Origin: an uncultured Gammaproteobacteria bacterium
Lineage (GTDB): Bacteria; Patescibacteriota; Patescibacteriia; UBA2591; UBA6264
Length of the DNA stretch: 64,000 nucleotides
Direction: 5' to 3'
Assembly (NCBI GenBank): GCA_964596735.1
Contig: CAZQVF010000001.1
Location: forward strand, 9,924 to 73,923
Shown: in pieces, positions 1-64,000 of the stretch
How positions within the stretch are numbered: position 1 is the first letter of the stretch
Layout: every line of letters begins with the position of its first letter
The notes under the pieces: model-generated
Database searches by the model: none
What the model was told of the DNA's origin: nothing
Seen by the model: the letters and a program-made list of their open reading frames with translations, nothing else
Position numbers and translations under genes: made by a program

Positions 1-1995
1 GGAGATTTTGACGGAGACAATGATTATATAAATGTTTCAAATAATGTAACCTTAGACCCTGGGTCAGGGAGTTATACTGGTATGGCTTGGATTAAAACAT
101 CAATTAGCACCGGCAATGCATATATATTTGGCTATTATGAAGGAGGAGAAACAGATCGCGTAGAGTTTAGAGTCCAAGACGGAAAAATACGCATCCTTAT
201 AAATGATAATGGTAATGTGATTTATAGAGATTCTCTTGCTTCGGTTGGTAATGGTTTATGGCATCATGTTGCTTTTGTTTGGAATACAGCCACTAACACT
301 CTTGATGTTTATGTTGATGGAAGTGCTTCAAACGGCAGTTTAACCGGCACCCCATCTAATATTGGCACAATTGACCCGGCTGGAGATTTGTCTATTGGAA
401 GGAGAAATAATAATGAGAGTTATTTTAATGGTTTTATGGATAATGTAGCAATTTATGACCGGGCTTTGCCGTCAACAGAAATCCAAGAAGCTTATAACAA
501 GAGCACACCTGCTTGTGTGGGCTGGGAAGATCATGATCATGATTATGATGACCCTCCTGAGCCCTTGGACTTTAATAGTTTAGCAGTGAATAATCCTGAT
601 AATTGTGAGCAATTATTAGTTTATTGGGATCCATCGGAGTGGGCTGAAGATTATACTTATTGGCGAGATCAACAAGACGGTATTGATCTCTGTGGCGTCT
701 GCACTTCTGAATCTACTTGTGAAACAAATGGTTATACAGAATATAATGTCTTGGCCGGCTCTTGCACAGAATCAGAATGTTCATTATCAGACACAGGTTT
801 ATCTTCTAACACAGGCTATTGTTATAACATCACTGCTTATAATGAAACTGGTTCAACCTGGGCAACTGATACCCCGCCAACTTATCCAGCCCCTTATTGG
901 AGAAGTACAACTCTTTGCGCGCCTGAAAATTTAGCTAGTGACGCAGATACCTGTGGACAAGTTACTCTTACCTGGGACAAAGGAACTAGTGTAGACGGGT
1001 ATAATATTTATCGTTCTTTAGCAACAGGTGATTGTGATAATCTATATAACAGTGGCTGTGAATTAACCGGACATTTAGCCGAGGCATTGGATTACGACGT
1101 TGATAATGACGACACTAATGACTTGATTGCTCAATGGAAAATGAATGAATCAAGCTGGAATGGAACAAATAAGGAGGTTAAAGATTCTTCAGCTCAGACA
1201 CCACTTAATCATGGAACAGCGGATTGTCATGGAACATGTTCAGTCCCAACTACTACGACTGGCATTTTTGATAAAGCAGGCAGTTTTGATGGAGTTGATG
1301 ATTATGTAGATTTAAACAAGTCTATAGCATTTGGTACTGGTGATTTTACTATCGAAGGCTGGGTATATGCTTCTTCGTCTGAAACAGGGTATGGAATGTT
1401 AATAGGTGATTATAGTACAGGGAAGTTAAATTTTTATGCTAGTAATTCAATATCTAATTCTCCAAGAGTAGAGTTAACTGCTTGTGATTCTTCACATTAT
1501 TTATATGGTGGTATGGACATACGTGATGCTTGGCACCATATAGCCCTGACCAGGGCTAGTGGGACTATTAAGCTTTGGGTTGATGGAGCGGTTAAAGACA
1601 CTGATACTTGTGCCGGAGACACTTATATGAATAATCCAAGAATAGGTTCAGCAACGCATGTAACCACAGAAGTATTTAATGGTTTGATTGATAATGTGGT
1701 TATTTATGATGTGGCAAAAACAGCCGAACAAATTAGAATTGATTATGAATCAGGCATAAATTCTAATTGTGAATCTGGCCAATGCGGACTAGCTTATGTC
1801 TGTGATGGGGCTTCATCCACTGATAAATGCGGAGCCAATAATACTTGTTGTTATACTGATTCTCGAATTATCCCATATGTTAATTATTATTATCGAGTAA
1901 CTGCTACAGGAGAAACAGGAGAGACCCCTTCTTCAACTGAAATTGGTCCAGCTCAAACAATTTGTTTCCCTGCTCCAGCCGAAGAAGAAGAGTAA
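1..1995 (+). CDS. Exported tandem LamG (Laminin_G_3 / concanavalin A-like lectin) domain protein, 5'-truncated at the window edge
   Basis: The frame is open from base 1 with no upstream stop; the ORF track starts at internal Met 82. There are two copies of the LamG_3 signature. One is W-H-H-[VI]-A ... [VL]-[YW]-V-D-G-[SA] (WHHVAFVWNTATNTLDVYVDGS and WHHIALTRASGTIKLWVDGAV). The other is F-N-G-[FL]-[MI]-D-N-V-[AV]-I-Y-D (FNGFMDNVAIYDRAL and FNGLIDNVVIYDVAK). The protein is Cys/Thr/Ser/Asn-rich with an acidic DYDDPPEP linker. Confidence 0.6.
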   Translation, partial: GDFDGDNDYINVSNNVTLDPGSGSYTGMAWIKTSISTGNAYIFGYYEGGETDRVEFRVQDGKIRILINDNGNVIYRDSLASVGNGLWHHVAFVWNTATNTLDVYVDGSASNGSLTGTPSNIGTIDPAGDLSIGRRNNNESYFNGFMDNVAIYDRALPSTEIQEAYNKSTPACVGWEDHDHDYDDPPEPLDFNSLAVNNPDNCEQLLVYWDPSEWAEDYTYWRDQQDGIDLCGVCTSESTCETNGYTEYNVLAGSCTESECSLSDTGLSSNTGYCYNITAYNETGSTWATDTPPTYPAPYWRSTTLCAPENLASDADTCGQVTLTWDKGTSVDGYNIYRSLATGDCDNLYNSGCELTGHLAEALDYDVDNDDTNDLIAQWKMNESSWNGTNKEVKDSSAQTPLNHGTADCHGTCSVPTTTTGIFDKAGSFDGVDDYVDLNKSIAFGTGDFTIEGWVYASSSETGYGMLIGDYSTGKLNFYASNSISNSPRVELTACDSSHYLYGGMDIRDAWHHIALTRASGTIKLWVDGAVKDTDTCAGDTYMNNPRIGSATHVTTEVFNGLIDNVVIYDVAKTAEQIRIDYESGINSNCESGQCGLAYVCDGASSTDKCGANNTCCYTDSRIIPYVNYYYRVTATGETGETPSSTEIGPAQTICFPAPAEEEE

Positions 1996-1996
1996 T

Positions 1997-4003
1997 ATGA
2001 ATAAAAATGAGGCAAAAAAAAGAATCGCCAGGCTTAGAAAAGAACTGGATCATCATCGTTATCTCTATCATGTTTTAGATAAACAAGAAATCTCTGATGG
2101 TGCTTGGGATTCTTTAAAACATGAATTATATAATTTAGAAAAAAAATATCCAGAACTTATTACTCCGGATTCGCCAACGCAAAGAGTAGGGGGAGATCCT
2201 TTAAAAAAATTTGTTAAAATACGGCATCCTCAACCAATGCTTTCTATTGAGGATGTTTTTAATTTCCAAGAATTACAAGACTGGGAAGATTATATGATAG
2301 ATTTTTTAAAAAAAAGATCTCATTTAAAATCAAAAAACAGTTTTTCATATTTTTGTGAACGTAAAATTGATGGAGTTAATATTGTTTTAACCTATAAAAA
2401 GGGAATATTAGTTACTGGGGTTACTCGAGGCAATGGTATAGTTGGAGAAGACGTTACTCAAAACATTAAGACGATTGAGGCTATTCCTTTACATCTAGAA
2501 AGACCAATTGATATTGTGGTTCGGGGAGAAATATTTATGCACCAAAAAGACTTTAAAAAACTTAATCAACAAAGAGAAAAACAAGGTTTACCAATTTATG
2601 CCAACCCAAGAAATGTGGCCGCTGGTTCTATTCGTCAGCTTGATTCAAAAATAACAGTTAAGAGGGTTCTTGATTGTTATGTTTTTGAGATTATTACTGA
2701 TTTGGGACAAAAAACACATGGACAGACTCATCAAATATTAAAACAACTTGGTTTTAAAACAGATCATCAGACAAGAATGTGTTCTAATTTAGAAGATGTT
2801 AAAAAATATTATAAAACTTATTTAACAAAGAGATTAAAAAATTCTTTTGACTATGATGGCGTGGTGGTTGTTTTAAATGAGATTTATTTAGAAAGGATTT
2901 TAAAGGCAGTGGGAAAGTCACCACGTTGGATGCGCGCCTATAAGTTTCCTGGTGAGCAAGCCACCACCATAGTTAAAGATATTGTGGTTCAAATTGGGCG
3001 AACCAGTGCTTTAACTCCAGTGGCTCAATTAAAACCAGTCCAGATAATGGGCAGTGTTGTTTCTAGGGCTACTTTGCATAATCAAGATGAAATAGACCGT
3101 TTAGATGTGAGAATTGGAGACACTGTTATTATTGAAAAAGCTGGTGACATTATTCCAGCCGTGGTCAGGGTTTTAAAAAATTTAAGAACAGGAAAAGCAA
3201 AGAGATTTCAAATGCCAAAACAATGTCCATTTTGTCGAGGCAAGATTAAACGAAGACCAAACAAAGTGGCTCATTATTGTTTAAATAAAAAATGTTTTGC
3301 CGCTCAGGAACAAAAAATTCGTCATTTTGTAGGTAAAAAAGGTTTTGACATTGAGGGCGTGGGCATAAAAATAGCTAAACAATTAATGGGACAAGGGTTA
3401 ATTAAAGACGCGGCAGATATCTTTACTCTTACTAGAGGAGACTTAGAGCCATTAGAGAGATTTGCTCAAAAATCAGCTGACAATTTAATTAAAGCCATAG
3501 CCCAAAGCAAAAAAATTGACTTGCCTCATTTTATTCAGGCCCTGGGCATTCGTCATATTGGAGAACAAACTGCTTTTGATTTAGCCCAACATTTTATTGA
3601 ATTAAAAAAAATAAAACAGACTAATAAAGAAATCTTAATGAGTTTGCCTGACTTGGGGCCAATTGCCAGTCAAAGTATTATTGATTGGTTTAAAGATGAA
3701 AATAATAAAAGTTTTTTGCAAAGATTAAAAAAAGCAGATGTTAAAATTAAAAGATTTTCTTCACCAATAAAAAAACAAACTTTAAAAAGTAAAAATTTTG
3801 TCATTACTGGCGTTTTAAAATCAATGTCACGAGAAAGAGCGAAAGAAAAGTTAAAAGCATTAGGAGGTAAAACACCGGTTCAAATTAGCAAAAAGACAGA
3901 CTTTCTTGTTTCTGGACAAAATCCTGGATCAAAGTATGATAAAGCCAAGCAATGGAAAATTAAAATAATTAATGAACAGGAATTTTTAAAAATGTTAAAG
4001 TGA
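1997..4003 (+). CDS. ligA: NAD-dependent DNA ligase LigA
   Basis: The true start is the ATG at 1997 (MNKNEAKKRIARLRKELDHHRYLY), 1 nt after the upstream stop. It has the adenylation motif K-I-D-G (CERKIDGVNIVLTYKKGILVTGVTRGNG), the Zn-finger CPFCRG...C..KKC, HhH motifs and a C-terminal BRCT domain. Length is 668 aa from the ATG. Confidence 0.93.
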   Translation: MNKNEAKKRIARLRKELDHHRYLYHVLDKQEISDGAWDSLKHELYNLEKKYPELITPDSPTQRVGGDPLKKFVKIRHPQPMLSIEDVFNFQELQDWEDYMIDFLKKRSHLKSKNSFSYFCERKIDGVNIVLTYKKGILVTGVTRGNGIVGEDVTQNIKTIEAIPLHLERPIDIVVRGEIFMHQKDFKKLNQQREKQGLPIYANPRNVAAGSIRQLDSKITVKRVLDCYVFEIITDLGQKTHGQTHQILKQLGFKTDHQTRMCSNLEDVKKYYKTYLTKRLKNSFDYDGVVVVLNEIYLERILKAVGKSPRWMRAYKFPGEQATTIVKDIVVQIGRTSALTPVAQLKPVQIMGSVVSRATLHNQDEIDRLDVRIGDTVIIEKAGDIIPAVVRVLKNLRTGKAKRFQMPKQCPFCRGKIKRRPNKVAHYCLNKKCFAAQEQKIRHFVGKKGFDIEGVGIKIAKQLMGQGLIKDAADIFTLTRGDLEPLERFAQKSADNLIKAIAQSKKIDLPHFIQALGIRHIGEQTAFDLAQHFIELKKIKQTNKEILMSLPDLGPIASQSIIDWFKDENNKSFLQRLKKADVKIKRFSSPIKKQTLKSKNFVITGVLKSMSRERAKEKLKALGGKTPVQISKKTDFLVSGQNPGSKYDKAKQWKIKIINEQEFLKMLK

Positions 4004-4007
4004 AAAT

Positions 4008-4307
4008 ATGATTAGCAAAAACCAAGTTAAACATATTGCTAAGCTAACTCGCTTAAAATTAAGCGAAGAAGAAGTAAGTAAATACCAAAAAGAATTGGCC
4101 AAGATTTTGGATTACGTTGGTCAATTACAAGAAATAGATACAAAAGATATTCCCCCATGTTCAGGGGGAACAGATTTAAAAAATGTTTTTCGTAAAGATG
4201 AATCAGAAATAAAAGTTAAGGAAAAGAGCCAAAAATTGGTAGACCAAGCCCCATCAAAGCAAAAAGATTTAATTAAAACCAAGGGAGTTTTTTATGAAAC
4301 TAAATAA
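4008..4307 (+). CDS. gatC: Asp/Glu-tRNA amidotransferase subunit C
   Basis: A 99-aa protein beginning MISKNQVKHIAKLTRLKLSEEEVSKYQKELAKILDYVGQLQEIDT, the typical GatC N-terminus. It lies immediately upstream of gatA and overlaps it by 14 nt. Confidence 0.85.
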   Translation: MISKNQVKHIAKLTRLKLSEEEVSKYQKELAKILDYVGQLQEIDTKDIPPCSGGTDLKNVFRKDESEIKVKEKSQKLVDQAPSKQKDLIKTKGVFYETK

Positions 4308-5727
4308 GTTAACCATTGGAGAAGCTCATCATGGGTTAAAGAAAAAAGAATTTTCTGTTAAAGAACTAACAAAAGACTGTTTAAATGAAATAAAAAAACA
4401 GGACAACAAGATCAATTCTTTTATTACTGTTTTTGAAAAACAAGCATTTAAACAAGCCGAAGAAACTGATCAGCGTATCAAGGTTCAGGGGGTGGAGAAT
4501 TTTCTTACCGGCATTCCTTTGGGGATAAAAGATAATATTTTAATTAAAGATACAGTTTGTACTGGTGGTTCTCAGATTTTAAAAAATTATCAGGCTAGTT
4601 ATGACGCAACAGTTATTAAAAAGTTAAAACAACAAGGAGTCATCTTTCTGGGCAAAACTAATTTAGATGAATTTGCCATGGGGGGTTCGACTGAGAATTC
4701 TGGCTTTGGTCCGACAAAAAATCCTTATAATCTAGAACATGTCCCCGGTGGATCTTCAGGGGGCTCAGCCGCCGCCCTGGCCAGTCAAATGTGTTTAGGA
4801 GCTTTAGGATCTGATACTGGAGGATCTATTCGTCAACCAGCTAGTTTTTGTGGCGTTGTTGGAGTTAAACCAAGTTATGGACGTGTTTCCCGTTATGGAT
4901 TAATGGCCATGGCTTCTTCTCTGGATCAAATTGGTTCTTTAGGTTCTTGCGTTGATGACGCCGCTATTTTATTACAGGCAATCGAAGGGAAAGACAGTTT
5001 AGACCCAACAAGCAAAAAAGCAGACTTTCCTATTAAAACACCAGAATTAAAAAGTTTAAAGAATTTTAAAATAGGTTTACCTAAAGAATATTTTGTTCAA
5101 GGACTTGATTTAGAGATAAAAGATTTAATTGATAAAGTAATTAAAAAATTAAAAGGTCAAGGGGCAGAAATTCTTGAGGTAAGTCTGCCGCACACAAAAC
5201 ACGCTTTGGCCTGTTATTATATTATTATGCCGGCAGAGGTCTCGGCCAATTTAGCCCGTTATGACGGGATTAAATATGGCCTTTCATCAGATCAGGGAAA
5301 AAATCTTTTAGATGTTTATTTAAACTCTCGCCGACAAGGGTTTGGTGAGGAAGCTCAAAGACGGATTATGTTAGGGGCCTATACTTTATCAGCTGGCTAT
5401 TATGACGCTTATTATTTACAAGCCCAAAAAGTAAGGACCTTAATTAAACAAGATTTTGAAAAGGTTTGGCAGAAAAACATTGATTGCTTGTTAACTCCAA
5501 CCACTCCAACACCAGCTTGGAAAATAGGGGAAAAAATTAATGATCCCTTAAGCATGTATTTAGCCGATGTTTATACTGTTTCGGTTAATTTAGCTGGTTT
5601 GCCGGGAATTTCTTTACCGGCTGGCAAGGTAAATGGCTTACCAGTTGGGTGCCAATTAATTGGTAATCATTTTCAAGAAAACAAGCTTTTACAAGTGGCT
5701 AAAATAGTTGAGAGCGTTAAATCTTAG
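4294..5727 (+). CDS. gatA: Glutamyl/aspartyl-tRNA amidotransferase subunit A (amidase)
   Basis: It carries the amidase signature GGSSGGSAAALAS and the Ser-cisSer-Lys context (GIKDNI, GGSIRQPASFCG). It is 477 aa and follows gatC in the conserved order. Confidence 0.93.
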   Translation: MKLNKLTIGEAHHGLKKKEFSVKELTKDCLNEIKKQDNKINSFITVFEKQAFKQAEETDQRIKVQGVENFLTGIPLGIKDNILIKDTVCTGGSQILKNYQASYDATVIKKLKQQGVIFLGKTNLDEFAMGGSTENSGFGPTKNPYNLEHVPGGSSGGSAAALASQMCLGALGSDTGGSIRQPASFCGVVGVKPSYGRVSRYGLMAMASSLDQIGSLGSCVDDAAILLQAIEGKDSLDPTSKKADFPIKTPELKSLKNFKIGLPKEYFVQGLDLEIKDLIDKVIKKLKGQGAEILEVSLPHTKHALACYYIIMPAEVSANLARYDGIKYGLSSDQGKNLLDVYLNSRRQGFGEEAQRRIMLGAYTLSAGYYDAYYLQAQKVRTLIKQDFEKVWQKNIDCLLTPTTPTPAWKIGEKINDPLSMYLADVYTVSVNLAGLPGISLPAGKVNGLPVGCQLIGNHFQENKLLQVAKIVESVKS

Positions 5728-5735
5728 TATTTATA

Positions 5736-5763
5736 TTGACAAAAAAAATAAAAGAATTATAAT
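5736..5763 (+). promoter_or_regulatory. Near-consensus sigma70-type promoter (TTGACA - 16 nt - TATAAT)
   Basis: TTGACA lies at 5736-5741 and TATAAT at 5758-5763 with a 16-nt A-rich spacer. A stable hairpin follows at 5765-5812. Confidence 0.45.
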
Positions 5764-5764
5764 A

Positions 5765-5812
5765 AAAAGCGGTTTTTGTCGGCCTAACTAAGAATGGCTA
5801 AAAACCGCTTAA
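5765..5812. other. Long-loop hairpin (AAAAGCGGTTTTT / AAAAACCGCTT stem), possible bidirectional terminator or ncRNA 5' stem-loop
   Basis: The 11-13-bp stem flanks a 22-nt loop, gtcggcctaactaagaatggct. A T-run follows on the minus strand (TTTTTATTAT). The loop contains the motif TTTGTCGGCCTAAC, which recurs at 5874-5888. Confidence 0.45.
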
Positions 5813-5927
5813 ATTATACAAAAAAAGATAACATTAGATTGCTTAGTGGTTATAAAAGACAGAAATGTTGAATTTTGTCGGCCTAACGCTTTTATAATTA
5901 AATTACTTTATTATTTATATGATGAAA

Positions 5928-5961
5928 TTTAATTTCAAGGTTCTGCGAAGCAGGTTCTTAT
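5928..5961 (-). repeat. 34-bp intergenic element ATAAGAACCTGCTTYGCAGAACCTTGAAATTAAA, copy 1 (reverse orientation, 33/34 identical to the others)
   Basis: The reverse complement of 5928-5961 matches 11598-11631 and 59002-59035 except for a single T/C change. The element contains the mini-hairpin CTGC-TTY-GCAG, a direct GAACC duplication and a TTGAAA (-35-like) hexamer. Confidence 0.75.
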
Positions 5962-5992
5962 AAATGAATTTCGTGATTAAAATAAATTTTTT

Positions 5993-7021
5993 ATGAAATA
6001 CATTAAAGAAAAAATAATTAAAAATAAAAAATATTATTATTTTAATTACACCCTTTCTCAGGTTTCAAACAAAAAAAAGATTTATTTGTCTAAATATATT
6101 GGTACGGAAATTCCCAACAATATTAAGGAGTTAATGTTAGGTTTTTTTCAAGAGAATGTTGCCCAAGTTTCATTAGAACGAATTAGTCGGTTAATTAGAA
6201 ATTATTTTCCTCAAAACACCATTGCGTATATTGAAAGAAATCGTTTTTGGTATACGTGTTTATTTCATAAATTTTTTAATAAAGATTTTAAATTATTTAG
6301 AACCCTATTTTATATATTGTTTGTTTTAAATTCTAATCGGGCTGAAGGTTCAAGGGTTGTCAGGCCCGATATAGAAAAGATTTTGGAAAAGAGAAGGGTT
6401 AAACCAAAGACTAATATAGACAAAGAAATTATTAATTCTGTTGAAGCTATAAATTTTGCTTTTTCAAAAAAAATGCAATGGAATATCAAGTCAGTTAAAA
6501 CAATTCATTATAAACTTTTTTATAACATAGCTCCAAATGCTGCGGGGCAATATAAAAAAGAACCAAATATTGCAGGGGACAATATTAGGGGGGAACTTGT
6601 TTCAACAACATTCCCTGAAGATGTCTCTAAAGAAATGAGAAATTTAATAAACTGGCTTAATCAAGAAAGAAGAAAGAAAACATACCCTCCTATTTTAGCC
6701 CTGGAATTTCACTGGCGTTTTGAAGCAATTCATCCTTTTCAGGACGGGAATGGAAGGGTGGGTAGAATTTTACTAAACGCTTTACTGGTAGAAAATAATT
6801 TTATGCCAGTAATATTTTTTAGCAAAAATCATCAATCTTATTGTTCAGCAATTTCTAAAGCTCGAACTGGTTACAGTAAAAAATTAGCTCAGCATTTTGT
6901 TGAACATTTAAAAAAGACAAAGATAAATATAGAAAAATACAGAAAGGAAAAGGTAATTAAAATAGCATCTCCTCAGACTGAAAAATGGGAAAAGGCCAGA
7001 GTAAATATAAAATTATATTAG
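5993..7021 (+). CDS. fic: Fic-family protein (AMPylase / adenylyltransferase), class II with an intrinsic inhibitory helix
   Basis: The Fic motif HPFQDGNGRVGR (HxFx[DE]GNGRxxR) is at about residue 237. An upstream inhibitory motif S-N-R-A-E-G ([ST]xxxE[GN]) is in LNSNRAEGSRV. Confidence 0.85.
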   Translation: MKYIKEKIIKNKKYYYFNYTLSQVSNKKKIYLSKYIGTEIPNNIKELMLGFFQENVAQVSLERISRLIRNYFPQNTIAYIERNRFWYTCLFHKFFNKDFKLFRTLFYILFVLNSNRAEGSRVVRPDIEKILEKRRVKPKTNIDKEIINSVEAINFAFSKKMQWNIKSVKTIHYKLFYNIAPNAAGQYKKEPNIAGDNIRGELVSTTFPEDVSKEMRNLINWLNQERRKKTYPPILALEFHWRFEAIHPFQDGNGRVGRILLNALLVENNFMPVIFFSKNHQSYCSAISKARTGYSKKLAQHFVEHLKKTKINIEKYRKEKVIKIASPQTEKWEKARVNIKLY

Positions 7022-7084
7022 GACTTGACCAAAATTAAAAACAATGTTAACTTAAATTAACTTTAATCAATTAATTTATTTTTT

Positions 7085-8092
7085 ATGGAAAAAACAGGTT
7101 TAACTCTTTGGAAAGCAATTGCTGGCATTCTACTGGTTATTTTAATTGCTTCGGTTTTGACCAATGGATTTGGCTTAAAACAAGTTTTAGTCAAAGTTCC
7201 TTCAGAGGAATTAGGTAATAAAACAATAGATTTTATTAATGAAAGCCTTCTTCAGCCAGGCACAACCGCCTCTTTGGCTAAGGCCGATTGTGAAGAAAGG
7301 CCAGGCCTTTGCAAATTAACAGTGAATATTGGTGATAATAGTTTTGATTCTTATATTTCAACAGATGGACAGCTTTTATTTCCAGAAGCAATTGAAATGG
7401 AAAAAGCAGAAGAATCAAACAATCAGGCGGCAACGGATCAACAAGTAGGTCAGTCAGCCTCTTTGGAAAATCTTCCCAAACAAGAGAAAGCAGACGTGAA
7501 GCTATTTATCATGTCTTATTGTCCATATGGTTTGCAAGCTCAAAAAGCCTTATTGCCCGCCTTTGATCTGTTAAAGGACCAAGCAGATATAAAAGTTCAC
7601 TTTGTTAATTATATTATGCATGACAAACAAGAAATTGATGAAAACTTAAGACAATATTGTATTCAAGAACAAGAACCAGAAAAGTTTATACCATATCTTG
7701 GTTGTTTTGTTGAAGCAGGGGATTTTGAAAAATGTTTAAGTCAGGTCAATATTAATAAATCAAACTTAAACACTTGTCTAGCTCAAACAGATGAAGAATA
7801 TGGACTTTATGCCGCCTACGAAGACAAAGAATCTTGGCTTAGCGGATTATATCCAGTCTTTAAGATTGATGATGAACTTAACAAACAATATGGTGTTCAA
7901 GGATCTCCGACCCTGGTTATTAATGACCAGGTGGTTCAACCAAATAGATCCCCAGAAGCTTATAAACAAGCGATTTGCCTGGGCTTTGAAACAATGCCTG
8001 ATCAATGCGCTCAAACATTGTCTAGTAAATCTCCCACACCAGGGCTTGGACTTGGAGAAACAGACTCTACGAGTGATGCCCAGTGTGAATAA
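7085..8092 (+). CDS. Membrane-anchored DsbA/thioredoxin-fold protein with a monothiol CPYG active-site variant
   Basis: An N-terminal TM segment (LLVILIASVLTNGF) is followed by a thioredoxin-like core, FIMSYCPYGLQAQK ... YGVQGSPTLVINDQ. This DsbA-like cis-Pro loop has CxxG in place of the canonical CxxC. Confidence 0.6.
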   Translation: MEKTGLTLWKAIAGILLVILIASVLTNGFGLKQVLVKVPSEELGNKTIDFINESLLQPGTTASLAKADCEERPGLCKLTVNIGDNSFDSYISTDGQLLFPEAIEMEKAEESNNQAATDQQVGQSASLENLPKQEKADVKLFIMSYCPYGLQAQKALLPAFDLLKDQADIKVHFVNYIMHDKQEIDENLRQYCIQEQEPEKFIPYLGCFVEAGDFEKCLSQVNINKSNLNTCLAQTDEEYGLYAAYEDKESWLSGLYPVFKIDDELNKQYGVQGSPTLVINDQVVQPNRSPEAYKQAICLGFETMPDQCAQTLSSKSPTPGLGLGETDSTSDAQCE

Positions 8093-8118
8093 AGTATAGT
8101 GCTTTAAAACAATAATTT

Positions 8119-8946
8119 ATGTTTAATCTATTTTTTGATTTTTTACATAATTTTGAGCCCCAACCAATTATTTTACGGTTGGGGTTTTTAAATATTTATT
8201 GGTACAGTTGTCTAATTGTTATTGCTCTTTTATTGGGTTTAATTCTTGTTTTTAAATTAAGTTCAAGATTTAAAATTGAAAAACAATTATTAGAAAACTT
8301 GTTTTTTTATTTAATTATTAGTGGTTTTTTAGGCGCTCGTCTTTACCATGTTTTAAGTGAATTTCCCTATTATCTAAGGCATCCTTGGCAGGTATTTGCG
8401 GTCTGGCAAGGGGGGCTGGGTATTTACGGAGCAGTTGTTGTTGGCAGCCTGGTTTTGCTTTGGTTTTGTAGAAAATACAAATTAAATTTTTTATCTTTAG
8501 CTGACTTATTAGCCCCTAGCTTAATATTGGGACAAGCCATTGGCCGTTGGGGAAATTATTTTAATCAAGAAGTCTTTGGAAAGCCAACCAGTCTGCCCTG
8601 GGGGATTCCTATTGAAACAATGGCCAGGCCTTTAGAATTTTTATCAAGTCAATATTTTCACCCTACTTTTTTATACGAATCAATTTGGAATTTTTTAGTA
8701 TTTTTAATTCTAATTTTTGTTTTAATAAAGATTTTTCCTAAGCCAGGCCGAATTTTTTCTCTTTATTTAATTCTTTATTCTTTTGGCAGGTTCTTTTTAG
8801 AGTTTTTAAGAATTGATTCTCAGCCAGTTTTATTTGATTTGCGTTTAGCTCAGATTATTTCTTTGTTGGTTTTTATTTTTGGTTTTTATTTATTAATAAA
8901 AAAGAGCCCCTGGAAAGACTCATCCGAATCTGAAAAAGATATTTAA
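8119..8946 (+). CDS. lgt: Prolipoprotein diacylglyceryl transferase
   Basis: A polytopic 275-aa protein with Lgt signatures (GARLYHVL, WQGGLGIYGAVVG, GRWGNYFNQE). Confidence 0.88.
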   Translation: MFNLFFDFLHNFEPQPIILRLGFLNIYWYSCLIVIALLLGLILVFKLSSRFKIEKQLLENLFFYLIISGFLGARLYHVLSEFPYYLRHPWQVFAVWQGGLGIYGAVVVGSLVLLWFCRKYKLNFLSLADLLAPSLILGQAIGRWGNYFNQEVFGKPTSLPWGIPIETMARPLEFLSSQYFHPTFLYESIWNFLVFLILIFVLIKIFPKPGRIFSLYLILYSFGRFFLEFLRIDSQPVLFDLRLAQIISLLVFIFGFYLLIKKSPWKDSSESEKDI

Positions 8947-9596
8947 CCCTGGGCCAAAACAATGGCCCAGATTTTTTTTGCCCCGGCTTGATACAGGGCT
9001 TTAGCGGCTTGTTCTAATGTGGCCCCAGTAGTTAAAATATCATCAATTAAAATAATATTTGGGACAATTTTTCCCTGAACCTTAAAAACGTTTTGCACAT
9101 TTAATTTTCTTTGTTCTCGACTAAGATTAGTTTGAGAAGGAGTATCCTTTACTTTTTTCAAGGATTTTTTTAAAGGCCAATTAAAAACAGTGGCTAATTC
9201 CTGAGCAATTAGATCGGCTTGATTAAAGCCTCGTTTGGCCAGTTTCTGCCTAAACAGAGGAATGGGAACTAAAATAAACCTGTTTTTAGATAAATAATTT
9301 AAAGCCAAAGGAGATTGTTTTAAGCATTTTATAAAAAGAGGGGAAAGGCTTTTTAAAACATTGAGATTATAAGGAGAATATTTAAAAGATTTGATGGCTT
9401 TCTTTAATAAAGGTTGTTGATAGTCAAAAATAGTAACAATCCTTTCAAGAGAATAAAGATTAGCCTCCCATTTGTTTAAGATAATAACTTTATCTAAACA
9501 TTTTTGGCAAACAATCTCGCCAATCTGACGGCAGCCAAGACATTCAATCGGAAACAGGGTGTTTAAAATTAAGTTCTTTAATTTATTTATCCACAT
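8943..9596 (-). CDS. comF: ComF-family competence protein (phosphoribosyltransferase domain)
   Basis: An N-terminal Zn-finger (CLGCRQ...CQKCLDK) and a C-terminal PRTase PRPP-binding loop (ILIDDILTTGATL). It is divergent from the pil operon. Confidence 0.75.
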   Translation of the reverse strand: MWINKLKNLILNTLFPIECLGCRQIGEIVCQKCLDKVIILNKWEANLYSLERIVTIFDYQQPLLKKAIKSFKYSPYNLNVLKSLSPLFIKCLKQSPLALNYLSKNRFILVPIPLFRQKLAKRGFNQADLIAQELATVFNWPLKKSLKKVKDTPSQTNLSREQRKLNVQNVFKVQGKIVPNIILIDDILTTGATLEQAAKALYQAGAKKIWAIVLAQG

Positions 9597-9601
9597 ACTT
9601 G

Positions 9602-9643
9602 TTGAAAATAGTATTATATTGTATAATATTATTGTATAATATT
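9602..9643 (+). promoter_or_regulatory. comF/pilM divergent promoter region with a perfect 13-bp tandem duplication carrying two TATAAT boxes
   Basis: TTGAAA lies at 9602-9607. ATTGTATAATATT is repeated exactly in tandem at 9618-9630 and 9631-9643, each copy containing TGTATAAT. Confidence 0.4.
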
Positions 9644-9677
9644 GGTATTAATAAAACAAATTAAGTATCAACTTAAT

Positions 9678-10727
9678 ATGGGTTTTTTTGGTTTTAAACA
9701 AAAAAAAAGTTTTCTAGGCATTGATATTGGGTCAACTAGTATTAAGTTAGTTGAGCTTAGTAAAGAAAAAGGAACTCCCACTTTAGTTACTTATGGTTAT
9801 GCAGAAAGGGCGATTAGTGATATTGTTAAGGGTGATGCTCAGAAAATTTTAAATAAAGTTGCTGCTTTATTAAAAAGGCTATATACAGATGCAGGAATTA
9901 CTAGTTTTCAGGCAGTAACAGCGTTGCCAAATTACTCTGTTTTTAATTCAGTGATTACCCTTCCAATGATGAATAAAAAAGAACTGGATTCCGCTGTTCG
10001 TTGGGAAGCTAAAAAGTTTGTTCCCATGCCCATTAATGACGTGGTCTTGGATTGGCGCATTATTGATACCATTGAAGTTGATAAAAGAAGAAAAAACTAT
10101 CGTATTCTTTTAACTGCAGCGGCCAAGAATTTGGTCAGAAGATATGTTGAAATTTTCAAAAAAGCTGATCTACAGCTCTTATCTTTAGAAACTGAATCAT
10201 TTGCTTTGTCGAGGGCCTTAATTGGCAAAAGTCAGGCAACGACTATGATTATTGATACTAGCGCCGTAACCACTGACATTCTTATTATTGAAAAAGGCGT
10301 GCCCGCTCTTAATCGTAGTATTGATGTTGGGGGGATTACTATTTCTCGGGCTATTGCTAATAGTTTAAATATTGATTTTAAAAGAGCAGAACAGTTTAAA
10401 AGAGATATTGGCATGGGTGGTTCTTCTAAAATTCCCAAGGTGATCGAGGGGATTCTTAAACCAGTAATTGATGAAATGCGTTATTCATTAAAACTTTATC
10501 AAGATCAGTCAGGCAAGGTAGTAGAACAGGTAATTTTTTCTGGCGGATCTGCTTATTTGCCTAATCTGGTTGAATATTTTTCTAAAATTTTAAATATACG
10601 TGTTATTATTGGCAATCCCTGGGCCAGAATTGCTTATCCAGAAGAATTAAAGCCGGCTTTGGAAGAGGTTGCTCCTCGTTTTGCTGTGGCCGTTGGATTA
10701 GCCTTAAGGGAAATTATAAGAACCTGA
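9678..10727 (+). CDS. pilM: Type IV pilus assembly protein PilM (actin-like ATPase fold)
   Basis: The ATG at 9678 gives MGFFGFKQKKSFLGIDIGSTSIKLVEL, the canonical PilM N-terminus. The ORF-track start at 9642 is a TTG. An FtsA/actin-like fold runs throughout. Confidence 0.85.
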   Translation: MGFFGFKQKKSFLGIDIGSTSIKLVELSKEKGTPTLVTYGYAERAISDIVKGDAQKILNKVAALLKRLYTDAGITSFQAVTALPNYSVFNSVITLPMMNKKELDSAVRWEAKKFVPMPINDVVLDWRIIDTIEVDKRRKNYRILLTAAAKNLVRRYVEIFKKADLQLLSLETESFALSRALIGKSQATTMIIDTSAVTTDILIIEKGVPALNRSIDVGGITISRAIANSLNIDFKRAEQFKRDIGMGGSSKIPKVIEGILKPVIDEMRYSLKLYQDQSGKVVEQVIFSGGSAYLPNLVEYFSKILNIRVIIGNPWARIAYPEELKPALEEVAPRFAVAVGLALREIIRT

Positions 10728-10797
10728 TTTTATCAGAATCTTGATTTTCAATTAAGTAAAACTTGAAATTAAAATCTTTAAATTTTTAAATAAATAT

Positions 10798-11601
10798 ATG
10801 GCCATTGTTCCCAATGTTTCTAGACAACCGGGGGATAGAAATGTCAATTCTCTTGCCCCTGAAAACAAGCCGTTAAAAAAGAGCTGGCTAGGTTCGATTT
10901 TTAAAAAAGAAAAAAAATCTTTGGCAGAGCCAAAAGAGCAAGCACCCTTGAGTGAAGAAGAGATTAGAAAACTGTCAGAGAAGAATTTAGAAAAAAAAGA
11001 AAAAAAAGGGTCTGTTGAAAAGTCGTTATTAAGCGACGAAGCTCAGACAGGCTCTTTAGATATTAGTTTAATGCCGGAAAAGGCAGTGATTATCCCCCGT
11101 ATTATTCGTTCCCGGTTATTAATTCTTATTGCCGCTTTAGCCGTTATTGTGCCCGCCTTTGTTTTAGTTTGGCTATACACTGATTATCATTTTGAAAAAA
11201 TGAGAAACGAGGTGATAGCGATGGAAAGAGAAATGCAGTTTTTAAAAGCGCAAAGCGGGTCACTTTTAAAGGTAAGAGATGAGATAATGAATCTGGAGAC
11301 TCAGGCAGCCCGGGCAGAGGAAATTTTAAATGATCATATTTATTGGACTAAATTTTTTAGTTTATTAGAGGCTTATACAATTCCAAATCTTTATTTTAGT
11401 GATTTCACAGCTGATACTAGTGGAATTATTCGACTAGATGCAATGGGTCGAGATTTAATTGATATTGCTCAGCAGATCATTGTCTTTACTCAAGCAGAAG
11501 ATTTTGCCAAAGAGGTAACCGCCTCTAATATTGCTCTGACCCCGGAAGGGATAAGGGCTTCTTTTAGTTTGCTTTTAAATGATAATGTTTTTAAAAAATA
11601 A
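10798..11601 (+). CDS. pilN: PilN-like bitopic pilus assembly protein
   Basis: A charged N-terminal region, a single TM (LLILIAALAVIVPAFVLVWLY), then coiled-coil. It sits between pilM and the pilO-like gene. The assignment rests on architecture and position only. Confidence 0.5.
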   Translation: MAIVPNVSRQPGDRNVNSLAPENKPLKKSWLGSIFKKEKKSLAEPKEQAPLSEEEIRKLSEKNLEKKEKKGSVEKSLLSDEAQTGSLDISLMPEKAVIIPRIIRSRLLILIAALAVIVPAFVLVWLYTDYHFEKMRNEVIAMEREMQFLKAQSGSLLKVRDEIMNLETQAARAEEILNDHIYWTKFFSLLEAYTIPNLYFSDFTADTSGIIRLDAMGRDLIDIAQQIIVFTQAEDFAKEVTASNIALTPEGIRASFSLLLNDNVFKK

Positions 11602-11631
11602 GAACCTGCTTTGCAGAACCTTGAAATTAAA
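11598..11631 (+). repeat. 34-bp intergenic element ATAAGAACCTGCTTTGCAGAACCTTGAAATTAAA, copy 2
   Basis: Identical to 59002-59035. It begins within the stop codon of the upstream gene and lies 20 nt upstream of the pilO-like start. TTGAAA plus a 17-nt spacer plus TATAGC gives a promoter-like arrangement. Confidence 0.75.
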
Positions 11632-11651
11632 AAACATTTTAATTATAGCAT

Positions 11652-12206
11652 ATGGCTCGGGTAAGAAGAGAACAAGTTAAAATAAGAAAATATCAAAATT
11701 TTGTTGTCAGACTTTATTGGTTGGTGATTATTTTACTTTTTCTAGCCGCAGTTTGCGTTGAGTATTTTTTAATTATTAAACCAAGACTAGAACAAACATA
11801 TAATGGTGGCCCATTGGATGTGGAAAGTCGACAAGTTATTTTAGAGGAACAAAGAATCTATTATGAAGCATTAAAAGCATTAGAAAAAGAAGCTAATGAG
11901 ATTAACCAAGCAGAATTAGAAAAAGTAAATTATGTTATTGCAGAGAAGATGAATATACCAGATATTTTAAATCAAATTTTTCTTTTAAATAAGCAAGAAG
12001 GGATGGAGCCACTTGGTTTTGATTTTGCTTTTGATCAAGGCGTTTTACAAATAAATCTACACCTTAAGACAAGTAATTATCAAGATATTAAGAAATATTT
12101 AGATGAAATCGAAAAAAATATTCGCATCATGGACATCACTAGCATATCAATTAAGGGAATAGGAACAGATCTTTCTTTAACTGTTCAAAGTTATTATCTA
12201 GAATAA
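11652..12206 (+). CDS. pilO: PilO-like bitopic pilus assembly protein
   Basis: An N-terminal TM (LYWLVIILLFLAAVCVEYFLII) plus coiled coil plus a C-terminal domain, in operon position after pilN. The call is architecture-based. Confidence 0.45.
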   Translation: MARVRREQVKIRKYQNFVVRLYWLVIILLFLAAVCVEYFLIIKPRLEQTYNGGPLDVESRQVILEEQRIYYEALKALEKEANEINQAELEKVNYVIAEKMNIPDILNQIFLLNKQEGMEPLGFDFAFDQGVLQINLHLKTSNYQDIKKYLDEIEKNIRIMDITSISIKGIGTDLSLTVQSYYLE

Positions 12207-12209
12207 GAC

Positions 12210-12524
12210 ATGGCTAAAATAAAAAGACAACACATTTTTCTTGTAATTTTTATCCTTTTAATTGGATTAATGATTTTTATTATTTCCAAGAATACAGAGA
12301 TACTAGGATTAAAAGGAGGTTCAGATTCAGGCCCTGGCATTGTTAAACCTGACTACTTAATGAAACCCATCCCTAAGATAAATAAGATTAAAACAGTTGT
12401 TGACAATCCAAAATTTAAAGAAATGAAATACGTTAAGGAATTTTTTGAACAAGTAGAAGTTGAAGAAAAAGGTCGGGCCAACCCTTTTATGCCTTATAGA
12501 CCAGACGAAATTCTTGAAGAATAA
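12210..12524 (+). CDS. Small bitopic membrane protein in the pil operon (possible PilP-like component)
   Basis: A 104-aa protein with one N-terminal TM, lying 4 nt after the pilO-like gene and before pilB. Confidence 0.35.
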   Translation: MAKIKRQHIFLVIFILLIGLMIFIISKNTEILGLKGGSDSGPGIVKPDYLMKPIPKINKIKTVVDNPKFKEMKYVKEFFEQVEVEEKGRANPFMPYRPDEILEE

Positions 12525-12541
12525 ATTCATTTAATTAAATT

Positions 12542-14290
12542 ATGATACAGTCTGAGAATAAAATTACCCGTTTTTTAGTTGAACACGGCAAGATTTCTCG
12601 AGCACAATATAAGGAATTGTTAGCCGAAGCTAGAGAAGTCCGCTTGCCTGCGGATAAACTTTTAGAGACAAAGAAAATTTTACCCGAAGAAGACATTGCT
12701 TGGGCTAAAGGCCAATTATATACAGTGCCAGTAATTGACTTATATGGTTTAATTGTTGACCGCAAGGTTCTTAGCTTAGTGCCTAAGGATGTGGCTGAGA
12801 ATTATCAAGTGGCCGCCTTTGCCAAAGAAGGAAATATTTTAAAAGTGGCCATGCTTAATCCAGGTGATTTTAAGGGAAGAGAGGCAATAGATTTTCTTGC
12901 CCGACGAAAAAAACTCAAGCCAGAATTTTATACAACCGCTAGTTCTGCTCTAAAAAATATTTTAGCTCAATATGGGGGCTTATCAGTAGAAGTTAGTGAA
13001 GCAGTTGGTGCAGAAGAATCCCGGTTTGCCCCCATCACCCCAGAGAAAAAATTAACAATCGGAGAAATGGATTTGGAAAAAATGGGTCAGGCAGCTCCAA
13101 TTTCTAAATTAGTCGGCTCTATCTTAAAATATGCGGTTGATAACAATGCTTCTGATGTTCATATTGAGCCCTATACAGACAAAACAAGGGTGCGTTATCG
13201 GGTAGATGGTATTTTAAGAGAAACAGCAATGTTGCCGGGACATCTTCATCCAGCCATTGTTTCTCGAGTTAAAGTGATGGCCAATCTTAAGCTTGACGAG
13301 ACTCGGGTTCCACAGGATGGGCGTATCAGAGTGATTGCCGCCAAAAGAAAGATAGATTTACGTGTTTCTGTATTTCCTTTATTTGACAAAGAAAAAGTAG
13401 TAATGAGGGTTCTTGACCCAGCTCGTCGCGTCTTTGATTTAAAGGATTTAGGTTTTTGGGGAAAAGGTTTGGAGATAATCAAAAAGAATTTAGCTCGAGC
13501 TCATGGTTTGGTTCTAATTACCGGGCCAACTGGTTGTGGTAAAACAACTACTATTTTCGCCTCTTTAAAAATACTTAATCAAGTGAGTGTTAATGTGGTT
13601 ACTTTAGAAGACCCTATTGAATATTTTTTAGCCGGGACTAATCAATCTCAGGTGCGCCCTAAAATTGGTTATTCTTTTGCTTCTGGCTTGCGTTCAGTTG
13701 TTCGTCAAGACCCAGACATTATCATGGTTGGTGAGATTCGTGATAATGAGACAGCCGAATTAGCCACTCACGCTGCCTTAACTGGACACGTTGTTCTTTC
13801 TACTCTTCATACTAATGATGCCTTTGGAGCAGTGCCTCGTTTAATTGATATGGACATAGAACCATTTTTAATTGCCTCTTCATTAAATTTAGTTGTTGCC
13901 CAAAGACTAGTCCGAAAGCTTTGTCCTCATTGTGCCGAACAAGCCGAGTTTTCTCCAGCAGTGGAAAAAACAATAGAACAGGCATTAAAAGACATCAGAG
14001 ATCTTGATTTAGATAAATATCGAGATAAAAAAACAAATCATTTAAAGTTTTATAGAGGCAAGGGCTGTCCTCGATGTAATAATGAAGGTTATCAAGGACG
14101 AGTAGCTATTTCAGAGGCACTAGAGATTACTGAACAAATGAAGGAAATTATTACTAGTGGCTGTAAAATTGATGAGGTTAGGAGGGAGTTTGCTAGACAA
14201 GGGATGTTAGAAATAATCAAAGATGGATACCTTAAGGTTTTACGAGGCGAAACAACAATTGAAGAGGTTTTAAGAGCGGCCAGTGAATAA
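12542..14290 (+). CDS. pilB: Type IV pilus extension ATPase PilB (GspE family)
   Basis: It has Walker A GPTGCGKTTT, Asp box LEDPIEY, Walker B DPDIIMVGEIRD, His box LTGHVVLSTLHTND and the tetracysteine Zn site CPHC...CPRC. An N-terminal GSPII_E_N-like domain is present. All catalytic motifs are intact. Confidence 0.92.
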   Translation: MIQSENKITRFLVEHGKISRAQYKELLAEAREVRLPADKLLETKKILPEEDIAWAKGQLYTVPVIDLYGLIVDRKVLSLVPKDVAENYQVAAFAKEGNILKVAMLNPGDFKGREAIDFLARRKKLKPEFYTTASSALKNILAQYGGLSVEVSEAVGAEESRFAPITPEKKLTIGEMDLEKMGQAAPISKLVGSILKYAVDNNASDVHIEPYTDKTRVRYRVDGILRETAMLPGHLHPAIVSRVKVMANLKLDETRVPQDGRIRVIAAKRKIDLRVSVFPLFDKEKVVMRVLDPARRVFDLKDLGFWGKGLEIIKKNLARAHGLVLITGPTGCGKTTTIFASLKILNQVSVNVVTLEDPIEYFLAGTNQSQVRPKIGYSFASGLRSVVRQDPDIIMVGEIRDNETAELATHAALTGHVVLSTLHTNDAFGAVPRLIDMDIEPFLIASSLNLVVAQRLVRKLCPHCAEQAEFSPAVEKTIEQALKDIRDLDLDKYRDKKTNHLKFYRGKGCPRCNNEGYQGRVAISEALEITEQMKEIITSGCKIDEVRREFARQGMLEIIKDGYLKVLRGETTIEEVLRAASE

Positions 14291-14307
14291 ATTATTAAAT
14301 TATATTT

Positions 14308-15381
14308 ATGAGCACACAAACAGAAGTTATTTTAAATCGTATTTGCCGGGGAGCGGCAGAAAGAAAGGCTTCAGAGATTTATTTATTACCAGCTCAATCT
14401 CCATTTATCAGAGTTGACGGCAAAATGAAAACATTAACCGGAGAGGGAATTGTTTCTTTGTCTTTTATTAACGATTTAATCCCAATTTTTTTAAATTCAG
14501 AAGAACAAGATGTTTTAAAAAAGGAAAGGCAAATCGAAACAATTAAACCTATCGGTAAAATTGGGAGCTCGCAGATAAATGTTTATTATCAAAAAAATGA
14601 ATTAGCTTGTCGTATAAAATTATTGGCCCAAGAAATTATTGCTTTGGAAAAGCTGGGATTACCAGAGATGGTTACTAATTTTACTAATTTATTAAGGGGA
14701 ATTGTTTTTATTACTGGGCCAAGAGACTCGGGTCGATCAACCCTATTAACCTCTTTATTGGATCATATTAATAAGACTCAGGTTAAATTTATTTCCACCT
14801 TAGAAAAGCCGATTAAAGCCACCTTAAGGGGGGTTAAAAGTGTGGTTGAGCAAAGAGAGGTTGGCAAAGATGTTCCTTCATTTTTAGATGGCCTGCGCTA
14901 TATTAGAAAAAGAAACGCAGAAATAGTTATGATTTCACAGATTAAACGAGTTGAAGAAGTAAAAGAAATTTTTGCTATTGCTGAAGCCGGAAGCCTAGTC
15001 TTTACAATTATGGATACCGCCTCAGCCGTTAAAACAATTAGAAGAATTTTACATTTTTTCCCAGCCGAAGAACAAGAAAGCGTCAGATACTTTTTAAGTG
15101 AAAACTTGGGCGGCATTGTTGCTTCTCGTTTAGTGCCCCGAATTGGCGGAGGACGCATTCGGGCCTTAGAGGTTTTGCCTGGAACCCAGGCAGTTAGATC
15201 TATTATTGCCAATGGACGCCTTCATCAGTTAACCGGAGTGATTCAAGCCAGTGAAGATCAGACTTCGATTTCTTTAGATCAATATTTAGCTGATTTGGTT
15301 ACTTCAGGTAAGGTAATGACTGAAGATGCAGTTAAGTATAGTGTTGATGAAGAGCTTTTCCACTCTTTATTAAGAAGATAA
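14308..15381 (+). CDS. PilT-family (retraction-ATPase-like) protein with degenerate catalytic motifs; putative pseudo-ATPase
   Basis: It is colinear with PilT (GIVFITGPRDSGRSTLL vs LVTGPTGSGKSTTL; ISTLEKPIKAT vs LTIEDPIEF; GGGRIRALEVLPGT vs GGGRVAAHEIMIGT; FFPAEEQ vs VFPAEEK). Walker A Lys is replaced by Arg, and the Gly becomes Asp. The Asp-box D is K. Walker B GE is replaced (IVMISQIK vs IILVGEMRD). The His-box His residues are lost (SLVFTIMDT vs HLVFGTLHT). Confidence 0.85.
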   Translation: MSTQTEVILNRICRGAAERKASEIYLLPAQSPFIRVDGKMKTLTGEGIVSLSFINDLIPIFLNSEEQDVLKKERQIETIKPIGKIGSSQINVYYQKNELACRIKLLAQEIIALEKLGLPEMVTNFTNLLRGIVFITGPRDSGRSTLLTSLLDHINKTQVKFISTLEKPIKATLRGVKSVVEQREVGKDVPSFLDGLRYIRKRNAEIVMISQIKRVEEVKEIFAIAEAGSLVFTIMDTASAVKTIRRILHFFPAEEQESVRYFLSENLGGIVASRLVPRIGGGRIRALEVLPGTQAVRSIIANGRLHQLTGVIQASEDQTSISLDQYLADLVTSGKVMTEDAVKYSVDEELFHSLLRR

Positions 15382-15409
15382 GAATGCAAAATCTTGTCAT
15401 ATTTAAAAG

Positions 15410-16621
15410 ATGTTATTTGAATACAAGGCAAAAAATTTAAAAGGAGAAACAGTTGAAGGAACTCTGGAAGCAATTAATCAGGAAGCAGCGGTCAATGTTT
15501 TGGCCGGCCGCAAAATGATTATTATTTCTTTAAAAGAATCTGGGGCGCTCCCTATTTGGCGTCGGCCTTTACGTATCGCTTTTTTGGAAAGAGTTAATCC
15601 AAAAGACATGGTTTTTATGTCTCGTCAGCTTTCCGTTATGGTTTTGGCCGGATTGCCATTAGTTAAGGCTCTGGAGGTTTTGGCCCGCCAGACAAGCAAG
15701 GCCTTTTTAAAGCAGGTGATTAATATTATCGCCGAAGACGTACGGGGAGGAACAAGATTTTCTACGGCCTTGGCTAAGTATCCTAAAATTTTTGATGATT
15801 TTTATGTTAATATGGTCCGAGCTGGAGAAACAGCTGGGAAGCTTGATGAGGTTTTAAATTATTTAGCTAATGAACAAGAAAAGAGTTATGATTTAATGAG
15901 CAAGATAAGGGGAGCAATGATTTATCCGGTTTTTGTTATTGTTGGGGTTGTTGGCGTAATGATTTTAATGATGGTTTTTGTTATTCCTCAGTTAACTGGT
16001 ATTTTAAAAGAATCAGGCGTGGCCTTGCCATTGCCAACCCTTGTTTTAATTAAAACTAGTGAGATTTTAAAGCAATATTTTGTTCTTGTTATGCTTGGGG
16101 CCATTGGGGCTGGTTTTGGCATAAGAGCTTTTTTCAAAAGCAAATCAGGCAAAGCCGCCTTAGACAGTCTTCTTTTAGGGCTTCCAGTTTTTGGTAATTT
16201 ATTTCAACAAGTCTATCTGGTTCGTTTCTCCCGCAGTCTCTCAACCTTAATTATTGGCGGCATTCCTTTAACTTCAGCTTTAAGAATAGTAGCCGGAGTA
16301 GTTAGTAATAATGTTTATAAAAATTTAATCCTTGATGCTGTTATTGATGTAGAAGAGGGTCGTTCAATAAGTAGTGCTTTTATGGATGAACCTCAGGTGC
16401 CTAAGATGCTCCCTCATTTAATGGCGATTGGAGAAGAAACTGGTCGGCTTGATGAGGTTTTACAAAAGATTGCTGATTTTTATTCTCGAGAAGTAGAAAA
16501 TATTTTAGCAAAATTAGTTACTCTACTTGAACCAATTATTATCATCTTCTTGGGTGTAGTTGTCGGCGGTATGGTTGCCTCTATTATCTTGCCTATGTAT
16601 AAATTAGCTTCTGCCTTTTAA
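15410..16621 (+). CDS. pilC: Type IV pilus inner-membrane platform protein PilC (GspF family)
   Basis: A 403-aa protein with two GspF repeats and three TM segments. It begins MLFEYKAKNLKGETVEG, typical for PilC. Confidence 0.88.
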   Translation: MLFEYKAKNLKGETVEGTLEAINQEAAVNVLAGRKMIIISLKESGALPIWRRPLRIAFLERVNPKDMVFMSRQLSVMVLAGLPLVKALEVLARQTSKAFLKQVINIIAEDVRGGTRFSTALAKYPKIFDDFYVNMVRAGETAGKLDEVLNYLANEQEKSYDLMSKIRGAMIYPVFVIVGVVGVMILMMVFVIPQLTGILKESGVALPLPTLVLIKTSEILKQYFVLVMLGAIGAGFGIRAFFKSKSGKAALDSLLLGLPVFGNLFQQVYLVRFSRSLSTLIIGGIPLTSALRIVAGVVSNNVYKNLILDAVIDVEEGRSISSAFMDEPQVPKMLPHLMAIGEETGRLDEVLQKIADFYSREVENILAKLVTLLEPIIIIFLGVVVGGMVASIILPMYKLASAF

Positions 16622-16693
16622 GGGCTCGTAGCTCAATGGTAGAGCGCTTGATTCACATTCAAGAGGTTGATGGTTCGATCCCATCTGGGCCCA
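16622..16693 (+). tRNA. tRNA-Val (anticodon CAC)
   Basis: Manual fold: acceptor GGGCUCG/UGGGCCC (two G-U pairs), D-arm GCUC/GAGC, anticodon stem CUUGA/UCAAG with loop UUCACAU, T-arm GAUGG-UUCGAUC-CCAUC, discriminator A. No CCA is encoded. It starts 1 nt after the pilC stop. Confidence 0.85.
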
Positions 16694-16705
16694 TTTTCTA
16701 AATAT

Positions 16706-17542
16706 ATGCCAGAATTACCAGAAGTTGAAACAATTAAAAATCAGTTAAAAGTCAAGATTAAATCAAAAACAATAAAAAAAATCGAGGTTAAACTGTCTAA
16801 GATGGTCAGAGATACCTCGGTGGTTTTTTTTAAGAAAATGGTGGTGGGAATAAAAATTAAAAACATTGAACGAAGAGCCAAACTTTTAATTATTCACTTG
16901 AATAATGGTTATTCATTGGTTATTCATTTAAAATTATCTGGTCAATTAGTTTATTATCCTAGTTTAGAACAAAAAAAAGAAAAACATACTCATTTAATTT
17001 ATTATTTTTCTGACAACAGTTGTCTCTGTCACAATGATCTAAGGCAATTTGGTTATGTTAAATTAATTAAAACAACAGATCTAGAAAAGTTTTTTCAACA
17101 ACAAGGCTTAGGCCCCGAGCCCCTGGATAAAAGTTTTACTTTAAAAAAATTTAAAGAATTATTAAACAAAAGACCTAATTCAAAGATTAAACCTCTTTTA
17201 ATAAACCAATCTTTTATTGCTGGCATTGGTAATATTTATGCCCAGGAAGCTTGCTGGGGTGCCCAGATTTTACCCATTAGATTAGTTAAGTCTTTAACAG
17301 AAAAAGAAATAAAAAAGCTACATCACTGTTTAATTAAAATTTTAAAACTAGCGATTAAAAGCAAGGGAACAACAGCGGCTGACGCTCATTATATTGATGC
17401 TCAGGGAAGAGAAGGGAGTTATAAAAGCAAATTAAAGGTTTATCAACGACAGAATAAAAAATGTTTTCGTTGTTCACAGAAGATTAAAAGAATAAAATTA
17501 GGCGGGAGAGGAACCAGTTATTGTCCGGGTTGTCAAAAATAA
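16706..17542 (+). CDS. mutM: Formamidopyrimidine-DNA glycosylase (Fpg/MutM)
   Basis: The true start is the ATG at 16706, giving MPELPEVETI (catalytic Pro2/Glu3). The ORF-track start at 16667 would overlap the tRNA. There is a C-terminal zinc finger CFRC...CPGCQK. Confidence 0.88.
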   Translation: MPELPEVETIKNQLKVKIKSKTIKKIEVKLSKMVRDTSVVFFKKMVVGIKIKNIERRAKLLIIHLNNGYSLVIHLKLSGQLVYYPSLEQKKEKHTHLIYYFSDNSCLCHNDLRQFGYVKLIKTTDLEKFFQQQGLGPEPLDKSFTLKKFKELLNKRPNSKIKPLLINQSFIAGIGNIYAQEACWGAQILPIRLVKSLTEKEIKKLHHCLIKILKLAIKSKGTTAADAHYIDAQGREGSYKSKLKVYQRQNKKCFRCSQKIKRIKLGGRGTSYCPGCQK

Positions 17543-17577
17543 AGAGGCTTTGGATTTTTTCTTTTTCCAAAGCCTAT

Positions 17578-18427
17578 TTACTGATTACTTATTTTGCTGG
17601 TTAAGGTGTAAGGAAGAACCGACTGACTGATTAAGACATAGGCATAAACAGTGGTTTTTACTTCTTTAATGCCAATGAAGGGGATGGGTAAAGGGACAAT
17701 GGCATCAACTTGTGCCATTAAAGGAAAGTGATATTGATCGTCACTTATCCAAACCTTAATATGATTTTCTTCACGGAAATAGTGTATTTTTTCCATAAGA
17801 GAGATGTCACACTTAAGGGCTTGGTATGCTTCATTTTCAATGTTGACGATTTCTTTTTGTTTAATAATCAGGGGCATTATTTTAGGAATGACCTGATTAT
17901 TATTCTTTCCTAAAATAGACAAATAATGAACATCATTAACCAATCCCTCCCTTGTTCTTAATTGCATGCCCAAGGTTATCACCTCTTGCAGATCTGTTGG
18001 AGAAAAGCTGGAATCAACAACCACTTTTTCAAAAAAAGGTGATTGCCCTGTCTGCAAGTACTTGTAGGTCATTTCCCGGCCGTTTTTAGTCAGATAAGTC
18101 CAACTAGTATCTGGTGAAGTAAGTAGATCGTCTGAAGCAGCAAAGCGATAGGTTTTTTTAAACTGACCAGTATAACGATTAAACTCAGTATAAATAGTAT
18201 CAACCGTAGCCACCAGCCCTCGGGCTAAACCTATTGTCTGTGAAGTCAGATAAACTGTCATTAAAGAGTCATTTTCTAGTGAAAGACCAATCTCAATATC
18301 AATGACCGCCACTTTTAGTGTTAGCCAGCGAACCTCGGCTGATATTTTTTCTCCAATGAATTTGTCAAATGATGTTTGTCCCCAAACTATTTTAACCAAC
18401 AAAAAAAGAACGATTATTTTTTTCAAG
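17578..18427 (-). CDS. Secreted hypothetical protein (signal peptide)
   Basis: The likely start is a TTG at 18427 preceded by GGAGG (aaaaaaGGAGGattgtaccTTG), giving LKKIIVLFLLVKIVWGQ, a signal peptide. The ORF-track Met at 18498 would add 24 non-signal residues. Confidence 0.5.
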
Positions 18428-18558
18428 GTACAATCCTCCTTTTTTAATATATTATATATTATAAATGAGAGAGGGTTTTTGTCAAATACCATAGACATGA
18501 AAAGCGGGGATGTGGATAACTTTATTGACCTAAATTATTTACCTGTTAATATGTACCT

Positions 18559-18577
18559 ATACCTATGGTCGGGGTAT
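18559..18577 (+). promoter_or_regulatory. Candidate CsoR operator (ATACC-N7-GGGGTAT pseudo-palindrome) overlapping a TATATAAT -10 element
   Basis: ATACCTATGGTCGGGGTAT lies 25 nt upstream of csoR. It resembles the GC-rich ATACC...GGGGGTAT operators bound by CsoR at copZA promoters. TATATAAT at 18576-18583 overlaps it. Confidence 0.5.
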
Positions 18578-18601
18578 ATATAATTTATTTATTTTAAAAA
18601 T

Positions 18602-18874
18602 ATGATTACTCAAAAACAAAAAACACTTATTAATTTTAAAAAAGCGCAAAGCCTAATGGTAAAAATTATTAAGATGACAGAAGACAATGAATATTGTATT
18701 GATATTATGCAGCAAAACTTGGCCGTGATAGGACTTTTAAAATCAGCCCATCAGATGTTAATGGAGGGACATTTAAATACTTGTTTTAAAAGAGCAATGG
18801 GAACAAAGAATGAGAAACGAAAAAAAGAAATGATTCAAGAGATTTTAAAAGTTACTAAATTATCTAATAAATAA
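18602..18874 (+). CDS. csoR: CsoR/RcnR-family (DUF156) metal-sensing transcriptional repressor
   Basis: A 90-aa protein. LMVKIIKMTEDNEYCIDIMQQNLAVIGLLKSAHQMLMEGHLNTCF matches the CsoR W-X-Y-Z fingerprint (Cys...His...Cys). It is the first gene of a copper operon ending in copA. Confidence 0.8.
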   Translation: MITQKQKTLINFKKAQSLMVKIIKMTEDNEYCIDIMQQNLAVIGLLKSAHQMLMEGHLNTCFKRAMGTKNEKRKKEMIQEILKVTKLSNK

Positions 18875-18877
18875 ATT

Positions 18878-19663
18878 ATGTTTAAAAAATATTTACCATT
18901 TATTATTATTGGTCTTGTTATAGTGATTGGTGGAGGAATAACATTTGGCCAAGGAGGGGTTGAAAAGAGTCAGGAGAATAACACTGAAGCTCAGTGTGAA
19001 ATCAATGAGATGGTTTTTTATTATCTTGATTCTTGTAGCTGGTGCCAAAAAGTTAAAAGCGAAAAAACTATTTCAAAATTAGAATCCTTGGGTGTGAGAG
19101 TCGAACAGATTAGAGCAAACGTTGGTCCGGTTCGTCATCAATTTCAAGGAGTGCCAACTTTTGTTATCAATGAAAATGTATATAGCGGTTACAAAACATT
19201 TGAGGAATTAAAAGAATTGTTAAAATGTTCAGAAGATAACCAAGTCTTGTCTCAACTTGAATCTCCCAAGTTTGAATTTATTGGAGAGAACGGAGAAAAT
19301 GTTTCTTTAATAAATAGACAGATAAGTTTAACGGCTAATATTCTTGATGATAATTTGGCTCATTATTACAACACAGAACTTCCCAGTGGAAAAACAGTCT
19401 ACTTTTTTGTGGTTAAAGACAAAAACGGTATTTATCGAGCGGCTGCCAATGCCTGCCAGGTTTGTTTTGATTCAAGGATGGGCTTTCGTCAACAGGGTGA
19501 TTTTATGGTCTGTAACACCTGTGGAAATAAATATCCTTTGGAAAAGATTGCCACAGAAAAAGGCGGATGTAATCCAGGCCCAATTAACCCAGATCTAAAA
19601 GTTAAAGATGGAAAGATAACCATTAAACAGGCAGAACTGGAGGAAATCGCCGAACTCTTCTAA
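18878..19663 (+). CDS. Membrane-anchored thioredoxin/glutaredoxin-fold protein with a C-terminal double-CxxC (zinc-ribbon-like) domain
   Basis: An N-terminal TM, then CSWC ... GVPTFVIN (a Trx-fold cis-Pro loop), then CQVCFDS...CNTCGNKYP...GGCNPGP. The gene is 4 nt downstream of csoR. Confidence 0.55.
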   Translation: MFKKYLPFIIIGLVIVIGGGITFGQGGVEKSQENNTEAQCEINEMVFYYLDSCSWCQKVKSEKTISKLESLGVRVEQIRANVGPVRHQFQGVPTFVINENVYSGYKTFEELKELLKCSEDNQVLSQLESPKFEFIGENGENVSLINRQISLTANILDDNLAHYYNTELPSGKTVYFFVVKDKNGIYRAAANACQVCFDSRMGFRQQGDFMVCNTCGNKYPLEKIATEKGGCNPGPINPDLKVKDGKITIKQAELEEIAELF

Positions 19664-19667
19664 ATAT

Positions 19668-20048
19668 ATGAAAAAACTTGTTATAATTTTTCTTATACTT
19701 TTAATCAGCGGCTTTATTGGATATTTAATTTTTAATATTCAAAATCCAAGCTTTGAAAAATTAAGTCTAATAGAGAAGTATGAAAAAGTTATTAGTCAAA
19801 GAAACCAGGCGATTGCTCAGGCAGTAAAGGCAGGAGTATATAAGTGTTGTATAAATCCCCCCTGCACCATGTGTTATTCAGAAGCTAATCAATGGAATAA
19901 CCATAAGGCAGGTACCTGCGCTTGTGATGATTTGATTGCTCAAGGGAAAGAACCATGTCCTCAATGCAAAAGAGGTTTGATTAGAGATACAGGTTCTTCT
20001 TGTGAAATTATTAGTGGAACCTGTGAACCAGAAATTAACAACCAATAA
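19668..20048 (+). CDS. Small membrane-anchored cysteine-rich protein (12 Cys in about 90 residues), putative metal-binding
   Basis: An N-terminal TM followed by YKCCINPPCTMCYSEANQWNNHKAGTCACDDLIAQGKEPCPQCKRG...SSCEIISGTCEP. It lies inside the CsoR-CopA operon. Confidence 0.5.
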   Translation: MKKLVIIFLILLISGFIGYLIFNIQNPSFEKLSLIEKYEKVISQRNQAIAQAVKAGVYKCCINPPCTMCYSEANQWNNHKAGTCACDDLIAQGKEPCPQCKRGLIRDTGSSCEIISGTCEPEINNQ

Positions 20049-20056
20049 ATAACAAT

Positions 20057-20392
20057 ATGAAATTAATAACTAAAATATTTTTAATGTCTTTCTTTGTTTT
20101 TTATCCCGGATTATTATTAGCTCATGGCGGGACTGAAGTTGCCCACCACCATATGATGGGAGCAATGTTTGGTTCAGGTGGTTATGGTTTTTTTGGCATG
20201 GGGTGGATAATGATAATATTCTGGTTGGTGGTTATAACGGGAGTGATTGGGTTGATTAAGTGGGTTTTTGCTGAAAAAAGACCTGAAATTAAAGGTGAAT
20301 CAGCCCTGGATATTTTAAAAGAACGTTATGCCAAAGGAGAGATAAATGAAGACGAATATAAGCAGAAGAAAAAAGATTTAATTAATAGTTAA
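20057..20392 (+). CDS. His/Met-rich membrane protein with a C-terminal SHOCT domain, putative Cu-binding
   Basis: A signal/TM, then HGGTEVAHHHMMGAMFGSGG (a His/Met cluster), a second TM, and a C-terminal LKERYAKGEINEDEYKQKKKDL (SHOCT-like). Confidence 0.5.
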   Translation: MKLITKIFLMSFFVFYPGLLLAHGGTEVAHHHMMGAMFGSGGYGFFGMGWIMIIFWLVVITGVIGLIKWVFAEKRPEIKGESALDILKERYAKGEINEDEYKQKKKDLINS

Positions 20393-20416
20393 ACATAAAA
20401 TTAAAAAAGTTAAATT

Positions 20417-21142
20417 ATGTCAAATAAAGAAAATTATCAAAAAAATAAGGGATCAAAAAATGATTTTATTTTAGGTATAACCACAGCCATTGCTGTCATT
20501 GCCATTATTGGTTTTTTTATTGTCTTGTCCCTGTATTTAAATCAAGACAAGAAAGTATTGGCAGAAGCATTACCAGCTGCTCCCAGTAAACCAGAAGTTG
20601 AAAAACAGGTCCTGCCAGCTAAGTTAGAAGTTCAATTAAGCAGAGATGATCATTTTAGAGGTGACCCCAATGCCTTAGTGACTGTTGTGGAATTTTCTGA
20701 TTTTCAATGTCCTTATTGTTCAAGTTTTCATCAGACCATGTTAAAAATAACCCAAGATTTTCCAAAAGAGGTAAAATGGGTTTATAAACATTTTCCCCTA
20801 GATTCTATTCATCCGTTTGCCAGAAAAGCAGCTGAGGCTTCAGAATGCGCGGCTGATCAAAACAAATTTTGGGAATACACTGACGAGTTATTTGTTAAGC
20901 AGAGAGAAATCAGCCCCGCCCTTTTTACAGAAATAGCCGGGACAACAGGGTTAGACAGGAATCAATTTAATAGTTGTTTGGAGTCGGGTAAATATGCTTC
21001 AAGGGTAGAGGCAGATTATCAACAGGGCATAAAAGCAGGGGTGCGGGGAACACCAGGTAGTTTTGTGAATGGACAATCCTTAGCCGGGGCTGTTCCTTAT
21101 AATGAAATGAAATCTATGATTAATGAATTACTAAATGAGTAA
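20417..21142 (+). CDS. DsbA/BdbD-family thiol:disulfide oxidoreductase (membrane-anchored)
   Basis: An N-terminal TM, FSDFQCPYCSSFH (CPYC active site), and GVRGTPGSFVNGQ (cis-Pro loop). Confidence 0.8.
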   Translation: MSNKENYQKNKGSKNDFILGITTAIAVIAIIGFFIVLSLYLNQDKKVLAEALPAAPSKPEVEKQVLPAKLEVQLSRDDHFRGDPNALVTVVEFSDFQCPYCSSFHQTMLKITQDFPKEVKWVYKHFPLDSIHPFARKAAEASECAADQNKFWEYTDELFVKQREISPALFTEIAGTTGLDRNQFNSCLESGKYASRVEADYQQGIKAGVRGTPGSFVNGQSLAGAVPYNEMKSMINELLNE

Positions 21143-21386
21143 AAAAATAAGGACAGTTTTTTTATCTATCCTCTCTTTTTTATCAGGAGGCTTAGGGATT
21201 GTTGGTCTTTCTGGCTGGTGTTGTACTTTAACCGGAGCCGCTATTCTGTCTTTATTGGGATTGGCTTCATTTAGTGTTTTTCTCGTGTCTTATAATAAGT
21301 TATTGTTACTTATCTCAATAATTTTTTTAATCCTGGCGATCATGTCCTTTGTTAAACATAAAAAAGCAAAAAGTTGCTTAAAATAA
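21135..21386 (+). CDS. Small two-TM membrane protein with a vicinal Cys pair (GWCC)
   Basis: An 83-aa protein in the operon, overlapping the dsbA-like stop by 8 nt. It has two hydrophobic helices and a CC pair within a Gly-rich turn. Confidence 0.4.
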   Translation: MSKKIRTVFLSILSFLSGGLGIVGLSGWCCTLTGAAILSLLGLASFSVFLVSYNKLLLLISIIFLILAIMSFVKHKKAKSCLK

Positions 21387-21389
21387 ACT

Positions 21390-22883
21390 ATGCTCAAAAA
21401 AATAGAAATTCAAATTAAAGGAATTCATTGCAAAAGCTGTAAAACCTTAATTGAAACAGAAGTAGATGTTTTACCTGGAGTTAAAGATGTTGATGTTAAT
21501 CATCAGACTGGGGAATGCCAGATAATTTTTGACGATCAAAAGGTTTCTCAAAGTAAGATTTTCAAGACCATTGAAAAATTAAATTATCAGGTTAAAGATT
21601 CATCAACAAAAGAAAAGAAAAAACAAAAACAAGTTTCTAAAAAATTTATCATCGCCGGAATTTTATTAGCGGTTTTTGTCCTTGGTTATTTTCTTATTAA
21701 ACACCTGGGCCTTTTAGAAACCCTTTCTAGACTTAATGACCAGAAAATAAGTTATTGGTTAATCTTTCTAATCGGTGTTTTAGTCAGCTTTCATTGCATA
21801 GGAATGTGCGGGGGGTTAGTGGTCGCTTATACAAGCCGGCACCAGATTAAAGAGGAAAAGAAGACTAATCTTTCTTTGCCTCATTTACAGTATAATGTAG
21901 GGAGAATGATTTCTTATACAGTGGTTGGCGGGATTTTAGGTGGTTTTGGTTCTTTTTTTGGTATAAACCCGACCTTTACCGGATCTATTATTTTAGTAGC
22001 TGGTGTTTTTATGGTTTTAATGGGACTATCTTTAATGACTAATTTTAAATGGCTAGAGAAGATTAAATTAAGAACCCCATTTTTTATTGCCAAATTTCTT
22101 TATAAACAACGTCATACGCGCAAACCAAAGGGGCCATTTATTATTGGTTTGCTCAATGGTTTTATGCCCTGTGGGCCCTTGCAAGCAATGCAGATTTATG
22201 CCCTGGCTTCAGGCAGCATTACCCAGGGGGCCTTATCAATGGGCGTTTATGGCTTAGGCACGGTTCCTTTAATGTTTGGTTTTGGTAGTTTTATTTCCTT
22301 GATTAGCCAGGATAAAATTAAACAAGTAATGAAGTTTTCTGGCTTAGTGGTTATTGTTTTAGGTCTAATAATGTTTAATCGAGGGTTGGTAAACTTTGGT
22401 TATGGTTTTCGTAGTTTTATTCCGCGAGAAGCAACCAGTCAGACAGAGTATTTAGTTACTGGTGATGTTGAAGAATATCAGGTAGCAAGAATGGATTTAA
22501 CTTATCGCGGTTATTCTCCTAATGTTATTTTTGTTAAAAAAGATATTCCGGTACGATGGATTATTAATGTTAAACAGATGTCTGGCTGTACAGATGAAAT
22601 TATCATGCCTGAGCATAACATTAAAAAGCCTCTGGAATATGGTGAAAATATTATTGAATTTGTGCCTAAAAAATTGGGGAATCTTAAATTTAGTTGTTGG
22701 ATGCAAATGGTTTGGGGAAAGTTTGTGGTTGTTGAAAAAGATAAACAGCCAACTTCACAAGATTTATATAAAGAGTCCCTTGACTTGCCTCAGGGCGGCA
22801 CTTGTGATGGCGGAGGAACATGTGGCGGTACTTGCGGGGTGCCTACCTGCGGATGCAGTAGCCGTATCAGAGGGTCTCGATAA
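21390..22883 (+). CDS. HMA (heavy-metal-associated) domain fused to a DsbD/CcdA- or TauE-like polytopic permease, a cupredoxin-like domain and a Gly/Cys-rich tail
   Basis: The N-terminus IKGIHCKSCKTLIE is an HMA fold with CxxC. The membrane core carries the paired motifs FHCIGMCGG and FMPCGPLQAM. A beta-rich C-domain (SGCTDEIIMPEH...FSCWMQMVWGKFVV) follows. The tail is GGTCDGGGTCGGTCGVPTCGCSS. Confidence 0.65.
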   Translation: MLKKIEIQIKGIHCKSCKTLIETEVDVLPGVKDVDVNHQTGECQIIFDDQKVSQSKIFKTIEKLNYQVKDSSTKEKKKQKQVSKKFIIAGILLAVFVLGYFLIKHLGLLETLSRLNDQKISYWLIFLIGVLVSFHCIGMCGGLVVAYTSRHQIKEEKKTNLSLPHLQYNVGRMISYTVVGGILGGFGSFFGINPTFTGSIILVAGVFMVLMGLSLMTNFKWLEKIKLRTPFFIAKFLYKQRHTRKPKGPFIIGLLNGFMPCGPLQAMQIYALASGSITQGALSMGVYGLGTVPLMFGFGSFISLISQDKIKQVMKFSGLVVIVLGLIMFNRGLVNFGYGFRSFIPREATSQTEYLVTGDVEEYQVARMDLTYRGYSPNVIFVKKDIPVRWIINVKQMSGCTDEIIMPEHNIKKPLEYGENIIEFVPKKLGNLKFSCWMQMVWGKFVVVEKDKQPTSQDLYKESLDLPQGGTCDGGGTCGGTCGVPTCGCSSRIRGSR

Positions 22884-22895
22884 TTAATTATAAAT

Positions 22896-23984
22896 ATGTC
22901 TGAATCTAAACAAAAACAGGTTGTTGTTGGTATGTCTGGGGGCATTGATTCTTCCATGGCCCTGGTTTTACTTAAAAAACAAGGGTGGCAGCCAATAGGT
23001 GTTTCTTTAAAATATGCGGTTTGGCAAGATAAAAAAAATCTATTACGAGAAAACGTTTGTTGCAGTACTCAGTCTTTTAAAATCGCCAGAGACATTTGTC
23101 AAAAACTAAAGGTTCCTTATTATATCTCAGACGTATCAACAGAGTTTAAAAAGCAGGTAATTGATTATTTTATTAGAGAATTAAAAAACAAAAAAACACC
23201 TAATCCCTGTATTATTTGTAATCGTTACCTTAAGTTTAAAAAACTTTTTGAATGGGCTAAAGAACATAACATTCAATATGTGGCCACAGGACATTATGCT
23301 CGTTTAAGAAAAAATCCTCAGACTCAAAAATATGAACTCTTAAGAGCTAAGGATAAAGAAAAAGACCAAACCTATTCTTTGTCTTTTTTACCTCAAAAAT
23401 GGCTTAAAAATATTGTTTTTCCCTTGGGTGATTTTCTCAAGCCAGAAATTTATAAAATAGCTAAGAAATATGATTTTGACGTTTTTCTTAAACAAAAAGA
23501 AAGTCAGGATTTTTGTTTTGTCGCCGGCAAGTCAATGAAATGTTTTTTAGAAAAAGAAATAGGAACAAAAGCAGGTTTGATTAAAGATAAAAAGGGAAAT
23601 ATTTTAGGCAAACACCAGGGACTTCATTTTTATACTATTGGCCAGAGAAAAGGAATTAATTTGCCAAAGGGACCATATTTTGTCGCAGAAATGGATAAGA
23701 AGGATAATATTTTAATAGTGACAAGAGATAATAATAAACTTTGCCAAAAACAGGTATTTGTTTCCCCTTGTCATTTTATTTCTGGAACATCTCCTCAAGG
23801 AAAAATTCAGGTTCAAGCAAAAATCCGTTATCGTCAAGAATTAAGCCGGGCGACTCTTTTTCCTATTTCAAAAACTAAAATAAAATTAGTATTTAATAAA
23901 CCACAGAGAGCAATTACTCCTGGGCAATTTGCTGTCTTTTATCAAAAAGATGTTTGTTTGGGAGGAGGAAGAATCATTTTATGA
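22896..23984 (+). CDS. mnmA: tRNA-specific 2-thiouridylase MnmA
   Basis: PP-loop [12 protein letters not shown], catalytic cysteines and a C-terminal beta-barrel. It is 362 aa. Confidence 0.9.
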
Positions 23985-26206
23985 AAACAAAAACTATTTT
24001 AAAAATTAAAGGAATGCATTGTGCTAGTTGTTCAGCTAGCATTGAGAGAGCATTAAAAAAACAATCAGGCATTGTTTCAATTGGTGTTAATCTTGCTACA
24101 GAAAAAGCAAACCTGGAGTTTGATCCAGAGAAAACAAATTTAAACAAAATTCAAAAGATAATAAAAAAAATGGGCTATCAAGCTGAGGAAGGGCATTTTT
24201 TAGAAAAGATAAAAGATGAAGAAGCAGGAAAAATTAAAAAATTAAGAAATACATTTTTATTTTCTTTGATTTTAGGACTACCTCTTTTCTATTTAGTCAT
24301 GGGAAAAATGATTGGCCTGCCCGTACCTAATTTACCATTGCGTTTAAATCTGATTATTCAACTGGTTTTGACTACGGCAATTATGGCTTTAAACTCACAC
24401 ATATATATTTCTGGTTTTAAGAAATTAATTCAGCGAAATCCCAATATGGACTCTTTAATAGAGACAGGGACCTTGGCCGCTTATTTTTATAGCTTAGTTA
24501 TATTTATTAGTATTTGGCGACAACCAAGCCTTTCTCAAGAAGTCCATGTTTATTTTGAGAGTGCGGCTTTTATTCTGGTTTTTATTTCTCTGGGAAAATA
24601 TTTAGAAGCTTTAACCAAGGGAAAAACAAGCCAGGCAATTAAAAAGTTGATTGGCTTACAACCCAAGCAGGCAACAATAATAAAAGATGGCGAGGAAATA
24701 CAAGTCCCTATTCCAGAGGTCAAAGTCAATGATATTGTTTTGGTTAAACCAGGGGAAAAAATTCCAGTTGATGGTTTAGTGGTAAATGGTTATTCCGGGG
24801 TTGATGAAAAAGCAATTACTGGAGAAAGTATTCCTGTTGAAAAAAATGTTGATGATAAAGTAATTGGAGCAACCATTAACAAGACAGGCGTTTTGCAGAT
24901 TAAAGCAAAACATGTTGGCGAAGAAACGATGCTGGCTCAGATTATCAAAATTGTTGAAGAGGCAATGGGATCTAAAGCACCAATCCAGGTTTTAGCTGAC
25001 AAGGTTTCTTTTTATTTTGTTCCAGCAGTAATTGGTCTGGCCATTTTAGCGTTTTTTGTTTGGATTCTTTTGGGTCAAGCTTTTGTTTTTGCTTTAACGG
25101 TTTTTGTGGCTGTTTTAATTATTGCCTGTCCTTGTTCTTTGGGCTTGGCTACTCCGACCGCAGTGATGATGGGAACAGGTTTGGCGGCCAAACAAGGCAT
25201 TTTAATTAAAAGCAGTCAGGCTTTAGAAATGGCGCAAAAAATAAGCATGATTGTTTTTGACAAGACTGGAACCTTAACAAAGGGCGAACCGGTTGTCACT
25301 GATATTATTGAGATTAATAATAAAAAGGAGCAGATTTTACAAATGGCCGGTTCTCTTGAAAAAAACTCAGAACATCCTTTGGCCCAGGCAATGGTGCAAA
25401 TGGCTAAAAAACAAGAAATTAAATTATTTGAAGTTCAGAAATTTGAGGCCATTCCAGGACAAGGAGTAGAGGCTTATTTAGATAAACAAAAAATATTTTT
25501 AGGAACTAAAAAGTTAATAAAGAATCATCAAATCAAAACAGATTTTATTAAAGAACAAATGGCCGGCCTGGAAAAACAAGGGAAAACAGTCATGATCTTA
25601 GGAAGGGATCAAGAGGTTATGGGCATTATTGCCGTGGCCGATACTTTAAAAGAATATTCAAAACAAGCCATTAAAATTTTGCATAAATTAGGCAAAAAAA
25701 CAGCCATGATTACTGGTGATAATGAAAGAACAGCCAGAGCAATAGCTGAACAATTAGGCATTGATTATGTTTTAGCTGGTGTTTTACCTCAAGAAAAAGC
25801 AAAAGAAATTAAAAGATTACAAGATCAAGGAGAAAAAGTAGCCATGGTCGGAGACGGCATTAATGATGCTCCAGCCTTGGCCCAGGCTGATTTAGGCATT
25901 GCTTTGGGCTCAGGGACTGATGTGGCCATGGAAACAGGGGAAATTGTTTTAATCAAAGATGATTTGCGAGATGTGGTTAGAGCAATTGACTTAAGCAAAT
26001 ATACTTTAAGAAAAATTAGACAAAATCTTTTTTGGGCCTTTTTTTACAATAGCGTCGGCATTCCTATTGCCGCTGGCGTGCTTTATCCTTTTACTGGCTG
26101 GCTTTTAAGTCCGATTTTTGCTGCAGCCGCCATGGCTTTTTCTTCTGTCAGTGTTGTTTCCAATGCCCTTTTAATGAGATTGTACAAACCAAGAACAATT
26201 AAGTAA
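23981..26206 (+). CDS. copA: Copper-translocating P1B-type ATPase CopA
   Basis: The start is the ATG at 23981 (ATGA overlap with the mnmA stop), preceded by GGAGGAGG. It has [15 protein letters not shown], the transmembrane metal site CPC, phosphorylation site DKTGTLT and hinge GDGINDAP. Confidence 0.93.
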
Positions 26207-26225
26207 ATATTCTATATCCATATAT

Positions 26226-26251
26226 AAAAATCCCTGAACAAGGGATTTTTT
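26226..26251. terminator. Bidirectional rho-independent terminator
   Basis: AAAAATCCCT-GAACA-AGGGATTTTTT: a perfect hairpin flanked by an A-tract and a T-tract, between the copA 3' end and the tRNA-Pro 3' end. Confidence 0.7.
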
Positions 26252-26254
26252 ATT

Positions 26255-26330
26255 TGGTCGGGGTGAGAGGAATTGCACCTCCGATCTCTGTCTCCCGAAG
26301 ACAGCGCCTTAGCTGCTAGGCTACACCCCG
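26255..26330 (-). tRNA. tRNA-Pro (anticodon CGG)
   Basis: Reverse-complement fold: acceptor CGGGGUG/CACCCCG, D-arm GCCU/AGGC, anticodon stem CUGUC/GACAG with loop UUCGGGA, T-arm GGAGG/CCUCU, discriminator A, encoded CCA. It is 76 nt. Confidence 0.85.
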
Positions 26331-26436
26331 TTTTGATTATTTTAGAGAAAAAATAATAGATTGGCAAGATAAATTTCTTGAAAGTTTTTAAAAAATATGT
26401 TAAGTTTAAACACTAAACAATTGCTTAATTTTAACC

Positions 26437-27597
26437 ATGTTCCGACTTTTTCATTTAACCTATTCTTTTACTCTTTCTCGTGATTTTAAGATTCTTTGTT
26501 TTTATCAAACAATGATTGCTTTGGCCAATGGCATGATGGGTTTGTTTTTACCCATTTTTTTATTTCAGCAGTTTAATTCTTCAATTTATTGGGTAATCAT
26601 TTTTTATTTAATTGGCCATCTTCTTTACGCTCTTTTAGTTCCTTTTGGAGCAATGATGATGAATAAGATTGGATTAAGAAGGTCAATGCTTATTGGCCGG
26701 AGTATGTGTATTCCTTTTTATGTTTTTCTTTATTTTTTTCATAATGATCCTTTGCTTTTTGCTATCTTAGCCAATGTTGTTTTATTGTTTTTCCGTTTAT
26801 TGTATTGGGTTCCCTACCATGTTGATTTTGTCCGTTTTACAGATGGTAAACACCGGGGGAGACAAATGTCCTATTTAGCCGTCTTGGGTTATTTGGTTAG
26901 TATTGGTGGGCCATTATTGGCAGGAATGTTGTTAACTCAATTCAGTTTTAATCCTTTATTTATTATTGTGATTATTATTAATGTTTTTGCTCTTATTCCT
27001 TTGGGGAAATTAAGTGAACCTAGGGCCAAATTTGAATTTTCTTATAAACAAACATTTAAAGAATTATTTAAAGAAGGCAATCGCCGTTTAAATGTGGCTT
27101 GTTTTTCTGATGGGGCCCAGACCATGGTCGGAGTAATGATTTGGCCCATTTTTATTTATCAGATTTTAAAACATGAATATATGGCTGTGGGCGCCGTAAC
27201 CGCCTTAATTATTATCGGGACTATTCTTTTTCAGTTATTAATAGGAAAATATACTGATGAATATCCCAAAAGAAAATTAATGCATATTGGTTCTTCATTT
27301 TATGCCTTGGGCTGGCTGGCCAAGGCTTTTGTGGCCACGGCTTTTCAGGTCTTTGTCGCTGGTGCTTTTCATAGTTTAATGGCCATTATCTTGCGCACTC
27401 CTTTTGATGCCCTGCGTTATGAACAAATTGGCAATACTGGTTCATATGTTGATGAATACACTGTTTTAAGGGAGATGAGCATAAACATGGGCTGGGTTTT
27501 AATGGGCGTTTTGCTAATGATTTTAATTGGATTAGTTGGTTTGCAAATAGCTTTTTTAATTGCCGCTGCCTTTAGTTTATTGGTTAATCTATTATGA
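26437..27597 (+). CDS. Polytopic membrane transporter, probably MFS-type
   Basis: About 12 predicted TM helices over 386 aa. No soluble-domain motifs are present. The call rests on topology only. Confidence 0.5.
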   Translation: MFRLFHLTYSFTLSRDFKILCFYQTMIALANGMMGLFLPIFLFQQFNSSIYWVIIFYLIGHLLYALLVPFGAMMMNKIGLRRSMLIGRSMCIPFYVFLYFFHNDPLLFAILANVVLLFFRLLYWVPYHVDFVRFTDGKHRGRQMSYLAVLGYLVSIGGPLLAGMLLTQFSFNPLFIIVIIINVFALIPLGKLSEPRAKFEFSYKQTFKELFKEGNRRLNVACFSDGAQTMVGVMIWPIFIYQILKHEYMAVGAVTALIIIGTILFQLLIGKYTDEYPKRKLMHIGSSFYALGWLAKAFVATAFQVFVAGAFHSLMAIILRTPFDALRYEQIGNTGSYVDEYTVLREMSINMGWVLMGVLLMILIGLVGLQIAFLIAAAFSLLVNLL

Positions 27598-28127
27598 AAA
27601 GTCTGCTCTTGCATATTTGTTGTGCCTGTTGTGCCACTATTCCCATTGAATTACTGCAAGATCAATTTAAAATAAAACTACTTTGGTATAATCCAAACAT
27701 TTATCCTAAAAAAGAATATAAAAAGAGGTTAAAGCAAGTAAAGAAATTAAAAAAAATATACAAGTTAAGTCTTGTTAAGGCCCCTTATCATTTAAAAGAC
27801 TGGCTGGCTTTGACCAAGGGGTTAGAACAAGAACCAGAAGGAGGAAAAAGATGTGATGTTTGTTTTCAGATGCGATTACAAAAAACAGCGGAGATAGGGC
27901 TTAAAAAAAGCTTTGACTATTTTGCCACTACCTTAACAATTGGTCCGCAGAAAAAAGCAGAAAGGGTTAATCAGATAGGTGAAGACTTGGCAAAAAAGTA
28001 TGACATTAAGTTTTATTCAGCTGATTTTAAAAAGAAAGACGGATTTAAAAAAAGCCTTGATTTGAGCAAAAAATATAATTTTTACCGGCAGAATTATTGC
28101 GGATGTATTTATTCAATAATTAATTAA
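27594..28127 (+). CDS. queH: Epoxyqueuosine reductase QueH (DUF208)
   Basis: The N-terminus LLLHICCACCATIP and C-terminus YRQNYCGCIYS match the QueH Cys-ligand pattern. It is 177 aa. Confidence 0.8.
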   Translation: MKSLLLHICCACCATIPIELLQDQFKIKLLWYNPNIYPKKEYKKRLKQVKKLKKIYKLSLVKAPYHLKDWLALTKGLEQEPEGGKRCDVCFQMRLQKTAEIGLKKSFDYFATTLTIGPQKKAERVNQIGEDLAKKYDIKFYSADFKKKDGFKKSLDLSKKYNFYRQNYCGCIYSIIN

Positions 28128-28140
28128 AAAATATTTATAC

Positions 28141-28488
28141 ATGAATCCAGGTAAATGGGAAAACTTAATCTTTTTAGCTGAGGAAAAGTTTGGCATTGAT
28201 AAAAAACATAAAGAAGACTTTGAAGTGGCCGAGCTTTCTACTGGTGAAAAAATTATGGGTCAAAGACAAATAGTTGAATTTCAAAGTCCTTTGGGACGGA
28301 TAAAATTAGAAAAGAATTCACGGCCGAAAGTCATTGATAAAAAAGTCTTGCACACTAAAAGAATTGGGGGGAGAGTAGCTGTAGATTTTGTTTATTCAGA
28401 AGAAGAAAAAGTAGAAAATTTAAAGATTTATCGCCTTAAAAACGACGAATGGGTTGAAATTAACCCAGAAGATATGGGCATTACTTAA
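28141..28488 (+). CDS. Hypothetical protein
   Basis: A 115-aa ORF with good start context. No recognisable motif. Confidence 0.4.
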   Translation: MNPGKWENLIFLAEEKFGIDKKHKEDFEVAELSTGEKIMGQRQIVEFQSPLGRIKLEKNSRPKVIDKKVLHTKRIGGRVAVDFVYSEEEKVENLKIYRLKNDEWVEINPEDMGIT

Positions 28489-28493
28489 ATATA

Positions 28494-29191
28494 TGATATC
28501 TAAATTATACATTTATTTACCGGTTATTTTTTGTTTAGTCTTATTTTTTGTTTTTCAAAGTAATAATCCGATTAATATAATAATTGGTTATAGTCTTATT
28601 CTAATATTGTCATTAGCCAGTGGAATTATTTTAATTAAAGGGAAAATTAAAAAGCGTTGGCCGATTTTGTTACAGATAATGGTTTTTTCTACTAGCGCTC
28701 TAGTCTTTTTTCTTTTCTTAAATGGCATTTTTTGGCAGATTGTTTTTGTCTTGTTTTTTTCAGGCGTTTCAGGTTTTTTTCTTTTTCATATTTGGCAATT
28801 TTTTTATCAGCCCCGCCTTTGCCAGCCCGAGGCATTAGAAAGAATGAGTTTTTGGCTGAATTTTGTTATTATTTACTGGGTTTTGGTTGGTTTGGGTATG
28901 ACCTTGGGATTAGAGCCCTTAAGTGGATTATTTTTTCTCAGCCTGATTTTAGTTTTTGCCTTGTTCTTCTGGATGGCCGGTTATCTTAATTTTGTTAAAG
29001 GTGATGATTTTAAGTTAATAAAGACAGATTCATTAGTTATTACTTTAGTTTTAACTGAGATTTATTTAGCGATTAATTTTTTACCCCTGGGCGTTTATTT
29101 TAATGCCTTGAGCCTTTCTATCTTATATATTATAATTATTAATCTATGGCAAAAGATTCCTCAAAAAAAGTTAACATCTCTGACGACTTAG
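28494..29191 (+). CDS. Hypothetical polytopic membrane protein
   Basis: Six or seven hydrophobic helices. The start is placed at internal Met 28494 to avoid overlap with the upstream gene; the ORF track gives 28454. Confidence 0.4.
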
Positions 29192-30444
29192 ATGGAGAAG
29201 AGGTTGCAGTAAAGAAGAGCAAACGCTTAAGCTCTAAAAAAGAATATCATCACAGAGTAGAAGACGAAGTGGCAGAGTTTTACAACAACAGAGAATATGA
29301 TCATTTGCAAAAACCAGTCCCTGAAAAAAAGGGTTTGGTATGGTTGATTATTGTCTGGTCAGTTGTTTTTGGCTTAATCGCCGGAACCGCGGCCAGTATT
29401 TTTGTTTTAACCCATGAGACAATAAAGGTGCCCTTTAAACAGGAGCCAATAGATTTAACCAAGTTTTTCCCCACTCGAGAATTAAAAACAATTACGGAAA
29501 AGAACATTACTATTTTAGCAGAGACCAGGATGTCAGACGTAATTAAAGACATAAGTTTAAAAACAGGAAGAATTTTTAAAGCTAAACAAGGACAAAATTT
29601 AAGCTTTTTAGATCAAGTTTATGCTCCCTGGCAAACTAAAGGCCTGGGCCTTTTTATTAGTGAAGACGGCTGGTTAATAACCGGAGCTGTTTTTGAACCA
29701 CAAATAGATTATGTAGTTATTGATGGAGAAAATAAAATATGGCCAATTAAAAAAATAATTACTGACTCTTTAACAAAGATTAGTTTTTGTAAAATTGAAG
29801 GAAACAGCTTTGCCAAGATTGAGTTGGGGGGAAAAGACAAAGTTTTTCAAGGTCAGCAGGTGTTTGTTCTAGATAAATCAGAAAAGGTTTATTTAACAGA
29901 AATTAGTCAGGTTTATGCAAAAAATATTAATAAAACAGAAGATTTGGTTTATTCTACTGATAAATTTGTTCATACATTTGTTTTAGGTTTTGAAACTTCA
30001 GCCAGGGCTTTTTCTCAGGCGTTAATTTTTGGATTAAACGGGAAAATGATTGGTATTATGCTCCAAGAAAAAGTTATTCCTAGCTGGCAAATAAAACCGT
30101 TAATCAATCAAGTTTTGAAAGGTCAGGACAATATTGTTCGCCCGTTTTTAGGAATTGATTATTTAAGACTTGAACAAGCCCCGGGACTGACTAGTCCGCG
30201 CTTTAAAGGATTAACCAAGGGAGCAATTGTTTATGGTCCGCCAAATGAAAACAGCCCGGCTTTAAAAGCAGGCATTAAAAACGCCGATGTTATTATTAAG
30301 ATAGATGATATTGTTCTTAATCAAGACCAAGATTTAACTTATTTGGTTCAAAATAAGATTCCAGGGCAAGAAATAGAGATAACAGTGTTGCGGGATGAGC
30401 AAGAAAAGACATTTAGCATTGTTTTGGGAGAATTAAAAGAATAA
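29146..30444 (+). CDS. Membrane-anchored HtrA-like protein with a C-terminal PDZ domain and a degenerate protease active site
   Basis: A TM at about residues 65-87. The PDZ is GLTKGAIVYGPPNENSPALKAGIKNADVIIKIDDIVL. The trypsin-like region has GNSFAKIELGG where catalytic GNSGGPL is expected. Confidence 0.55.
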   Translation: MAKDSSKKVNISDDLDGEEVAVKKSKRLSSKKEYHHRVEDEVAEFYNNREYDHLQKPVPEKKGLVWLIIVWSVVFGLIAGTAASIFVLTHETIKVPFKQEPIDLTKFFPTRELKTITEKNITILAETRMSDVIKDISLKTGRIFKAKQGQNLSFLDQVYAPWQTKGLGLFISEDGWLITGAVFEPQIDYVVIDGENKIWPIKKIITDSLTKISFCKIEGNSFAKIELGGKDKVFQGQQVFVLDKSEKVYLTEISQVYAKNINKTEDLVYSTDKFVHTFVLGFETSARAFSQALIFGLNGKMIGIMLQEKVIPSWQIKPLINQVLKGQDNIVRPFLGIDYLRLEQAPGLTSPRFKGLTKGAIVYGPPNENSPALKAGIKNADVIIKIDDIVLNQDQDLTYLVQNKIPGQEIEITVLRDEQEKTFSIVLGELKE

Positions 30445-30621
30445 AGTTTTCCACAGATTAAAAATCGAAAAAGTGCTATAATATCATCATAATTAAGCTT
30501 TTGTTTGTAATGTGCCATCAGCCACAAAAAACCAGTATTTATTTTGTTTTATATTAAGAACCTTTTGTAGAGGTTTTTATTTTTAATTAATAATAAAAAA
30601 TTAACATTTAATTTAAAAACT

Positions 30622-33600
30622 ATGACAAAATCAAAAAGAATTTTAGCAAGTATAGTAGCGGTGACCACTGTTTTATGGTCAATAGGCCCAGCCGCCCTTG
30701 CCTTATCAGTTACTAATGTGGCTGTTTCTCCATCTTCAATTGAGATTACTTTTGACGACGCTGTTTTAAGTACGACCTTAACAGCCGCCGCAGAATTAGG
30801 AGATTCAACTAAAAGCGCGGGAGATTTGCGCAATTATCTTTTTAAGGTGGGTGATCCCTTAGTAACTAAAAATCTTAGTCGGGCGGCACCCTATAATATG
30901 ACCACTGAATATTTTGCTGCGGAGAATAAAATGCGTATTTACGGTATTGAAAATTTATACCTGGATTCTGGTGATGATTGGGATTTTAGTATCCCGGCTA
31001 CGACTATTCAGCACGCAACAACAACAGATTCTTATGTTGAAGCTTATCATGTCACAGGCGTGATTATAGGAGTACAAGATCCAGTTATAAACTATATTAA
31101 AAATGATCCAACCGCGGCTAGCCCAGTGCCGGCCTCAGGGGATTGTCTTGGTTATCCCTGCGGAGCAGTCGGTGATGGTTTAAAAATTTTTGGTTCTAAT
31201 TTTACCACTTCAACCGTGGCTTATATTGGAGGGGCAACAGCCACGATTAATGCTCAAACCGCTACTCAGCTTGATATTGAAATTCCTTCCGACTTTTCCA
31301 GCACAGGAGATGTTGATGTGCAGTTATATGATTCAAACACGGGCCGGTATTCAATATCCAGAGGTATTGTTGTTTATGATTCAGATGTCGGAGTAGTGGT
31401 TGGTTATTTAACTTTATCAGACGAAACCACTGGTGTTGATAATGCCGAAATAACAGTTGACCAACCTTCTTATTGGGGTTCTGGCGGCACAGCTTATACT
31501 CACGCCAATGGTTATTATGCCGTGTCTGTTACAACAGCTGGAACTTATGAGGCCAGATTTAATACTCCGCCTGGCATTTCAGAATCAGCTCCATCTAAGG
31601 TAAGCAATCTTTCAGTTACCTTGGGAGCGATTACCAGTGTTGGGGCCAAGGTTTGCGGTACTCCAACTATTTCAGGCTATGTTTGTGCTCCTGGCTCTTC
31701 TCCTTGTCAAGGAGTAGAAGGAGTTAATGTCAGTGTTTACACCTATGATTGGACTGTTGAACAGACAACCATGACCAATCCAGACGGTTCATGGAGTGTT
31801 TATATTGATAACACCGGCTCTTGGATTAATGTTGGTGTTGATACAAATCCAAGCTATTACCACACCAATGTTTTGGGCTATTTTTCAAGTTTAAGAGGCC
31901 TTTATGATCAAACCCTTAGTTCAGGGGCTACGGTTGCTGATTTGGAAGTTTATTTAACTCAATATAATGTGGGAGGAACAGTTAAAACTCCGGCGGGCGA
32001 CACTAGTGAGGCCAATCCAGTTCCTAATACAGTGGCGCCAAACGCTAATGTTCAATTACGCACAGAAGATTGGTCTTATGAACAATGGACAAATACTGAC
32101 GATAATGGCGTTTTCAAATTTGGCGGTGTGCCGGCTGGTTCAACTTATATTTTAGAGATTGAACCGCCATACTCTGGTAATTTTTCAGCCTATGCTCGGA
32201 CCAGAATTGAAGATTTAGTGGTTGGTTCTTCAGCTATTGGGTGGGATGCGGGAACTGAAATAACAGATCTTAATCAGGACGCTAAAGCAACAAGCGGAGC
32301 CTTAAGATTTGGTCAGCCAAATGTTTGGGGTAAGGTTATGGCTGGCGGTTCAGCCGTTGAAAATGCCTGGGTTGAACTTCATAATTGGGGAGGATGGTAT
32401 AGTACTAATACTGATGCTGATGGTAAGTTTAAATTTGATGCAGCTATAGGGACTTATGAATTAGAAGTTAATCCACCTAGTGATAGCAGTTATTCTCGAC
32501 GTAGATTTGAAAATATACAAATAACTTCAGCCACGTCTAATGATTTAGCTGCTCAGGCTGATGCCATTGACGAGGTTGATGATGACGCTTTTACTTTGGC
32601 GGCGCCAAATGTTTCCGGCTATGTTTACGGACCAACCGGCACCACTGGCCAGGCAAATGTTGGAATGGATCTTTGTCCATACAATTCCCCAGGGATGTGT
32701 TATTGGGCGATGACTAATAACGCTGGATTGTTTGGTCTTGGCGGAGTGCCTGACGGAACCTGGAGAGTTGAAATAAGACCAGATACCTGGAGTACAATTT
32801 ATGTTGCGCCAGTTTCCCAGATTTTAGTTATTTCCGGAGGTTCACCAACTACCTTAGACGGCACAGCAATTTCAGGAAATTTGATTTTTAGGTTGGTTGA
32901 TCCATCAGAAGGTGGTTTAAAAGGAAAGGTTTGCGCTCCAGGGGACACTAGTTCTTGTGAACATCCTCAGGCAAACGTGGGAGTTAATTTGCGGCCGCAA
33001 AACGCCATGGAAGGATTTAGATGGGGTCAGACTGATTCCAATGGTGAATTTGCTTTTGGGGCAGTGGTTGCTGGCGTTTATGATTTAGAGGTAGAACCAT
33101 GGGGGAGTAGTGCTTATTCTCGCCAGACATATACGGTTACGGTTAATAGTGATGATTCAGTGACAGTAGGAAGTACTGAATATTCTACCCGGAACATTGT
33201 TCTTTATTTAAGTAGTCCTAATATTGCTGGTTATTTATATACTCCAAGATTTGCTGCTGGTCATACCTCAACTTCTAATCCTACTCCTGATCAGCCAATT
33301 CAATGGGCTTGGGTGAATTTACATCAAGAGGGTCCAATGATGGGTCCGGGTGGTTGGTATGGCGCCAGTACTGATGAAAATGGTTATTTCAATTTTGGCG
33401 GTGTTCAACCAGGTTCAAACTATGTTTTAGAAGCAGAAGCCCAATGGGGCGGTGCTTATACTCGTAAAAGATATTCAAATATTATTTTTACAGATACAAA
33501 TAGCGACGGAGTGGCTGATGAATGTAGTGTTGGAATTACAGATGATGGCGATGCTGAAGATGGAAGCTGTGACTTAAGTACTCTATTGGGTACAGCCGTT

Positions 33601-36600
33601 GCTTCTGGTACTCCAGTCAGAGCCGTCAGAGTTGGTATACCTAATTTAAGGGGACAGATAGTTGATCCAGATAGTAATGGAGTAAGAGATTGCTGGGTAA
33701 TGGTTCATGATAATATGTGGATGAATCAGGCCGGGGGCAACACTGATCAAAGCGGATACTTTAACTTGGGTGGATTAGATGATGGTACTTATCAAATTGA
33801 AATAAACATGCCTTGGGGCGGTGATCAGGCCTATACGCAACCCAGTGGCTTAACAGTGGTTATTGCCAATGATATTGCTGTGGTTAAGCAAAATAATGTG
33901 GCTTTGACTAATAACAAGATAACATTAACCACGCCTCAAAAGATCTTAACCGGTTATGTTTATAAAGACACTAATGACAATGGGTCTTATGATATTGGGG
34001 TTGATACAGCAATGGAAAATGTTCGAGTTGAAGGTCATCGAAACATGGGCGGCGGATTTTTTGAGGTTAGAACTAATTCTAGTGGTGAATACACTTTAAA
34101 AATTAGTGGTGGTTCTTGGTGGATTCAGCCAATGCCTGATTGGGGCAATGTCAATGTTGATTGGGTTTATTCTGAACCACCAACCAGAGTTACTTTCCCG
34201 TCAACTACGACTGAAGAATGCAAAGGAACAACAACTCGTTGTACAGCCGCTTCGGCTACGGCTACGGTTATTGATGACGGTCTTGATTTTAAAGTAGATG
34301 TGGCTAATAGTATTTTAACTGGTTATGTTAAATTGCCAGACGGTACGGCCGTGGCCAATACTTGGGTTGATGCGCACAAAGGCATGGGCCCGGGCAATGG
34401 GGCTAATACTGACAGCAATGGCCGGTTTAGCATTAATGTTCCAGCCGGAACATATGAAATAATGGCCATGCCCAATACCCCTGATTATGGCAGTCCAGAT
34501 CCAATTAAAGTAAAAGTAGCCGATGGCCAAACAACAGATGCCGGCACTTTATATTTAAAATCCAGAAGTTCTCACATTAAAGGTTCAGTTACTGATTCAG
34601 CTGGTAATGCTATTGGTAATGTTATGCTTAATGCCTGGCAATTTAATTCTCCTGGCTGGGCAACTGCCTTTACTGATAGTACTACTGGAAGATATGACTT
34701 AACAGTTAGTGATGGAGTTTGGGGTATCATGGTAATGCCCATGAGCGGAAGTTATATTTATCAAGGGGCGCCTTTAAATGTAACTGTTGACGAAAATGAG
34801 ACCTCTGATGCTAATGATTTTGTATTAAAAAATGCAGACACTACTCTTAAGGTTAGTATAGTTAATTCTAGTGGAACTCGAATAACTGATCTTTGGGGAG
34901 GTGTTTGGGTTAAAGATACTTCGGTTGATGATATGATTGATTTTGGCGGGCCAATGGAAGACATGATGATGAAAGGAGACATGATAACTGATACAGGCGG
35001 AATGATAGAAGGAGGTATGGGTTCTGGCGGAGGAGGCGCCATGGGTCCGGGTATGGAACAGGGTGGCTTCCAGGGCGGCGGATTAGTCAATGGTTATACT
35101 GAGATTAAAATTCCTGGTGGCTCTGAGGCAAGCCCTGAACAATATGAGCTTGGTTTGCATACACCACCCGGAGCAACCTATACTTTAAGTGCTACTAAAA
35201 TAGTCGATGTTGTTAGTAGTGTTGATCAAGAAATTGAATTAGTGGTGACTTTAAATGATGTCACCCTTCAAGGCCATTTATATATTGATGCCAATTCTAG
35301 TGGAGGATATGATTCTGGAGAAGAGGCAACAGGTCTTAGAGCCTTTGTTAATGCTCATCGAGCCGAAGGTGGTTGGCAAATGACCGAGACCAACAACGAT
35401 GGTTCTTATAGTATTCTTGTCTCTGCCGGAGAATGGAGACTTGATGCCTGGATTGATGTGTTTATGACTTTTGGGGCAAGTAAATATATGATTGTTAATG
35501 AAGACGTTAAAGATATTGTTAGCGCCGGAGATACAATCACTCGTAATTTTGAAGTTAAAGAATTAGGCTCAAGTATTTCTGGAACAGTGACTGACCCGGA
35601 CGGAGTAGCCATGGATAATGTTTGGATTTTTGTTGATTATGGTACAGAAGAAATGATTTCTGACTTTAAAGGACCGGGCGGTCCTGGAGTAGGAACCTTT
35701 ACTGATATTAGTGGTGATTATACTTTAAATGTGGCGGCCGGAGCCTATAAGGTTGGGGCTGGTATTCCTCCATGGGATACAAGAAATTTAATCAGTCCTG
35801 ATTTGTTAACAGTTACTGTAGCTGATTCAGCTGCTTCTACAGGCAATGATTTACAATTTAAATCATCTGATGCCACAATTGCAGGAACAATTACTTATGA
35901 TGGGGAAAACAAAGCGGCCTTTGTTAGAGCCTGGTCAGATAGCGGTGGCGGCAATGGAACTATTTCCACTGACGGCACTTACAGCTTAAATGTCAGTTCA
36001 GATGATACCTGGCACATTAGCGCCGCAACAGAAATCAGCAATGTATTTTACGAAAGCGCTGAAGCCAGTGTTACTACTGTAGCGGGAACAAATACGCAAA
36101 ATCTAGTTTTAGCCCAAAGTACATTATCTATTCCAGAATCCAAGACAGCCTCATTTGATTCTTCTAATAGTAAAAGTATTATCTTAGGAGATGGTTTAAA
36201 GGTTGATGCACCAGCCGGCAGTATTCAAAGTTCAGGTACGGTGACACTAACGGTTACGCCTAAAACAGATGCTAAGCCAGATTCTAAAGATAAACCAGTT
36301 GGCATTAGTTATGATTTTGTGGCCAAAGATGCCGATGGACAAGCCGTAACCAGTTTTGCCAATGATGTTACGGTCACTATTCCCTATAATGAAGACGTTA
36401 TTACCGCGGCTGGTTATTCTGAGACAGATTTAAGTCCCAAATATTATGATGAAACAACTGGAACCTGGGAGAATTGGAAAGCGGTTGTTCAGGATACAGA
36501 CGCAAATACATTTACCATTACCACAAATCACTTTACGCCAGGCGGTTTGACTGGTGGCCGAGTTACAGCGGCGGCGGTTACTCCTTCTACTCCTAGTAGT

Positions 36601-37560
36601 GGTACGCCAGCCGGAGGGTCAACTGGCAGCATATTATTACCAGAGGGGCCAACCAATGTTTCAGTTTGGATAAATTGGGGAGCAGAAACAACAGTAAACA
36701 GAACCATTACCTTGTCTCTTGGGGCTGATAACGCCACAGAAATGTTAATTAGTAATTCAATTGATTTTGTCGGAGCTACCTGGGAAGAATATAAGACCAG
36801 TAAATACTGGACATTAGAAGCTGGTAATGGTGAGAAAAATGTTTATGTTAAATACCGCGATGAAGACTATAATGACTCTTCTATTGTTTCCGATACCATT
36901 GTTTTAGCAGAGGTGTTGGCTGCAGCCGGAGAAAGAGATTTGGTTAAGACAGCTGATAGTTCAGGAGTATATTTAATCTTAAATGGCAGACGTCATGTGT
37001 TCCCGCATTTAGCTGTTTATACTTCATGGGCTTATCCAGATGATTTCTCAACAGTAAAAACAATATCCAGCGCTGACTTTAATGCTTTTGAAGAAGGCGA
37101 TCCAGTGCCATTTAGAGACGGTTCAATGTTCAGAGGCACAGCCGCTTCCTTACATGGCAAAGCCGCTTCAGCTGTTTTCTATGTTGAAGATGGAAAACTT
37201 AGGCCGGTTAATTCAGGAGAGGTTTATCAGGAATTGTTTAATGATCCAGGCTGGGGTTTGGTTACTTGGGTGCCAGACGATCTTTTGTCCAAGTTTGAAT
37301 ATTCATTAGGGGAAAACCTTGTTTCAAGCGATATTCATCCTAATGGTGCTTTGGTTAAATACGCTGATTCAGCTGCGGTTTATTTGATTGAAAATGGACA
37401 AAAAAGACAATTTACTTCTTGGGATGCTGTGGTAGATAATGGTTATCAAAAGAAAAAGATTCATATTATTCCAGCATCAGAAACCTATGTTACAGCTGAT
37501 TCAATTGGCAGCCTAGCCGAGTCTTTAATCACGCCAGTGATTGCGGCTATGTATCGTTAG
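30622..37560 (+). CDS. Giant (2312 aa) secreted surface protein with at least 11 tandem carboxypeptidase-regulatory-like / Cna-B-type beta-sandwich repeats, a Met/Gly-rich segment and a C-terminal shared module
   Basis: Signal peptide MTKSKRILASIVAVTTVLWSIGPAALA. The repeats have the form [IL]-x-G-[YK]-V-x(5-20)-[AV]-x-V-x-[LA]-H-x(5-12)-T-[DN]-x-[DN]-G-x-[FY] (e.g. LTGYVYKDTNDNGSYDIG...NVRVEGH, GKVMAGGSAVENAWVELHNWGGWYSTNTDADGKFKF). The Met-rich linker is MEDMMMKGDMITDTGGMIEGGMGSGGGG. There is no internal stop over 6.9 kb. Confidence 0.8.
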   Translation: MTKSKRILASIVAVTTVLWSIGPAALALSVTNVAVSPSSIEITFDDAVLSTTLTAAAELGDSTKSAGDLRNYLFKVGDPLVTKNLSRAAPYNMTTEYFAAENKMRIYGIENLYLDSGDDWDFSIPATTIQHATTTDSYVEAYHVTGVIIGVQDPVINYIKNDPTAASPVPASGDCLGYPCGAVGDGLKIFGSNFTTSTVAYIGGATATINAQTATQLDIEIPSDFSSTGDVDVQLYDSNTGRYSISRGIVVYDSDVGVVVGYLTLSDETTGVDNAEITVDQPSYWGSGGTAYTHANGYYAVSVTTAGTYEARFNTPPGISESAPSKVSNLSVTLGAITSVGAKVCGTPTISGYVCAPGSSPCQGVEGVNVSVYTYDWTVEQTTMTNPDGSWSVYIDNTGSWINVGVDTNPSYYHTNVLGYFSSLRGLYDQTLSSGATVADLEVYLTQYNVGGTVKTPAGDTSEANPVPNTVAPNANVQLRTEDWSYEQWTNTDDNGVFKFGGVPAGSTYILEIEPPYSGNFSAYARTRIEDLVVGSSAIGWDAGTEITDLNQDAKATSGALRFGQPNVWGKVMAGGSAVENAWVELHNWGGWYSTNTDADGKFKFDAAIGTYELEVNPPSDSSYSRRRFENIQITSATSNDLAAQADAIDEVDDDAFTLAAPNVSGYVYGPTGTTGQANVGMDLCPYNSPGMCYWAMTNNAGLFGLGGVPDGTWRVEIRPDTWSTIYVAPVSQILVISGGSPTTLDGTAISGNLIFRLVDPSEGGLKGKVCAPGDTSSCEHPQANVGVNLRPQNAMEGFRWGQTDSNGEFAFGAVVAGVYDLEVEPWGSSAYSRQTYTVTVNSDDSVTVGSTEYSTRNIVLYLSSPNIAGYLYTPRFAAGHTSTSNPTPDQPIQWAWVNLHQEGPMMGPGGWYGASTDENGYFNFGGVQPGSNYVLEAEAQWGGAYTRKRYSNIIFTDTNSDGVADECSVGITDDGDAEDGSCDLSTLLGTAVASGTPVRAVRVGIPNLRGQIVDPDSNGVRDCWVMVHDNMWMNQAGGNTDQSGYFNLGGLDDGTYQIEINMPWGGDQAYTQPSGLTVVIANDIAVVKQNNVALTNNKITLTTPQKILTGYVYKDTNDNGSYDIGVDTAMENVRVEGHRNMGGGFFEVRTNSSGEYTLKISGGSWWIQPMPDWGNVNVDWVYSEPPTRVTFPSTTTEECKGTTTRCTAASATATVIDDGLDFKVDVANSILTGYVKLPDGTAVANTWVDAHKGMGPGNGANTDSNGRFSINVPAGTYEIMAMPNTPDYGSPDPIKVKVADGQTTDAGTLYLKSRSSHIKGSVTDSAGNAIGNVMLNAWQFNSPGWATAFTDSTTGRYDLTVSDGVWGIMVMPMSGSYIYQGAPLNVTVDENETSDANDFVLKNADTTLKVSIVNSSGTRITDLWGGVWVKDTSVDDMIDFGGPMEDMMMKGDMITDTGGMIEGGMGSGGGGAMGPGMEQGGFQGGGLVNGYTEIKIPGGSEASPEQYELGLHTPPGATYTLSATKIVDVVSSVDQEIELVVTLNDVTLQGHLYIDANSSGGYDSGEEATGLRAFVNAHRAEGGWQMTETNNDGSYSILVSAGEWRLDAWIDVFMTFGASKYMIVNEDVKDIVSAGDTITRNFEVKELGSSISGTVTDPDGVAMDNVWIFVDYGTEEMISDFKGPGGPGVGTFTDISGDYTLNVAAGAYKVGAGIPPWDTRNLISPDLLTVTVADSAASTGNDLQFKSSDATIAGTITYDGENKAAFVRAWSDSGGGNGTISTDGTYSLNVSSDDTWHISAATEISNVFYESAEASVTTVAGTNTQNLVLAQSTLSIPESKTASFDSSNSKSIILGDGLKVDAPAGSIQSSGTVTLTVTPKTDAKPDSKDKPVGISYDFVAKDADGQAVTSFANDVTVTIPYNEDVITAAGYSETDLSPKYYDETTGTWENWKAVVQDTDANTFTITTNHFTPGGLTGGRVTAAAVTPSTPSSGTPAGGSTGSILLPEGPTNVSVWINWGAETTVNRTITLSLGADNATEMLISNSIDFVGATWEEYKTSKYWTLEAGNGEKNVYVKYRDEDYNDSSIVSDTIVLAEVLAAAGERDLVKTADSSGVYLILNGRRHVFPHLAVYTSWAYPDDFSTVKTISSADFNAFEEGDPVPFRDGSMFRGTAASLHGKAASAVFYVEDGKLRPVNSGEVYQELFNDPGWGLVTWVPDDLLSKFEYSLGENLVSSDIHPNGALVKYADSAAVYLIENGQKRQFTSWDAVVDNGYQKKKIHIIPASETYVTADSIGSLAESLITPVIAAMYR

Positions 37561-37594
37561 ATTTATTCCCTTTAAGGGAAGGGATAAGATATAG

Positions 37595-37626
37595 AAAAGG
37601 GGCTATAAAAAGCCCCTTTTCTTTTT
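37595..37626 (+). terminator. Rho-independent terminator of the giant gene
   Basis: AAAAGGGGCT-ATAAAA-AGCCCCTTTTCTTTTT. Confidence 0.7.
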
Positions 37627-37688
37627 AAATAATTATGCTAGAATTGAGGTTCATACCTCAAAGAGGTTGAACCTCTTAGGAAATAAAG

Positions 37689-38225
37689 ATGTTTAAAATC
37701 ACGGAAAAAATTCTTTTTCATCAAATTAGAAATGGTGATGAGCAGGCCTTCACCATCTTTTATAATAGGTACAAGACTAAGATTTACCGCTTTATTTATT
37801 TTAAAGTTTCTAATGAAGAAAAAGCCGATGATTTGACAAATGATACTTTTATAAAAGTATTTCGTTATTTGCGGAATGGAGAAGAGATTGAGAATTTTCA
37901 AGCTTTTTTGTATAAAACAGCTCGTAATTTGGTAATTGATTTTTACCGGACCAGAAAACAAGAGGTTTCTTTAGAAGATGCCAAAGAAGTTGAGGCTGAT
38001 ATAGACGTAAGCAAAGAGGTTGATGATAAAATAAAAGTAGAAACCATTAATAAGTATTTATCTGGTTTAAGTCCAGAATATATTAAAGTTGTTAAGCTTC
38101 ATTTTTTTGATGAACTCTCATTCAAAGAAATAGCTGAGATTACAGGTGATTCAGAGGGGAGTGTTAGAATGAGGGCTCATCGGGGAATGGCCCAGCTTAA
38201 AAAACAGCTAAAAGAGCGTGATTAA
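37689..38225 (+). CDS. ECF-type RNA polymerase sigma factor (sigma-70 regions 2 and 4)
   Basis: Region 2 is FTIFYNRYKTKIYRFIY...DLTNDTFIKVFRYL. Region 4 HTH is LSFKEIAEITGDSEGSVRMRAHRGMAQLKKQL. Confidence 0.85.
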   Translation: MFKITEKILFHQIRNGDEQAFTIFYNRYKTKIYRFIYFKVSNEEKADDLTNDTFIKVFRYLRNGEEIENFQAFLYKTARNLVIDFYRTRKQEVSLEDAKEVEADIDVSKEVDDKIKVETINKYLSGLSPEYIKVVKLHFFDELSFKEIAEITGDSEGSVRMRAHRGMAQLKKQLKERD

Positions 38226-38249
38226 TTTATTTTTTTATCGTCTTAATTA

Positions 38250-39191
38250 GTGATGGAAGTAAGAGAATTAAGAAAACTTTATAAGTCTATCAGACAAGAC
38301 TCTGTTCGCGAGCAAGAGTCCCATGATATTGTTTTGAATTCCTTTAGAGAAATGCTTCCATCTAAAACAAAACTTACCTACAATTTTTATTTATCTTTAA
38401 GGCCAGTGGCGGTTAGCTTGCTGGCTTTTGTTTTTGTTTTTGTCGCTGGATTTGGCACAATTGCTGTTGCCAAGAATACCGTGCCCGGAGACATATTATA
38501 CCCAGTTAAAAGAATAGCAGAGAAAAGTCGCATAGTATTGGTATTTGATAAATCTAAAAAAGCAGTCTTACGGGCAGAGATTTTAACCAATCGTTTATCT
38601 GAAGTTAAAGTTTTAACAGAAAAGGCAAAGGGTGGAGATAAAGAGTCTGAGCTTGAACTTAATGTTTTAGCTCAAAATTTTACCAATGAATTAAAAGTTT
38701 TAACAAAGCAAATTGGGGATCAAGTTATTGAACCTCAAGCTTTTATTACTCCTTTCCCTGAAGAAGAATTACTATATATTGACGAACAAATGATAGGCCA
38801 GGGTTCTTTGCCTGTTCAGGATAAACGGCAGGTGTTTACGGTTATGCCCACAGAAGATTTAGAAAAGCTTTTATCTGAAACTCAAGAGCTTTTGGCTGAG
38901 GAAAATTTAGCCTTGGCTTTTGTGAAATTACAAGAAGCAGAAAAATTAGTTCAGGAACAAGAACCAGTTACTGAACCAGATGTTGTTGTAGAAGACTCAG
39001 AAGAAGTAGAAAATCAAGCAGAAGAAGAAACACAAGGAGTATTACCTGTTCAGCCAGTTGAACCTGTAATAGAGGATGATATATCAGGGTCAGTTGGACA
39101 AATTTTATTAAAACAAGAAAAGGAAATAGATTTTCAGGTTAAGATTGAAAAAGATTCACCAGCCCGAACAGGAATGACTCGAGAACAATAA
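38250..39191 (+). CDS. Putative membrane-anchored anti-sigma factor (single TM, extracytoplasmic coiled-coil/acidic domain)
   Basis: Immediately downstream of the ECF sigma gene. It has a short cytoplasmic N-terminus, a TM (VAVSLLAFVFVFVAGFGTIAVA) and a long extracytoplasmic region. The call is positional/architectural. Confidence 0.45.
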   Translation: MMEVRELRKLYKSIRQDSVREQESHDIVLNSFREMLPSKTKLTYNFYLSLRPVAVSLLAFVFVFVAGFGTIAVAKNTVPGDILYPVKRIAEKSRIVLVFDKSKKAVLRAEILTNRLSEVKVLTEKAKGGDKESELELNVLAQNFTNELKVLTKQIGDQVIEPQAFITPFPEEELLYIDEQMIGQGSLPVQDKRQVFTVMPTEDLEKLLSETQELLAEENLALAFVKLQEAEKLVQEQEPVTEPDVVVEDSEEVENQAEEETQGVLPVQPVEPVIEDDISGSVGQILLKQEKEIDFQVKIEKDSPARTGMTREQ

Positions 39192-39462
39192 TCTTTAAAA
39201 TTATTTAATAATATTAATTAACTAATAATAATATCCCCTTGGCTGAAAGTGATTCTCAGGTCGTTTGAGTCATGATAAAGCCGAGCCTCAAGGGTATTAA
39301 AGGTCGAGCCTAGTTTTTGTAAAATTCTCAGAATGGGATATCCCCTGAGAGTTTTAAGAAAAAGGTGGGATAAAATATATTCTAACAGTAAATAGAATGA
39401 TTAGGTCAAACTTAATTAATTAGACCTAAAATCTACTATTTATTGCTCAGAGGATTAATTAA

Positions 39463-42400
39463 ATGAACAAACTTAAGAAATTGATTGCTTTAGGAACTAC
39501 CGTTTCAATGCTCTTGAGCTTAGTAGCAGTTTTACCTGCCAGCGCTATAACAATTGCTGATGGCGATTTAGTTAAAACCGCTGACAGTTCAGCTGTTTAC
39601 TATATTCAAGGAGCAAACAAACGTGTATTCCCACATTATAACGTTTATCTTTCTTGGGGCTATGCGGCAGACTTTTCAACAGTAAAAACAGTTAGTTCTT
39701 CAGAATTAGCTGCTTATGCTGATGCAAATGCCATGCCTTTCCGTGATGGTGCGCTATTTCGCGGAACAGCTGCCAGTTTAGGTGACAAAGACGCAACTGC
39801 GGTTTTCTATGTTGAAAACGCAATATTGCGCCCAGTTTTGTCAGAACAGGTCTATCAGGCTTTGTTCAGTGACTTAAGCTGGTCAAAGGTTACTTGGGTA
39901 CCAGATGATCTGTTGGTTAAGTTCAACTATGACATGGGCTCAGACCTTAGTTCATCTGCAACTCATCCTGATGGCGTTATCTTCAAATATTCTGGTTTAG
40001 ACCAGAAATATGTTGTTGAAAGTGGTAAAAAGCGCGCTATTTCAGACGCCGCTTTTGCTGCTAATCGCTACAGAGAAGCAGACGTTCTAACCCTTGATGT
40101 TAGTGAAACCTATGCTGATGGTTCAAGTGTCACTGGCGTTGAATCAGGATTATTAACTCCTGGTTGGCTTGGTGTTGTTGCTGAAGCAGCTGCTTTAACA
40201 GCGAGTTTATATAACACTCCAGCTGGAGGCACTGTTCCAGGCAACGCTAGTAATGTTTCTCTTCTCAGATTTAAACTAACGGCTGGTTCTTCAGCCGCTG
40301 CTGTTGATGGCTTAACCTTTAAAAGAACAAGCTTTGGAGAAACTACTGACTGGGATGCCCTTTATGTTTATGAAGGGAATGATTGTCTTACTCCAACTGG
40401 TAGAAGTTTAAGTTCAGATGATCACACCGTGGAATTTACTGCTTTAGGTCTTTCAGTTCCAGCGAATAGTTCTAAAATAATTGAACTACGTGGTGACATG
40501 ACTACCGCCGACAGCAATAGCAGTGCCTTTCAGTTAATCGCAGTTGAAAGTGCGGCTACTGTTAGTGGATTACCACTCACTGGTAATGTTATGGTTGTTG
40601 CCGCGGTTGATGTAACCACCGCTGCTCTTACTGATGGAACAGCTCCAATTAACCCTGCTGTTGGTGCCCAGAATGTGGAAATCGCTGCCTTTAAAATTCA
40701 GGCTAATGGCAATAATGATCTTACCTTTAGTCAGGCAGTGTTTACCTTTACTGGAACCATGTCAAGAAGTGACATCACCAATATAAATCTTTATTTACTT
40801 GGTGAAACTACTTCTTTAGCTAGCGCCGCTAGTATTGATTCTAATGATACCTTTACTATGACGCTTGCTTCTCCTTATGTCATTACCAAAGGTCAGACCA
40901 AAAACTTCTTATTAAAAGCTGATTTAGCTGGTGAAGTTGGTCGAACCTTGAAAATGTATATTGAGGAAACCTATCACTTAGCCGTTAGCGACAACCAGTA
41001 TAACTATGGAGCCAATGTTACCAATGGCTTTGATACTGGCGATGCCGCTACCTTGACCCTAGAGGGTGGTGAGATTACCATGACCGATAATGGTCCTGTT
41101 GCTGACGAGATTTCTCAAAATCAGCAAGATGTAGTTTTAACAAAAATTGCTGTAACCTCTAGTAGAGCCGTTGAGGTTCGCAAATTCTATGTCACTCTTG
41201 CTAGTGATGTTGCCGGAGGAGCAAATGATGCAGATGATATTACTGACTTAAGAATCAAAGACGAAGACACTGGTCAAACATTAATGACTACCAGTGCAAT
41301 AGGAACAACTATTGCTGGTAATTATTTAATGACTGGTACGTTTAATTTAACCGAAGACGTTACCCGTAATTTAATTATTACAGTTGACATTGGCGTTGAT
41401 GCAGACGACAGTCTTAGTGGTAAATATGTTTCTGGTGACCTAAAAGTAGTCGACAGAAGTGATGATTCAGTTGCTACTGGCGCTGCTTCAGAAGAAGCAC
41501 AAATAAGAGACGTGTCTACCGGTGATTGGGTTCTTACCGCTGATATCATTCCAATTACTATTAGTGGTGAAAATCAAACTGTTCAAGCACCTGCTTTAAC
41601 CATGGCTGAAGCTTCAACTCCAGTTAGTGGTTTAACAGTTGTTAAGGGAGCAGATAAAGTTGATGGTATTGGTATTGTATTTACAGCTGGCGATGCTTCT
41701 GCTATTAATATTAGGCAGTTTGCCGCTCGCGTTTATGTAAATACAGCCGCTACCTTCTTGGCCGCTGGTGAAGACTCTTCACCACAAGGCGAAGTAACCA
41801 CTGCTTATCTTTATGATGACAGTACTTTATTGTCTTCAAAGACTATTTCTGCTACTAGTGCTACCCATGATTACGGAGCAGTTACTTTTGACGGCCTTGA
41901 CGTTGATGTTTCTGCCGGTAGTACTAAAAAGTTAGTAATTAAGTATGATGTTAGCGATAGTTTAGCGGCTACCAGGTATGTAGCAGTTGGTATTTTAGAC
42001 TCAACTGTTACTGCTTATGACAGTCAAGGTGATGCAGTTACTGTCACTGATGATAGCGTTAACTATTACACTGACGATACAAGTGTACCAGATCACTATA
42101 AAACCCTTAGCACAGCTGGTTCATTAACTATGGCCCAAGATTCAGCAACACCTGATGCAGCAATTGTTTTAGCTGGAACAAGTAATGTTGAATTCTCTAA
42201 GATTAAGTTTACGGCTACCAATGAAAGTTGGACCATTAATAAACTTAGAGTAAAGATCGGTACCACAGCTAATGAAAGCAGTGTTTCCTCTGTCAAAATT
42301 ACCTACGAAGATACTACTAAGACAGGTTATTTGGCAAGTGGTTATGTTAACTTTACTAACTTAAATTGGGTTATTGGACAAGACAGTGAAGAGATTTTAA

Positions 42401-43200
42401 CCATTTCTGGTGATTTATCTGCAATAGATTCCAACATTGCCACCACCGGGCGTGAAATCAAACTTGGTATTGATGAAGACGAGGGCTTTGAAGCCGTTGG
42501 CGAATCATCTTCCACCACTACTGATTTAGCACTTGGTGATGTTGATGCCTGGGGCAATATTATGTATCTACGAAAGAGCATGCCAGCTCTAACCTCAGCT
42601 ACTGCCGACACAGCTTTAATTGCTAAATCAAATGCCATCATCCACTCCTTTACAGCGACCGCTTATTCAGCTGGTCCAATTACTGTAAAGAAGTTTAAGT
42701 GGGATGTTAATGTTGGTGATATTGACGGCGGAGGTGAATTAAAAGTGGATACCTGGAAGATCTACAAAAGCGGTAGCAGTACTGCTCTTGGTGGTCTTTG
42801 GTCTAATGGGACAACTACCAGTACAACCGGTGTTACTCCTCAACTTACAAATGGTTCTGGATACATACTTGTTGAACTTGATAGTGAAGTTGAAGTTGGC
42901 GCTGGAGAATCCAAGACCTTTACCTTGAAAGCAAGAGTTCAGGGTGTGGAAGAAAATGACAGTCTTGGTATTACCTTAGATTCTGATGGAGATACGACTA
43001 ATTTAACTGGTGGTTTAGCTAACCATGACACTGAAGGAGCTCGGCTTGATGATGGGACAACTGAATCAGCTGCTGAATTCCTATGGTCTGATAAGGCTCG
43101 TGGTGTGAATCACGCTGCAACAATGCAGAGCACTTATCTTGACTGGTCAAATGGTTACTTACTCAGTACCTTCCCACTTTCTAACACCCTGTCACAGTAA
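39463..43200 (+). CDS. Large (1245 aa) secreted Thr/Ser/Ala-rich surface protein with the N-terminal shared module
   Basis: Signal peptide MNKLKKLIALGTTVSMLLSLVAVLPASA. Residues about 30-200 are homologous to the C-terminus of the giant protein (DLVKTADSSAVYYIQGANKRVFPH...FRGTAASLGDKDATAVFYVEN...VTWVPDDLLVKF). The rest is beta-rich low-complexity Ig-like repeats. Confidence 0.75.
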   Translation: MNKLKKLIALGTTVSMLLSLVAVLPASAITIADGDLVKTADSSAVYYIQGANKRVFPHYNVYLSWGYAADFSTVKTVSSSELAAYADANAMPFRDGALFRGTAASLGDKDATAVFYVENAILRPVLSEQVYQALFSDLSWSKVTWVPDDLLVKFNYDMGSDLSSSATHPDGVIFKYSGLDQKYVVESGKKRAISDAAFAANRYREADVLTLDVSETYADGSSVTGVESGLLTPGWLGVVAEAAALTASLYNTPAGGTVPGNASNVSLLRFKLTAGSSAAAVDGLTFKRTSFGETTDWDALYVYEGNDCLTPTGRSLSSDDHTVEFTALGLSVPANSSKIIELRGDMTTADSNSSAFQLIAVESAATVSGLPLTGNVMVVAAVDVTTAALTDGTAPINPAVGAQNVEIAAFKIQANGNNDLTFSQAVFTFTGTMSRSDITNINLYLLGETTSLASAASIDSNDTFTMTLASPYVITKGQTKNFLLKADLAGEVGRTLKMYIEETYHLAVSDNQYNYGANVTNGFDTGDAATLTLEGGEITMTDNGPVADEISQNQQDVVLTKIAVTSSRAVEVRKFYVTLASDVAGGANDADDITDLRIKDEDTGQTLMTTSAIGTTIAGNYLMTGTFNLTEDVTRNLIITVDIGVDADDSLSGKYVSGDLKVVDRSDDSVATGAASEEAQIRDVSTGDWVLTADIIPITISGENQTVQAPALTMAEASTPVSGLTVVKGADKVDGIGIVFTAGDASAINIRQFAARVYVNTAATFLAAGEDSSPQGEVTTAYLYDDSTLLSSKTISATSATHDYGAVTFDGLDVDVSAGSTKKLVIKYDVSDSLAATRYVAVGILDSTVTAYDSQGDAVTVTDDSVNYYTDDTSVPDHYKTLSTAGSLTMAQDSATPDAAIVLAGTSNVEFSKIKFTATNESWTINKLRVKIGTTANESSVSSVKITYEDTTKTGYLASGYVNFTNLNWVIGQDSEEILTISGDLSAIDSNIATTGREIKLGIDEDEGFEAVGESSSTTTDLALGDVDAWGNIMYLRKSMPALTSATADTALIAKSNAIIHSFTATAYSAGPITVKKFKWDVNVGDIDGGGELKVDTWKIYKSGSSTALGGLWSNGTTTSTTGVTPQLTNGSGYILVELDSEVEVGAGESKTFTLKARVQGVEENDSLGITLDSDGDTTNLTGGLANHDTEGARLDDGTTESAAEFLWSDKARGVNHAATMQSTYLDWSNGYLLSTFPLSNTLSQ

Positions 43201-43244
43201 ACAATTGAAATAACGTTTTAATCGGAGCGTTAAACCGATTCATA

Positions 43245-43282
43245 ACAGGGGGCGGCAATAAAAGCCGCCGCCCTGTTTTTAT
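43245..43282 (+). terminator. Strong rho-independent terminator
   Basis: ACAGGGGGCGGC-AATAAAA-GCCGCCGCCCTGTTTTTATC. Confidence 0.75.
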
Positions 43283-43333
43283 CTAAAAAAAAGACATCTT
43301 GACAAAACGCCCATTTTGTGCTAAAATATTGAT

Positions 43334-44746
43334 ATGAAAATAAACAAAGCAATAACAATTCTGATTATTAGCTTTTTTGTTATCCCCTTGTTCCCCAGGG
43401 TAGCTTTGGCATTGGCTGCACCAATTGAACAGGATTATAAATGTTATACTTTTCGTTCCTCAGGCTCATGTGATAGGGATTACAGCACGGTTGATTATGA
43501 AGATAATAAGATTTTTTTAAGAGAACAAGAAACTGGTGTTTGCTGGACTAGAGAGATTCGTTTTCGAGAGTATATTTATTCTTTAATTCCTAGCGGTGTA
43601 TATTCTACACCAAATGGAACTCAAGTGAGGCCTTCTGTTAGCTTTGAAGATGAAATTCAAGTACATTCATTAAATTGGAATGTTAAATATAAGCCGGAAG
43701 GGCTGTATAAAAAGTTGCGTTTAAAGATATTTTTAATGACTGATAATCCAGATGTTTCACCTAATGTTGAAGAGATTTGCTTAAACCTTGAATTACAAGA
43801 TCGTTCTGAAAGAGGACTTAAAAAAAGAGACGATACTAGAGTTTCTGAATTAGAAAAAACGAAAAGAGTTTTAAGTAATTATTATAATGATTTCAGCAAT
43901 TACCCTGTCGTTAATGCCAATGTAAGTGACAAAGACAGACAATGGGCGTTATTTGAAAATATTTTAGAATCAGCTTCACTTAGCCGCCGGGAAAACTATA
44001 CCCGGGGCTTGGTTGATCAGCCTCAGGGAGTTGATGACGAGTATAAATATGGGTATTTAGCCAACAACTCAGGGGCATATTATTTACTCTGGACTAAATT
44101 AGAAAATGTTAATTCAGAGCATTTCCAAGATTCTTGGCAGGGACAAATATTAGACGTGGATTGCACCCCACCTACTTATTGTATTTATTCAAAATCTGAT
44201 TATGTGGCCGAACCTCTTTTGCAATATTTTGATCGAGAAAAAAGAACAAGCCAAATTGAACAGGCTGAATTTATTAAAACAGATAATAATCCTCAAGTAT
44301 GGCTTAAGTTAAATGATTATCGTTTTTGGTTAAGAACCCCTGATGTTTTTACTCGAGCCGGTGGTGATTGGGATAATATTTCTTTAGCTTCGAGCTTGGG
44401 AGACGTTCCTTTATTGAAACTTGTTAAAAAACAAGATGAGCCAGAGGTCTATCTTGTTACTGCCTCAGGGTTTAAAAGACATATGCCTAACAGTCAAATT
44501 CTTCATTATTACGGACAGGCCGAAGAGGTTGTTAGTTTTGAAGATACAAAAGTAATTGATCTTTTGCCTGAAAATTATTTAATTAGAGGCAGGGGACAAA
44601 CCAAAGTCTATTTTCTTGATCAAAAGATAAAGAGATGGATTACCTCACCAGAGGTATTAGAAAAACTAGGTTTTGACTGGTTAGACGTGGTGGTGGTAGA
44701 GCCTGAAGAAGTTGATTATTATGCTGAAGGAGCACCGATTTTTTAA
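43334..44746 (+). CDS. Secreted hypothetical protein (470 aa) with C-terminal repeats of the shared module motif
   Basis: A signal peptide/TM (ILIISFFVIPLFPRVALALA). The C-terminus carries two repeats: KLVKKQDEPEVYLVTASGFKRHMPNSQ and IRGRGQTKVYFLDQKIKRWITSPEV. Confidence 0.6.
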   Translation: MKINKAITILIISFFVIPLFPRVALALAAPIEQDYKCYTFRSSGSCDRDYSTVDYEDNKIFLREQETGVCWTREIRFREYIYSLIPSGVYSTPNGTQVRPSVSFEDEIQVHSLNWNVKYKPEGLYKKLRLKIFLMTDNPDVSPNVEEICLNLELQDRSERGLKKRDDTRVSELEKTKRVLSNYYNDFSNYPVVNANVSDKDRQWALFENILESASLSRRENYTRGLVDQPQGVDDEYKYGYLANNSGAYYLLWTKLENVNSEHFQDSWQGQILDVDCTPPTYCIYSKSDYVAEPLLQYFDREKRTSQIEQAEFIKTDNNPQVWLKLNDYRFWLRTPDVFTRAGGDWDNISLASSLGDVPLLKLVKKQDEPEVYLVTASGFKRHMPNSQILHYYGQAEEVVSFEDTKVIDLLPENYLIRGRGQTKVYFLDQKIKRWITSPEVLEKLGFDWLDVVVVEPEEVDYYAEGAPIF

Positions 44747-44768
44747 TTAAGACATTGAGATATATGTC

Positions 44769-44796
44769 AAAAGGGAGTCAAGAGACTCCCTTTTGT
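44769..44796 (+). terminator. Rho-independent terminator
   Basis: AAAAGGGAGTC-AAGA-GACTCCCTTTTGTG. Confidence 0.65.
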
Positions 44797-45049
44797 GTTG
44801 ACACTCCTTAATACTTTGTTATCCTTGATTTAGGAGGCTTTAATTTCCTTGTATGGAGTTTCAAGCTAATAATTTTATCAAAAAACAAAAAAGTTCCTTA
44901 TATTATAGGTGGATTTTTTAAGAACGGTATTTTTATTTCCGTTTTTTTATTTAAAAATAAAATATCATAAAAAAAGAGGATAAAATTTCAGTAGATAAAT
45001 TAGAGCAATTATTAAACAAAAACACCTTCTTATAAAGAAAGTGTTTTTG

Positions 45050-45125
45050 TGGGGTGGCCTAGGGGAATTGCACCCCTACTGAGAACTCCACAGGTTCCCG
45101 TGCTAACTGTTACACCAAGGCCACC
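45050..45125 (-). tRNA. tRNA-His (anticodon GTG) with an encoded G-1 and CCA
   Basis: Reverse-complement fold: extra 5' G(-1) opposite discriminator C73 (the bacterial tRNA-His hallmark), acceptor GUGGCCU/AGGCCAC, D-arm GUGU/GCAC, anticodon stem GGAAC/GUUCU with loop CUGUGGA, T-arm AGGGG-UGCAAUU-CCCCU, CCA encoded. An imperfect hairpin at 45017-45046 may terminate it. Confidence 0.85.
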
Positions 45126-45133
45126 ATGTGTTC

Positions 45134-46300
45134 TTATACCTTAGCTAATTTTTTCAATGCGGCAACTTTATTTAACTTTTCCCAAGGCAAGTCTAAATCA
45201 TTTCTACCAAAATGTCCATAAGCAGCTACTTGCCTATAAATCGGCCGGCGTAGCCTCAGGTTTTTAATTAACATGCCTGGGCGTAGGTCAAAAACCTTAT
45301 TAACAATCTTAGCAATTTTTTCATCTGGTATTTTACCAGTATTAAAGGTGTCAATATTAATTGATAAGGGCTTGGCCACACCAATAACATAGGCTAATTG
45401 CACTTCAACCTTGTCAGCTAATTTAGCGCCAACAATATTTTTAGCCACCCAGCGAGCTCCATAGCTGCCTGAGCGATCAACCTTGGTGGGATCTTTACTA
45501 GAAAAACAGCCGCCGCCATGACGACCAATTCCACCATAAGTATCAACAATAATTTTTCTTCCTGTTAAACCAGTATCAGCTGCTGGCCCGCCTAAGACAA
45601 AACGACCAGTAGCATTAATGAAATATTTAGTGTTTTTATCAATCAATCTTTTAGGAACAACTGGTAGAATAACCTTTTTAATTATATCTTTCCTGAGTTT
45701 TTCTAAAGAAATTTTAGGACTGTGCTGAGCAGCAATAACCACGTTTTCGATCCTTTTGGCCTTCCCATTTTCATATTCAATAGTAATTTGACTTTTGCCA
45801 TCTGGCTTAAGATAGGGGAGGATTTTTTGTTTTCTAACTTGAGCCAGCTTTTTAGATAATTTATGAGCTAAAACAATTGGTAAGGGCATAAATTCTTTTG
45901 TTTCATTGCTAGCATAACCGTACATTAAGCCTTGGTCACCAGCTCCCAAATTAGTTAGTTTTTCTTTTTTATTTCGAGAGATGCCCTGAGCAATGTCTGG
46001 TGATTGAGAGTGAATTAAGGTAATTATTCCGCAGGTATCAGCATCAAGTCCATCATCTGTATGAGTATAACCAATTTCACGGATAATTTTTCTCACAAGT
46101 CGCGGTATTTCTACATAACAATTTGTGGTAATTTCTCCAGAGATAATTACTAAGCCCTTGGTGGTTAAGGTTTCGCAGGCGATCCTTGAATAAGGATCTT
46201 TAGCCAACAAAGCGTCTACAATGCCGTCTGAAATCTGATCAGCCACTTTATCAGGATGGCCTTCGGTGACAGATTCAGAAGTTAAGAATTTTTTTGTCAT
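45134..46300 (-). CDS. metK: S-adenosylmethionine synthetase
   Basis: N-terminus [31 protein letters not shown], and the glycine-rich [16 protein letters not shown] loop. It is 388 aa. Confidence 0.93.
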
Positions 46301-46337
46301 AAAATTATTTTTAGATTCATTATACTTTAAAGTGATG

Positions 46338-46420
46338 TTGATAATTATAAGAACCTTTCGCTCCGCTCAAGAACCCCGCCAAAGTTTCTTCGAAATTTAG
46401 GCGGGAACCTTGAAATTAAA
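46338..46420 (+). repeat. Degenerate/expanded copy of the 34-bp element (AAGAACC ... GGGAACCTTGAAATTAAA) with a GC-rich hairpin inserted in place of the mini-hairpin
   Basis: The TAAGAACC head and GAACCTTGAAATTAAA tail are both conserved. The central CTGCTTTGCAG is replaced by CCCCGCC-aaagtttcttcgaaattta-GGCGGG. Confidence 0.4.
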
Positions 46421-46486
46421 TTATTATTGCATAAAAATTAATGTAATTTAATTATAACAGGAATCTAACAGAAATAAAGAGAGGTC

Positions 46487-46514
46487 AAAAGGGAGACAAA
46501 TGTCTCCCTTTTTT
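46487..46514. terminator. Hairpin terminator (GGGAGACA-AA-TGTCTCCC plus a T-run)
   Basis: A perfect 8-bp GC-rich stem followed by TTTTTT. It lies between the element copy at 46338-46420 and the minus-strand KWG-like gene. Confidence 0.5.
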
Positions 46515-46536
46515 GAAAACTTGTTTCATTGTCAGC

Positions 46537-46773
46537 TCAGTCAACTCTTGTTCCGTCAGGACGGATGTTAAAAGATTCCCCATTTTTTTTCACCGGCGCT
46601 AAACCATTATGAAAATCTTCTACCCAGTCAAATCTTTGCTCATAGGCTGGTTCGCCGTCTTCTTGACGAACATGGAAATATTTACCATTTATTCCCACTG
46701 AGATTAAACCCTCATAAGCATTTCCTACAATAGGGTAACGCTGAAACAATTCATAAAGACTAATCGGGCTCAT
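46537..46773 (-). CDS. Small KWG/WG-repeat-like hypothetical protein
   Basis: A 78-aa protein. YEGLISVGINGKYFHVRQEDGEPAYEQRFDWVEDFHNGLAPVKKNGESFNIRPDG resembles two KWG beta-repeats. Confidence 0.4.
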   Translation of the reverse strand: MSPISLYELFQRYPIVGNAYEGLISVGINGKYFHVRQEDGEPAYEQRFDWVEDFHNGLAPVKKNGESFNIRPDGTRVD

Positions 46774-46903
46774 GGTTTACCCCCTTTCTATGTTGTGTAT
46801 GTAAATATCAACTATTTATAGAATAACAAATATGAACATTTTGTCAATTATGAAAAAGAATACCCGCGAGGGTATTAAATTAATAGAAGTATTTAAAGAA
46901 AAA

Positions 46904-47170
46904 TTAAGAATATAAATTACTATGACTATCTACGACAACGAAAATACATTCTTCTTCACTAATAAATTTATAAATAGCCCTTAAATCTCCTGTTATGTTA
47001 ATACTCCGATAGTCAGTATATCTTCCTTTTAAGGAATGGTTATTAAGCTGAGCGTTAAACGGGTTTTTTAAAAATAATTCTAATCTTTCCCGCACTTTTT
47101 TTTGTTCTCTCTTTTTTAGTTTTTTATACTGTTTCTCAAAATTTTTGTGAAAACGAATATTCATAAGCAA
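46904..47170 (-). CDS. relE: Type II toxin, RelE/ParE (YoeB/Txe-like) family
   Basis: An 88-aa protein. YKKLKKREQKKVRERLELFLKNPF ... LKGRYTDYRSINITGDLRAIYKF ... VVVDSHSNLY matches the RelE-fold toxin pattern. Its start is a TTG at 47170 or an ATG at 47164, and the gene lies downstream of the antitoxin gene. Confidence 0.7.
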   Translation of the reverse strand: MLMNIRFHKNFEKQYKKLKKREQKKVRERLELFLKNPFNAQLNNHSLKGRYTDYRSINITGDLRAIYKFISEEECIFVVVDSHSNLYS

Positions 47171-47237
47171 AGCTTGAAATTTCTTCAGGACTCACAAATG
47201 TAAAAGTAAATTTTTCCATTTGATTCGCCCATTGAAA

Positions 47238-47513
47238 CTATAAAGAGGTAAAATGTTTCTTAATCTCTTTGTTAGAAGAAAAAATGCGGGAAATATTTCT
47301 ATTCCTCTGAATATCAAACTCTATTTTACCTAAAAGACTTTCCAGTTCCGGAGACATTTTAGGAGTAATAGTAAAATATACTTCTTTATTTCTGACAAAC
47401 TGCTTTAAGTAAGCATTAATTATTGCGCTTAAAGAAAAGCCCATTTCCTTGGCAAGTTTCTGGGCATGAATTTTCACATTTTTCTCGGTTTTAATATTGA
47501 TTACTGTTTTCAT
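47238..47513 (-). CDS. Type II antitoxin, DinJ/RelB family (ribbon-helix-helix)
   Basis: MKTVINIKTEKNVKIHAQKLAKEMGFSLSAIINAYLKQFVRNKEVYFTIT is a DinJ-like N-terminal RHH. The start is taken as the ATG at 47513; the ORF track extends to a TTG at 47549. It lies 60-70 nt upstream of relE. Confidence 0.65.
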   Translation of the reverse strand: MKTVINIKTEKNVKIHAQKLAKEMGFSLSAIINAYLKQFVRNKEVYFTITPKMSPELESLLGKIEFDIQRNRNISRIFSSNKEIKKHFTSL

Positions 47514-47666
47514 ACATCTAAAGTATATACAATGGTTAGTAGATGTCAAGAGGGAATTGTGGAAAACTTTAATAGGCTTCGTTGGTTTAATTTTAAATGG
47601 TACCCAAGCATTTCAAAACGATGTATTGAAAGGTATTTTTGCAATAACAAAAATAATTTACCATTT

Positions 47667-48386
47667 TTATAATCGAAGAGGATTACCATCATTATCTATT
47701 AAGTCATAAAAGGTCTTATTGTGATCAAATTTATGTTTTATCCAGTTCTTTAAGTCATCCGAAACTGGCTCGCTATTCCAAATGGTAATCGTATAATTTG
47801 GTTTTTGAATAAGGAGCTGTAATTCTGAATATGAAGATTTCAAATAACAAGCCCTGAGGGAAACAGTGATCGTGCCGTCAATTTTTTTGATTATGCCTAT
47901 CATTTGATTAATCATATTTTTCGTGTATTTTGTATTTGGTAAATATGCTGTTGTCCAGCCGATTGAAAGGATCCCCTCAGGATAGTGTTTTTTACAAAGA
48001 TCAATAAATTCCATTGCTCGAAATTTAGGAATCTTGCCACCTGGTCCTTGCAAAATATCTGCATGAAGAAAGATCGGATTTTTCAGATTCGCTTTTTGTA
48101 ATTTTTTAAGGCAAAGGAGAACCACTGATGATTCCCTGAAATCCAGTTTTGCCCCTTTTTTTGAATCAGCTATTTTTTCAATCCAAACGTCAAAAGTCAA
48201 ATCAATTTCTTGGTTTGAGTCATGAGCTATGACAACGGTTTTCCCTTTCAGACAAATATCGCTTTCAATTACCATAATTTGTGGAGAATTACAGTATTTT
48301 TCTAGTTTTTGGAAACGATTTACCGCGTGTGCCCACCTTATATCCCACGGACATTCCACTTTAAAAAAAGATAATAAATTTTTCAT
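47667..48386 (-). CDS. Menorin/FAM151 (DUF2181)-like, PLC/GDPD-like phosphodiesterase-fold protein (tentative)
   Basis: The N-terminus has W-A-H-A-V-N (DIRWAHAVNRFQKLE), the family hallmark as I recall it. There is an internal VVIAHDSNQEIDLTFDVWIE. It is 239 aa and is the last gene of a three-gene minus-strand operon. Confidence 0.45.
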   Translation of the reverse strand: MKNLLSFFKVECPWDIRWAHAVNRFQKLEKYCNSPQIMVIESDICLKGKTVVIAHDSNQEIDLTFDVWIEKIADSKKGAKLDFRESSVVLLCLKKLQKANLKNPIFLHADILQGPGGKIPKFRAMEFIDLCKKHYPEGILSIGWTTAYLPNTKYTKNMINQMIGIIKKIDGTITVSLRACYLKSSYSELQLLIQKPNYTITIWNSEPVSDDLKNWIKHKFDHNKTFYDLIDNDGNPLRL

Positions 48387-48388
48387 TA

Positions 48389-49291
48389 TTATTTTCCACT
48401 AAAAATTTCTTCTGATACTTGATATTCCTTTCCTCTGTAGCTAAACGTAACCCTATTTCCTTTTACTACGACTTTGCCGGATTCTGGTTGCTGTATTGGT
48501 TCAGATCCAAATAGCCTTTCAAATGCTTTCGCATTCACTTTTCCATTGTTGGCAAGATATACAGCCAAGGCATCAAGTTGCCATCCGTGCCCTACAAATC
48601 CTATACTAACAGACCTTTGACTTATCATGCTTTGAGCAAACTCTTTTAGTCTTTGAATGCCTAATAGGTGTTTTTCGGCTGTTTGTTGTGGGCTCGGTAC
48701 TTGGAATATTTTATCCCCGCTTACCAGTTTGCCTTCATTTCGGAACCATTCTAAAACGGCTTTATTCTCATTATTACCAACTTGTTTTAACAACCTTTTC
48801 ATGTAAGGGGTATGTTCGCCCGTATCTTTGTCGCGATGATGAGGCCTTAAGCTGAATTCTTTTAGAAATAATGGGTATGTAAAAACTAATTTTTGATCGG
48901 GATTGCCTTCTATGGCTTGCCTTATTTTATCCAAAACTTTGCCGCCTTTTTCTTTCACCTCGTTTCGCCAATTATCTATATCTTTTTTAGTAAAAATATT
49001 AATACTTCCATCCTCTTGATATTTATTAGACAGTTCATCGCCTATTACTTCAGTGGTGGCCTTTGTTCTTTTTTCCTCGGATGAACCGCCTACGAAGAGT
49101 ATGCCATCCTTATCCATACTATCAACTATTTCTCCAAATTTATGATCAGCCATTTCTCGTGCTTTTCTTTCTCCCTTTTTGGTTATAGATGGATAACGCT
49201 CCGATATTTTTTCCGCATCTTCAGGCGAATAGCCCATGCTTCTATCGGCACGTTCAGTGTGTCTGGTAAAAATTGTGTTTTCAGATTTCAT
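48389..49291 (-). CDS. Histidine-phosphatase-superfamily-like protein (RHxE ... GHG motifs), function unknown
   Basis: FTRHTERAD (RHG-like motif) lies near the N-terminus and IGFVGHGWQLDAL (the second catalytic His motif) near the C-terminus. It is 300 aa. The call is motif-based only. Confidence 0.45.
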   Translation of the reverse strand: MKSENTIFTRHTERADRSMGYSPEDAEKISERYPSITKKGERKAREMADHKFGEIVDSMDKDGILFVGGSSEEKRTKATTEVIGDELSNKYQEDGSINIFTKKDIDNWRNEVKEKGGKVLDKIRQAIEGNPDQKLVFTYPLFLKEFSLRPHHRDKDTGEHTPYMKRLLKQVGNNENKAVLEWFRNEGKLVSGDKIFQVPSPQQTAEKHLLGIQRLKEFAQSMISQRSVSIGFVGHGWQLDALAVYLANNGKVNAKAFERLFGSEPIQQPESGKVVVKGNRVTFSYRGKEYQVSEEIFSGK

Positions 49292-49309
49292 AATTATAGC
49301 TTATAAATT

Positions 49310-50665
49310 TTAAGTTTTTATTTTTGATATGATTCCATTGTTTGCATTAACTTCTACAAAATCTCCGTCTTTAAAAATACGGGTAGCGTGTTTTGTGCCG
49401 ACTATGCACGGCAAGCCGATCTCCCTGCTAATTATTGCCGCATGCGAAGTTATACCCCCCATATCAGTAACAATTGCCGCAGCTCTATAGGTGGCCGGCA
49501 CAAAATCAGGTGTTGTTTCAGAGGCGATCATGACGTCTCCCTTATTTACTTTATCTGTTTCATGCGGCGATAAAACAATCTTAGCGGTCCCTTTTATCCT
49601 TCCTGGATTAGCAACAGTACCTTTTACTTGCGATTTTTGAGACACGCTTTCCAATGCGGAATTTATACTTTTTATTAATTCTTCACCGGTTAAAATTATA
49701 ATTTTCCCTCTTTTTATTATCAAACCAAAAGCTTTTCTCCGCCTTTTTAAGATCTGTCTGGAAGGGATTATTTTACCTTGCAAACCATTTAAAAACTCTT
49801 GAGGCGAAAGCCATCCTGCCAGGTCGTATTTAAGCCCCATACCCCTAGAACCTTCTTCAAATTTGCTCAAAGCTATATAACTTACTACTCCGCAAATTTC
49901 CGCTATATAGTTACGCCAGTAGGAAAGTTCCTGCGTCTGTTTTTGTAGCCAATCTAGATCTCTTGGTAATTTGATTGTGTTTTTCTTCACTTTATCTCTG
50001 GTAATGGAAATATTCTTTAATTGTTCTAAAAATTTTTTTTCTGAGAACGGCTCTCCCCACATGTGCATCATTCCGAACCATTTATATTTTGAAATATGCT
50101 TATTTATTCTTTTATATATGTTCGGATAACGAAGCCTTAAAAATTCAAAAATTTGTTTAGTGGAAAATTTTTTTATCTTGTCCAGTATTTTATTTTTAAC
50201 TAATTCTTTCTTGATAATAACTATGTCTCTTTTTTGTTGCATCAACAAAGAGGGTTTTTGGGGTGTTAAAAATAACTGTAAATAGTCTTCTGGCAAATTA
50301 CGAGTCGTTAGTTCTTCTTTAATAATTTTTTCCAATTTATCGTTCATCGGCAGGACAAAAAACCAAGGATATTCCATTTGATTCATTGCCTGGAAAAATT
50401 CATTAAAGTCGCCGGCTCTCAAACCTTTGCTTTGCTTCAGCTTTTTAACTACCATAAGCATCTTGCTGATTTTAGCTTCCATTAGTTGAAAAATGGCCTT
50501 AAATGATTTTTCATCTTTTTCTTTGACAATTTTCTGCGTCCACTTTTCTATTGTCTCCCAATCTTTTCTATAAAGAAGAAGGTATCCGTCCAATAACAAA
50601 AGTCTTCCGTCTAATTTAGGCAAGCCATATTTTTCACCAGCTTGATTATCGGCCCACTTCTGCAA
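49310..50665 (-). CDS. Orphan PEP-utilizing-enzyme mobile (phosphohistidine swivel) domain protein with a novel helical N-terminal region
   Basis: The C-terminal 90 aa read GTAKIVLSPHETDKVNKGDVMIASETTPDFVPATYRAAAIVTDMGGITSHAAIISREIGLPCIVG. This is the PPDK/PEP-synthase/rifampin-phosphotransferase swivel domain, with the catalytic His in TSHAAI. No ATP-grasp or PEP-binding domain is present in this protein or its neighbours. Confidence 0.65.
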   Translation of the reverse strand: MQKWADNQAGEKYGLPKLDGRLLLLDGYLLLYRKDWETIEKWTQKIVKEKDEKSFKAIFQLMEAKISKMLMVVKKLKQSKGLRAGDFNEFFQAMNQMEYPWFFVLPMNDKLEKIIKEELTTRNLPEDYLQLFLTPQKPSLLMQQKRDIVIIKKELVKNKILDKIKKFSTKQIFEFLRLRYPNIYKRINKHISKYKWFGMMHMWGEPFSEKKFLEQLKNISITRDKVKKNTIKLPRDLDWLQKQTQELSYWRNYIAEICGVVSYIALSKFEEGSRGMGLKYDLAGWLSPQEFLNGLQGKIIPSRQILKRRRKAFGLIIKRGKIIILTGEELIKSINSALESVSQKSQVKGTVANPGRIKGTAKIVLSPHETDKVNKGDVMIASETTPDFVPATYRAAAIVTDMGGITSHAAIISREIGLPCIVGTKHATRIFKDGDFVEVNANNGIISKIKT

Positions 50666-50888
50666 AAGCCAATTATATATTAGGGGTGTTTTATACTGAC
50701 CAAGATATGTGTAATTTTTTTATCAAGATTTCTAGACATAGCAATATTTATAATAAGTCGTTTTCGGAGCGATAACGGAGAAAATATCTTGCTTTTCTCT
50801 CTCTAAAAAAACAAAAAATAAATTTCTAATTTTTTACAAAAATGTGATTCGAGCCGATGTTTTTATATATTCTCTGACATTTTCTCGG

Positions 50889-50963
50889 TGGTACCCCCAA
50901 GAGGAGTCGAACCTCTATCTAGAGATTAGAAGTCTCTCGTTCTATCCGTTGAACTATGGGGGC
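50889..50963 (-). tRNA. tRNA-Arg (anticodon TCT)
   Basis: Reverse-complement fold: acceptor GCCCCCA/UGGGGGU, D-arm GUUC-AACGGAUA-GAAC, anticodon stem AGAGA/UCUCU with loop CUUCUAA, T-arm AGAGG-UUCGACU-CCUCU, discriminator A plus CCA. Its 5' end abuts the htpX stop codon. Confidence 0.85.
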
Positions 50964-51848
50964 TTACATTTTCCTTAAAGCATTAACCCGTTCTTTAATT
51001 GGTGGATGAGTGGAAAAAAGCTTACTAGTAATATTTTTTTTCGCGCCAAAAGGACTGGCAATATATAAATGGGCTGTCGCACCATTGGCTTTTTTTAATG
51101 GCTGGTTGTTTTGTGATATTTTTTCCAAAGCCTTGGCCAAGCCTTCTGGGTAACGGGTTAAAAGAGAAGCTGAAGCGTCAGCTAAAAATTCTCTTTTACG
51201 GGAAATGGCCAGTTTAATTAGTTGTGCAATTATAGGGGAAAGAATCATCAATACCAAGCCGATAATTAAAAGGATTGTTCCCACTGATCCTTGTTTGTTA
51301 TTTCGGCTGCGTCCACCCATTAAATTAAAACGCAAAAACCAATGAGCTAAAAGACTAACAATGCCGACAAGAACGACAACTAATGTCATTAATCTAATAT
51401 CATAGTTTTTAATATGGGATAATTCATGAGCAATTACGCCTTCTAATTCTTCATTCTCTAATTTATCAATAATGCCAGTGGTTAAGGCAATAGAGGCATG
51501 TTTAGGGTCTCGGCCAGTAGCAAAGGCATTAGGAGAAGAATCATTGATAATATATACTTTGGGGGCGGGGACACCAGCAGTAATGCAGAGATTTTCAACC
51601 ATATTATAGACATAGGGATTATCTGTCTTTTTTATTTCCTTGGCCCCAGCACTCCACAGAGCCATTTTATCGCCAGAATAATAACCACTCAAACTCATAA
51701 ACAAGGCAATAATAGCGGCAATAACAACTCCGGCATAACCAGCATTACTTATTTGACCAATAACCCAGCCCAAGAAAAGAACAAAGATAACAAAAAAAAT
51801 GATGAGGAGGAAAGACTTTCTTTTATTAGTATCAATTTGTGAATACAT
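50964..51848 (-). CDS. htpX: Zinc metalloprotease HtpX (M48 family)
   Basis: Two N-terminal TM helices, HExxH (IAHELSHIKNYD) and downstream TM helices. It is 294 aa. Confidence 0.88.
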   Translation of the reverse strand: MYSQIDTNKRKSFLLIIFFVIFVLFLGWVIGQISNAGYAGVVIAAIIALFMSLSGYYSGDKMALWSAGAKEIKKTDNPYVYNMVENLCITAGVPAPKVYIINDSSPNAFATGRDPKHASIALTTGIIDKLENEELEGVIAHELSHIKNYDIRLMTLVVVLVGIVSLLAHWFLRFNLMGGRSRNNKQGSVGTILLIIGLVLMILSPIIAQLIKLAISRKREFLADASASLLTRYPEGLAKALEKISQNNQPLKKANGATAHLYIASPFGAKKNITSKLFSTHPPIKERVNALRKM

Positions 51849-51849
51849 A

Positions 51850-52785
51850 TTAATTTTTTCTTTTTTTATCGTGAAAAGACTGATAAATTTCTCTTAAATG
51901 CTGATCAGTGACATGAGTGTAAATTTGAGTCGTAGTAATGTTTTTATGCCCTAACATTTCCTGAACCGCCCTTATATCTGCTCCGCCTGATAATAAGTCA
52001 GTGGCGAAGCTATGACGGATGCTGTGGACAGTGATTTTTTTAGTTATCCCAGCAACCTTGGCATATTTCTTAACTAATCTTTGAATAGAGCGGGGAGTTA
52101 AGCCTGGATTTGCCTTTTTAGAGTCTTTTTTAGCGGCCCGGTCATAACGGAGAAACAAACAAGATTCCATATCTTTTCTTGCTTCTAAGTATTTTTTTAA
52201 TCGATACTGAGCTTGATTAGAAAGAAAAACGACTCGCCAACGACCGCCTTTTCCCTTTACACTAAATTCATTTTTCTTAAGATTAATATCTCCTTTTTTT
52301 AATCTGGATAATTCAGAAACCCTTAGACCAGTAGAGAATAATAGTTCTAAGATGGCCTTATCTCTTAATTTAATAATATCTTGTTGTTTTATGGTTAGGG
52401 GTGCGTCTAAGAATTTTTCCAAATCACTACCCTCTAAAAATGAGATTTGTCTTTCACTGGTTTTGGCCAGGTCAATTTTTTCCCCAGCCAATGCTTTAAT
52501 ATCTCTTTTAGCTAAATATTTTAAAAGCACTCTTAAGGCAATTAAATGATAATTCTGAGTAGCCGGAGAAAGATTTCCCCCTCTGGGATTTTTTAATCGA
52601 GAGAGCCAGAGACGATATTTTCTTACTATTTCAAGGCTAATCTGAGCAGGGGAGTTAATCTTGGTTTGTTTTAAAAATCGGTTTAAATAAAAATGGTAGT
52701 TACGGACAGTTAATTTACTAGAGCCCTTTTCAATTTCCAAGTATTCTAAAAATTCAATAATTAAATTTTTGAGATCTTGTGGCAT
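51850..52785 (-). CDS. Tyrosine site-specific recombinase, XerC/XerD family
   Basis: The C-terminal catalytic region is HSIRHSFATDLLSGGADIRAVQEMLGHKNITTTQIYTHV (R-H-R-Y motifs). An N-terminal SAM-like core-binding domain is present. It is 311 aa. Confidence 0.88.
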   Translation of the reverse strand: MPQDLKNLIIEFLEYLEIEKGSSKLTVRNYHFYLNRFLKQTKINSPAQISLEIVRKYRLWLSRLKNPRGGNLSPATQNYHLIALRVLLKYLAKRDIKALAGEKIDLAKTSERQISFLEGSDLEKFLDAPLTIKQQDIIKLRDKAILELLFSTGLRVSELSRLKKGDINLKKNEFSVKGKGGRWRVVFLSNQAQYRLKKYLEARKDMESCLFLRYDRAAKKDSKKANPGLTPRSIQRLVKKYAKVAGITKKITVHSIRHSFATDLLSGGADIRAVQEMLGHKNITTTQIYTHVTDQHLREIYQSFHDKKRKN

Positions 52786-52811
52786 AATAGGAATATCTTA
52801 ACAAAATTATT

Positions 52812-53177
52812 TTAACGCGTCAAGATTTTGCGACACCTATTAATTCTCAACTGAACCAAATATCCAAGCAAAACTCCAACTGAATCAAAACAAATATCTA
52901 ATAAAGCCATATTTCTCCCAGGAACAAAACTTTGGTGAAATTCATCTGAAATAGCGTATAAAACAGAAAGAATAACAGGCCAAATTAATGGTTTTTTCAT
53001 GGCTCTGGCTAAAAGCAGGAAAAAAATACCATATTCTACCATATGAGCAATTTTCCTTAAAATAGTGTCCCAAAACGTTTCCAAACTGGTTTTTAAATCA
53101 GGAACAGAGGATAAATAAAAGATTAATCCAGCCCAGATAATAACAGGCAGCCATAAAATAATGAATTTTTTAAGCAT
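52812..53177 (-). CDS. VanZ-like family small membrane protein
   Basis: A 121-aa protein with four TM helices and a VanZ-like arrangement (LWLPVIIWAGLIFYLSS ... GYLVQ). Confidence 0.5.
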   Translation of the reverse strand: MLKKFIILWLPVIIWAGLIFYLSSVPDLKTSLETFWDTILRKIAHMVEYGIFFLLLARAMKKPLIWPVILSVLYAISDEFHQSFVPGRNMALLDICFDSVGVLLGYLVQLRINRCRKILTR

Positions 53178-53297
53178 ATTCTTATCTTATTCAACAGGCC
53201 TAAATTAGTCAATAATCTATTAAGAAATAAGTTGCTTTTTATTTGGTTTTATGTTAAAATATGACCTACTTAATATTGATGTATAAACTTTTAATTT

Positions 53298-53576
53298 ATG
53301 GCAAAAACAAAAAAATCCAAAAAACCAGTAAAGAAAAAGATAATAGAAGAGAATAAAAAGAGCGACCAAGATACTGGTTCAGCTCAAGTTCAAATCAGCT
53401 TATTAACCAAAGAAATCAATGATCTAAATGAACATTTAAAAACTCATATTCATGACTATTCTTCTCGTCGAGGCTTATTAAAAAAGGTTAGTCAGCGAAG
53501 AAAAAATTTAAAATATCTACAGGTTCATGACAGCAGGGCTTATGAAAGAATAATTAAAAAACTTAAAAAGAAATAA
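53298..53576 (+). CDS. rpsO: 30S ribosomal protein S15
   Basis: GSAQVQISLLTKEINDLNEHLKTHIHDYSSRRGLLKKVSQRRKNLKYL matches S15. It is upstream of pnp, as is typical. Confidence 0.9.
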   Translation: MAKTKKSKKPVKKKIIEENKKSDQDTGSAQVQISLLTKEINDLNEHLKTHIHDYSSRRGLLKKVSQRRKNLKYLQVHDSRAYERIIKKLKKK

Positions 53577-53588
53577 AAATTCAATTAT

Positions 53589-54092
53589 ATGACTAAATAT
53601 AAAGATCAACGGGCCGGCATTTTTGTCGACGTCGCCAATATGTATCATTCAGCTAAGAATTTATACAAAGCAAATGTTAATTTTGCCAAAATCTTAGAAA
53701 CAGCAATTGGCAATCGTCAACTCATCCGAGCTATTGCTTATGTGGTTCGTTCAAAATCAAAAGAAGAACAAAGCTTTTTTGACGCTATTTCCAAGCAGGG
53801 ATTTGAATTAAAAGTAAAGGATTTGCAAATTTTTCCAGGGGGAATGAAAAAAGCTGATTGGGATGTTGGCTTAACAGTTGATGCCATTAAAATGGCAAAC
53901 AGATTAGATGTCGTTACCCTGGTTACAGGTGATGGCGATTATATACCCTTGGTTAATTATTTAAGAGAAAACAAGGGATGTTTGGTCGAACTTTTAGGTT
54001 TTAAGGAGACAACCTCAGCTAAATTAATTGAAACAGTTGATGTGTTTACTGACCTAAGTAGATATAAGAAAAGATTTTTAATTAAAAAATAA
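53589..54092 (+). CDS. NYN/LabA-like (PIN-related) domain protein
   Basis: RAGIFVDVANMYHS ... VTGDGDYIPLV. Acidic residues sit at NYN positions. It is 167 aa and is inserted between rpsO and pnp. Confidence 0.65.
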   Translation: MTKYKDQRAGIFVDVANMYHSAKNLYKANVNFAKILETAIGNRQLIRAIAYVVRSKSKEEQSFFDAISKQGFELKVKDLQIFPGGMKKADWDVGLTVDAIKMANRLDVVTLVTGDGDYIPLVNYLRENKGCLVELLGFKETTSAKLIETVDVFTDLSRYKKRFLIKK

Positions 54093-56318
54093 ATGAAATT
54101 TACTACAGAAATAGGAGAAAGAGAATTAATTGTTAAAACTGGTGAAGTAGCTGGACAGGCAAACGGAAGTTGTGTTGTTCAATATGGCGAAACAACTGTT
54201 TTAGCCACAGCAGTTTTAGGAGAAGAGGAAAAAGAATTAGACTATTTTCCTCTTTCAGTAGACTATGAAGAGAAGTTTTATGCCGCCGGACGGATTAAAG
54301 GTTCTCGTTTTATTAAAAGAGAAACTCGCCCGCCAGATGAGGCGATTTTAACAGGTCGATTAATTGATCGTTCAATTCGACCTTTTTTTAATGAAGAAAG
54401 TCGGCGAGCGGTTCAAGTTATTTTAACCGTACTCTCAGTTGATCAAGAAAACGACCCGGATATTGTTGCCCTTTGGGGAGCGGCAATTGCCTTAAGTATT
54501 TCTGACATTGCCTGGGATGGGCCGATTTCAGGGGTTAGAGTTAGTCGAACTCCTGTTGAATCAGGAAAAGAAGGTAAATGGATTTTAAATCCATCTTATG
54601 AAGACAGAGAAAAAAGTGATTTAGAAGTAATAGTTTGTGGCACCAAGGATAGAATAATTATGCTAGAAGCAGAAGCCAAAGAAATAGATAACATGGTTAC
54701 AAATGAAGCAGTTAAATATGGTTTAAGCCGCTTGGAAAAAATTAATAAATTTATTAAAAGTATTCAGAAGAAAGTTGGCAAAGAGAAAACTCCCCTAGTG
54801 GCTGATTTGACAGATGAAGAGTCTTCAGCTAAACAAGAGTTAAAAAGAATTACTAAAGACATAATTGAAAAAGAAGCACCCAAGTATTTATTTGAACATG
54901 TTTTAAAAACAAAAAAAGATAGAATAGGTGCGGCGGAAAAAATTAGAGCCCGCTTAGATGAACTTTTAATCGAGAAACAAATTGGCAAGGAAAAAAGACA
55001 AAAAATGATTGATTTTGCTAATAAATTGATTTATCGTCAGGTTAGTCAGAGAATTTTAGACAAAGACCAACGGATTGATGGACGCCAACTTGATGAAATT
55101 AGAGAGCTTGATTGTCAGGTGGGAATTTTACCAAGAGTTCATGGTTCAGCTCTTTTTTCTCGAGGAGAAACCCAAACTCTTTCCATTGTCACCTTGGCCG
55201 CTCCTGGTTCAGAACAATATCTAGACACCATGGAAGGAGAGGGGCGTAAGCGCTTTATGCACCATTACAATTTTCCACCTTATTGTTCAGGTGAGGTAAG
55301 ATATATGAGATCAACTAACCGAAGAGAAGTTGGTCACGGAGCTTTAGCTGAAAAAGGAATTTTACCAATCTTGCCAGAGAAGGAAGAGTTTCCTCATACG
55401 ATTCGTATTGTCTCTGAATCGCTTTCTTCTAATGGTTCAACTTCAATGGGAGCCGTTTGTGCTTCTGTTTTGGCCGCTATGGACGCTGGTATTCCTATTA
55501 AAAAGCCAGTAGCTGGAATCGCTATTGGTTTGGCCTCAGAAGAGGATGAAAAGGGATTTAAAAGATACAAGCTTTTGACCGACATCCAGGATTTAGAAGA
55601 CGGCCCTGGGGGCATGGATTTTAAGGTAATTGGAACAGCAGATAAAATTACCGCTATTCAGATGGACACTAAAACCAGGGGTCTTAATCTTGATATAGTA
55701 GAAAAAACCTTAGCTACTTCTTCAAAAGCGCGTCAACAGGTTTTAGAAAAAATGACCCGGGTTTTATCTCAAGCAAGAGAAGAATTGTCTCCTTATGCAC
55801 CAAAGATAACGGTGGTGACAATTAATCCAGACAAAATTAGAGATGTTGTTGGCCCAGGCGGTAGGGTCATCAATGAGATTATTGACAAAACAGGGGCGAT
55901 GATTGACATTGAACAAGACGGGACAGTTTCTATTACCTCTGAAGACGATGAATCATTAAAGAGAGCCGTTCAATGGGTTAAAGACATTACTCGAGAATTT
56001 AAAGTTGGGGAAACATTTCAGGGCAAGGTAGTAAGAATTATGGATTTTGGCGCTTTTGTGGAACTTGTCCCTGGTCAAGACGGCATGGTTCATGTTTCAG
56101 AAATGGAATACCATCATGTAAAACATCCAGATGATGTGGTAAAAATTGGAGACATTGTTCCGGTAAAGATAATAGAAATTGACAAACAAGGGAGAATCAA
56201 CCTTTCAATGAAGGCATTAAAAGAGAGACCAGCATATTCGTCAAATAATAATAAGTCTTTTCAAGAGAAGCGTTCAGATAAACGTCCGTTTCACCGCCCC
56301 TTCAGACCTAAAAAATAA
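54093..56318 (+). CDS. pnp: Polyribonucleotide nucleotidyltransferase (PNPase)
   Basis: Two RNase PH-like domains, KH (ITVVTINPDKIRDVVGPGGRVINEII) and S1 (GETFQGKVVRIMDFGAFVEL), plus a basic C-terminal tail. It is 741 aa. Confidence 0.93.
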   Translation: MKFTTEIGERELIVKTGEVAGQANGSCVVQYGETTVLATAVLGEEEKELDYFPLSVDYEEKFYAAGRIKGSRFIKRETRPPDEAILTGRLIDRSIRPFFNEESRRAVQVILTVLSVDQENDPDIVALWGAAIALSISDIAWDGPISGVRVSRTPVESGKEGKWILNPSYEDREKSDLEVIVCGTKDRIIMLEAEAKEIDNMVTNEAVKYGLSRLEKINKFIKSIQKKVGKEKTPLVADLTDEESSAKQELKRITKDIIEKEAPKYLFEHVLKTKKDRIGAAEKIRARLDELLIEKQIGKEKRQKMIDFANKLIYRQVSQRILDKDQRIDGRQLDEIRELDCQVGILPRVHGSALFSRGETQTLSIVTLAAPGSEQYLDTMEGEGRKRFMHHYNFPPYCSGEVRYMRSTNRREVGHGALAEKGILPILPEKEEFPHTIRIVSESLSSNGSTSMGAVCASVLAAMDAGIPIKKPVAGIAIGLASEEDEKGFKRYKLLTDIQDLEDGPGGMDFKVIGTADKITAIQMDTKTRGLNLDIVEKTLATSSKARQQVLEKMTRVLSQAREELSPYAPKITVVTINPDKIRDVVGPGGRVINEIIDKTGAMIDIEQDGTVSITSEDDESLKRAVQWVKDITREFKVGETFQGKVVRIMDFGAFVELVPGQDGMVHVSEMEYHHVKHPDDVVKIGDIVPVKIIEIDKQGRINLSMKALKERPAYSSNNNKSFQEKRSDKRPFHRPFRPKK

Positions 56319-56346
56319 TTATTTTAAAAATTTTTAAAATAAATTT

Positions 56347-57399
56347 ATGAAAATAGGGAGAAAACAAAAGTTTTATCCCGGTAAAACAAAAAATATTTTA
56401 ATTACCGGGGGAGCAGGATTTATTGGTTCACATTTATGTGACCGATTAATCAAAGACAACAATGTTATTTGTTTAGATAACTTTGTGGGAGGGGGACACG
56501 TTAATAAAATCAAGCATTTATTGCAAAATCCAAACTTCCGTTTTATCAAACACGACATTAACGAGCCGATTGATTTTAAGAGCTTCCCAGAGCTGAAGGA
56601 TTTTAAAATAAAGATTCGCGGTATACAAGAAATTTATCATTTAGCCTGCCCGACTTCGGCTAAAAATTTTAATGAACTGCGCATTCAAACACTACAGACT
56701 AATTCAACGGGCGTTCTTAATGTTTTAGAAATGGCCTGTTCTTATAACGCGAAAATGCTTTTTACTTCTTCGGCAGTAGTCTATGGTCCACGAAGTAAAG
56801 AAAAACAAGTTTTTAAAGAAGATGATGTTGGAGCCGTGAATTTTACTAGCCCAAGAGCTTGTTATGACGAGGGGAAGAGATTTGCTGAGTCAGCCATTGT
56901 CACTTATAGAGATGTTTATCGAGTTGATGTCAAAATTGCTCGTGTTTTCAGAACTTATGGACCAAGAGAAGCTCTTTTTGACGGACAAATGGTGCCTGAT
57001 TTTGTTCTTCAGGCAATTAATAACAAACCTCTAGTTATTTATGGTAATGACCAATTTGCCACTTCTCTTTGTGAGGTTGGTGATATGGTTGGTGGGCTAG
57101 TGGCGTTAATGAATTCAGAAGAGCCAGGGCCAATGAATTTAGGCCATCCTCAAAAGTATAAATTAGTTGATTTAGCTCAGAAAATCATTCAATTAACTGG
57201 CTCTCAATCAAAGGTTGAGTATAGGCCGGCTTTACTTTTTATGACGGCGTTGGGTTTGCCAGACATTTCTTTAGCTAGACGAAAATTAAATTGGTTCCCT
57301 GTTATTCAAGTGGATGATGGCCTTAGAAAATTAATTGATTATGTTAGAGCTAATCGCATCCTTCTTCAACCTTTAGTCAATAAATATGATCAAGAATAA
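56347..57399 (+). CDS. NAD-dependent epimerase/dehydratase, UDP-glucuronate decarboxylase (UXS)-like
   Basis: Rossmann motif ILITGGAGFIGSHL and the catalytic YxxxK in CYDEGKRFAES, which is the UXS-type Y-D-E-G-K-R pattern. Confidence 0.78.
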   Translation: MKIGRKQKFYPGKTKNILITGGAGFIGSHLCDRLIKDNNVICLDNFVGGGHVNKIKHLLQNPNFRFIKHDINEPIDFKSFPELKDFKIKIRGIQEIYHLACPTSAKNFNELRIQTLQTNSTGVLNVLEMACSYNAKMLFTSSAVVYGPRSKEKQVFKEDDVGAVNFTSPRACYDEGKRFAESAIVTYRDVYRVDVKIARVFRTYGPREALFDGQMVPDFVLQAINNKPLVIYGNDQFATSLCEVGDMVGGLVALMNSEEPGPMNLGHPQKYKLVDLAQKIIQLTGSQSKVEYRPALLFMTALGLPDISLARRKLNWFPVIQVDDGLRKLIDYVRANRILLQPLVNKYDQE

Positions 57400-58057
57400 A
57401 ATTATTGTTGTCACCCCTGCATATAATGAAGAAAAAACAATTGTTGAAGTAATTAATAAGGTTAAACCACTGGTTGATGAAATAGTTATTGTTGATGATG
57501 GCTCAAGTGATCAAACAGTCCAATTAGCCGAACAACAAGGAGTAACTGTTTTGCGACATTTAATAAACCGCGGGCAAGGAGCGGCATTACAAACAGGCAA
57601 TCAATATGCTTTAAAGAATAATGCTGATATTATTGTTCATTTTGACGCTGATGGACAATTTTTAGCTGAAGAAATTAAAGATATTGTTCAACCCTTAGAA
57701 CAAGGTGAGGCAGAAGTGGTTTTTGGCTCTCGTTTTTTAGAAAAGAAATCAGAAATTCCTTGGTTTAAGGAAAAAATAATTCTGCCAATCGGGAGAATAG
57801 TTAATAAATTTTTTGTTGGAAAAAGTTTAACTGATTCGCAGAATGGATTTCGGGCTTTATCAAGAAAAGCAGCAGAAAAAATTAAAATTGAAAATAATGA
57901 AATGGCTCATAACACAGAGATTCAGGCAAAGGTTTTTAAAAATAAATTAAAAGTAAAAGAGGTGCCGGTTACGATCATCTTTAATGATTTTGGTCAACGT
58001 TTTGGCGGGGGAATTAAAATAATTAAAGACCTATTTTTGGCAAAATTAATGGACTAA
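57386..58057 (+). CDS. Family 2 glycosyltransferase (Dpm1/GtrB-like)
   Basis: IVVTPAYNEEKTI, IVDDGSSDQT and DADGQ, the GT-A DxD fold. It is 223 aa and overlaps the upstream gene by 14 nt. Confidence 0.8.
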   Translation: MIKNKIIVVTPAYNEEKTIVEVINKVKPLVDEIVIVDDGSSDQTVQLAEQQGVTVLRHLINRGQGAALQTGNQYALKNNADIIVHFDADGQFLAEEIKDIVQPLEQGEAEVVFGSRFLEKKSEIPWFKEKIILPIGRIVNKFFVGKSLTDSQNGFRALSRKAAEKIKIENNEMAHNTEIQAKVFKNKLKVKEVPVTIIFNDFGQRFGGGIKIIKDLFLAKLMD

Positions 58058-58061
58058 ATTT

Positions 58062-58388
58062 ATGTTTCAACAGATACTTGCTTTAGTTATTATTGCTTTT
58101 TTCTTAATACGGCTTTTTTGGCAAAAACGAAAGAAGCAAATTGGGGCTAATGAATTTATTTTTTGGCTGGTTTTTTGGTGTTTAGCAGCCATTTTAATTC
58201 TTTCTTTAAAGTGGATTGATAAATTGGTAGCCGATTTAGGCTTCTCAGGTATGGGAATAGAAGTCTTACTTTATTTAGGAATAGCCGTCCTATTTTATTT
58301 TATTTTTAGATTAAGATTAAAATTAGAAAAGATAGAAAAAAATATCACCAAGATAATTAGAGAAATGGCCATTAAAGATAAGGAATAA
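58062..58388 (+). CDS. DUF2304-like small membrane protein (GT2-associated)
   Basis: A 108-aa protein with three TM helices. Such proteins are commonly found next to GtrB-like GT2 genes. Confidence 0.45.
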   Translation: MFQQILALVIIAFFLIRLFWQKRKKQIGANEFIFWLVFWCLAAILILSLKWIDKLVADLGFSGMGIEVLLYLGIAVLFYFIFRLRLKLEKIEKNITKIIREMAIKDKE

Positions 58389-59002
58389 TGTCAGAAAATA
58401 TTCTACAGAATAAAGGAGAAAACAAGAAACGGTTTTTTAAAGAAATGTCACCCTTTTTATCTTTTGTTTTTGATGCAATTAAACTAGTTATCCTAGCCTT
58501 TATTATCGTCTGGCCTATTCATCGTTTTGTTTTTCAACCGTTTTATGTTGTCGGACCGTCAATGGAGCCAAGTTTTTATGATAATGAATATTTAATTATT
58601 GAAAAAATTACCTACCGTTTTCGTGAACCAAAGAGAGGAGAAGTAATTGTTTTTCAATCACCATCTAACCCCAAAGATTATTTAATTAAAAGAATTATTG
58701 GTCTGCCAAATGAAAAAATTTTAATTGAAAAAGGCGATGTTTTGATTGAAAATACTCAGTTTGTTCAGGGCCTAGAACTAAAAGAAGACACTTATCTAGC
58801 TTCTGGAACAACGACTCCTGGCCAAATTAATGTTGAATTACAAGATGGTCAATATTATGTTTTAGGTGATAATCGTAACATGAGTTTAGATTCACGGGTT
58901 TTTGGCCCAATAAGTAGGGAGAACATTAGTGGTCGGGCCTGGTTCAGAGGCTGGCCTTTTAAAGAAATTGGCTTAATTAAAATGCCTGTTTTTAGTTATT
59001 AA
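58388..59002 (+). CDS. lepB: Signal peptidase I (S26 family)
   Basis: A TM anchor and catalytic Ser in VVGPSMEPSF. The Lys box is LIKRIIGLPNE. GDNRNMSLDSRVFGPI is also present. Confidence 0.88.
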   Translation: MSENILQNKGENKKRFFKEMSPFLSFVFDAIKLVILAFIIVWPIHRFVFQPFYVVGPSMEPSFYDNEYLIIEKITYRFREPKRGEVIVFQSPSNPKDYLIKRIIGLPNEKILIEKGDVLIENTQFVQGLELKEDTYLASGTTTPGQINVELQDGQYYVLGDNRNMSLDSRVFGPISRENISGRAWFRGWPFKEIGLIKMPVFSY

Positions 59003-59035
59003 TAAGAACCTGCTTTGCAGAACCTTGAAATTAAA
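59002..59035 (+). repeat. 34-bp intergenic element ATAAGAACCTGCTTTGCAGAACCTTGAAATTAAA, copy 3
   Basis: Identical to 11598-11631. It starts inside the lepB stop codon and lies about 50 nt upstream of hisS. Confidence 0.75.
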
Positions 59036-59086
59036 TATTATTATATAAACAGTAAAGTAATTTAATTATAAATAATTAATTAAAAT

Positions 59087-60628
59087 ATGCCTAAAAAAGT
59101 AAAAAAGCCTAAAAAAAGAGTTATTAAAAGGGCAAAGCCTAAAAAAGTTCAAAAGAAAAAAAAGAAATTGATCAAGAAAAAACCCAAAAGGGTTATAAAA
59201 AAGAAAGCAACAAAAAAACCCAAAAGGGTTATAAAAAAACGAATCAGATCAAAAGGCAAGCCGGTTAAAGTAAAAAGGAGAGGAAAATATGTACCACAGG
59301 TTTTAAGAGGGATGAAAGATATTTTGCCCGAAGAAGTAAAGACTTGGAATTATGTTTTTAAAAAAGCGACTGACTTAGCTGAGGCATATGGCTTTAAAAA
59401 GATTATGGTTCCGGTTCTTGAGGAACAAATGCTTTACGTGAAATCTACGGGATTAACTTCTGATATAGTTGGAAAACAAATGTATCAATTTACTGATCGG
59501 AGCGGGACCAAAGTGGCCATGCGCCCTGAATTTACGCCTTCAATTGTTCGGGCATATATTGAACAAGGGATGTTTAATTTGTCTCAACCAGTTAAGCTTT
59601 TTTGTTATGGGCCTCTTTTCCGTTACGAACGACCCCAAGCCGGTCGTTATCGCCAACTCCATCAATTTGATTTAGAAATCTTAGGATCAGAAAAAGCTTC
59701 TATTGATGCTCAAATCATTCTTTTTTCCCAAGCCCTTTTTAATATATTAGGAATTCAAATAGCTATTCAGGTTAATAGCTTGGGTTGTCCAGAATGTCGC
59801 AAGCCTTATCGTTCAAAATTAGTCAGTTATTTTCGGGCAAAACAAAGATGGCTATGTTCTGATTGTCAGAAGAGACTGAAATCAAATCCTTTGAGAATCT
59901 TAGATTGCCAAAACCCTGGTTGTAAAGACTTAATTTCACAAGCCCCTCAGTTAGTAGATGATTTATGTCCAGAATGCCAAAGTCATTTTGTTAAAGTTTT
60001 AGAATATCTTGATGAGGCAGGTGTTATTTATAGGTTAAATCCTTATTTAGTCAGAGGTTTAGATTATTATACCAGAACCGTTTTTGAGATTTGGCCGGAA
60101 CGACCAGAACCAAAAGAACAAAAACAGAAAAAAGAGGAGAACGAACAAGAGGGAGAAGAGAAAAAAGAGAAAGAAATTGTTGTTGCACCTGGCCCCCAAT
60201 CAGCATTAGGTGGGGGAGGAAGATATGATACTTTAATAGAAAGTTTCGGGGGGCGACCATCACCAGCTATTGGAGTAGCTTATGGGTTAGAAAGAATTAT
60301 TCAGGAGATAAAGATACAAAGGGTAAAAATTCCTAAAGTACGCGGGCCATTGATTTTTCTTGCCCAGATTGGTGAAGCCGCCTGCCGCAGAGCTTTAAAA
60401 CTTTTTGAAGATCTTCGCCAACAAGGCTTTAAAGTTGTAGAGAATTTAGGCAAAGATAGTTTAAAGGCCCAAATGGAAATGGCTAATAAATTAGGAGTAA
60501 AATTAACCCTGATTCTTGGCCAGCAAGAAGTTTTAGACAAAACTATTATTATTCGCGACATGCACACAGGCAATCAAGAAATAGTTGATCAAGGAAAAAT
60601 AGCTAAAGAGTTAAAAAGGAGATTGTAA
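59087..60628 (+). CDS. hisS: Histidyl-tRNA synthetase with a Lys-rich N-terminal extension and a Cys4 zinc-ribbon insertion domain
   Basis: The HisRS core motifs are present: RGMKDILPEE, motif 2 FRYERPQAGRYRQLHQFDLEILG, GGGRYD, and an anticodon-binding C-domain. There is an extra N-terminal roughly 65 aa, MPKKVKKPKKRVIKRAKPKKVQKKKKKLIKKKPKRVIKKKATKKPKRVIKKRIRSKGK. The insertion domain carries CPEC...CSDC...CQNPGC...CPEC. A charged EQKQKKEENEQEGEEKKEKE insertion is also present. Confidence 0.85.
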   Translation: MPKKVKKPKKRVIKRAKPKKVQKKKKKLIKKKPKRVIKKKATKKPKRVIKKRIRSKGKPVKVKRRGKYVPQVLRGMKDILPEEVKTWNYVFKKATDLAEAYGFKKIMVPVLEEQMLYVKSTGLTSDIVGKQMYQFTDRSGTKVAMRPEFTPSIVRAYIEQGMFNLSQPVKLFCYGPLFRYERPQAGRYRQLHQFDLEILGSEKASIDAQIILFSQALFNILGIQIAIQVNSLGCPECRKPYRSKLVSYFRAKQRWLCSDCQKRLKSNPLRILDCQNPGCKDLISQAPQLVDDLCPECQSHFVKVLEYLDEAGVIYRLNPYLVRGLDYYTRTVFEIWPERPEPKEQKQKKEENEQEGEEKKEKEIVVAPGPQSALGGGGRYDTLIESFGGRPSPAIGVAYGLERIIQEIKIQRVKIPKVRGPLIFLAQIGEAACRRALKLFEDLRQQGFKVVENLGKDSLKAQMEMANKLGVKLTLILGQQEVLDKTIIIRDMHTGNQEIVDQGKIAKELKRRL

Positions 60629-61866
60629 TGAGAATTCATTTTCATACTTTTGGTTGTAAATTAAATCAAGCGGAGACAGAAGAATTAGAGAAAAGATTTA
60701 AAGACCAAGACTGGCAAATCGTTGATAAAACAAAAGCCAATATTCATTTTATAAACGCCTGTGTGGTAACCCAAAAGGCAGAGAAAGAGGTGAGGCAGTT
60801 GATTCATCTTGTCAAAAGAAAATTTCCATGTTGTTTTTTAGTTGTCGCCGGTTGTTTTACCCCAGAGATGAAAGTTAAGGAAAAACAAAATGTTGATCTT
60901 TGGCTCGAGGACCAAGAAAAGCAAAAAATAGAAAGGATTTTACTAAAGGGTTTAGAAAAAAAGTCTTCAATAAAAAAATCAAAGATAAAAGTAAAAAAAA
61001 GAACCCGTTCTTTAATAAAAATTCAATCAGGTTGTCAGCATTACTGCACTTATTGCATCGTTCCTTTTTTAAGGAAAAAAGTTGTCAGTCGTTCGGCAAA
61101 AAATATTATTGAGGAGATTAAAAGAAAAGAAGAACAAGATTGCCAAGAAATAGTTCTAGTTGGTACTAATATCGGCCTTTATTCTGATCCTAAAAAAGGT
61201 TTAAACTTAACAGATTTATTAAAAGAAATCTTAACAAAGACAAGCATTCCTCGTATTCGACTTTCCTCGCTTTGGCCTACTAATATTAATTCAGAATTGC
61301 TTTCTTTAATTAAAAAAGAGCCTCGTATTTGCCCACATTTTCATTTGTCAGTTCAATCAGCCAGTAATAAAATTTTGAAAAGAATGGACAGACAATATAC
61401 CCAAACAGACTTAAAAAAGATCATTAAAAAAATTTATCAAATCCCCAATGTTAATTTAACCACTGACATGATTGTCGGTTTTCCAAATGAAACGGATTCA
61501 GATTTTGCTCAAACTATGGAATTTATTCAAAAAAGCAAATTTTTAAAAGTACATGTTTTTCGTTTTTCTCCTCGACTTAAAACCAAGGCCGCAGATTTTA
61601 AAGAACAAATTTCAAAACAAGTAAAACAAAGACGCAGCAGAGAATTGATTAAATTAAGTGAAAAAGTTGGTCAACAACGTAGAAAAGATTTTCTTGGCCA
61701 GCAATCATCTGTTTTAGTTGAAACTAAACAGGGAAGATATTGGCAAGGACTAACATCAAACTATTTAAAAGTTTTTATTCAAAGTAAGAAAGATTTAACC
61801 AACAAGGTTATCCAGATTAAATTGGTTTGTTTATACAAAGACGGCATCATTGGTGTTTTAAATTAA
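60628..61866 (+). CDS. Radical-SAM methylthiotransferase, MiaB/MtaB/RimO family
   Basis: MTTase N-domain (IHFHTFGCKLNQAETE), radical-SAM CxxxCxxC (CQHYCTYCIVP) and a C-terminal TRAM-like region. It is 412 aa. Confidence 0.8.
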   Translation: MRIHFHTFGCKLNQAETEELEKRFKDQDWQIVDKTKANIHFINACVVTQKAEKEVRQLIHLVKRKFPCCFLVVAGCFTPEMKVKEKQNVDLWLEDQEKQKIERILLKGLEKKSSIKKSKIKVKKRTRSLIKIQSGCQHYCTYCIVPFLRKKVVSRSAKNIIEEIKRKEEQDCQEIVLVGTNIGLYSDPKKGLNLTDLLKEILTKTSIPRIRLSSLWPTNINSELLSLIKKEPRICPHFHLSVQSASNKILKRMDRQYTQTDLKKIIKKIYQIPNVNLTTDMIVGFPNETDSDFAQTMEFIQKSKFLKVHVFRFSPRLKTKAADFKEQISKQVKQRRSRELIKLSEKVGQQRRKDFLGQQSSVLVETKQGRYWQGLTSNYLKVFIQSKKDLTNKVIQIKLVCLYKDGIIGVLN

Positions 61867-61873
61867 AAAAATA

Positions 61874-63181
61874 ATGCCTTTGACAAAAATTTACAAACGT
61901 GACGGAACCCTTGTTCCTTTTGACAAAGAAAGGATTAGTCGAGCTATCTATAAAGCCTTTGCCGAGGTGTCTCAGCCTGACTTAAAATTAGCCCAAGACC
62001 TTGCTGATAAAGTGGTTGATATTTTAAAACATCAATTTCCCAAAACAACGCCGACAGTAGAAAATATTCAAGATATTGTAGAACAGGTTTTAATCAAACA
62101 GGGACATAATCGATTGGCCAAGGCCTATATCCTTTATCGTCAAAAGCGCAAGGAGATAAGAGAAAAAATGGAAAAAGGAAGAATAGAAAACGTTCCTTAT
62201 CAATCAATTTGGCAGACCTTGGCTTGGAACATGAATCACCAATGTGAAACAGTTGAGAAGTTAAATAAATATGTTAAAGATAAAAAATTAGGCAAGTTAA
62301 TTCAGATAGAAGAGGAAAGATATAATCAAGAGATTTTAAATATCAGTTCTTTAATAAGAAAACAAATAAACCAAATTAAGCTTTTAATTGTTACCGGTCC
62401 TTCTTCTTCAGGGAAAACAACGACGACTGATCGTTTAAGTCAGGAATTAAAAAAGAAAAAAATAAGTTTTGCTAAGCTTAATGTTGATCATTATTTTTAC
62501 AGCCTTAAGGTTTACCTTAAAGACGAATTTGGTGATTTTGACTTTGAGGGGCCTTATGCCCTGGACCTTCCTTTATTAAATCAGCATTTAAAAGATTTAT
62601 TAACAGGGAAAAAAGTAAGGATTCCTCAATATGATTTTAAAACAGGCAGCCGTAAGAAAGAAACAAAAGAGTTTTCCCTTAAATCAAACCAGATTTTATT
62701 AATAGATTCTCATTATGGTATTTATCCTAGATTAACAGAAAGCGTGCCTGATTCTCAGAAGTATAAAGTTTATTTGGAAACACTTTGTCAACTAAAGACA
62801 AAAAATGGTCGTTTTGTCCGCTGGACCGACATTAGACTATTGCGACGAATGATTAGAGATAGTCGAATCAGAGCCTATAACCCAGCAGAAATTGTTGGTC
62901 ACTGGCATTATGTTAGACAAGGAGAATTAAAAAATATTATTCCCTATATCTCCACGGCTGATTATGTATTTAATGCCGCTCTGGCCTATGAATTGCCCAT
63001 TTTAAAACATTATCTTTTTCATTATTTTCCTGAAATCATCAAGATTTATCAAAAAGACAAAAAAAGACAAGACGCTCATTTCCGGGCTAAACGAGTCAAT
63101 GAATTACTTAAAGAAGTTAATGAGTGGCCCAATGATAAGCTTGTTCCTAAAAATTCAATTTTAAGAGAATTTATTGGTTAA
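61874..63181 (+). CDS. ATP-cone domain fused to a uridine-kinase/phosphoribulokinase-family nucleoside kinase
   Basis: The N-terminal ATP-cone, KIYKRDGTLVPFDKERISRAIYKA, is NrdR/RNR-like. The kinase has P-loop IVTGPSSSGKTTTT and the Udk motifs IPQYDFKTGSRK and RRMIRDSRIRAYNPAEIV. Confidence 0.7.
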   Translation: MPLTKIYKRDGTLVPFDKERISRAIYKAFAEVSQPDLKLAQDLADKVVDILKHQFPKTTPTVENIQDIVEQVLIKQGHNRLAKAYILYRQKRKEIREKMEKGRIENVPYQSIWQTLAWNMNHQCETVEKLNKYVKDKKLGKLIQIEEERYNQEILNISSLIRKQINQIKLLIVTGPSSSGKTTTTDRLSQELKKKKISFAKLNVDHYFYSLKVYLKDEFGDFDFEGPYALDLPLLNQHLKDLLTGKKVRIPQYDFKTGSRKKETKEFSLKSNQILLIDSHYGIYPRLTESVPDSQKYKVYLETLCQLKTKNGRFVRWTDIRLLRRMIRDSRIRAYNPAEIVGHWHYVRQGELKNIIPYISTADYVFNAALAYELPILKHYLFHYFPEIIKIYQKDKKRQDAHFRAKRVNELLKEVNEWPNDKLVPKNSILREFIG

Positions 63182-63194
63182 ATAAATTATTTTT

Positions 63195-64000
63195 ATGTCA
63201 AAATCAAGCGCAAAAAATCCATTAGGTAAAGGCGGACGTCAATATCATATTGGCTGTCGTCAAGGGGACTTAGCCCCCTATGTTCTTTTGCCTGGTGACC
63301 CAGGACGTGTTTTAAAAATTTCTGAGAATTGGCAAAGGAAAAAACAAGTTGCTTTTAATCGAGAATATCGTTCTATGACAGGGTATTTTAAAAAAGTTAA
63401 AATTTCTTGTCTTTCTACAGGTATTGGCGCTCCCTCAACAGCGATTGCCATTGAAGAGATGGCTCGTTTAAATGTTAAGACTTTGATTAGGGTGGGCAGT
63501 ACCGGAGCTATTCAAAAAGGAATCAATCCAGGTGATTTAATTATTAATACAGCCGCAGTTCGTTTAGAGGGAACATCAAAAAATTATGTTCAGACAGAAT
63601 ATCCTGCTGTGGCCAATTATGAAGTAGTTTTAGCCTTGATTGAAGCTTGCGAAAAATTAAAATTTAAATATCATTTAGGTATCACTGCTTCTACAGATGC
63701 CTTTTATGTCGGAGAGGGGAGAGAAGGTTTTCAAGGCTATATTCAATCAAAACACAAAAATATTTTACCTGATTTGCAAAAAGCCAAAGTGGTTAACCTT
63801 GAAATGGAAACCTCACTCATCTTTACTTTAGCCAATCTTTATAATTTAAGAGCCGGAGCAATCTGTGCAGTTTTCGACAACCTATTAACTAATAAATGGG
63901 CGGTTAAAGGAGAGAAAGATGTTGGCAAAGTGGCTTCAGAAGCAGTAGTTATTTTTGATCAATGGGATAAAATTAAAAAAAGAAAAAAGAAAAGATATTT
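63195..64000 (+). CDS. Nucleoside phosphorylase, PNP/UDP family (uridine/purine nucleoside phosphorylase-like), 3'-truncated by the window edge
   Basis: GGRQYHIGCRQGDLAPYVLLPGDPGRV ... STGIGAPSTAIAIEEMARLNVKTLIRVGSTGAIQ ... LEMETS. It has the DeoD/Udp-type phosphate- and ribose-binding motifs. There is no stop before position 64000. Confidence 0.7.
   Translation, partial: MSKSSAKNPLGKGGRQYHIGCRQGDLAPYVLLPGDPGRVLKISENWQRKKQVAFNREYRSMTGYFKKVKISCLSTGIGAPSTAIAIEEMARLNVKTLIRVGSTGAIQKGINPGDLIINTAAVRLEGTSKNYVQTEYPAVANYEVVLALIEACEKLKFKYHLGITASTDAFYVGEGREGFQGYIQSKHKNILPDLQKAKVVNLEMETSLIFTLANLYNLRAGAICAVFDNLLTNKWAVKGEKDVGKVASEAVVIFDQWDKIKKRKKKRY

What the first reader, a model, noticed from the sequence alone, without database searches (positions are those of the whole stretch)
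36936..37450. Shared roughly 170-aa module (two ~40-aa [LV]VK..D...VY.I.NG.KR.F.S repeats) at the C-terminus of the giant protein, the N-terminus of the 1245-aa protein and the C-terminus of the 470-aa protein
DLVKTADSSGVYLILNGRRHVFPH...FRGTAASLHGKAASAVFYVEDGKLRPV...VTWVPDDLLSKFEY...ALVKYADSAAVYLIENGQKRQFTS in the giant protein aligns residue-by-residue with DLVKTADSSAVYYIQGANKRVFPH...FRGTAASLGDKDATAVFYVENAILRPV...VTWVPDDLLVKFNY...VIFKYSGLDQKYVVESGKKRAISD in the second protein (39561-40060). The third protein (about 44412-44690) has two further repeats of the same motif. Modules shared across three adjacent secreted proteins suggest a common anchoring or oligomerisation domain, for example cell-wall or S-layer binding. 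I could not place it in a known family.
Basis: seen in the sequence. Interest (0 to 1): 0.6.

Follow-up and report, generated by a model that had tools for sequence, protein, structure and literature searches.

The report
Shared wall-anchor-like repeat module
Three neighbouring secreted proteins of an uncultured Patescibacteria (CPR) bacterium carry the same ~200-residue module of three small repeats, which belongs to a large family absent from Pfam, is distantly related to the repeats of the mycobacterial secretion protein EccB, and most likely holds proteins on the cell wall.

Summary
The giant protein's C-terminus (nt 36937-37536) and the 1245-aa protein's N-terminus (nt 39565-40161) are 51% identical over 200 aa (E 2e-70).

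The module is three ~55-75-aa units, not two. The middle unit is diverged and carries an insertion. The 470-aa protein ends in three units, not two (unit-profile E 3e-27).

The module hits no Pfam, NCBIfam or PDB sequence. An exhaustive profile search still found 4410 protein clusters.

A confident AlphaFold model (pLDDT 92) shows 3 x beta-beta-beta-alpha-beta-alpha. Its top 11 PDB matches are all type VII secretion EccB proteins, whose repeats resemble the phage wall-binding protein PlyCB.

In relatives, the unit is fused in tandem to peptidoglycan hydrolase domains (Amidase_2, SpoIID, CHAP, M23, glucosaminidase). In one relative a unit is replaced by an SH3_3 domain.

Close relatives are all from Patescibacteria MAGs. 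The gene order giant protein, ECF sigma, DUF5667, 1245-aa protein is conserved among them.

Best reading: a non-covalent cell-wall (peptidoglycan or wall-polymer) anchoring module of CPR surface proteins. The function is inferred, not shown. It is a new variant of a known kind, of moderate interest.

The parts
30622..37560 (+). Gene for the 2312-aa giant secreted protein. It has an N-terminal signal-like segment, many CarboxypepD_reg/SdrD_B/TIG-type beta-sandwich domains, and the module at the C-terminus.
   Evidence: ORF list and translation. Pfam: CarboxypepD_reg 1.5e-53 in 9 stretches, SdrD_B 6.4e-22.
36937..37113 (+). Giant protein, unit 1 (aa 2106-2164, DLVKTADSSGVYLILNGRRHVFPH...VPF).
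   Evidence: Unit HMM i-E 8.6e-9. AF2 model shows beta-beta-beta-alpha-beta-alpha, pLDDT 95-97.
37114..37338 (+). Giant protein, unit 2 (aa 2165-2239). It is diverged, with an insertion (GTAASLHGKAASA) before the VFYVEDGKLRPV hairpin.
   Evidence: Unit HMM i-E 1.8e-3. Canonical in distant homologues. Same secondary-structure order in the model.
37339..37536 (+). Giant protein, unit 3 plus the closing L-x-T-P segment (aa 2240-2305).
   Evidence: Unit HMM i-E 1e-17. Unit 1 vs unit 3 self-similarity z = 9.
37593..37622 (+). Terminator-like hairpin after the giant gene (12-bp stem followed by a T run).
   Evidence: This is a consensus match only.
37689..38225 (+). ECF-type sigma factor gene lying between the module-bearing genes (conserved context).
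   Evidence: Pfam Sigma70_r2, r4_2 and ECF. Same position in Patescibacteria loci L005-L012, L017, L021, L023.
38250..39191 (+). DUF5667 membrane protein. Anti-sigma-like topology is inferred from one TM segment at about aa 50-75. Conserved context.
   Evidence: Pfam DUF5667 5.5e-13. Conserved directly upstream of the 1245-aa protein's orthologues.
39463..43200 (+). Gene for the 1245-aa secreted protein. It is acidic (pI 4.3), Thr/Ala/Ser-rich and has one Cys. The signal peptide ends ...LPASA, and the module follows after six residues (ITIADG; module from D35).
   Evidence: There are 71 N-terminal-module representatives among the top 148, median length 1185 aa.
39565..40161 (+). Three-unit module of the 1245-aa protein (aa 35-233). 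Unit 1 is 39565-39741, unit 2 is 39742-39966, unit 3 is 39967-40161.
   Evidence: BLASTP against the giant module 51% identity, E 2e-70. Unit HMM i-E 1.4e-13, 0.07 and 7.5e-11.
43251..43269 (+). Terminator-like GC hairpin after the 1245-aa gene. The best promoter-like site of the region (43299-43327, 11 of 12 matches plus TG) follows it, just before the 470-aa gene.
   Evidence: These are consensus matches only.
43334..44746 (+). Gene for the 470-aa secreted protein. The N-terminal ~310 aa have no family match. The C-terminus carries three units.
44273..44737 (+). Three units of the 470-aa protein: aa 314-350 (nt 44273-44383), aa 362-397 (nt 44417-44524) and aa 410-468 (nt 44561-44737).
   Evidence: Unit HMM whole-protein E 3e-27, per-unit i-E 3.4e-4, 2e-5 and 6e-16. 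The last unit matches phrog_9616 at E 8.3e-10.

Best explanation

Proposed mechanism: each protein is exported by Sec using its N-terminal signal peptide. The three-unit module then binds non-covalently and multivalently to the cell-wall layer, either peptidoglycan or a polymer attached to it. This keeps the rest of the protein on the surface of the Patescibacteria cell.

The same unit is used across CPR bacteria as a general address tag. It carries structural proteins (the giant beta-sandwich protein and the acidic ~1200-aa family, which could be an S-layer-like coat protein) and secreted enzymes (amidase, SpoIID, CHAP, M23, glucosaminidase, nuclease, subtilase).

Shown: the shared module, its three-unit anatomy, the size of the family, the predicted fold, the EccB match, the fusion partners, and the conserved gene order.

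Inferred: secretion, wall binding, the ligand, and the coat-protein role of the 1245-aa protein.
For: 1. Real homology between the modules: 51% identity over 200 aa, E 2e-70. The third protein scores E 3e-27 against a unit profile built only from database proteins.
2. Large family: 4410 representative clusters at E<=1e-3 and 1293 at E<=1e-10. In the top 148, there are 71 N-terminal modules, 19 C-terminal modules and 50 proteins with tandem units.
4. Sequence bridge: P0137, which has a CHAP domain plus five units, scores 61.4 bits on Pfam EccB PF05108 (cut-off 27). The best-matching unit lies on profile positions 183-247, which by residue number correspond to EccB repeat R2. P0023 scores 39.3 bits.
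5. Fusion partners: of 50 multi-domain relatives, 8 carry SpoIID, 6 Amidase_2, 2 M23, 2 glucosaminidase, 2 PG_binding_1, 1 CHAP and 1 LGFP. P0083 has Amidase_2, then 8 units, then SpoIID. P0165 is named as an amidase from Candidatus Pacebacteria.
6. Domain swap: in P0009 the third unit is replaced by an SH3_3 domain. SH3_3 is a bacterial SH3 type that is a common wall-binding domain (established knowledge).
7. Secreted context: signal-like N-termini in all three window proteins, and in 57 of 69 N-terminal-module relatives.
8. Lineage and synteny: all 20 genome loci are Patescibacteria/Parcubacteria-type MAGs with the conserved order giant, ECF sigma, DUF5667, 1245-aa protein.
Against: - No binding experiment exists for this family, and none exists for EccB repeats. 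Wagner et al. state there are no data for peptidoglycan binding.
- The Foldseek match is local. TM is about 0.23 and rmsd about 23 A over the whole module. The LysIME-EF1 match is weak (E 0.32).
- The window proteins themselves do not reach any Pfam EccB score. A reverse profile search of PDB sequences did not recover EccB.
- The units are also fused to non-wall enzymes (nuclease, subtilase, CAP). That fits general surface anchoring but does not identify the ligand.
- The modules are acidic overall (pI 4.7-4.9), unlike many basic wall-binding domains.
Confidence: 0.6

Rival explanations
1. Protein-protein docking or oligomerisation module. The three proteins, and other unit-bearing proteins, assemble with each other or dock onto an S-layer or other protein scaffold through the units, rather than binding wall carbohydrate.
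For: - The solved structures containing the closest fold are protein assemblies. EccB periplasmic domains pack through their repeats in the ESX-5 complex (7nps and 7np7, the top hits).
- The LysIME-EF1 wall-binding domain and PlyCB form tetrameric and octameric rings.
- The module is shared by three adjacent genes.
- pTM 0.86 indicates the units pack tightly against each other.
Against: - Tandem units are fused to many unrelated enzymes, especially peptidoglycan hydrolases. In those enzymes, a substrate-targeting domain is the usual partner.
- A unit is replaced by SH3_3 in P0009.
- Unit number varies from 2 to more than 10. That is typical of multivalent polymer binding rather than a fixed docking interface.
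Confidence: 0.2
2. Host-directed adhesin or lysin-targeting module. Cultivated Patescibacteria grow as epibionts on other microbes. The units could bind the host cell's wall, tethering the symbiont through giant surface proteins and directing its hydrolases to host peptidoglycan.
For: - Close relatives come only from Patescibacteria MAGs.
- The epibiotic lifestyle of cultivated members is stated in the abstracts listed (PMC10633639, PMC12206443).
- In the giant protein the module lies at the end opposite the N-terminal signal or anchor segment.
- Fusion to lytic enzymes.
- The window also carries a type IV pilus cluster.
Against: - In the ~1200-aa family the module comes right after the signal peptide. 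This is the arrangement of self-wall anchors such as the N-terminal SLH triplets of S-layer proteins (established knowledge).
- SpoIID and amidase pairs are normally used to remodel a cell's own wall.
- Nothing here distinguishes own wall from host wall.
Confidence: 0.15
3. Chance or compositional similarity, or a recent local duplication with no functional meaning.
For: By BLASTP alone, the 470-aa protein's similarity is not significant (E 0.08).
Against: - E 2e-70 between the two large proteins.
- E 3e-27 for the third protein against an independent unit profile.
- Thousands of homologues.
- A confident fold prediction.
- Orthologous modules and gene order in 20 other genomes.
Confidence: 0.01

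Closest known systems
Repeat domains R1-R4 of EccB, the type VII (ESX) secretion core component (Pfam PF05108; PDB 4kk7, 5cyu, 3x3m, 6sgy, 7nps)
   Same: - Units of about 55 aa with a four-stranded sheet and two helices.
- A similar sequence pattern: a hydrophobic strand, a G-x-K/R-R/H turn, a P/S position, then a helix.
- Top 11 Foldseek hits.
- Pfam's EccB model scores unit-bearing relatives above its cut-off (P0137 61 bits, P0023 39 bits).
- Extracytoplasmic location.
   Different: - EccB is a single-pass membrane protein with a central core domain flanked by four repeats, and it sits in a T7SS locus. Here there is no transmembrane-plus-core architecture and no T7SS genes.
- The window modules do not reach the Pfam model.
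- Here the units are tandem and serve as appendages of many different proteins.
- The lineage is Patescibacteria rather than Actinobacteria or Firmicutes.
PlyCB (PDB 4F87) and the LysIME-EF1 C-terminal wall-binding domain (PDB 6ist) of phage endolysins
   Same: - A small domain with a four-stranded sheet plus helices that targets a lysin to the wall.
- It acts multivalently, as an octamer or tetramer ring in the phage proteins and as three covalently linked units here.
- 6ist_C is the first non-EccB PDB hit.
   Different: - The match is weak (E 0.32, 67 columns, rmsd 5.1 A).
- There is no sequence similarity.
- The phage domains oligomerise from separate chains, whereas here the units are tandem in one chain.
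SLH-domain triplets (PF00395) and CWB2 triplets (PF04122) of Gram-positive S-layer and wall proteins
   Same: Works alike: three tandem repeats (~55 aa for SLH; longer for CWB2) at the N- or C-terminus of secreted surface proteins and wall enzymes, giving non-covalent wall attachment (established knowledge). The acidic, Cys-poor ~1200-aa protein with an N-terminal triplet resembles an S-layer protein layout.
   Different: There is no sequence match to either Pfam model. The fold differs: beta-rich here, helical for SLH and Rossmann/Toprim-like for CWB2 (recalled, not tested). The ligand is unknown.
PHROG family phrog_9616 (function unknown)
   Same: The 118-position profile equals two units. 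It matches the last unit of the 470-aa protein (E 8.3e-10) and multi-unit relatives (P0023 2.8e-86, P0097 1.8e-39, P0083 8.8e-32).
   Different: It is an unannotated phage protein cluster. The giant and 1245-aa modules do not reach it.

Membership tests
EccB-type repeat (T7SS EccB, Pfam PF05108; PlyCB-like fold) | [quoted passage not shown] | tested here: met
   The AF2 model (pLDDT 92.1) gives beta-beta-beta-alpha-beta-alpha three times. The EccB1 repeat description comes from PMC4769845.
EccB-type repeat (T7SS EccB, Pfam PF05108; PlyCB-like fold) | Structural similarity to solved EccB structures | tested here: met
EccB-type repeat (T7SS EccB, Pfam PF05108; PlyCB-like fold) | Sequence score above the Pfam PF05108 gathering threshold | tested here: not met
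   No PF05108 hit for the three window proteins at E<=1. Only relatives reach it through summed repeats (P0137 61.4 bits, P0023 39.3 bits). A reverse profile search against PDB sequences found no EccB.
EccB protein (T7SS core component) | N-terminal TM helix, central core domain flanked by four repeats, and a T7SS locus (EccC, EccD, WXG100) | tested here: not met
   Architectures here are signal peptide plus module plus beta-sandwich domains. Neighbours are an ECF sigma, DUF5667, a PDZ protein and MetK. No T7SS families appear among the ORFs scanned.
SLH, CWB2, LysM, SH3b, PG_binding_1, choline-binding and GW repeats (known wall-binding domains in Pfam) | Match to the family's Pfam model | tested here: not met
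   No such hit for the modules or for 48 single units at E<=1. NCBIfam gave only noise.
phrog_9616 (phage protein family of unknown function) | HMM match to the PHROG profile | tested here: met
   Met for the 470-aa protein's last unit (E 8.3e-10). Not met for the giant and 1245-aa modules, which gave no hit at E<=0.01.
Functional class: non-covalent cell-wall-binding repeat module | Carried by exported proteins, as tandem repeats at a terminus | tested here: met
   Signal-like N-termini are read from the sequences. 57 of 69 N-terminal-module relatives have a hydrophobic N-terminus. No dedicated signal-peptide predictor was available.
Functional class: non-covalent cell-wall-binding repeat module | Fused to peptidoglycan hydrolase catalytic domains in relatives | tested here: met
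   SpoIID 8, Amidase_2 6, M23 2, glucosaminidase 2 and CHAP 1 of 50 relatives.
Functional class: non-covalent cell-wall-binding repeat module | Demonstrated binding to peptidoglycan or a secondary wall polymer | not testable with these tools
   This needs sacculus pull-down or ligand-binding experiments. None was found in the literature searches.

The most novel reading that the evidence does not exclude
This could be the principal cell-surface address tag of Patescibacteria. It would play for CPR bacteria the role that SLH, LysM and CWB2 play elsewhere, while being evolutionarily tied to the EccB repeats of type VII secretion.

The conserved cassette of ECF sigma, DUF5667 anti-sigma-like protein and the ~1200-aa protein with an N-terminal triplet would encode a regulated S-layer-like coat protein.

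The same tag may recognise the host cell's wall. It would then link giant adhesins and secreted lysins to the epibiotic lifestyle. It would also give the first functional handle on what EccB repeats bind.
Probability: 0.3. Interest if true: 0.65.

Novelty: new variant of a known kind. Interest (0 to 1): 0.5.

Why it matters
- Patescibacteria make up a large share of uncultured bacteria, and their envelope biology is almost unknown.
- A widely used surface-targeting repeat that Pfam does not cover would allow large numbers of "hypothetical" CPR proteins to be annotated as cell-surface proteins. The exhaustive search found 4410 clusters at 50% identity.
- It would point to candidate coat proteins and host-contact proteins.
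- It would provide a portable tag for surface display or lysin engineering.
- The remote link to EccB repeats suggests an experimentally tractable way to ask what those repeats bind in type VII secretion systems. Wagner et al. (PMC4769845) state that this is untested.

Tried and rejected
Searches that found nothing or failed:
- Pfam, NCBIfam and PDB-sequence searches with the modules and with single units gave nothing meaningful.
- A PDB-sequence search with a profile of the EccB-like subset of units (A5) returned only spurious antibody heavy-chain hits (the AVYYCAR motif) and no EccB.
- phmmer of P0023 against PDB found nothing.
- The word-indexed protein search with the 58-aa unit profile found only 3 proteins and was uninformative.
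It worked with A1.
- The first AF2 run, with 11 sequences, was only moderate (pLDDT 66). It was superseded by the 35-sequence run.

Ideas considered and rejected:
- The C-terminal ...LITPVIAAMYR of the giant protein is not a sortase-type sorting signal. The same L-x-T-P segment closes the module internally in the 1245-aa protein (GLLTPGW, aa 230-236), and the tail is too short.
- Low-complexity or chance similarity is rejected.
- Membership in the EccB protein family proper is rejected because the architecture and locus do not fit.

Caveat on counts: profile positions 1-39 of A1 cover an upstream domain, not the module. Three of the top 148 hits (P0092, P0095, P0108) are hits to that domain only, so the count of 4410 is slightly inflated.
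Full report
**1. What is in the sequence**

The region holds five co-oriented genes:
- a 2312-aa protein (30622-37560);
- an ECF sigma factor (37689-38225);
- a DUF5667 membrane protein (38250-39191);
- a 1245-aa protein (39463-43200);
- a 470-aa protein (43334-44746).

All three large proteins begin with signal-peptide-like segments. This is read directly from the translations; no dedicated predictor was available.

The giant protein's aa 2106-2305 (nt 36937-37536) align colinearly with aa 35-233 of the 1245-aa protein (nt 39565-40161). Identity is 51%, with one gap, and BLASTP E is 2e-70. Chance or composition cannot explain this.

**2. Anatomy of the module**

Self-comparison confirmed that the first and last units are related (z = 9). 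It only hinted at a middle copy (z = 2-3.6).

I built a unit HMM from 90 single units taken only from database proteins. Its consensus is LGTKVKYPDGTLIKSSGSPTVYLIENGKKRPFPSAELFEALGYKWSDIITVSSSELNLYPTGAP. It finds three units in each protein:

| Protein | Unit 1 i-E | Unit 2 i-E | Unit 3 i-E |
|---|---|---|---|
| Giant | 8.6e-9 | 1.8e-3 | 1e-17 |
| 1245-aa | 1.4e-13 | 0.07 | 7.5e-11 |
| 470-aa | 3.4e-4 | 2e-5 | 6e-16 |

The whole 470-aa protein scores E 3e-27. BLASTP alone (E 0.08) and hhalign against the shallow alignment A1 (E 0.0057) had left that protein doubtful.

The middle unit of the two large proteins carries an insertion. In more distant homologues it is canonical, for example FRDGSLVRSLTNPAVYYIESQTRKPIRSAEVFLGLGFKW. 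No other ORF of the window has the unit.

**3. Family size and annotation status**

- The modules and 48 single units match nothing in Pfam (2025 copy) or NCBIfam at E<=1 beyond noise. They match no PDB sequence.
- An exhaustive profile search of 1.84 billion representatives found 4410 clusters at E<=1e-3 and 1293 at E<=1e-10.
- Three of the top 148 hits are to an upstream domain included in the profile, not to the module.
- Among the top 148:
  - 71 have the three-unit module right after a hydrophobic N-terminus (median length 1185 aa, the 1245-aa protein's family);
  - 19 have it at the C-terminus of large proteins;
  - 50 carry several module or unit matches in tandem, up to 9 separate stretches.
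- PHROGs holds the repeat as phrog_9616, function unknown.

**4. Fold**

With 35 aligned homologues, AlphaFold2 gave a confident model: pLDDT 92.1, pTM 0.86. It shows beta-beta-beta-alpha-beta-alpha three times. A first run with 11 sequences had reached only pLDDT 66.

Foldseek against the PDB returned EccB1, EccB3 and EccB5 of mycobacterial type VII secretion systems as all of the top 11 hits. E values ran from 3.4e-5 to 4.7e-3, with probability up to 0.99. TM-scores are low (about 0.23) and rmsd is about 23 A. The resemblance is therefore unit by unit, not in the overall arrangement.

The next PDB hit is the wall-binding domain of endolysin LysIME-EF1 (E 0.32). It is also a four-stranded sheet capped by helices, and it works as a tetrameric ring (PMC7098653).

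In the viral structure library the best matches are uncharacterised actinophage proteins:
- Rhodococcus phage Weasels2, E 1.9e-6;
- Streptomyces phage LukeCage, 63 columns, rmsd 1.9 A.

Weak hits to lysins follow.

A sequence-level bridge exists. Pfam's EccB model scores P0137 (CHAP plus five units) at 61.4 bits and P0023 at 39.3 bits, against a cut-off of 27. The best-matching stretch lies on profile positions 183-247, which by residue number correspond to EccB repeat R2. The window proteins themselves do not reach that model. Reverse profile searches did not recover EccB.

**5. Evidence on function**

In relatives, the unit occupies the place that wall-binding domains occupy in peptidoglycan hydrolases:
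- P0083 and P0100 have Amidase_2, then tandem units (8 in P0083, 6 matched stretches in P0100), then SpoIID.
- P0097 and P0114 have units followed by SpoIID.
- P0074 and P0102 have glucosaminidase followed by units.
- P0137 has CHAP followed by units.

Of 50 multi-domain relatives, 8 carry SpoIID, 6 Amidase_2, 2 M23, 2 glucosaminidase, 2 PG_binding_1, 1 CHAP and 1 LGFP. Other partners are subtilase, CAP, nuclease and Ig-like domains. That fits a general surface tag.

No SLH, CWB or sortase-anchor family appears among the 25 families shown for these relatives.

In P0009 the third unit is replaced by an SH3_3 domain. From established knowledge, this is a usual bacterial wall-binding domain.

The C-terminal ...LITPVIAAMYR of the giant protein is not a sorting signal. 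The same L-x-T-P segment closes the module internally in the 1245-aa protein.

**6. Lineage and context**

- The window is identical over the p470 region (genes from the giant protein to polynucleotide phosphorylase) to a JGI metagenome contig, sample 3300009329, 83.8 kb.
- The closest named homologue is from a "Patescibacteria group bacterium".
- All 20 genome loci with the module are Patescibacteria or Parcubacteria MAGs. Some TPA assemblies are titled "uncultured Gammaproteobacteria" but share the same gene order.
- The order PDZ protein, giant protein (C-terminal module), ECF sigma, DUF5667, ~1200-aa protein (N-terminal module) recurs in L005-L012. The sigma, DUF5667, ~1200-aa protein part recurs in L014-L023.
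- Multi-unit enzymes carry names from Candidatus Pacebacteria and Moraniibacteriota.
- The 1245-aa protein has pI 4.3, one Cys and is rich in Thr, Ala and Ser. This composition is typical of coat proteins, which is weak evidence only.
- Terminator-like hairpins follow the giant gene and the 1245-aa gene. The best promoter-like site precedes the 470-aa gene. These are consensus matches only, and they suggest separate transcription units.

**7. Interpretation**

Most likely (about 0.6), the module is a non-covalent, multivalent cell-wall anchor. It would retain Sec-exported structural proteins and enzymes on the Patescibacteria surface. It works like SLH or CWB2 triplets, or like phage lysin wall-binding domains, but it is built from EccB/PlyCB-type units.

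Rivals:
- a protein-protein docking or oligomerisation module (0.2). The closest solved structures are protein assemblies.
- a host-wall-directed adhesin or lysin-targeting module (0.15). Cultivated Patescibacteria are epibionts, as stated in the abstracts.

Chance similarity is excluded. Binding, ligand and localisation are inferred and need experiments.

**8. Comparison with known systems, and novelty**

It is not an EccB protein. It lacks the transmembrane-plus-core architecture and there is no T7SS locus. It is not a member of any Pfam wall-binding family.

It is best described as a new variant of a known kind. It is a large family of EccB/PlyCB-like repeats that Pfam does not cover, used as a modular surface tag in CPR bacteria.

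The literature searches found no paper connecting EccB-like repeats with Patescibacteria surface proteins. The library is incomplete, so prior description elsewhere cannot be excluded.

Interest is moderate (0.5). The finding is useful for annotating CPR envelopes and possibly for understanding EccB. The general principle, tandem wall-binding repeats on surface proteins, is well known.

Noticed in passing
window 36649-36906 (giant protein aa 2010-2095): A separate ~85-aa domain lies directly upstream of the module (…NATEMLISNS..F.GA.WEEY...W.L..G.GEK.VYVKYRDEDYN.S..VSD.I.L). It is conserved in the giant protein's orthologues. Part of it recurs 4-20 times in other huge proteins (P0092 1912 aa, P0095 2553 aa, P0108 4698 aa). 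It has no Pfam match here.
   Followed up: partly
window 37689-39191; loci L005-L023: An ECF sigma factor and a DUF5667 single-pass membrane protein (possible anti-sigma factor) sit just upstream of the ~1200-aa module protein in many Patescibacteria MAGs. This suggests envelope-stress control of this surface protein.
   Followed up: partly
window 34927-35082 (giant protein aa 1436-1487): A Gly/Met/Asp-rich low-complexity stretch (DDMIDFGGPMEDMMMKGDMITDTGGMIEGGMGSGGGGAMGPGMEQGGFQGGG) interrupts the run of beta-sandwich domains. A short antisense ORF (34761-35090) overlaps it.
   Followed up: no
P0009 (339 aa, JGI metagenome), alignment A1 columns ~325-390: A relative in which the third unit of the module is replaced by an SH3_3 domain (PF08239). 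This is a natural domain swap with a bacterial SH3-type domain.
   Followed up: partly
window 9642-16621: A type IV pilus gene cluster, as commonly found in CPR genomes: PilM-like, a T2SSE ATPase with an MshEN domain, a second T2SSE ATPase, and a T2SSF platform protein.
   Followed up: no
window ~46537-47549, minus strand: A small toxin-antitoxin-like pair (YafQ/ParE-type toxin ~46904-47164 and DUF6364 ~47238-47513) and a 78-aa ORF with a weak WG_beta_rep match (~46537-46773). Coordinates were mapped from the gene calls of the identical JGI contig.
   Followed up: no
loci L006, L008, L009, L012, L019, L020, L022: MAG records titled 'uncultured Gammaproteobacteria bacterium' (TPA assemblies) carry the same module. 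Several of them (L006, L009, L012, L020, L022) also show the Patescibacteria-type gene order around it. The organism titles are probably placeholders or mislabels.
   Followed up: no
window 82-1995: A 637-aa ORF near the window start with two Laminin_G_3 (concanavalin-like lectin) domains. This is another probable surface or secreted protein.
   Followed up: no
P0137 (677 aa, JGI, named 'surface antigen'): A Pro/Ala/Gly/Arg-rich protein with a CHAP domain plus five units. Its composition looks high-GC, suggesting a lineage other than the AT-rich Patescibacteria of the window. Its units are the ones Pfam's EccB model recognises best, so it may be an evolutionary bridge.
   Followed up: partly

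What the first reader, a model, noticed from the sequence alone, without database searches (positions are those of the whole stretch)
47667..50665. Three-gene minus-strand operon of unknown function: orphan phosphohistidine swivel-domain protein, histidine-phosphatase-like protein and Menorin/PLC-like phosphodiesterase
The genes are tightly spaced, with gaps of 18 and 2 nt. The first protein has a bona fide PEP-utilizing mobile domain, with catalytic His in GGITSHAAI. It lacks the ATP-grasp and PEP-binding domains that normally flank it. It carries instead a roughly 330-aa novel helical N-terminal region. The partners have the motifs of a His-phosphatase fold (RHxE ... GHG) and a WAHAVN Menorin-like phosphodiesterase fold. 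Together these suggest a self-contained phospho-transfer/hydrolysis module acting on an unknown substrate, such as a nucleotide, lipid headgroup or small molecule. The location supports an accessory role, possibly defence or antibiotic modification by analogy with rifampin phosphotransferase-type swivel enzymes. The operon sits next to a RelE/DinJ pair, between two tRNA genes and beside a tyrosine recombinase.
Basis: partly seen in the sequence, partly recalled or inferred. Interest (0 to 1): 0.72.

Follow-up and report, generated by a model that had tools for sequence, protein, structure and literature searches.

The report
Split dikinase subunit with phosphatase partner
This is half of a split, rifampin-phosphotransferase-type kinase, paired as in about 40 related ultra-small bacteria with an unannotated histidine-phosphatase-fold enzyme; the third gene (Menorin) joined only in this species, and nothing points to a defence role.

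Summary
The three minus-strand ORFs, their 18- and 2-nt gaps and all quoted motifs are real. Gene A (451 aa as called) is not an orphan with a novel N-terminus. It has the substrate-binding domain plus phospho-His swivel of RPH/PpsA/HpeH-type ATP-dependent small-molecule dikinases and lacks the ATP-grasp subunit. Gene B (300 aa, no Pfam or NCBIfam hit) folds as a histidine phosphatase with an invariant R10-H11-R75-H235 core. Its family covers about 240 clusters at 50% identity, and the named members are Patescibacteria. In 40 non-redundant B loci, 33 have a swivel-domain or PPDK_N gene directly adjacent. Six of the other seven lie at contig edges. PPDK_N is present or fused in 14 loci, and up to 8 swivel paralogs share one B. 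Menorin (gene C) is adjacent only in this species. The 64-kb window has no ATP-grasp gene. Gene A also has a 5' frameshift at an A7 run, so the true ATG is at 50739. There are no PADLOC hits, viral relatives or island boundaries, and relatives sit among housekeeping genes. Best reading: a conserved kinase-phosphatase module acting on an unknown small molecule. This is a new variant of a known enzyme class. The defence interpretation is unsupported.

The parts
49310..50739 (-). Gene A: the acceptor subunit of a split dikinase. It has a helical substrate-binding domain (aa 1-~335 of the called ORF) followed by a phospho-His swivel domain. The called ORF is 49310-50665 (TTG start, 451 aa). The ancestral ATG at 50739 is out of frame by one base.
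50715..50721 (-). A7 homopolymer at the 5' end of gene A. An eighth A, or a -1 slip, would join MSRNLDKK to NYTYLGQYKTPLIYNWLLQKW and give a 476-aa protein like the closest homolog, P0002.
   Evidence: Read directly from the sequence. The tblastn alignment of the L057 ortholog reaches window position 50719.
49334..49546 (-). PEP-utilizers mobile (swivel) domain, aa 374-444. The catalytic His408 codon is at 49442-49444, within TDMGGITSHAAI.
   Evidence: Pfam PF00391, E 7e-24. H408, G403 and G404 are invariant. The best PDB sequence hits are PEP synthase swivel domains.
48389..49291 (-). Gene B: a histidine-phosphatase-superfamily enzyme from an unannotated family. The catalytic core is R10, H11 (codon 49259-49261), R75, E145 and H235, and there is a large helical cap insertion.
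47667..48386 (-). [quoted passage not shown] H20, E41, D43, H55, K80 and D82 are conserved. It is a species-specific addition to the A-B pair.
   Evidence: Pfam PF10223, E 5e-50. Alignment A3. Contexts of homologs elsewhere. Absent from the other 39 B loci.
46904..47549 (-). Downstream RelB/DinJ-like antitoxin (47238-47549) and YafQ/RelE-family toxin (46904-47170). These are neighbours, not part of the conserved module.
   Evidence: Not found next to A-B in any relative outside this species.
50889..50963 (-). tRNA-Arg(TCT), upstream of gene A. There is no att-like direct repeat of its 3' end in the region.

Best explanation
Genes A and B form a conserved two-gene module of Patescibacteria. A is the acceptor subunit of a split (two-component) ATP-dependent small-molecule dikinase of the rifampin phosphotransferase / PpsA / HpeH type. 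By inference from that enzyme class, a separately encoded PPDK_N ATP-grasp subunit phosphorylates His408 on A's swivel domain. The swivel domain then delivers the phosphate to a hydroxyl-bearing small molecule held by A's helical N-terminal domain. That domain is highly variable between paralogs. B is a catalytically intact histidine-phosphatase-fold enzyme dedicated to this system. It most likely hydrolyses the phosphomonoester made by the kinase, or a downstream intermediate, in a phosphorylate-transform-dephosphorylate or homeostatic logic. Less likely, it resets the phospho-His. Gene C (Menorin) joined the operon only in this species. It probably cleaves a phosphodiester to give a phosphomonoester that B can hydrolyse. 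What is shown: the domain and fold identities, the catalytic residues, the gene linkage and the lack of Menorin conservation. What is inferred: the direction of phosphate flow, the use of an ATP-grasp encoded in trans, B's substrate and the identity of the small molecule. In this species gene A also needs slippage at an A7 run, or a restart at TTG, to be made. The ATP-grasp gene is not within the 64 kb window.
Against: No PPDK_N gene is in the window or within 8-10 kb in the closest relatives (L005, L011, L012, L030, L032), so charging by an ATP-grasp is unproven for this clade. A kinase next to a phosphatase for the same compound looks futile unless another step or regulation intervenes. One B serves arrays of 3-8 divergent A paralogs, and B-adjacent A genes fall in many sequence clusters. 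B also follows PPDK_N-swivel fusions that lack A residues 1-235. These three points fit a role on the shared swivel or ATP-grasp part better than a product-specific phosphatase. Gene A is frameshifted at its 5' end in this species and may be inactive here. No substrate is identified.
Confidence: 0.5

Rival explanations
1. Regulatory phosphorelay. A and its paralogs are charged on the swivel His and act mainly as phospho-carriers or regulators, like the PPDK-derived M. tuberculosis VadK. B is a SixA-like phosphohistidine phosphatase, or a His-to-His phospho-acceptor or transferase. It acts on the shared swivel domain and so serves all paralogs.
Against: B carries a helical cap of roughly 120 residues, and its best matches are cap-bearing small-molecule phosphatases (MINPP, phytase, PhoE) rather than the capless SixA. 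A's large, divergent N-terminal domain implies small-molecule binding. There is no direct evidence of an A-B interaction.
Confidence: 0.2
2. One reading: an accessory defence or antibiotic-inactivation module. It would be an RPH-like kinase that inactivates a toxic small molecule, carried on a mobile or defence island.
For: A is homologous to RPH. Highly diversified substrate-binding domains in tandem arrays resemble arms-race diversification. A toxin-antitoxin pair lies next to the operon. PMC12167813 notes that some members of the RPH family act on antibiotics.
Against: There are no PADLOC hits for A, B or C. B has no relatives in 2.9 million viral contigs. No att repeats or GC shift mark an island. 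The recombinase is XerC/D/XerA-type, in conserved synteny with htpX, rpsO and pnp. In relatives the pair sits among ftsK, rpoBC, smpB, ftsH, recJ, gltX and mreB-type genes. This idea gives no role to a dedicated phosphatase, which would undo an inactivating phosphorylation.
Confidence: 0.1
3. Flavin metabolism. The A ortholog group would be a non-canonical riboflavin (or flavin-precursor) kinase. The partner histidine phosphatase would be the ARAPDP or FMN phosphatase.
Against: This rests on a single locus. No rib genes occur in the window or in the other roughly 45 loci. No FMN riboswitch is present. The L057 phosphatase is not a B-family member (hhalign probability 51%). The nucleotidyltransferase is only generically classified.
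Confidence: 0.08
4. The local copy is decaying. In this species gene A is a recently inactivated gene, with a 5' frameshift and no ATP-grasp partner, and the three-gene arrangement has no joint function.
For: The A7 frameshift removes the family-type start, and a restart at TTG would lose about 25 residues that include the conserved YxG(R/Q)(W/Y)xxPL motif. There is no PPDK_N in 64 kb. Menorin adjacency is unique to this species.
Against: The remaining 451 codons are open and 73% identical to the nearest homolog. All catalytic and invariant residues are intact. The same sequence is fixed in at least four assemblies from different samples. A-runs can be rescued by transcriptional or ribosomal slippage, which is general knowledge and was not tested here. 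B and C are intact.
Confidence: 0.12

Closest known systems
Two-component small-molecule dikinases HpeHI, CreHI and PpsAB (phenylphosphate synthase), PMC12167813
   Same: The architecture is split in the same way: one subunit carries the RPH-like substrate-binding domain plus the C-terminal His swivel (HpeH, PpsA), and a separate subunit of about 310-360 aa is the ATP-grasp (HpeI, PpsB). The swivel motif T/SxxGGxxxH is conserved. Standalone PPDK_N genes sit in related clusters.
   Different: A is about 450-480 aa, against about 600-640 aa for HpeH and PpsA. Its swivel domain keeps the PEP-synthase-like GGxTSH. Its N-terminal domain shows no detectable sequence similarity to the aromatic kinases in the NCBIfam PRK08296 models beyond the swivel region. 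The hosts are Patescibacteria and DPANN archaea, not degraders of aromatic compounds. A dedicated histidine-phosphatase-fold partner (B) has not been described for those systems. The window has no ATP-grasp gene.
Rifampin phosphotransferase (RPH, PDB 5HV1/5FBS), PMC4844700
   Different: RPH is a single polypeptide of about 865 aa with an N-terminal ATP-grasp. A scores 70 bits against the equivalog cutoff of 999. Only the C-terminal roughly 100 residues of the RIF-binding domain are alignable by sequence.
PEP synthase / pyruvate phosphate dikinase
   Same: These give the best sequence matches for the swivel domain (8a8e, E 7e-27). The standalone PPDK_N genes of related loci best match the PEP synthase N-terminus.
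   Different: A has no PEP/pyruvate-binding TIM barrel (PF02896) and no ATP-grasp. Its scores are far below the equivalog cutoffs (117 against 598).
VadK (Rv1127c), a PPDK-derived autophosphorylating His kinase, PMC13400623
   Same: It is a dikinase-derived protein that lacks the PEP-binding domain. It resembles the L017-type PPDK_N-swivel fusions that precede B in 7 loci.
   Different: VadK contains its own ATP-grasp and A does not. No phosphatase partner has been described for it. Its lineage is actinobacterial.
Histidine phosphatase superfamily (PhoE, SixA, MINPP/phytases, RosC, Aquifex riboflavin HFP)
   Same: B shares the fold and the catalytic R-H...R...(E)...H constellation. Precedents exist both for small-molecule phosphatases and for a phosphohistidine phosphatase (SixA).
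   Different: B matches no Pfam or NCBIfam model, and sequence identity to solved members is 10-21%. It has its own conserved motifs (PLFLKEFS, GHGWQLDALAVYLANNG). It is almost obligately linked to dikinase genes.
Menorin / FAM151 (PF10223, DUF2181), PMC6965129
   Same: C is a full-length member (E 5e-50). The His/Glu/Asp/His positions expected of a PLC-like phosphodiesterase are conserved.
   Different: C is a bacterial, cytoplasmic-looking, single-domain protein of 239 aa. The substrate of the whole family is unknown. Bacterial homologs sit beside other phosphoesterases: PHP in L025 and GDPD in L027.

Membership tests
PEP-utilizers mobile (swivel) domain, PF00391 | Profile score above the gathering threshold, with the phospho-carrier His in the T/SxxGGxxxH loop | tested here: met
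   83.6 bits against a cutoff of 23.1. T400..G403 G404..H408 are present, and H408 is invariant in 54 homologs.
PEP synthase / PPDK (pyruvate, water or phosphate dikinase) | N-terminal ATP-grasp (PF01326) and C-terminal PEP/pyruvate-binding TIM barrel (PF02896) in the same protein, with an equivalog-level score | tested here: not met
   Only PF00391 is found. NF005057 scores 116.9 bits against a cutoff of 598, and TIGR01418 scores 105 against 739.75.
RPH-type small-molecule dikinases (including the two-component subfamily HpeHI/CreHI/PpsAB) | A helical acceptor-binding domain homologous to the RIF-binding domain, directly N-terminal to the swivel domain | tested here: met
RPH-type small-molecule dikinases (including the two-component subfamily HpeHI/CreHI/PpsAB) | A cognate ATP-grasp (PPDK_N) domain or subunit that charges the swivel His | tested here: inconclusive
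   Absent from the 64-kb window (tblastn) and from the flanks of the closest relatives. Present as a separate gene or a fusion in 14 of 40 related B loci. The rest of this genome could not be searched.
RPH-type small-molecule dikinases (including the two-component subfamily HpeHI/CreHI/PpsAB) | ATP -> AMP + Pi + phosphorylated acceptor (dikinase chemistry) | not testable with these tools
   This needs biochemistry.
Histidine phosphatase superfamily | The alpha/beta fold, with a nucleophilic His in an N-terminal RH motif, two further Arg/His phosphate ligands and an acidic proton donor | tested here: met
Histidine phosphatase superfamily | Match to a curated family model (PF00300 His_Phos_1, PF00328 His_Phos_2 or an NCBIfam model) | tested here: not met
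   No hit at E <= 0.1 in Pfam or NCBIfam and no PDB sequence hit. It is therefore an unmodelled family, with 238 representative clusters.
Menorin / DUF2181 (PLC-like phosphodiesterase superfamily) | Full-length profile match above the gathering score, with conserved catalytic His/Glu/Asp/His positions | tested here: met
   170.6 bits against a cutoff of 25, covering profile positions 4-239 of 242. H20 and D43 are invariant, and E41 and H55 are conserved in at least 90% of sequences. Mapping these positions to the active site relies on PMC6965129 and was not checked structurally here.
Known anti-phage defence systems (PADLOC) | Any component matching a defence-system model, or residence in a defence or mobile island | tested here: not met
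   No PADLOC hits. B is absent from viral contigs. No att-like repeats. Relatives sit in housekeeping neighbourhoods.
Conserved three-gene operon (A-B-Menorin) | Co-occurrence of all three genes in other genomes | tested here: not met
   Menorin is adjacent in 1 of 40 non-redundant B loci. None of the three Menorin homolog contexts examined contains A or B.

The most novel reading that the evidence does not exclude
B would not be a product phosphatase. It would be a third catalytic component of a new three-part dikinase system in Patescibacteria. One ATP-grasp subunit and one histidine-phosphatase-fold subunit would serve a whole battery of interchangeable acceptor/swivel subunits. B would either take the phosphate from the swivel phospho-His onto its own His11 (a His-to-His relay feeding a phosphotransferase or mutase reaction) or process the pyrophosphoryl-His intermediate. 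The diversified A paralogs would then let organisms with minimal genomes phosphorylate many scavenged metabolites, possibly including flavins, with one energy-coupling module.
Probability: 0.15. Interest if true: 0.75.

Novelty: new variant of a known kind. Interest (0 to 1): 0.45.

Why it matters
Patescibacteria and DPANN archaea have tiny genomes. Some nevertheless devote up to about 12 kb to tandem arrays of these swivel-domain proteins, and no curated model (Pfam, NCBIfam) or literature search here assigned them a substrate. Three things make the system testable. The proteins can be recognised as acceptor subunits of split RPH/PpsA-type dikinases. A previously unmodelled histidine phosphatase family is almost obligately linked to them. 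One ATP-grasp gene and one phosphatase gene appear per array of paralogs. Together these give a concrete three-protein system to reconstitute. It could reveal how ultra-small symbionts activate or salvage metabolites, and it would extend the two-component dikinase subfamily beyond aromatic catabolism. For this particular window the practical message is more modest: the 'trio' and the 'defence' reading should not be propagated.

Tried and rejected
(1) Truncated PPDK or PEP synthase pseudogene. Rejected: there are many full-length homologs of about 470 aa with conserved N-terminal domains.

(2) Novel N-terminal fold. Rejected.

(3) Conserved trio. Rejected by 40 loci and by the contexts of Menorin homologs.

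(4) Defence island. PADLOC, PHROGs (only a weak 'kinase' hit through the swivel domain), the viral contig scan, repeats and composition were all negative.

(5) ATP-grasp hidden in the window. tblastn with a Patescibacteria PPDK_N gave only noise hits, the best at E 0.42.

(6) Riboswitch clue to the ligand. There are no Rfam hits other than tRNA and tmRNA in the window or in 10 related loci.

(7) The 315-aa gene after the A paralog P0058 (L028) as a hidden B. hhalign probability was 0.2%.

(8) The B fusion protein P0266 as a Rosetta stone to A. Its C-terminal half is unrelated to A and has no Pfam hit.

(9) A PDB relative for Menorin by profile search. None was found.

(10) Promoter and terminator scan. 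The counts are at the chance level, so it gives no operon evidence beyond the short gaps.

(11) The afdb50 fold library was unavailable.

(12) Literature search for swivel-domain proteins in Patescibacteria or DPANN. Among 15 listed of 697 matching papers, none mentioned 'swiveling domain' or 'PEP-utilizing'.
Full report
OBSERVATION

The three minus-strand ORFs exist exactly as described: A at 49310-50665 (451 aa, TTG start), B at 48389-49291 (300 aa) and C at 47667-48386 (239 aa), separated by 18 and 2 nt. They lie between tRNA-Arg(TCT) at 50889-50963 and tRNA-His at 45050-45124. Downstream are a RelB/DinJ-like antitoxin, a YafQ/RelE-type toxin, a WG-repeat protein and metK. Upstream are htpX and a tyrosine recombinase. 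Four independent metagenome assemblies contain the identical arrangement.

GENE A

Pfam finds only the PEP-utilizers mobile domain (aa 374-444, E 7e-24). There is no ATP-grasp (PF01326) and no PEP-binding barrel. NCBIfam and PDB sequence searches hit only through the swivel region, far below every equivalog cutoff.

The N-terminal 330 residues are helical (AF2 pLDDT 93.9) but not novel.
- More than 2000 homologs were scored. Full-length ones of about 470 aa come from Patescibacteria and from DPANN archaea (Nano-, Woese- and Micrarchaeota).
- A residues 20-449 align with residues 366-780 of P0107, a 780-aa protein whose first ~315 residues are a PPDK_N ATP-grasp (E 2e-49).
- The family profile aligns with rifampin phosphotransferase residues 657-882.

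A therefore corresponds to the 'substrate-binding + swivel' half of RPH-type dikinases. This architecture is already known as a separate subunit in HpeH, CreH and PpsA, which work with a separate ATP-grasp subunit (PMC12167813). The swivel loop T400-D-M-G-G-I-T-S-H408 fits the T/SxxGGxxxH signature described in that paper. H408 is invariant in the family.

A 5' FRAMESHIFT IN GENE A

Homologs start M-x5-K-x4-Y-x-G-(R/Q)-(W/Y)-x-x-P-L. In the window this motif (KNYTYLGQYKTPLIYNWL) is encoded in frame immediately upstream of the called TTG start, directly after a TAA. A family-type start (ATG 50739, MSRNLDKK) lies one base out of frame across an A7 run at 50715-50721.

One extra A, or a -1 slip, would give a 476-aa protein colinear with the closest homolog P0002 (476 aa, 73% identity). 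The A7 state is identical in four assemblies. A tblastn alignment of an ortholog runs up to window position 50719. So in this species A is either expressed through slippage, made as an N-terminally truncated protein, or recently inactivated. The remaining 451 codons are intact.

GENE B

B has no Pfam, NCBIfam, PADLOC or PDB sequence hit. Thirty homologs share invariant R10, H11, R75 and H235 and near-invariant E145. They also share family-specific motifs (PLFLKEFS, GHGWQLDALAVYLANNG).

B is therefore a catalytically intact member of an unmodelled branch of this superfamily, with a large helical cap. A profile search of 1.84 billion representative proteins finds only 238 clusters (145 at E <= 1e-30), nearly all 260-350 aa.

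GENE C

C is a full-length Menorin/DUF2181 protein (E 5e-50). H20, E41, D43, H55, K80 and D82 are conserved. These are the positions expected of a PLC-like phosphodiesterase according to PMC6965129. The substrate of this family is unknown.

CONSERVATION OF THE ARRANGEMENT

I collected B loci through exact-protein look-ups, a scan of GTDB species genomes and a scan of JGI metagenomes. I then mapped A, B, C and PPDK_N on them. Among 40 non-redundant B loci:
- 33 have a swivel-domain gene or a PPDK_N gene directly adjacent.
- Six of the other seven have B within 274 nt of a contig end.
- Only L022 is a true exception.
- PPDK_N is present in 14 loci. It occurs as a standalone gene of 311-320 aa (about 57-67% identical to the L010 reference copy used as query) or fused to a swivel module (the L017-type 681-aa protein in 7 loci, and a 1508-aa ORF in L016 with PPDK_N plus three swivel modules).
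- Five loci carry arrays of 3-8 swivel paralogs with one B, and three of these also show one PPDK_N.
- Within arrays the swivel domains stay about 49% identical while the N-terminal domains fall to about 17%. This is the pattern expected if the N-terminal domain sets substrate specificity.
- Menorin is adjacent only in the window species. Relatives with 74% (L030) and 68% (L011, L012) identical B have a methyltransferase or unrelated genes there instead.
- Menorin homologs elsewhere sit next to a PHP phosphoesterase (L025), or next to GDPD inside an ABC-transporter/PfkB/DeoR operon (L027). None is near A or B.

A PAIRING BEYOND THE B FAMILY

An A ortholog (44-48% identity over its full length to the window clade) in the probably archaeal contig L057 overlaps by 4 nt a different, Pfam-recognisable His_Phos_1 gene. 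The pair lies between archaeal riboflavin synthase, lumazine synthase, RibD and GTP cyclohydrolase II on one side and a 151-aa nucleotidyltransferase on the other. In L011 a second A paralog is preceded by a 297-aa protein with weak histidine phosphatase similarity. Coupling of an A-type subunit to a histidine-phosphatase-fold enzyme is thus a recurrent theme.

WHAT IS MISSING LOCALLY

No PPDK_N gene exists in the 64-kb window or within 8-10 kb of A-B in the closest relatives. The rest of the genome could not be read with the tools available.

DEFENCE OR ISLAND HYPOTHESIS

The checks were all negative:
- No PADLOC hits.
- PHROGs gives only a weak generic 'kinase' hit through the swivel domain.
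- No B relative in IMG/VR.
- No att-like repeat of the tRNA 3' ends.
- GC content is uniform across the region.
- The recombinase scores as XerC/XerD/XerA-type. It sits in a block with vanZ, rpsO, a NYN gene and pnp that is identical across the assemblies of this species.

In other genomes A-B lies between ftsK and rpoC, between smpB and ftsH, or next to recJ, rmuC, gltX, a DHH phosphoesterase or a glycogen-synthase-like gene. No riboswitch or other cis-RNA gives a ligand clue. Promoter and terminator scans are at the chance level.

MECHANISM

Shown: the fold and family of each protein, intact catalytic residues, tight A-B linkage, frequent linkage to and fusion with an ATP-grasp, and diversification of the acceptor domain.

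Inferred, from the established mechanism of RPH, PpsAB and HpeHI (PMC4844700, PMC12167813): the ATP-grasp subunit phosphorylates His408, the swivel carries the phosphate to the N-terminal domain, and a hydroxyl-bearing small molecule is phosphorylated.

B's role is the least certain point. Its cap domain and its best structural matches favour a small-molecule phosphomonoesterase acting on the kinase product or on a later intermediate. The Hpe pathway is a known example in which a phosphorylated intermediate is dephosphorylated after carboxylation. However, B is single-copy beside many paralogs, B-adjacent A genes do not form one orthologous group, and B sits after PPDK_N-swivel fusions that lack A residues 1-235. 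These points fit a role on the shared swivel or ATP-grasp machinery: a SixA-like phosphohistidine phosphatase or a His-to-His acceptor. I rate the product-phosphatase model at about 0.5 and the phosphorelay model at about 0.2.

Menorin most plausibly supplies a phosphomonoester to B by cleaving a phosphodiester. Its bacterial homologs keep company with other phosphoesterases, but this is inference only.

NOVELTY AND VERDICT

The enzyme class (two-component RPH-type dikinase) is known. Three features were not matched by the curated models or the literature searches run here: its wide expansion in Patescibacteria and DPANN, its near-obligate pairing with a previously unmodelled histidine phosphatase family, and the layout of one ATP-grasp and one phosphatase for many acceptors. 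I class this as a new variant of a known kind.

The 'self-contained trio' and 'defence' readings are not supported. The local copy is also atypical: it has a 5' frameshift, no ATP-grasp nearby and a species-specific Menorin. Interest is moderate (0.45).

Noticed in passing
window 50715-50739 (minus strand): The 5' end of gene A is frameshifted at an A7 run. The family-type ATG at 50739 and the conserved N-terminal motif are in different frames, and the sequence is identical in four assemblies. This could be slippage-dependent expression or early gene decay.
   Followed up: partly
L016 3297-7823: A single 1508-aa ORF fuses a PPDK_N ATP-grasp to three successive swivel-domain modules (Pfam reports 3 PF00391 stretches). 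It is a natural poly-dikinase fusion next to B.
   Followed up: partly
L048 500-16500: Eight swivel-domain genes, one B gene and one PPDK_N gene lie within about 16 kb of a Patescibacteria-like contig. That is a large investment for a small genome.
   Followed up: partly
L057 3668-9980: An ortholog of A overlaps by 4 nt a His_Phos_1 gene. The pair lies between ribC(arch)/ribH/ribD/GTP cyclohydrolase II and a 151-aa adenylyl/cytidylyl-transferase, which is a possible link to flavin metabolism.
   Followed up: partly
L011 8398-9801: A reverse transcriptase (RVT_1) lies next to a bAvd-like gene, about 1.5 kb from the A-B pair of a relative at 68% identity. It looks like a diversity-generating retroelement cassette.
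   Followed up: no
L027 330-7729; L025 6144-7732: Bacterial Menorin homologs sit beside other phosphoesterases. In L027 the gene overlaps a GDPD gene at the end of a DeoR/PfkB/ABC-transporter operon. In L025 it lies 17 nt after a PHP-domain gene.
   Followed up: partly
P0266 (696 aa; no locus): A B-family domain (aa 18-304) is fused to a C-terminal half of about 390 aa with a GQSFG nucleophile-elbow-like motif. That half has no Pfam hit and is unrelated to A.
   Followed up: partly
window 30622-37560, 39463-43200, 43334-44746: There is a 2312-aa ORF in a GC-richer stretch (0.42 against about 0.34). Two further plus-strand ORFs of 1245 and 470 aa have no Pfam hit in the gene tables. They are probably large surface proteins.
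   Followed up: no
L008 4683-5073 and L008/L015 downstream genes: In two distant relatives the B-A pair, here in reversed gene order, lies between smpB/tmRNA and ftsH. This conserved housekeeping neighbourhood differs from the one in the window.
   Followed up: no
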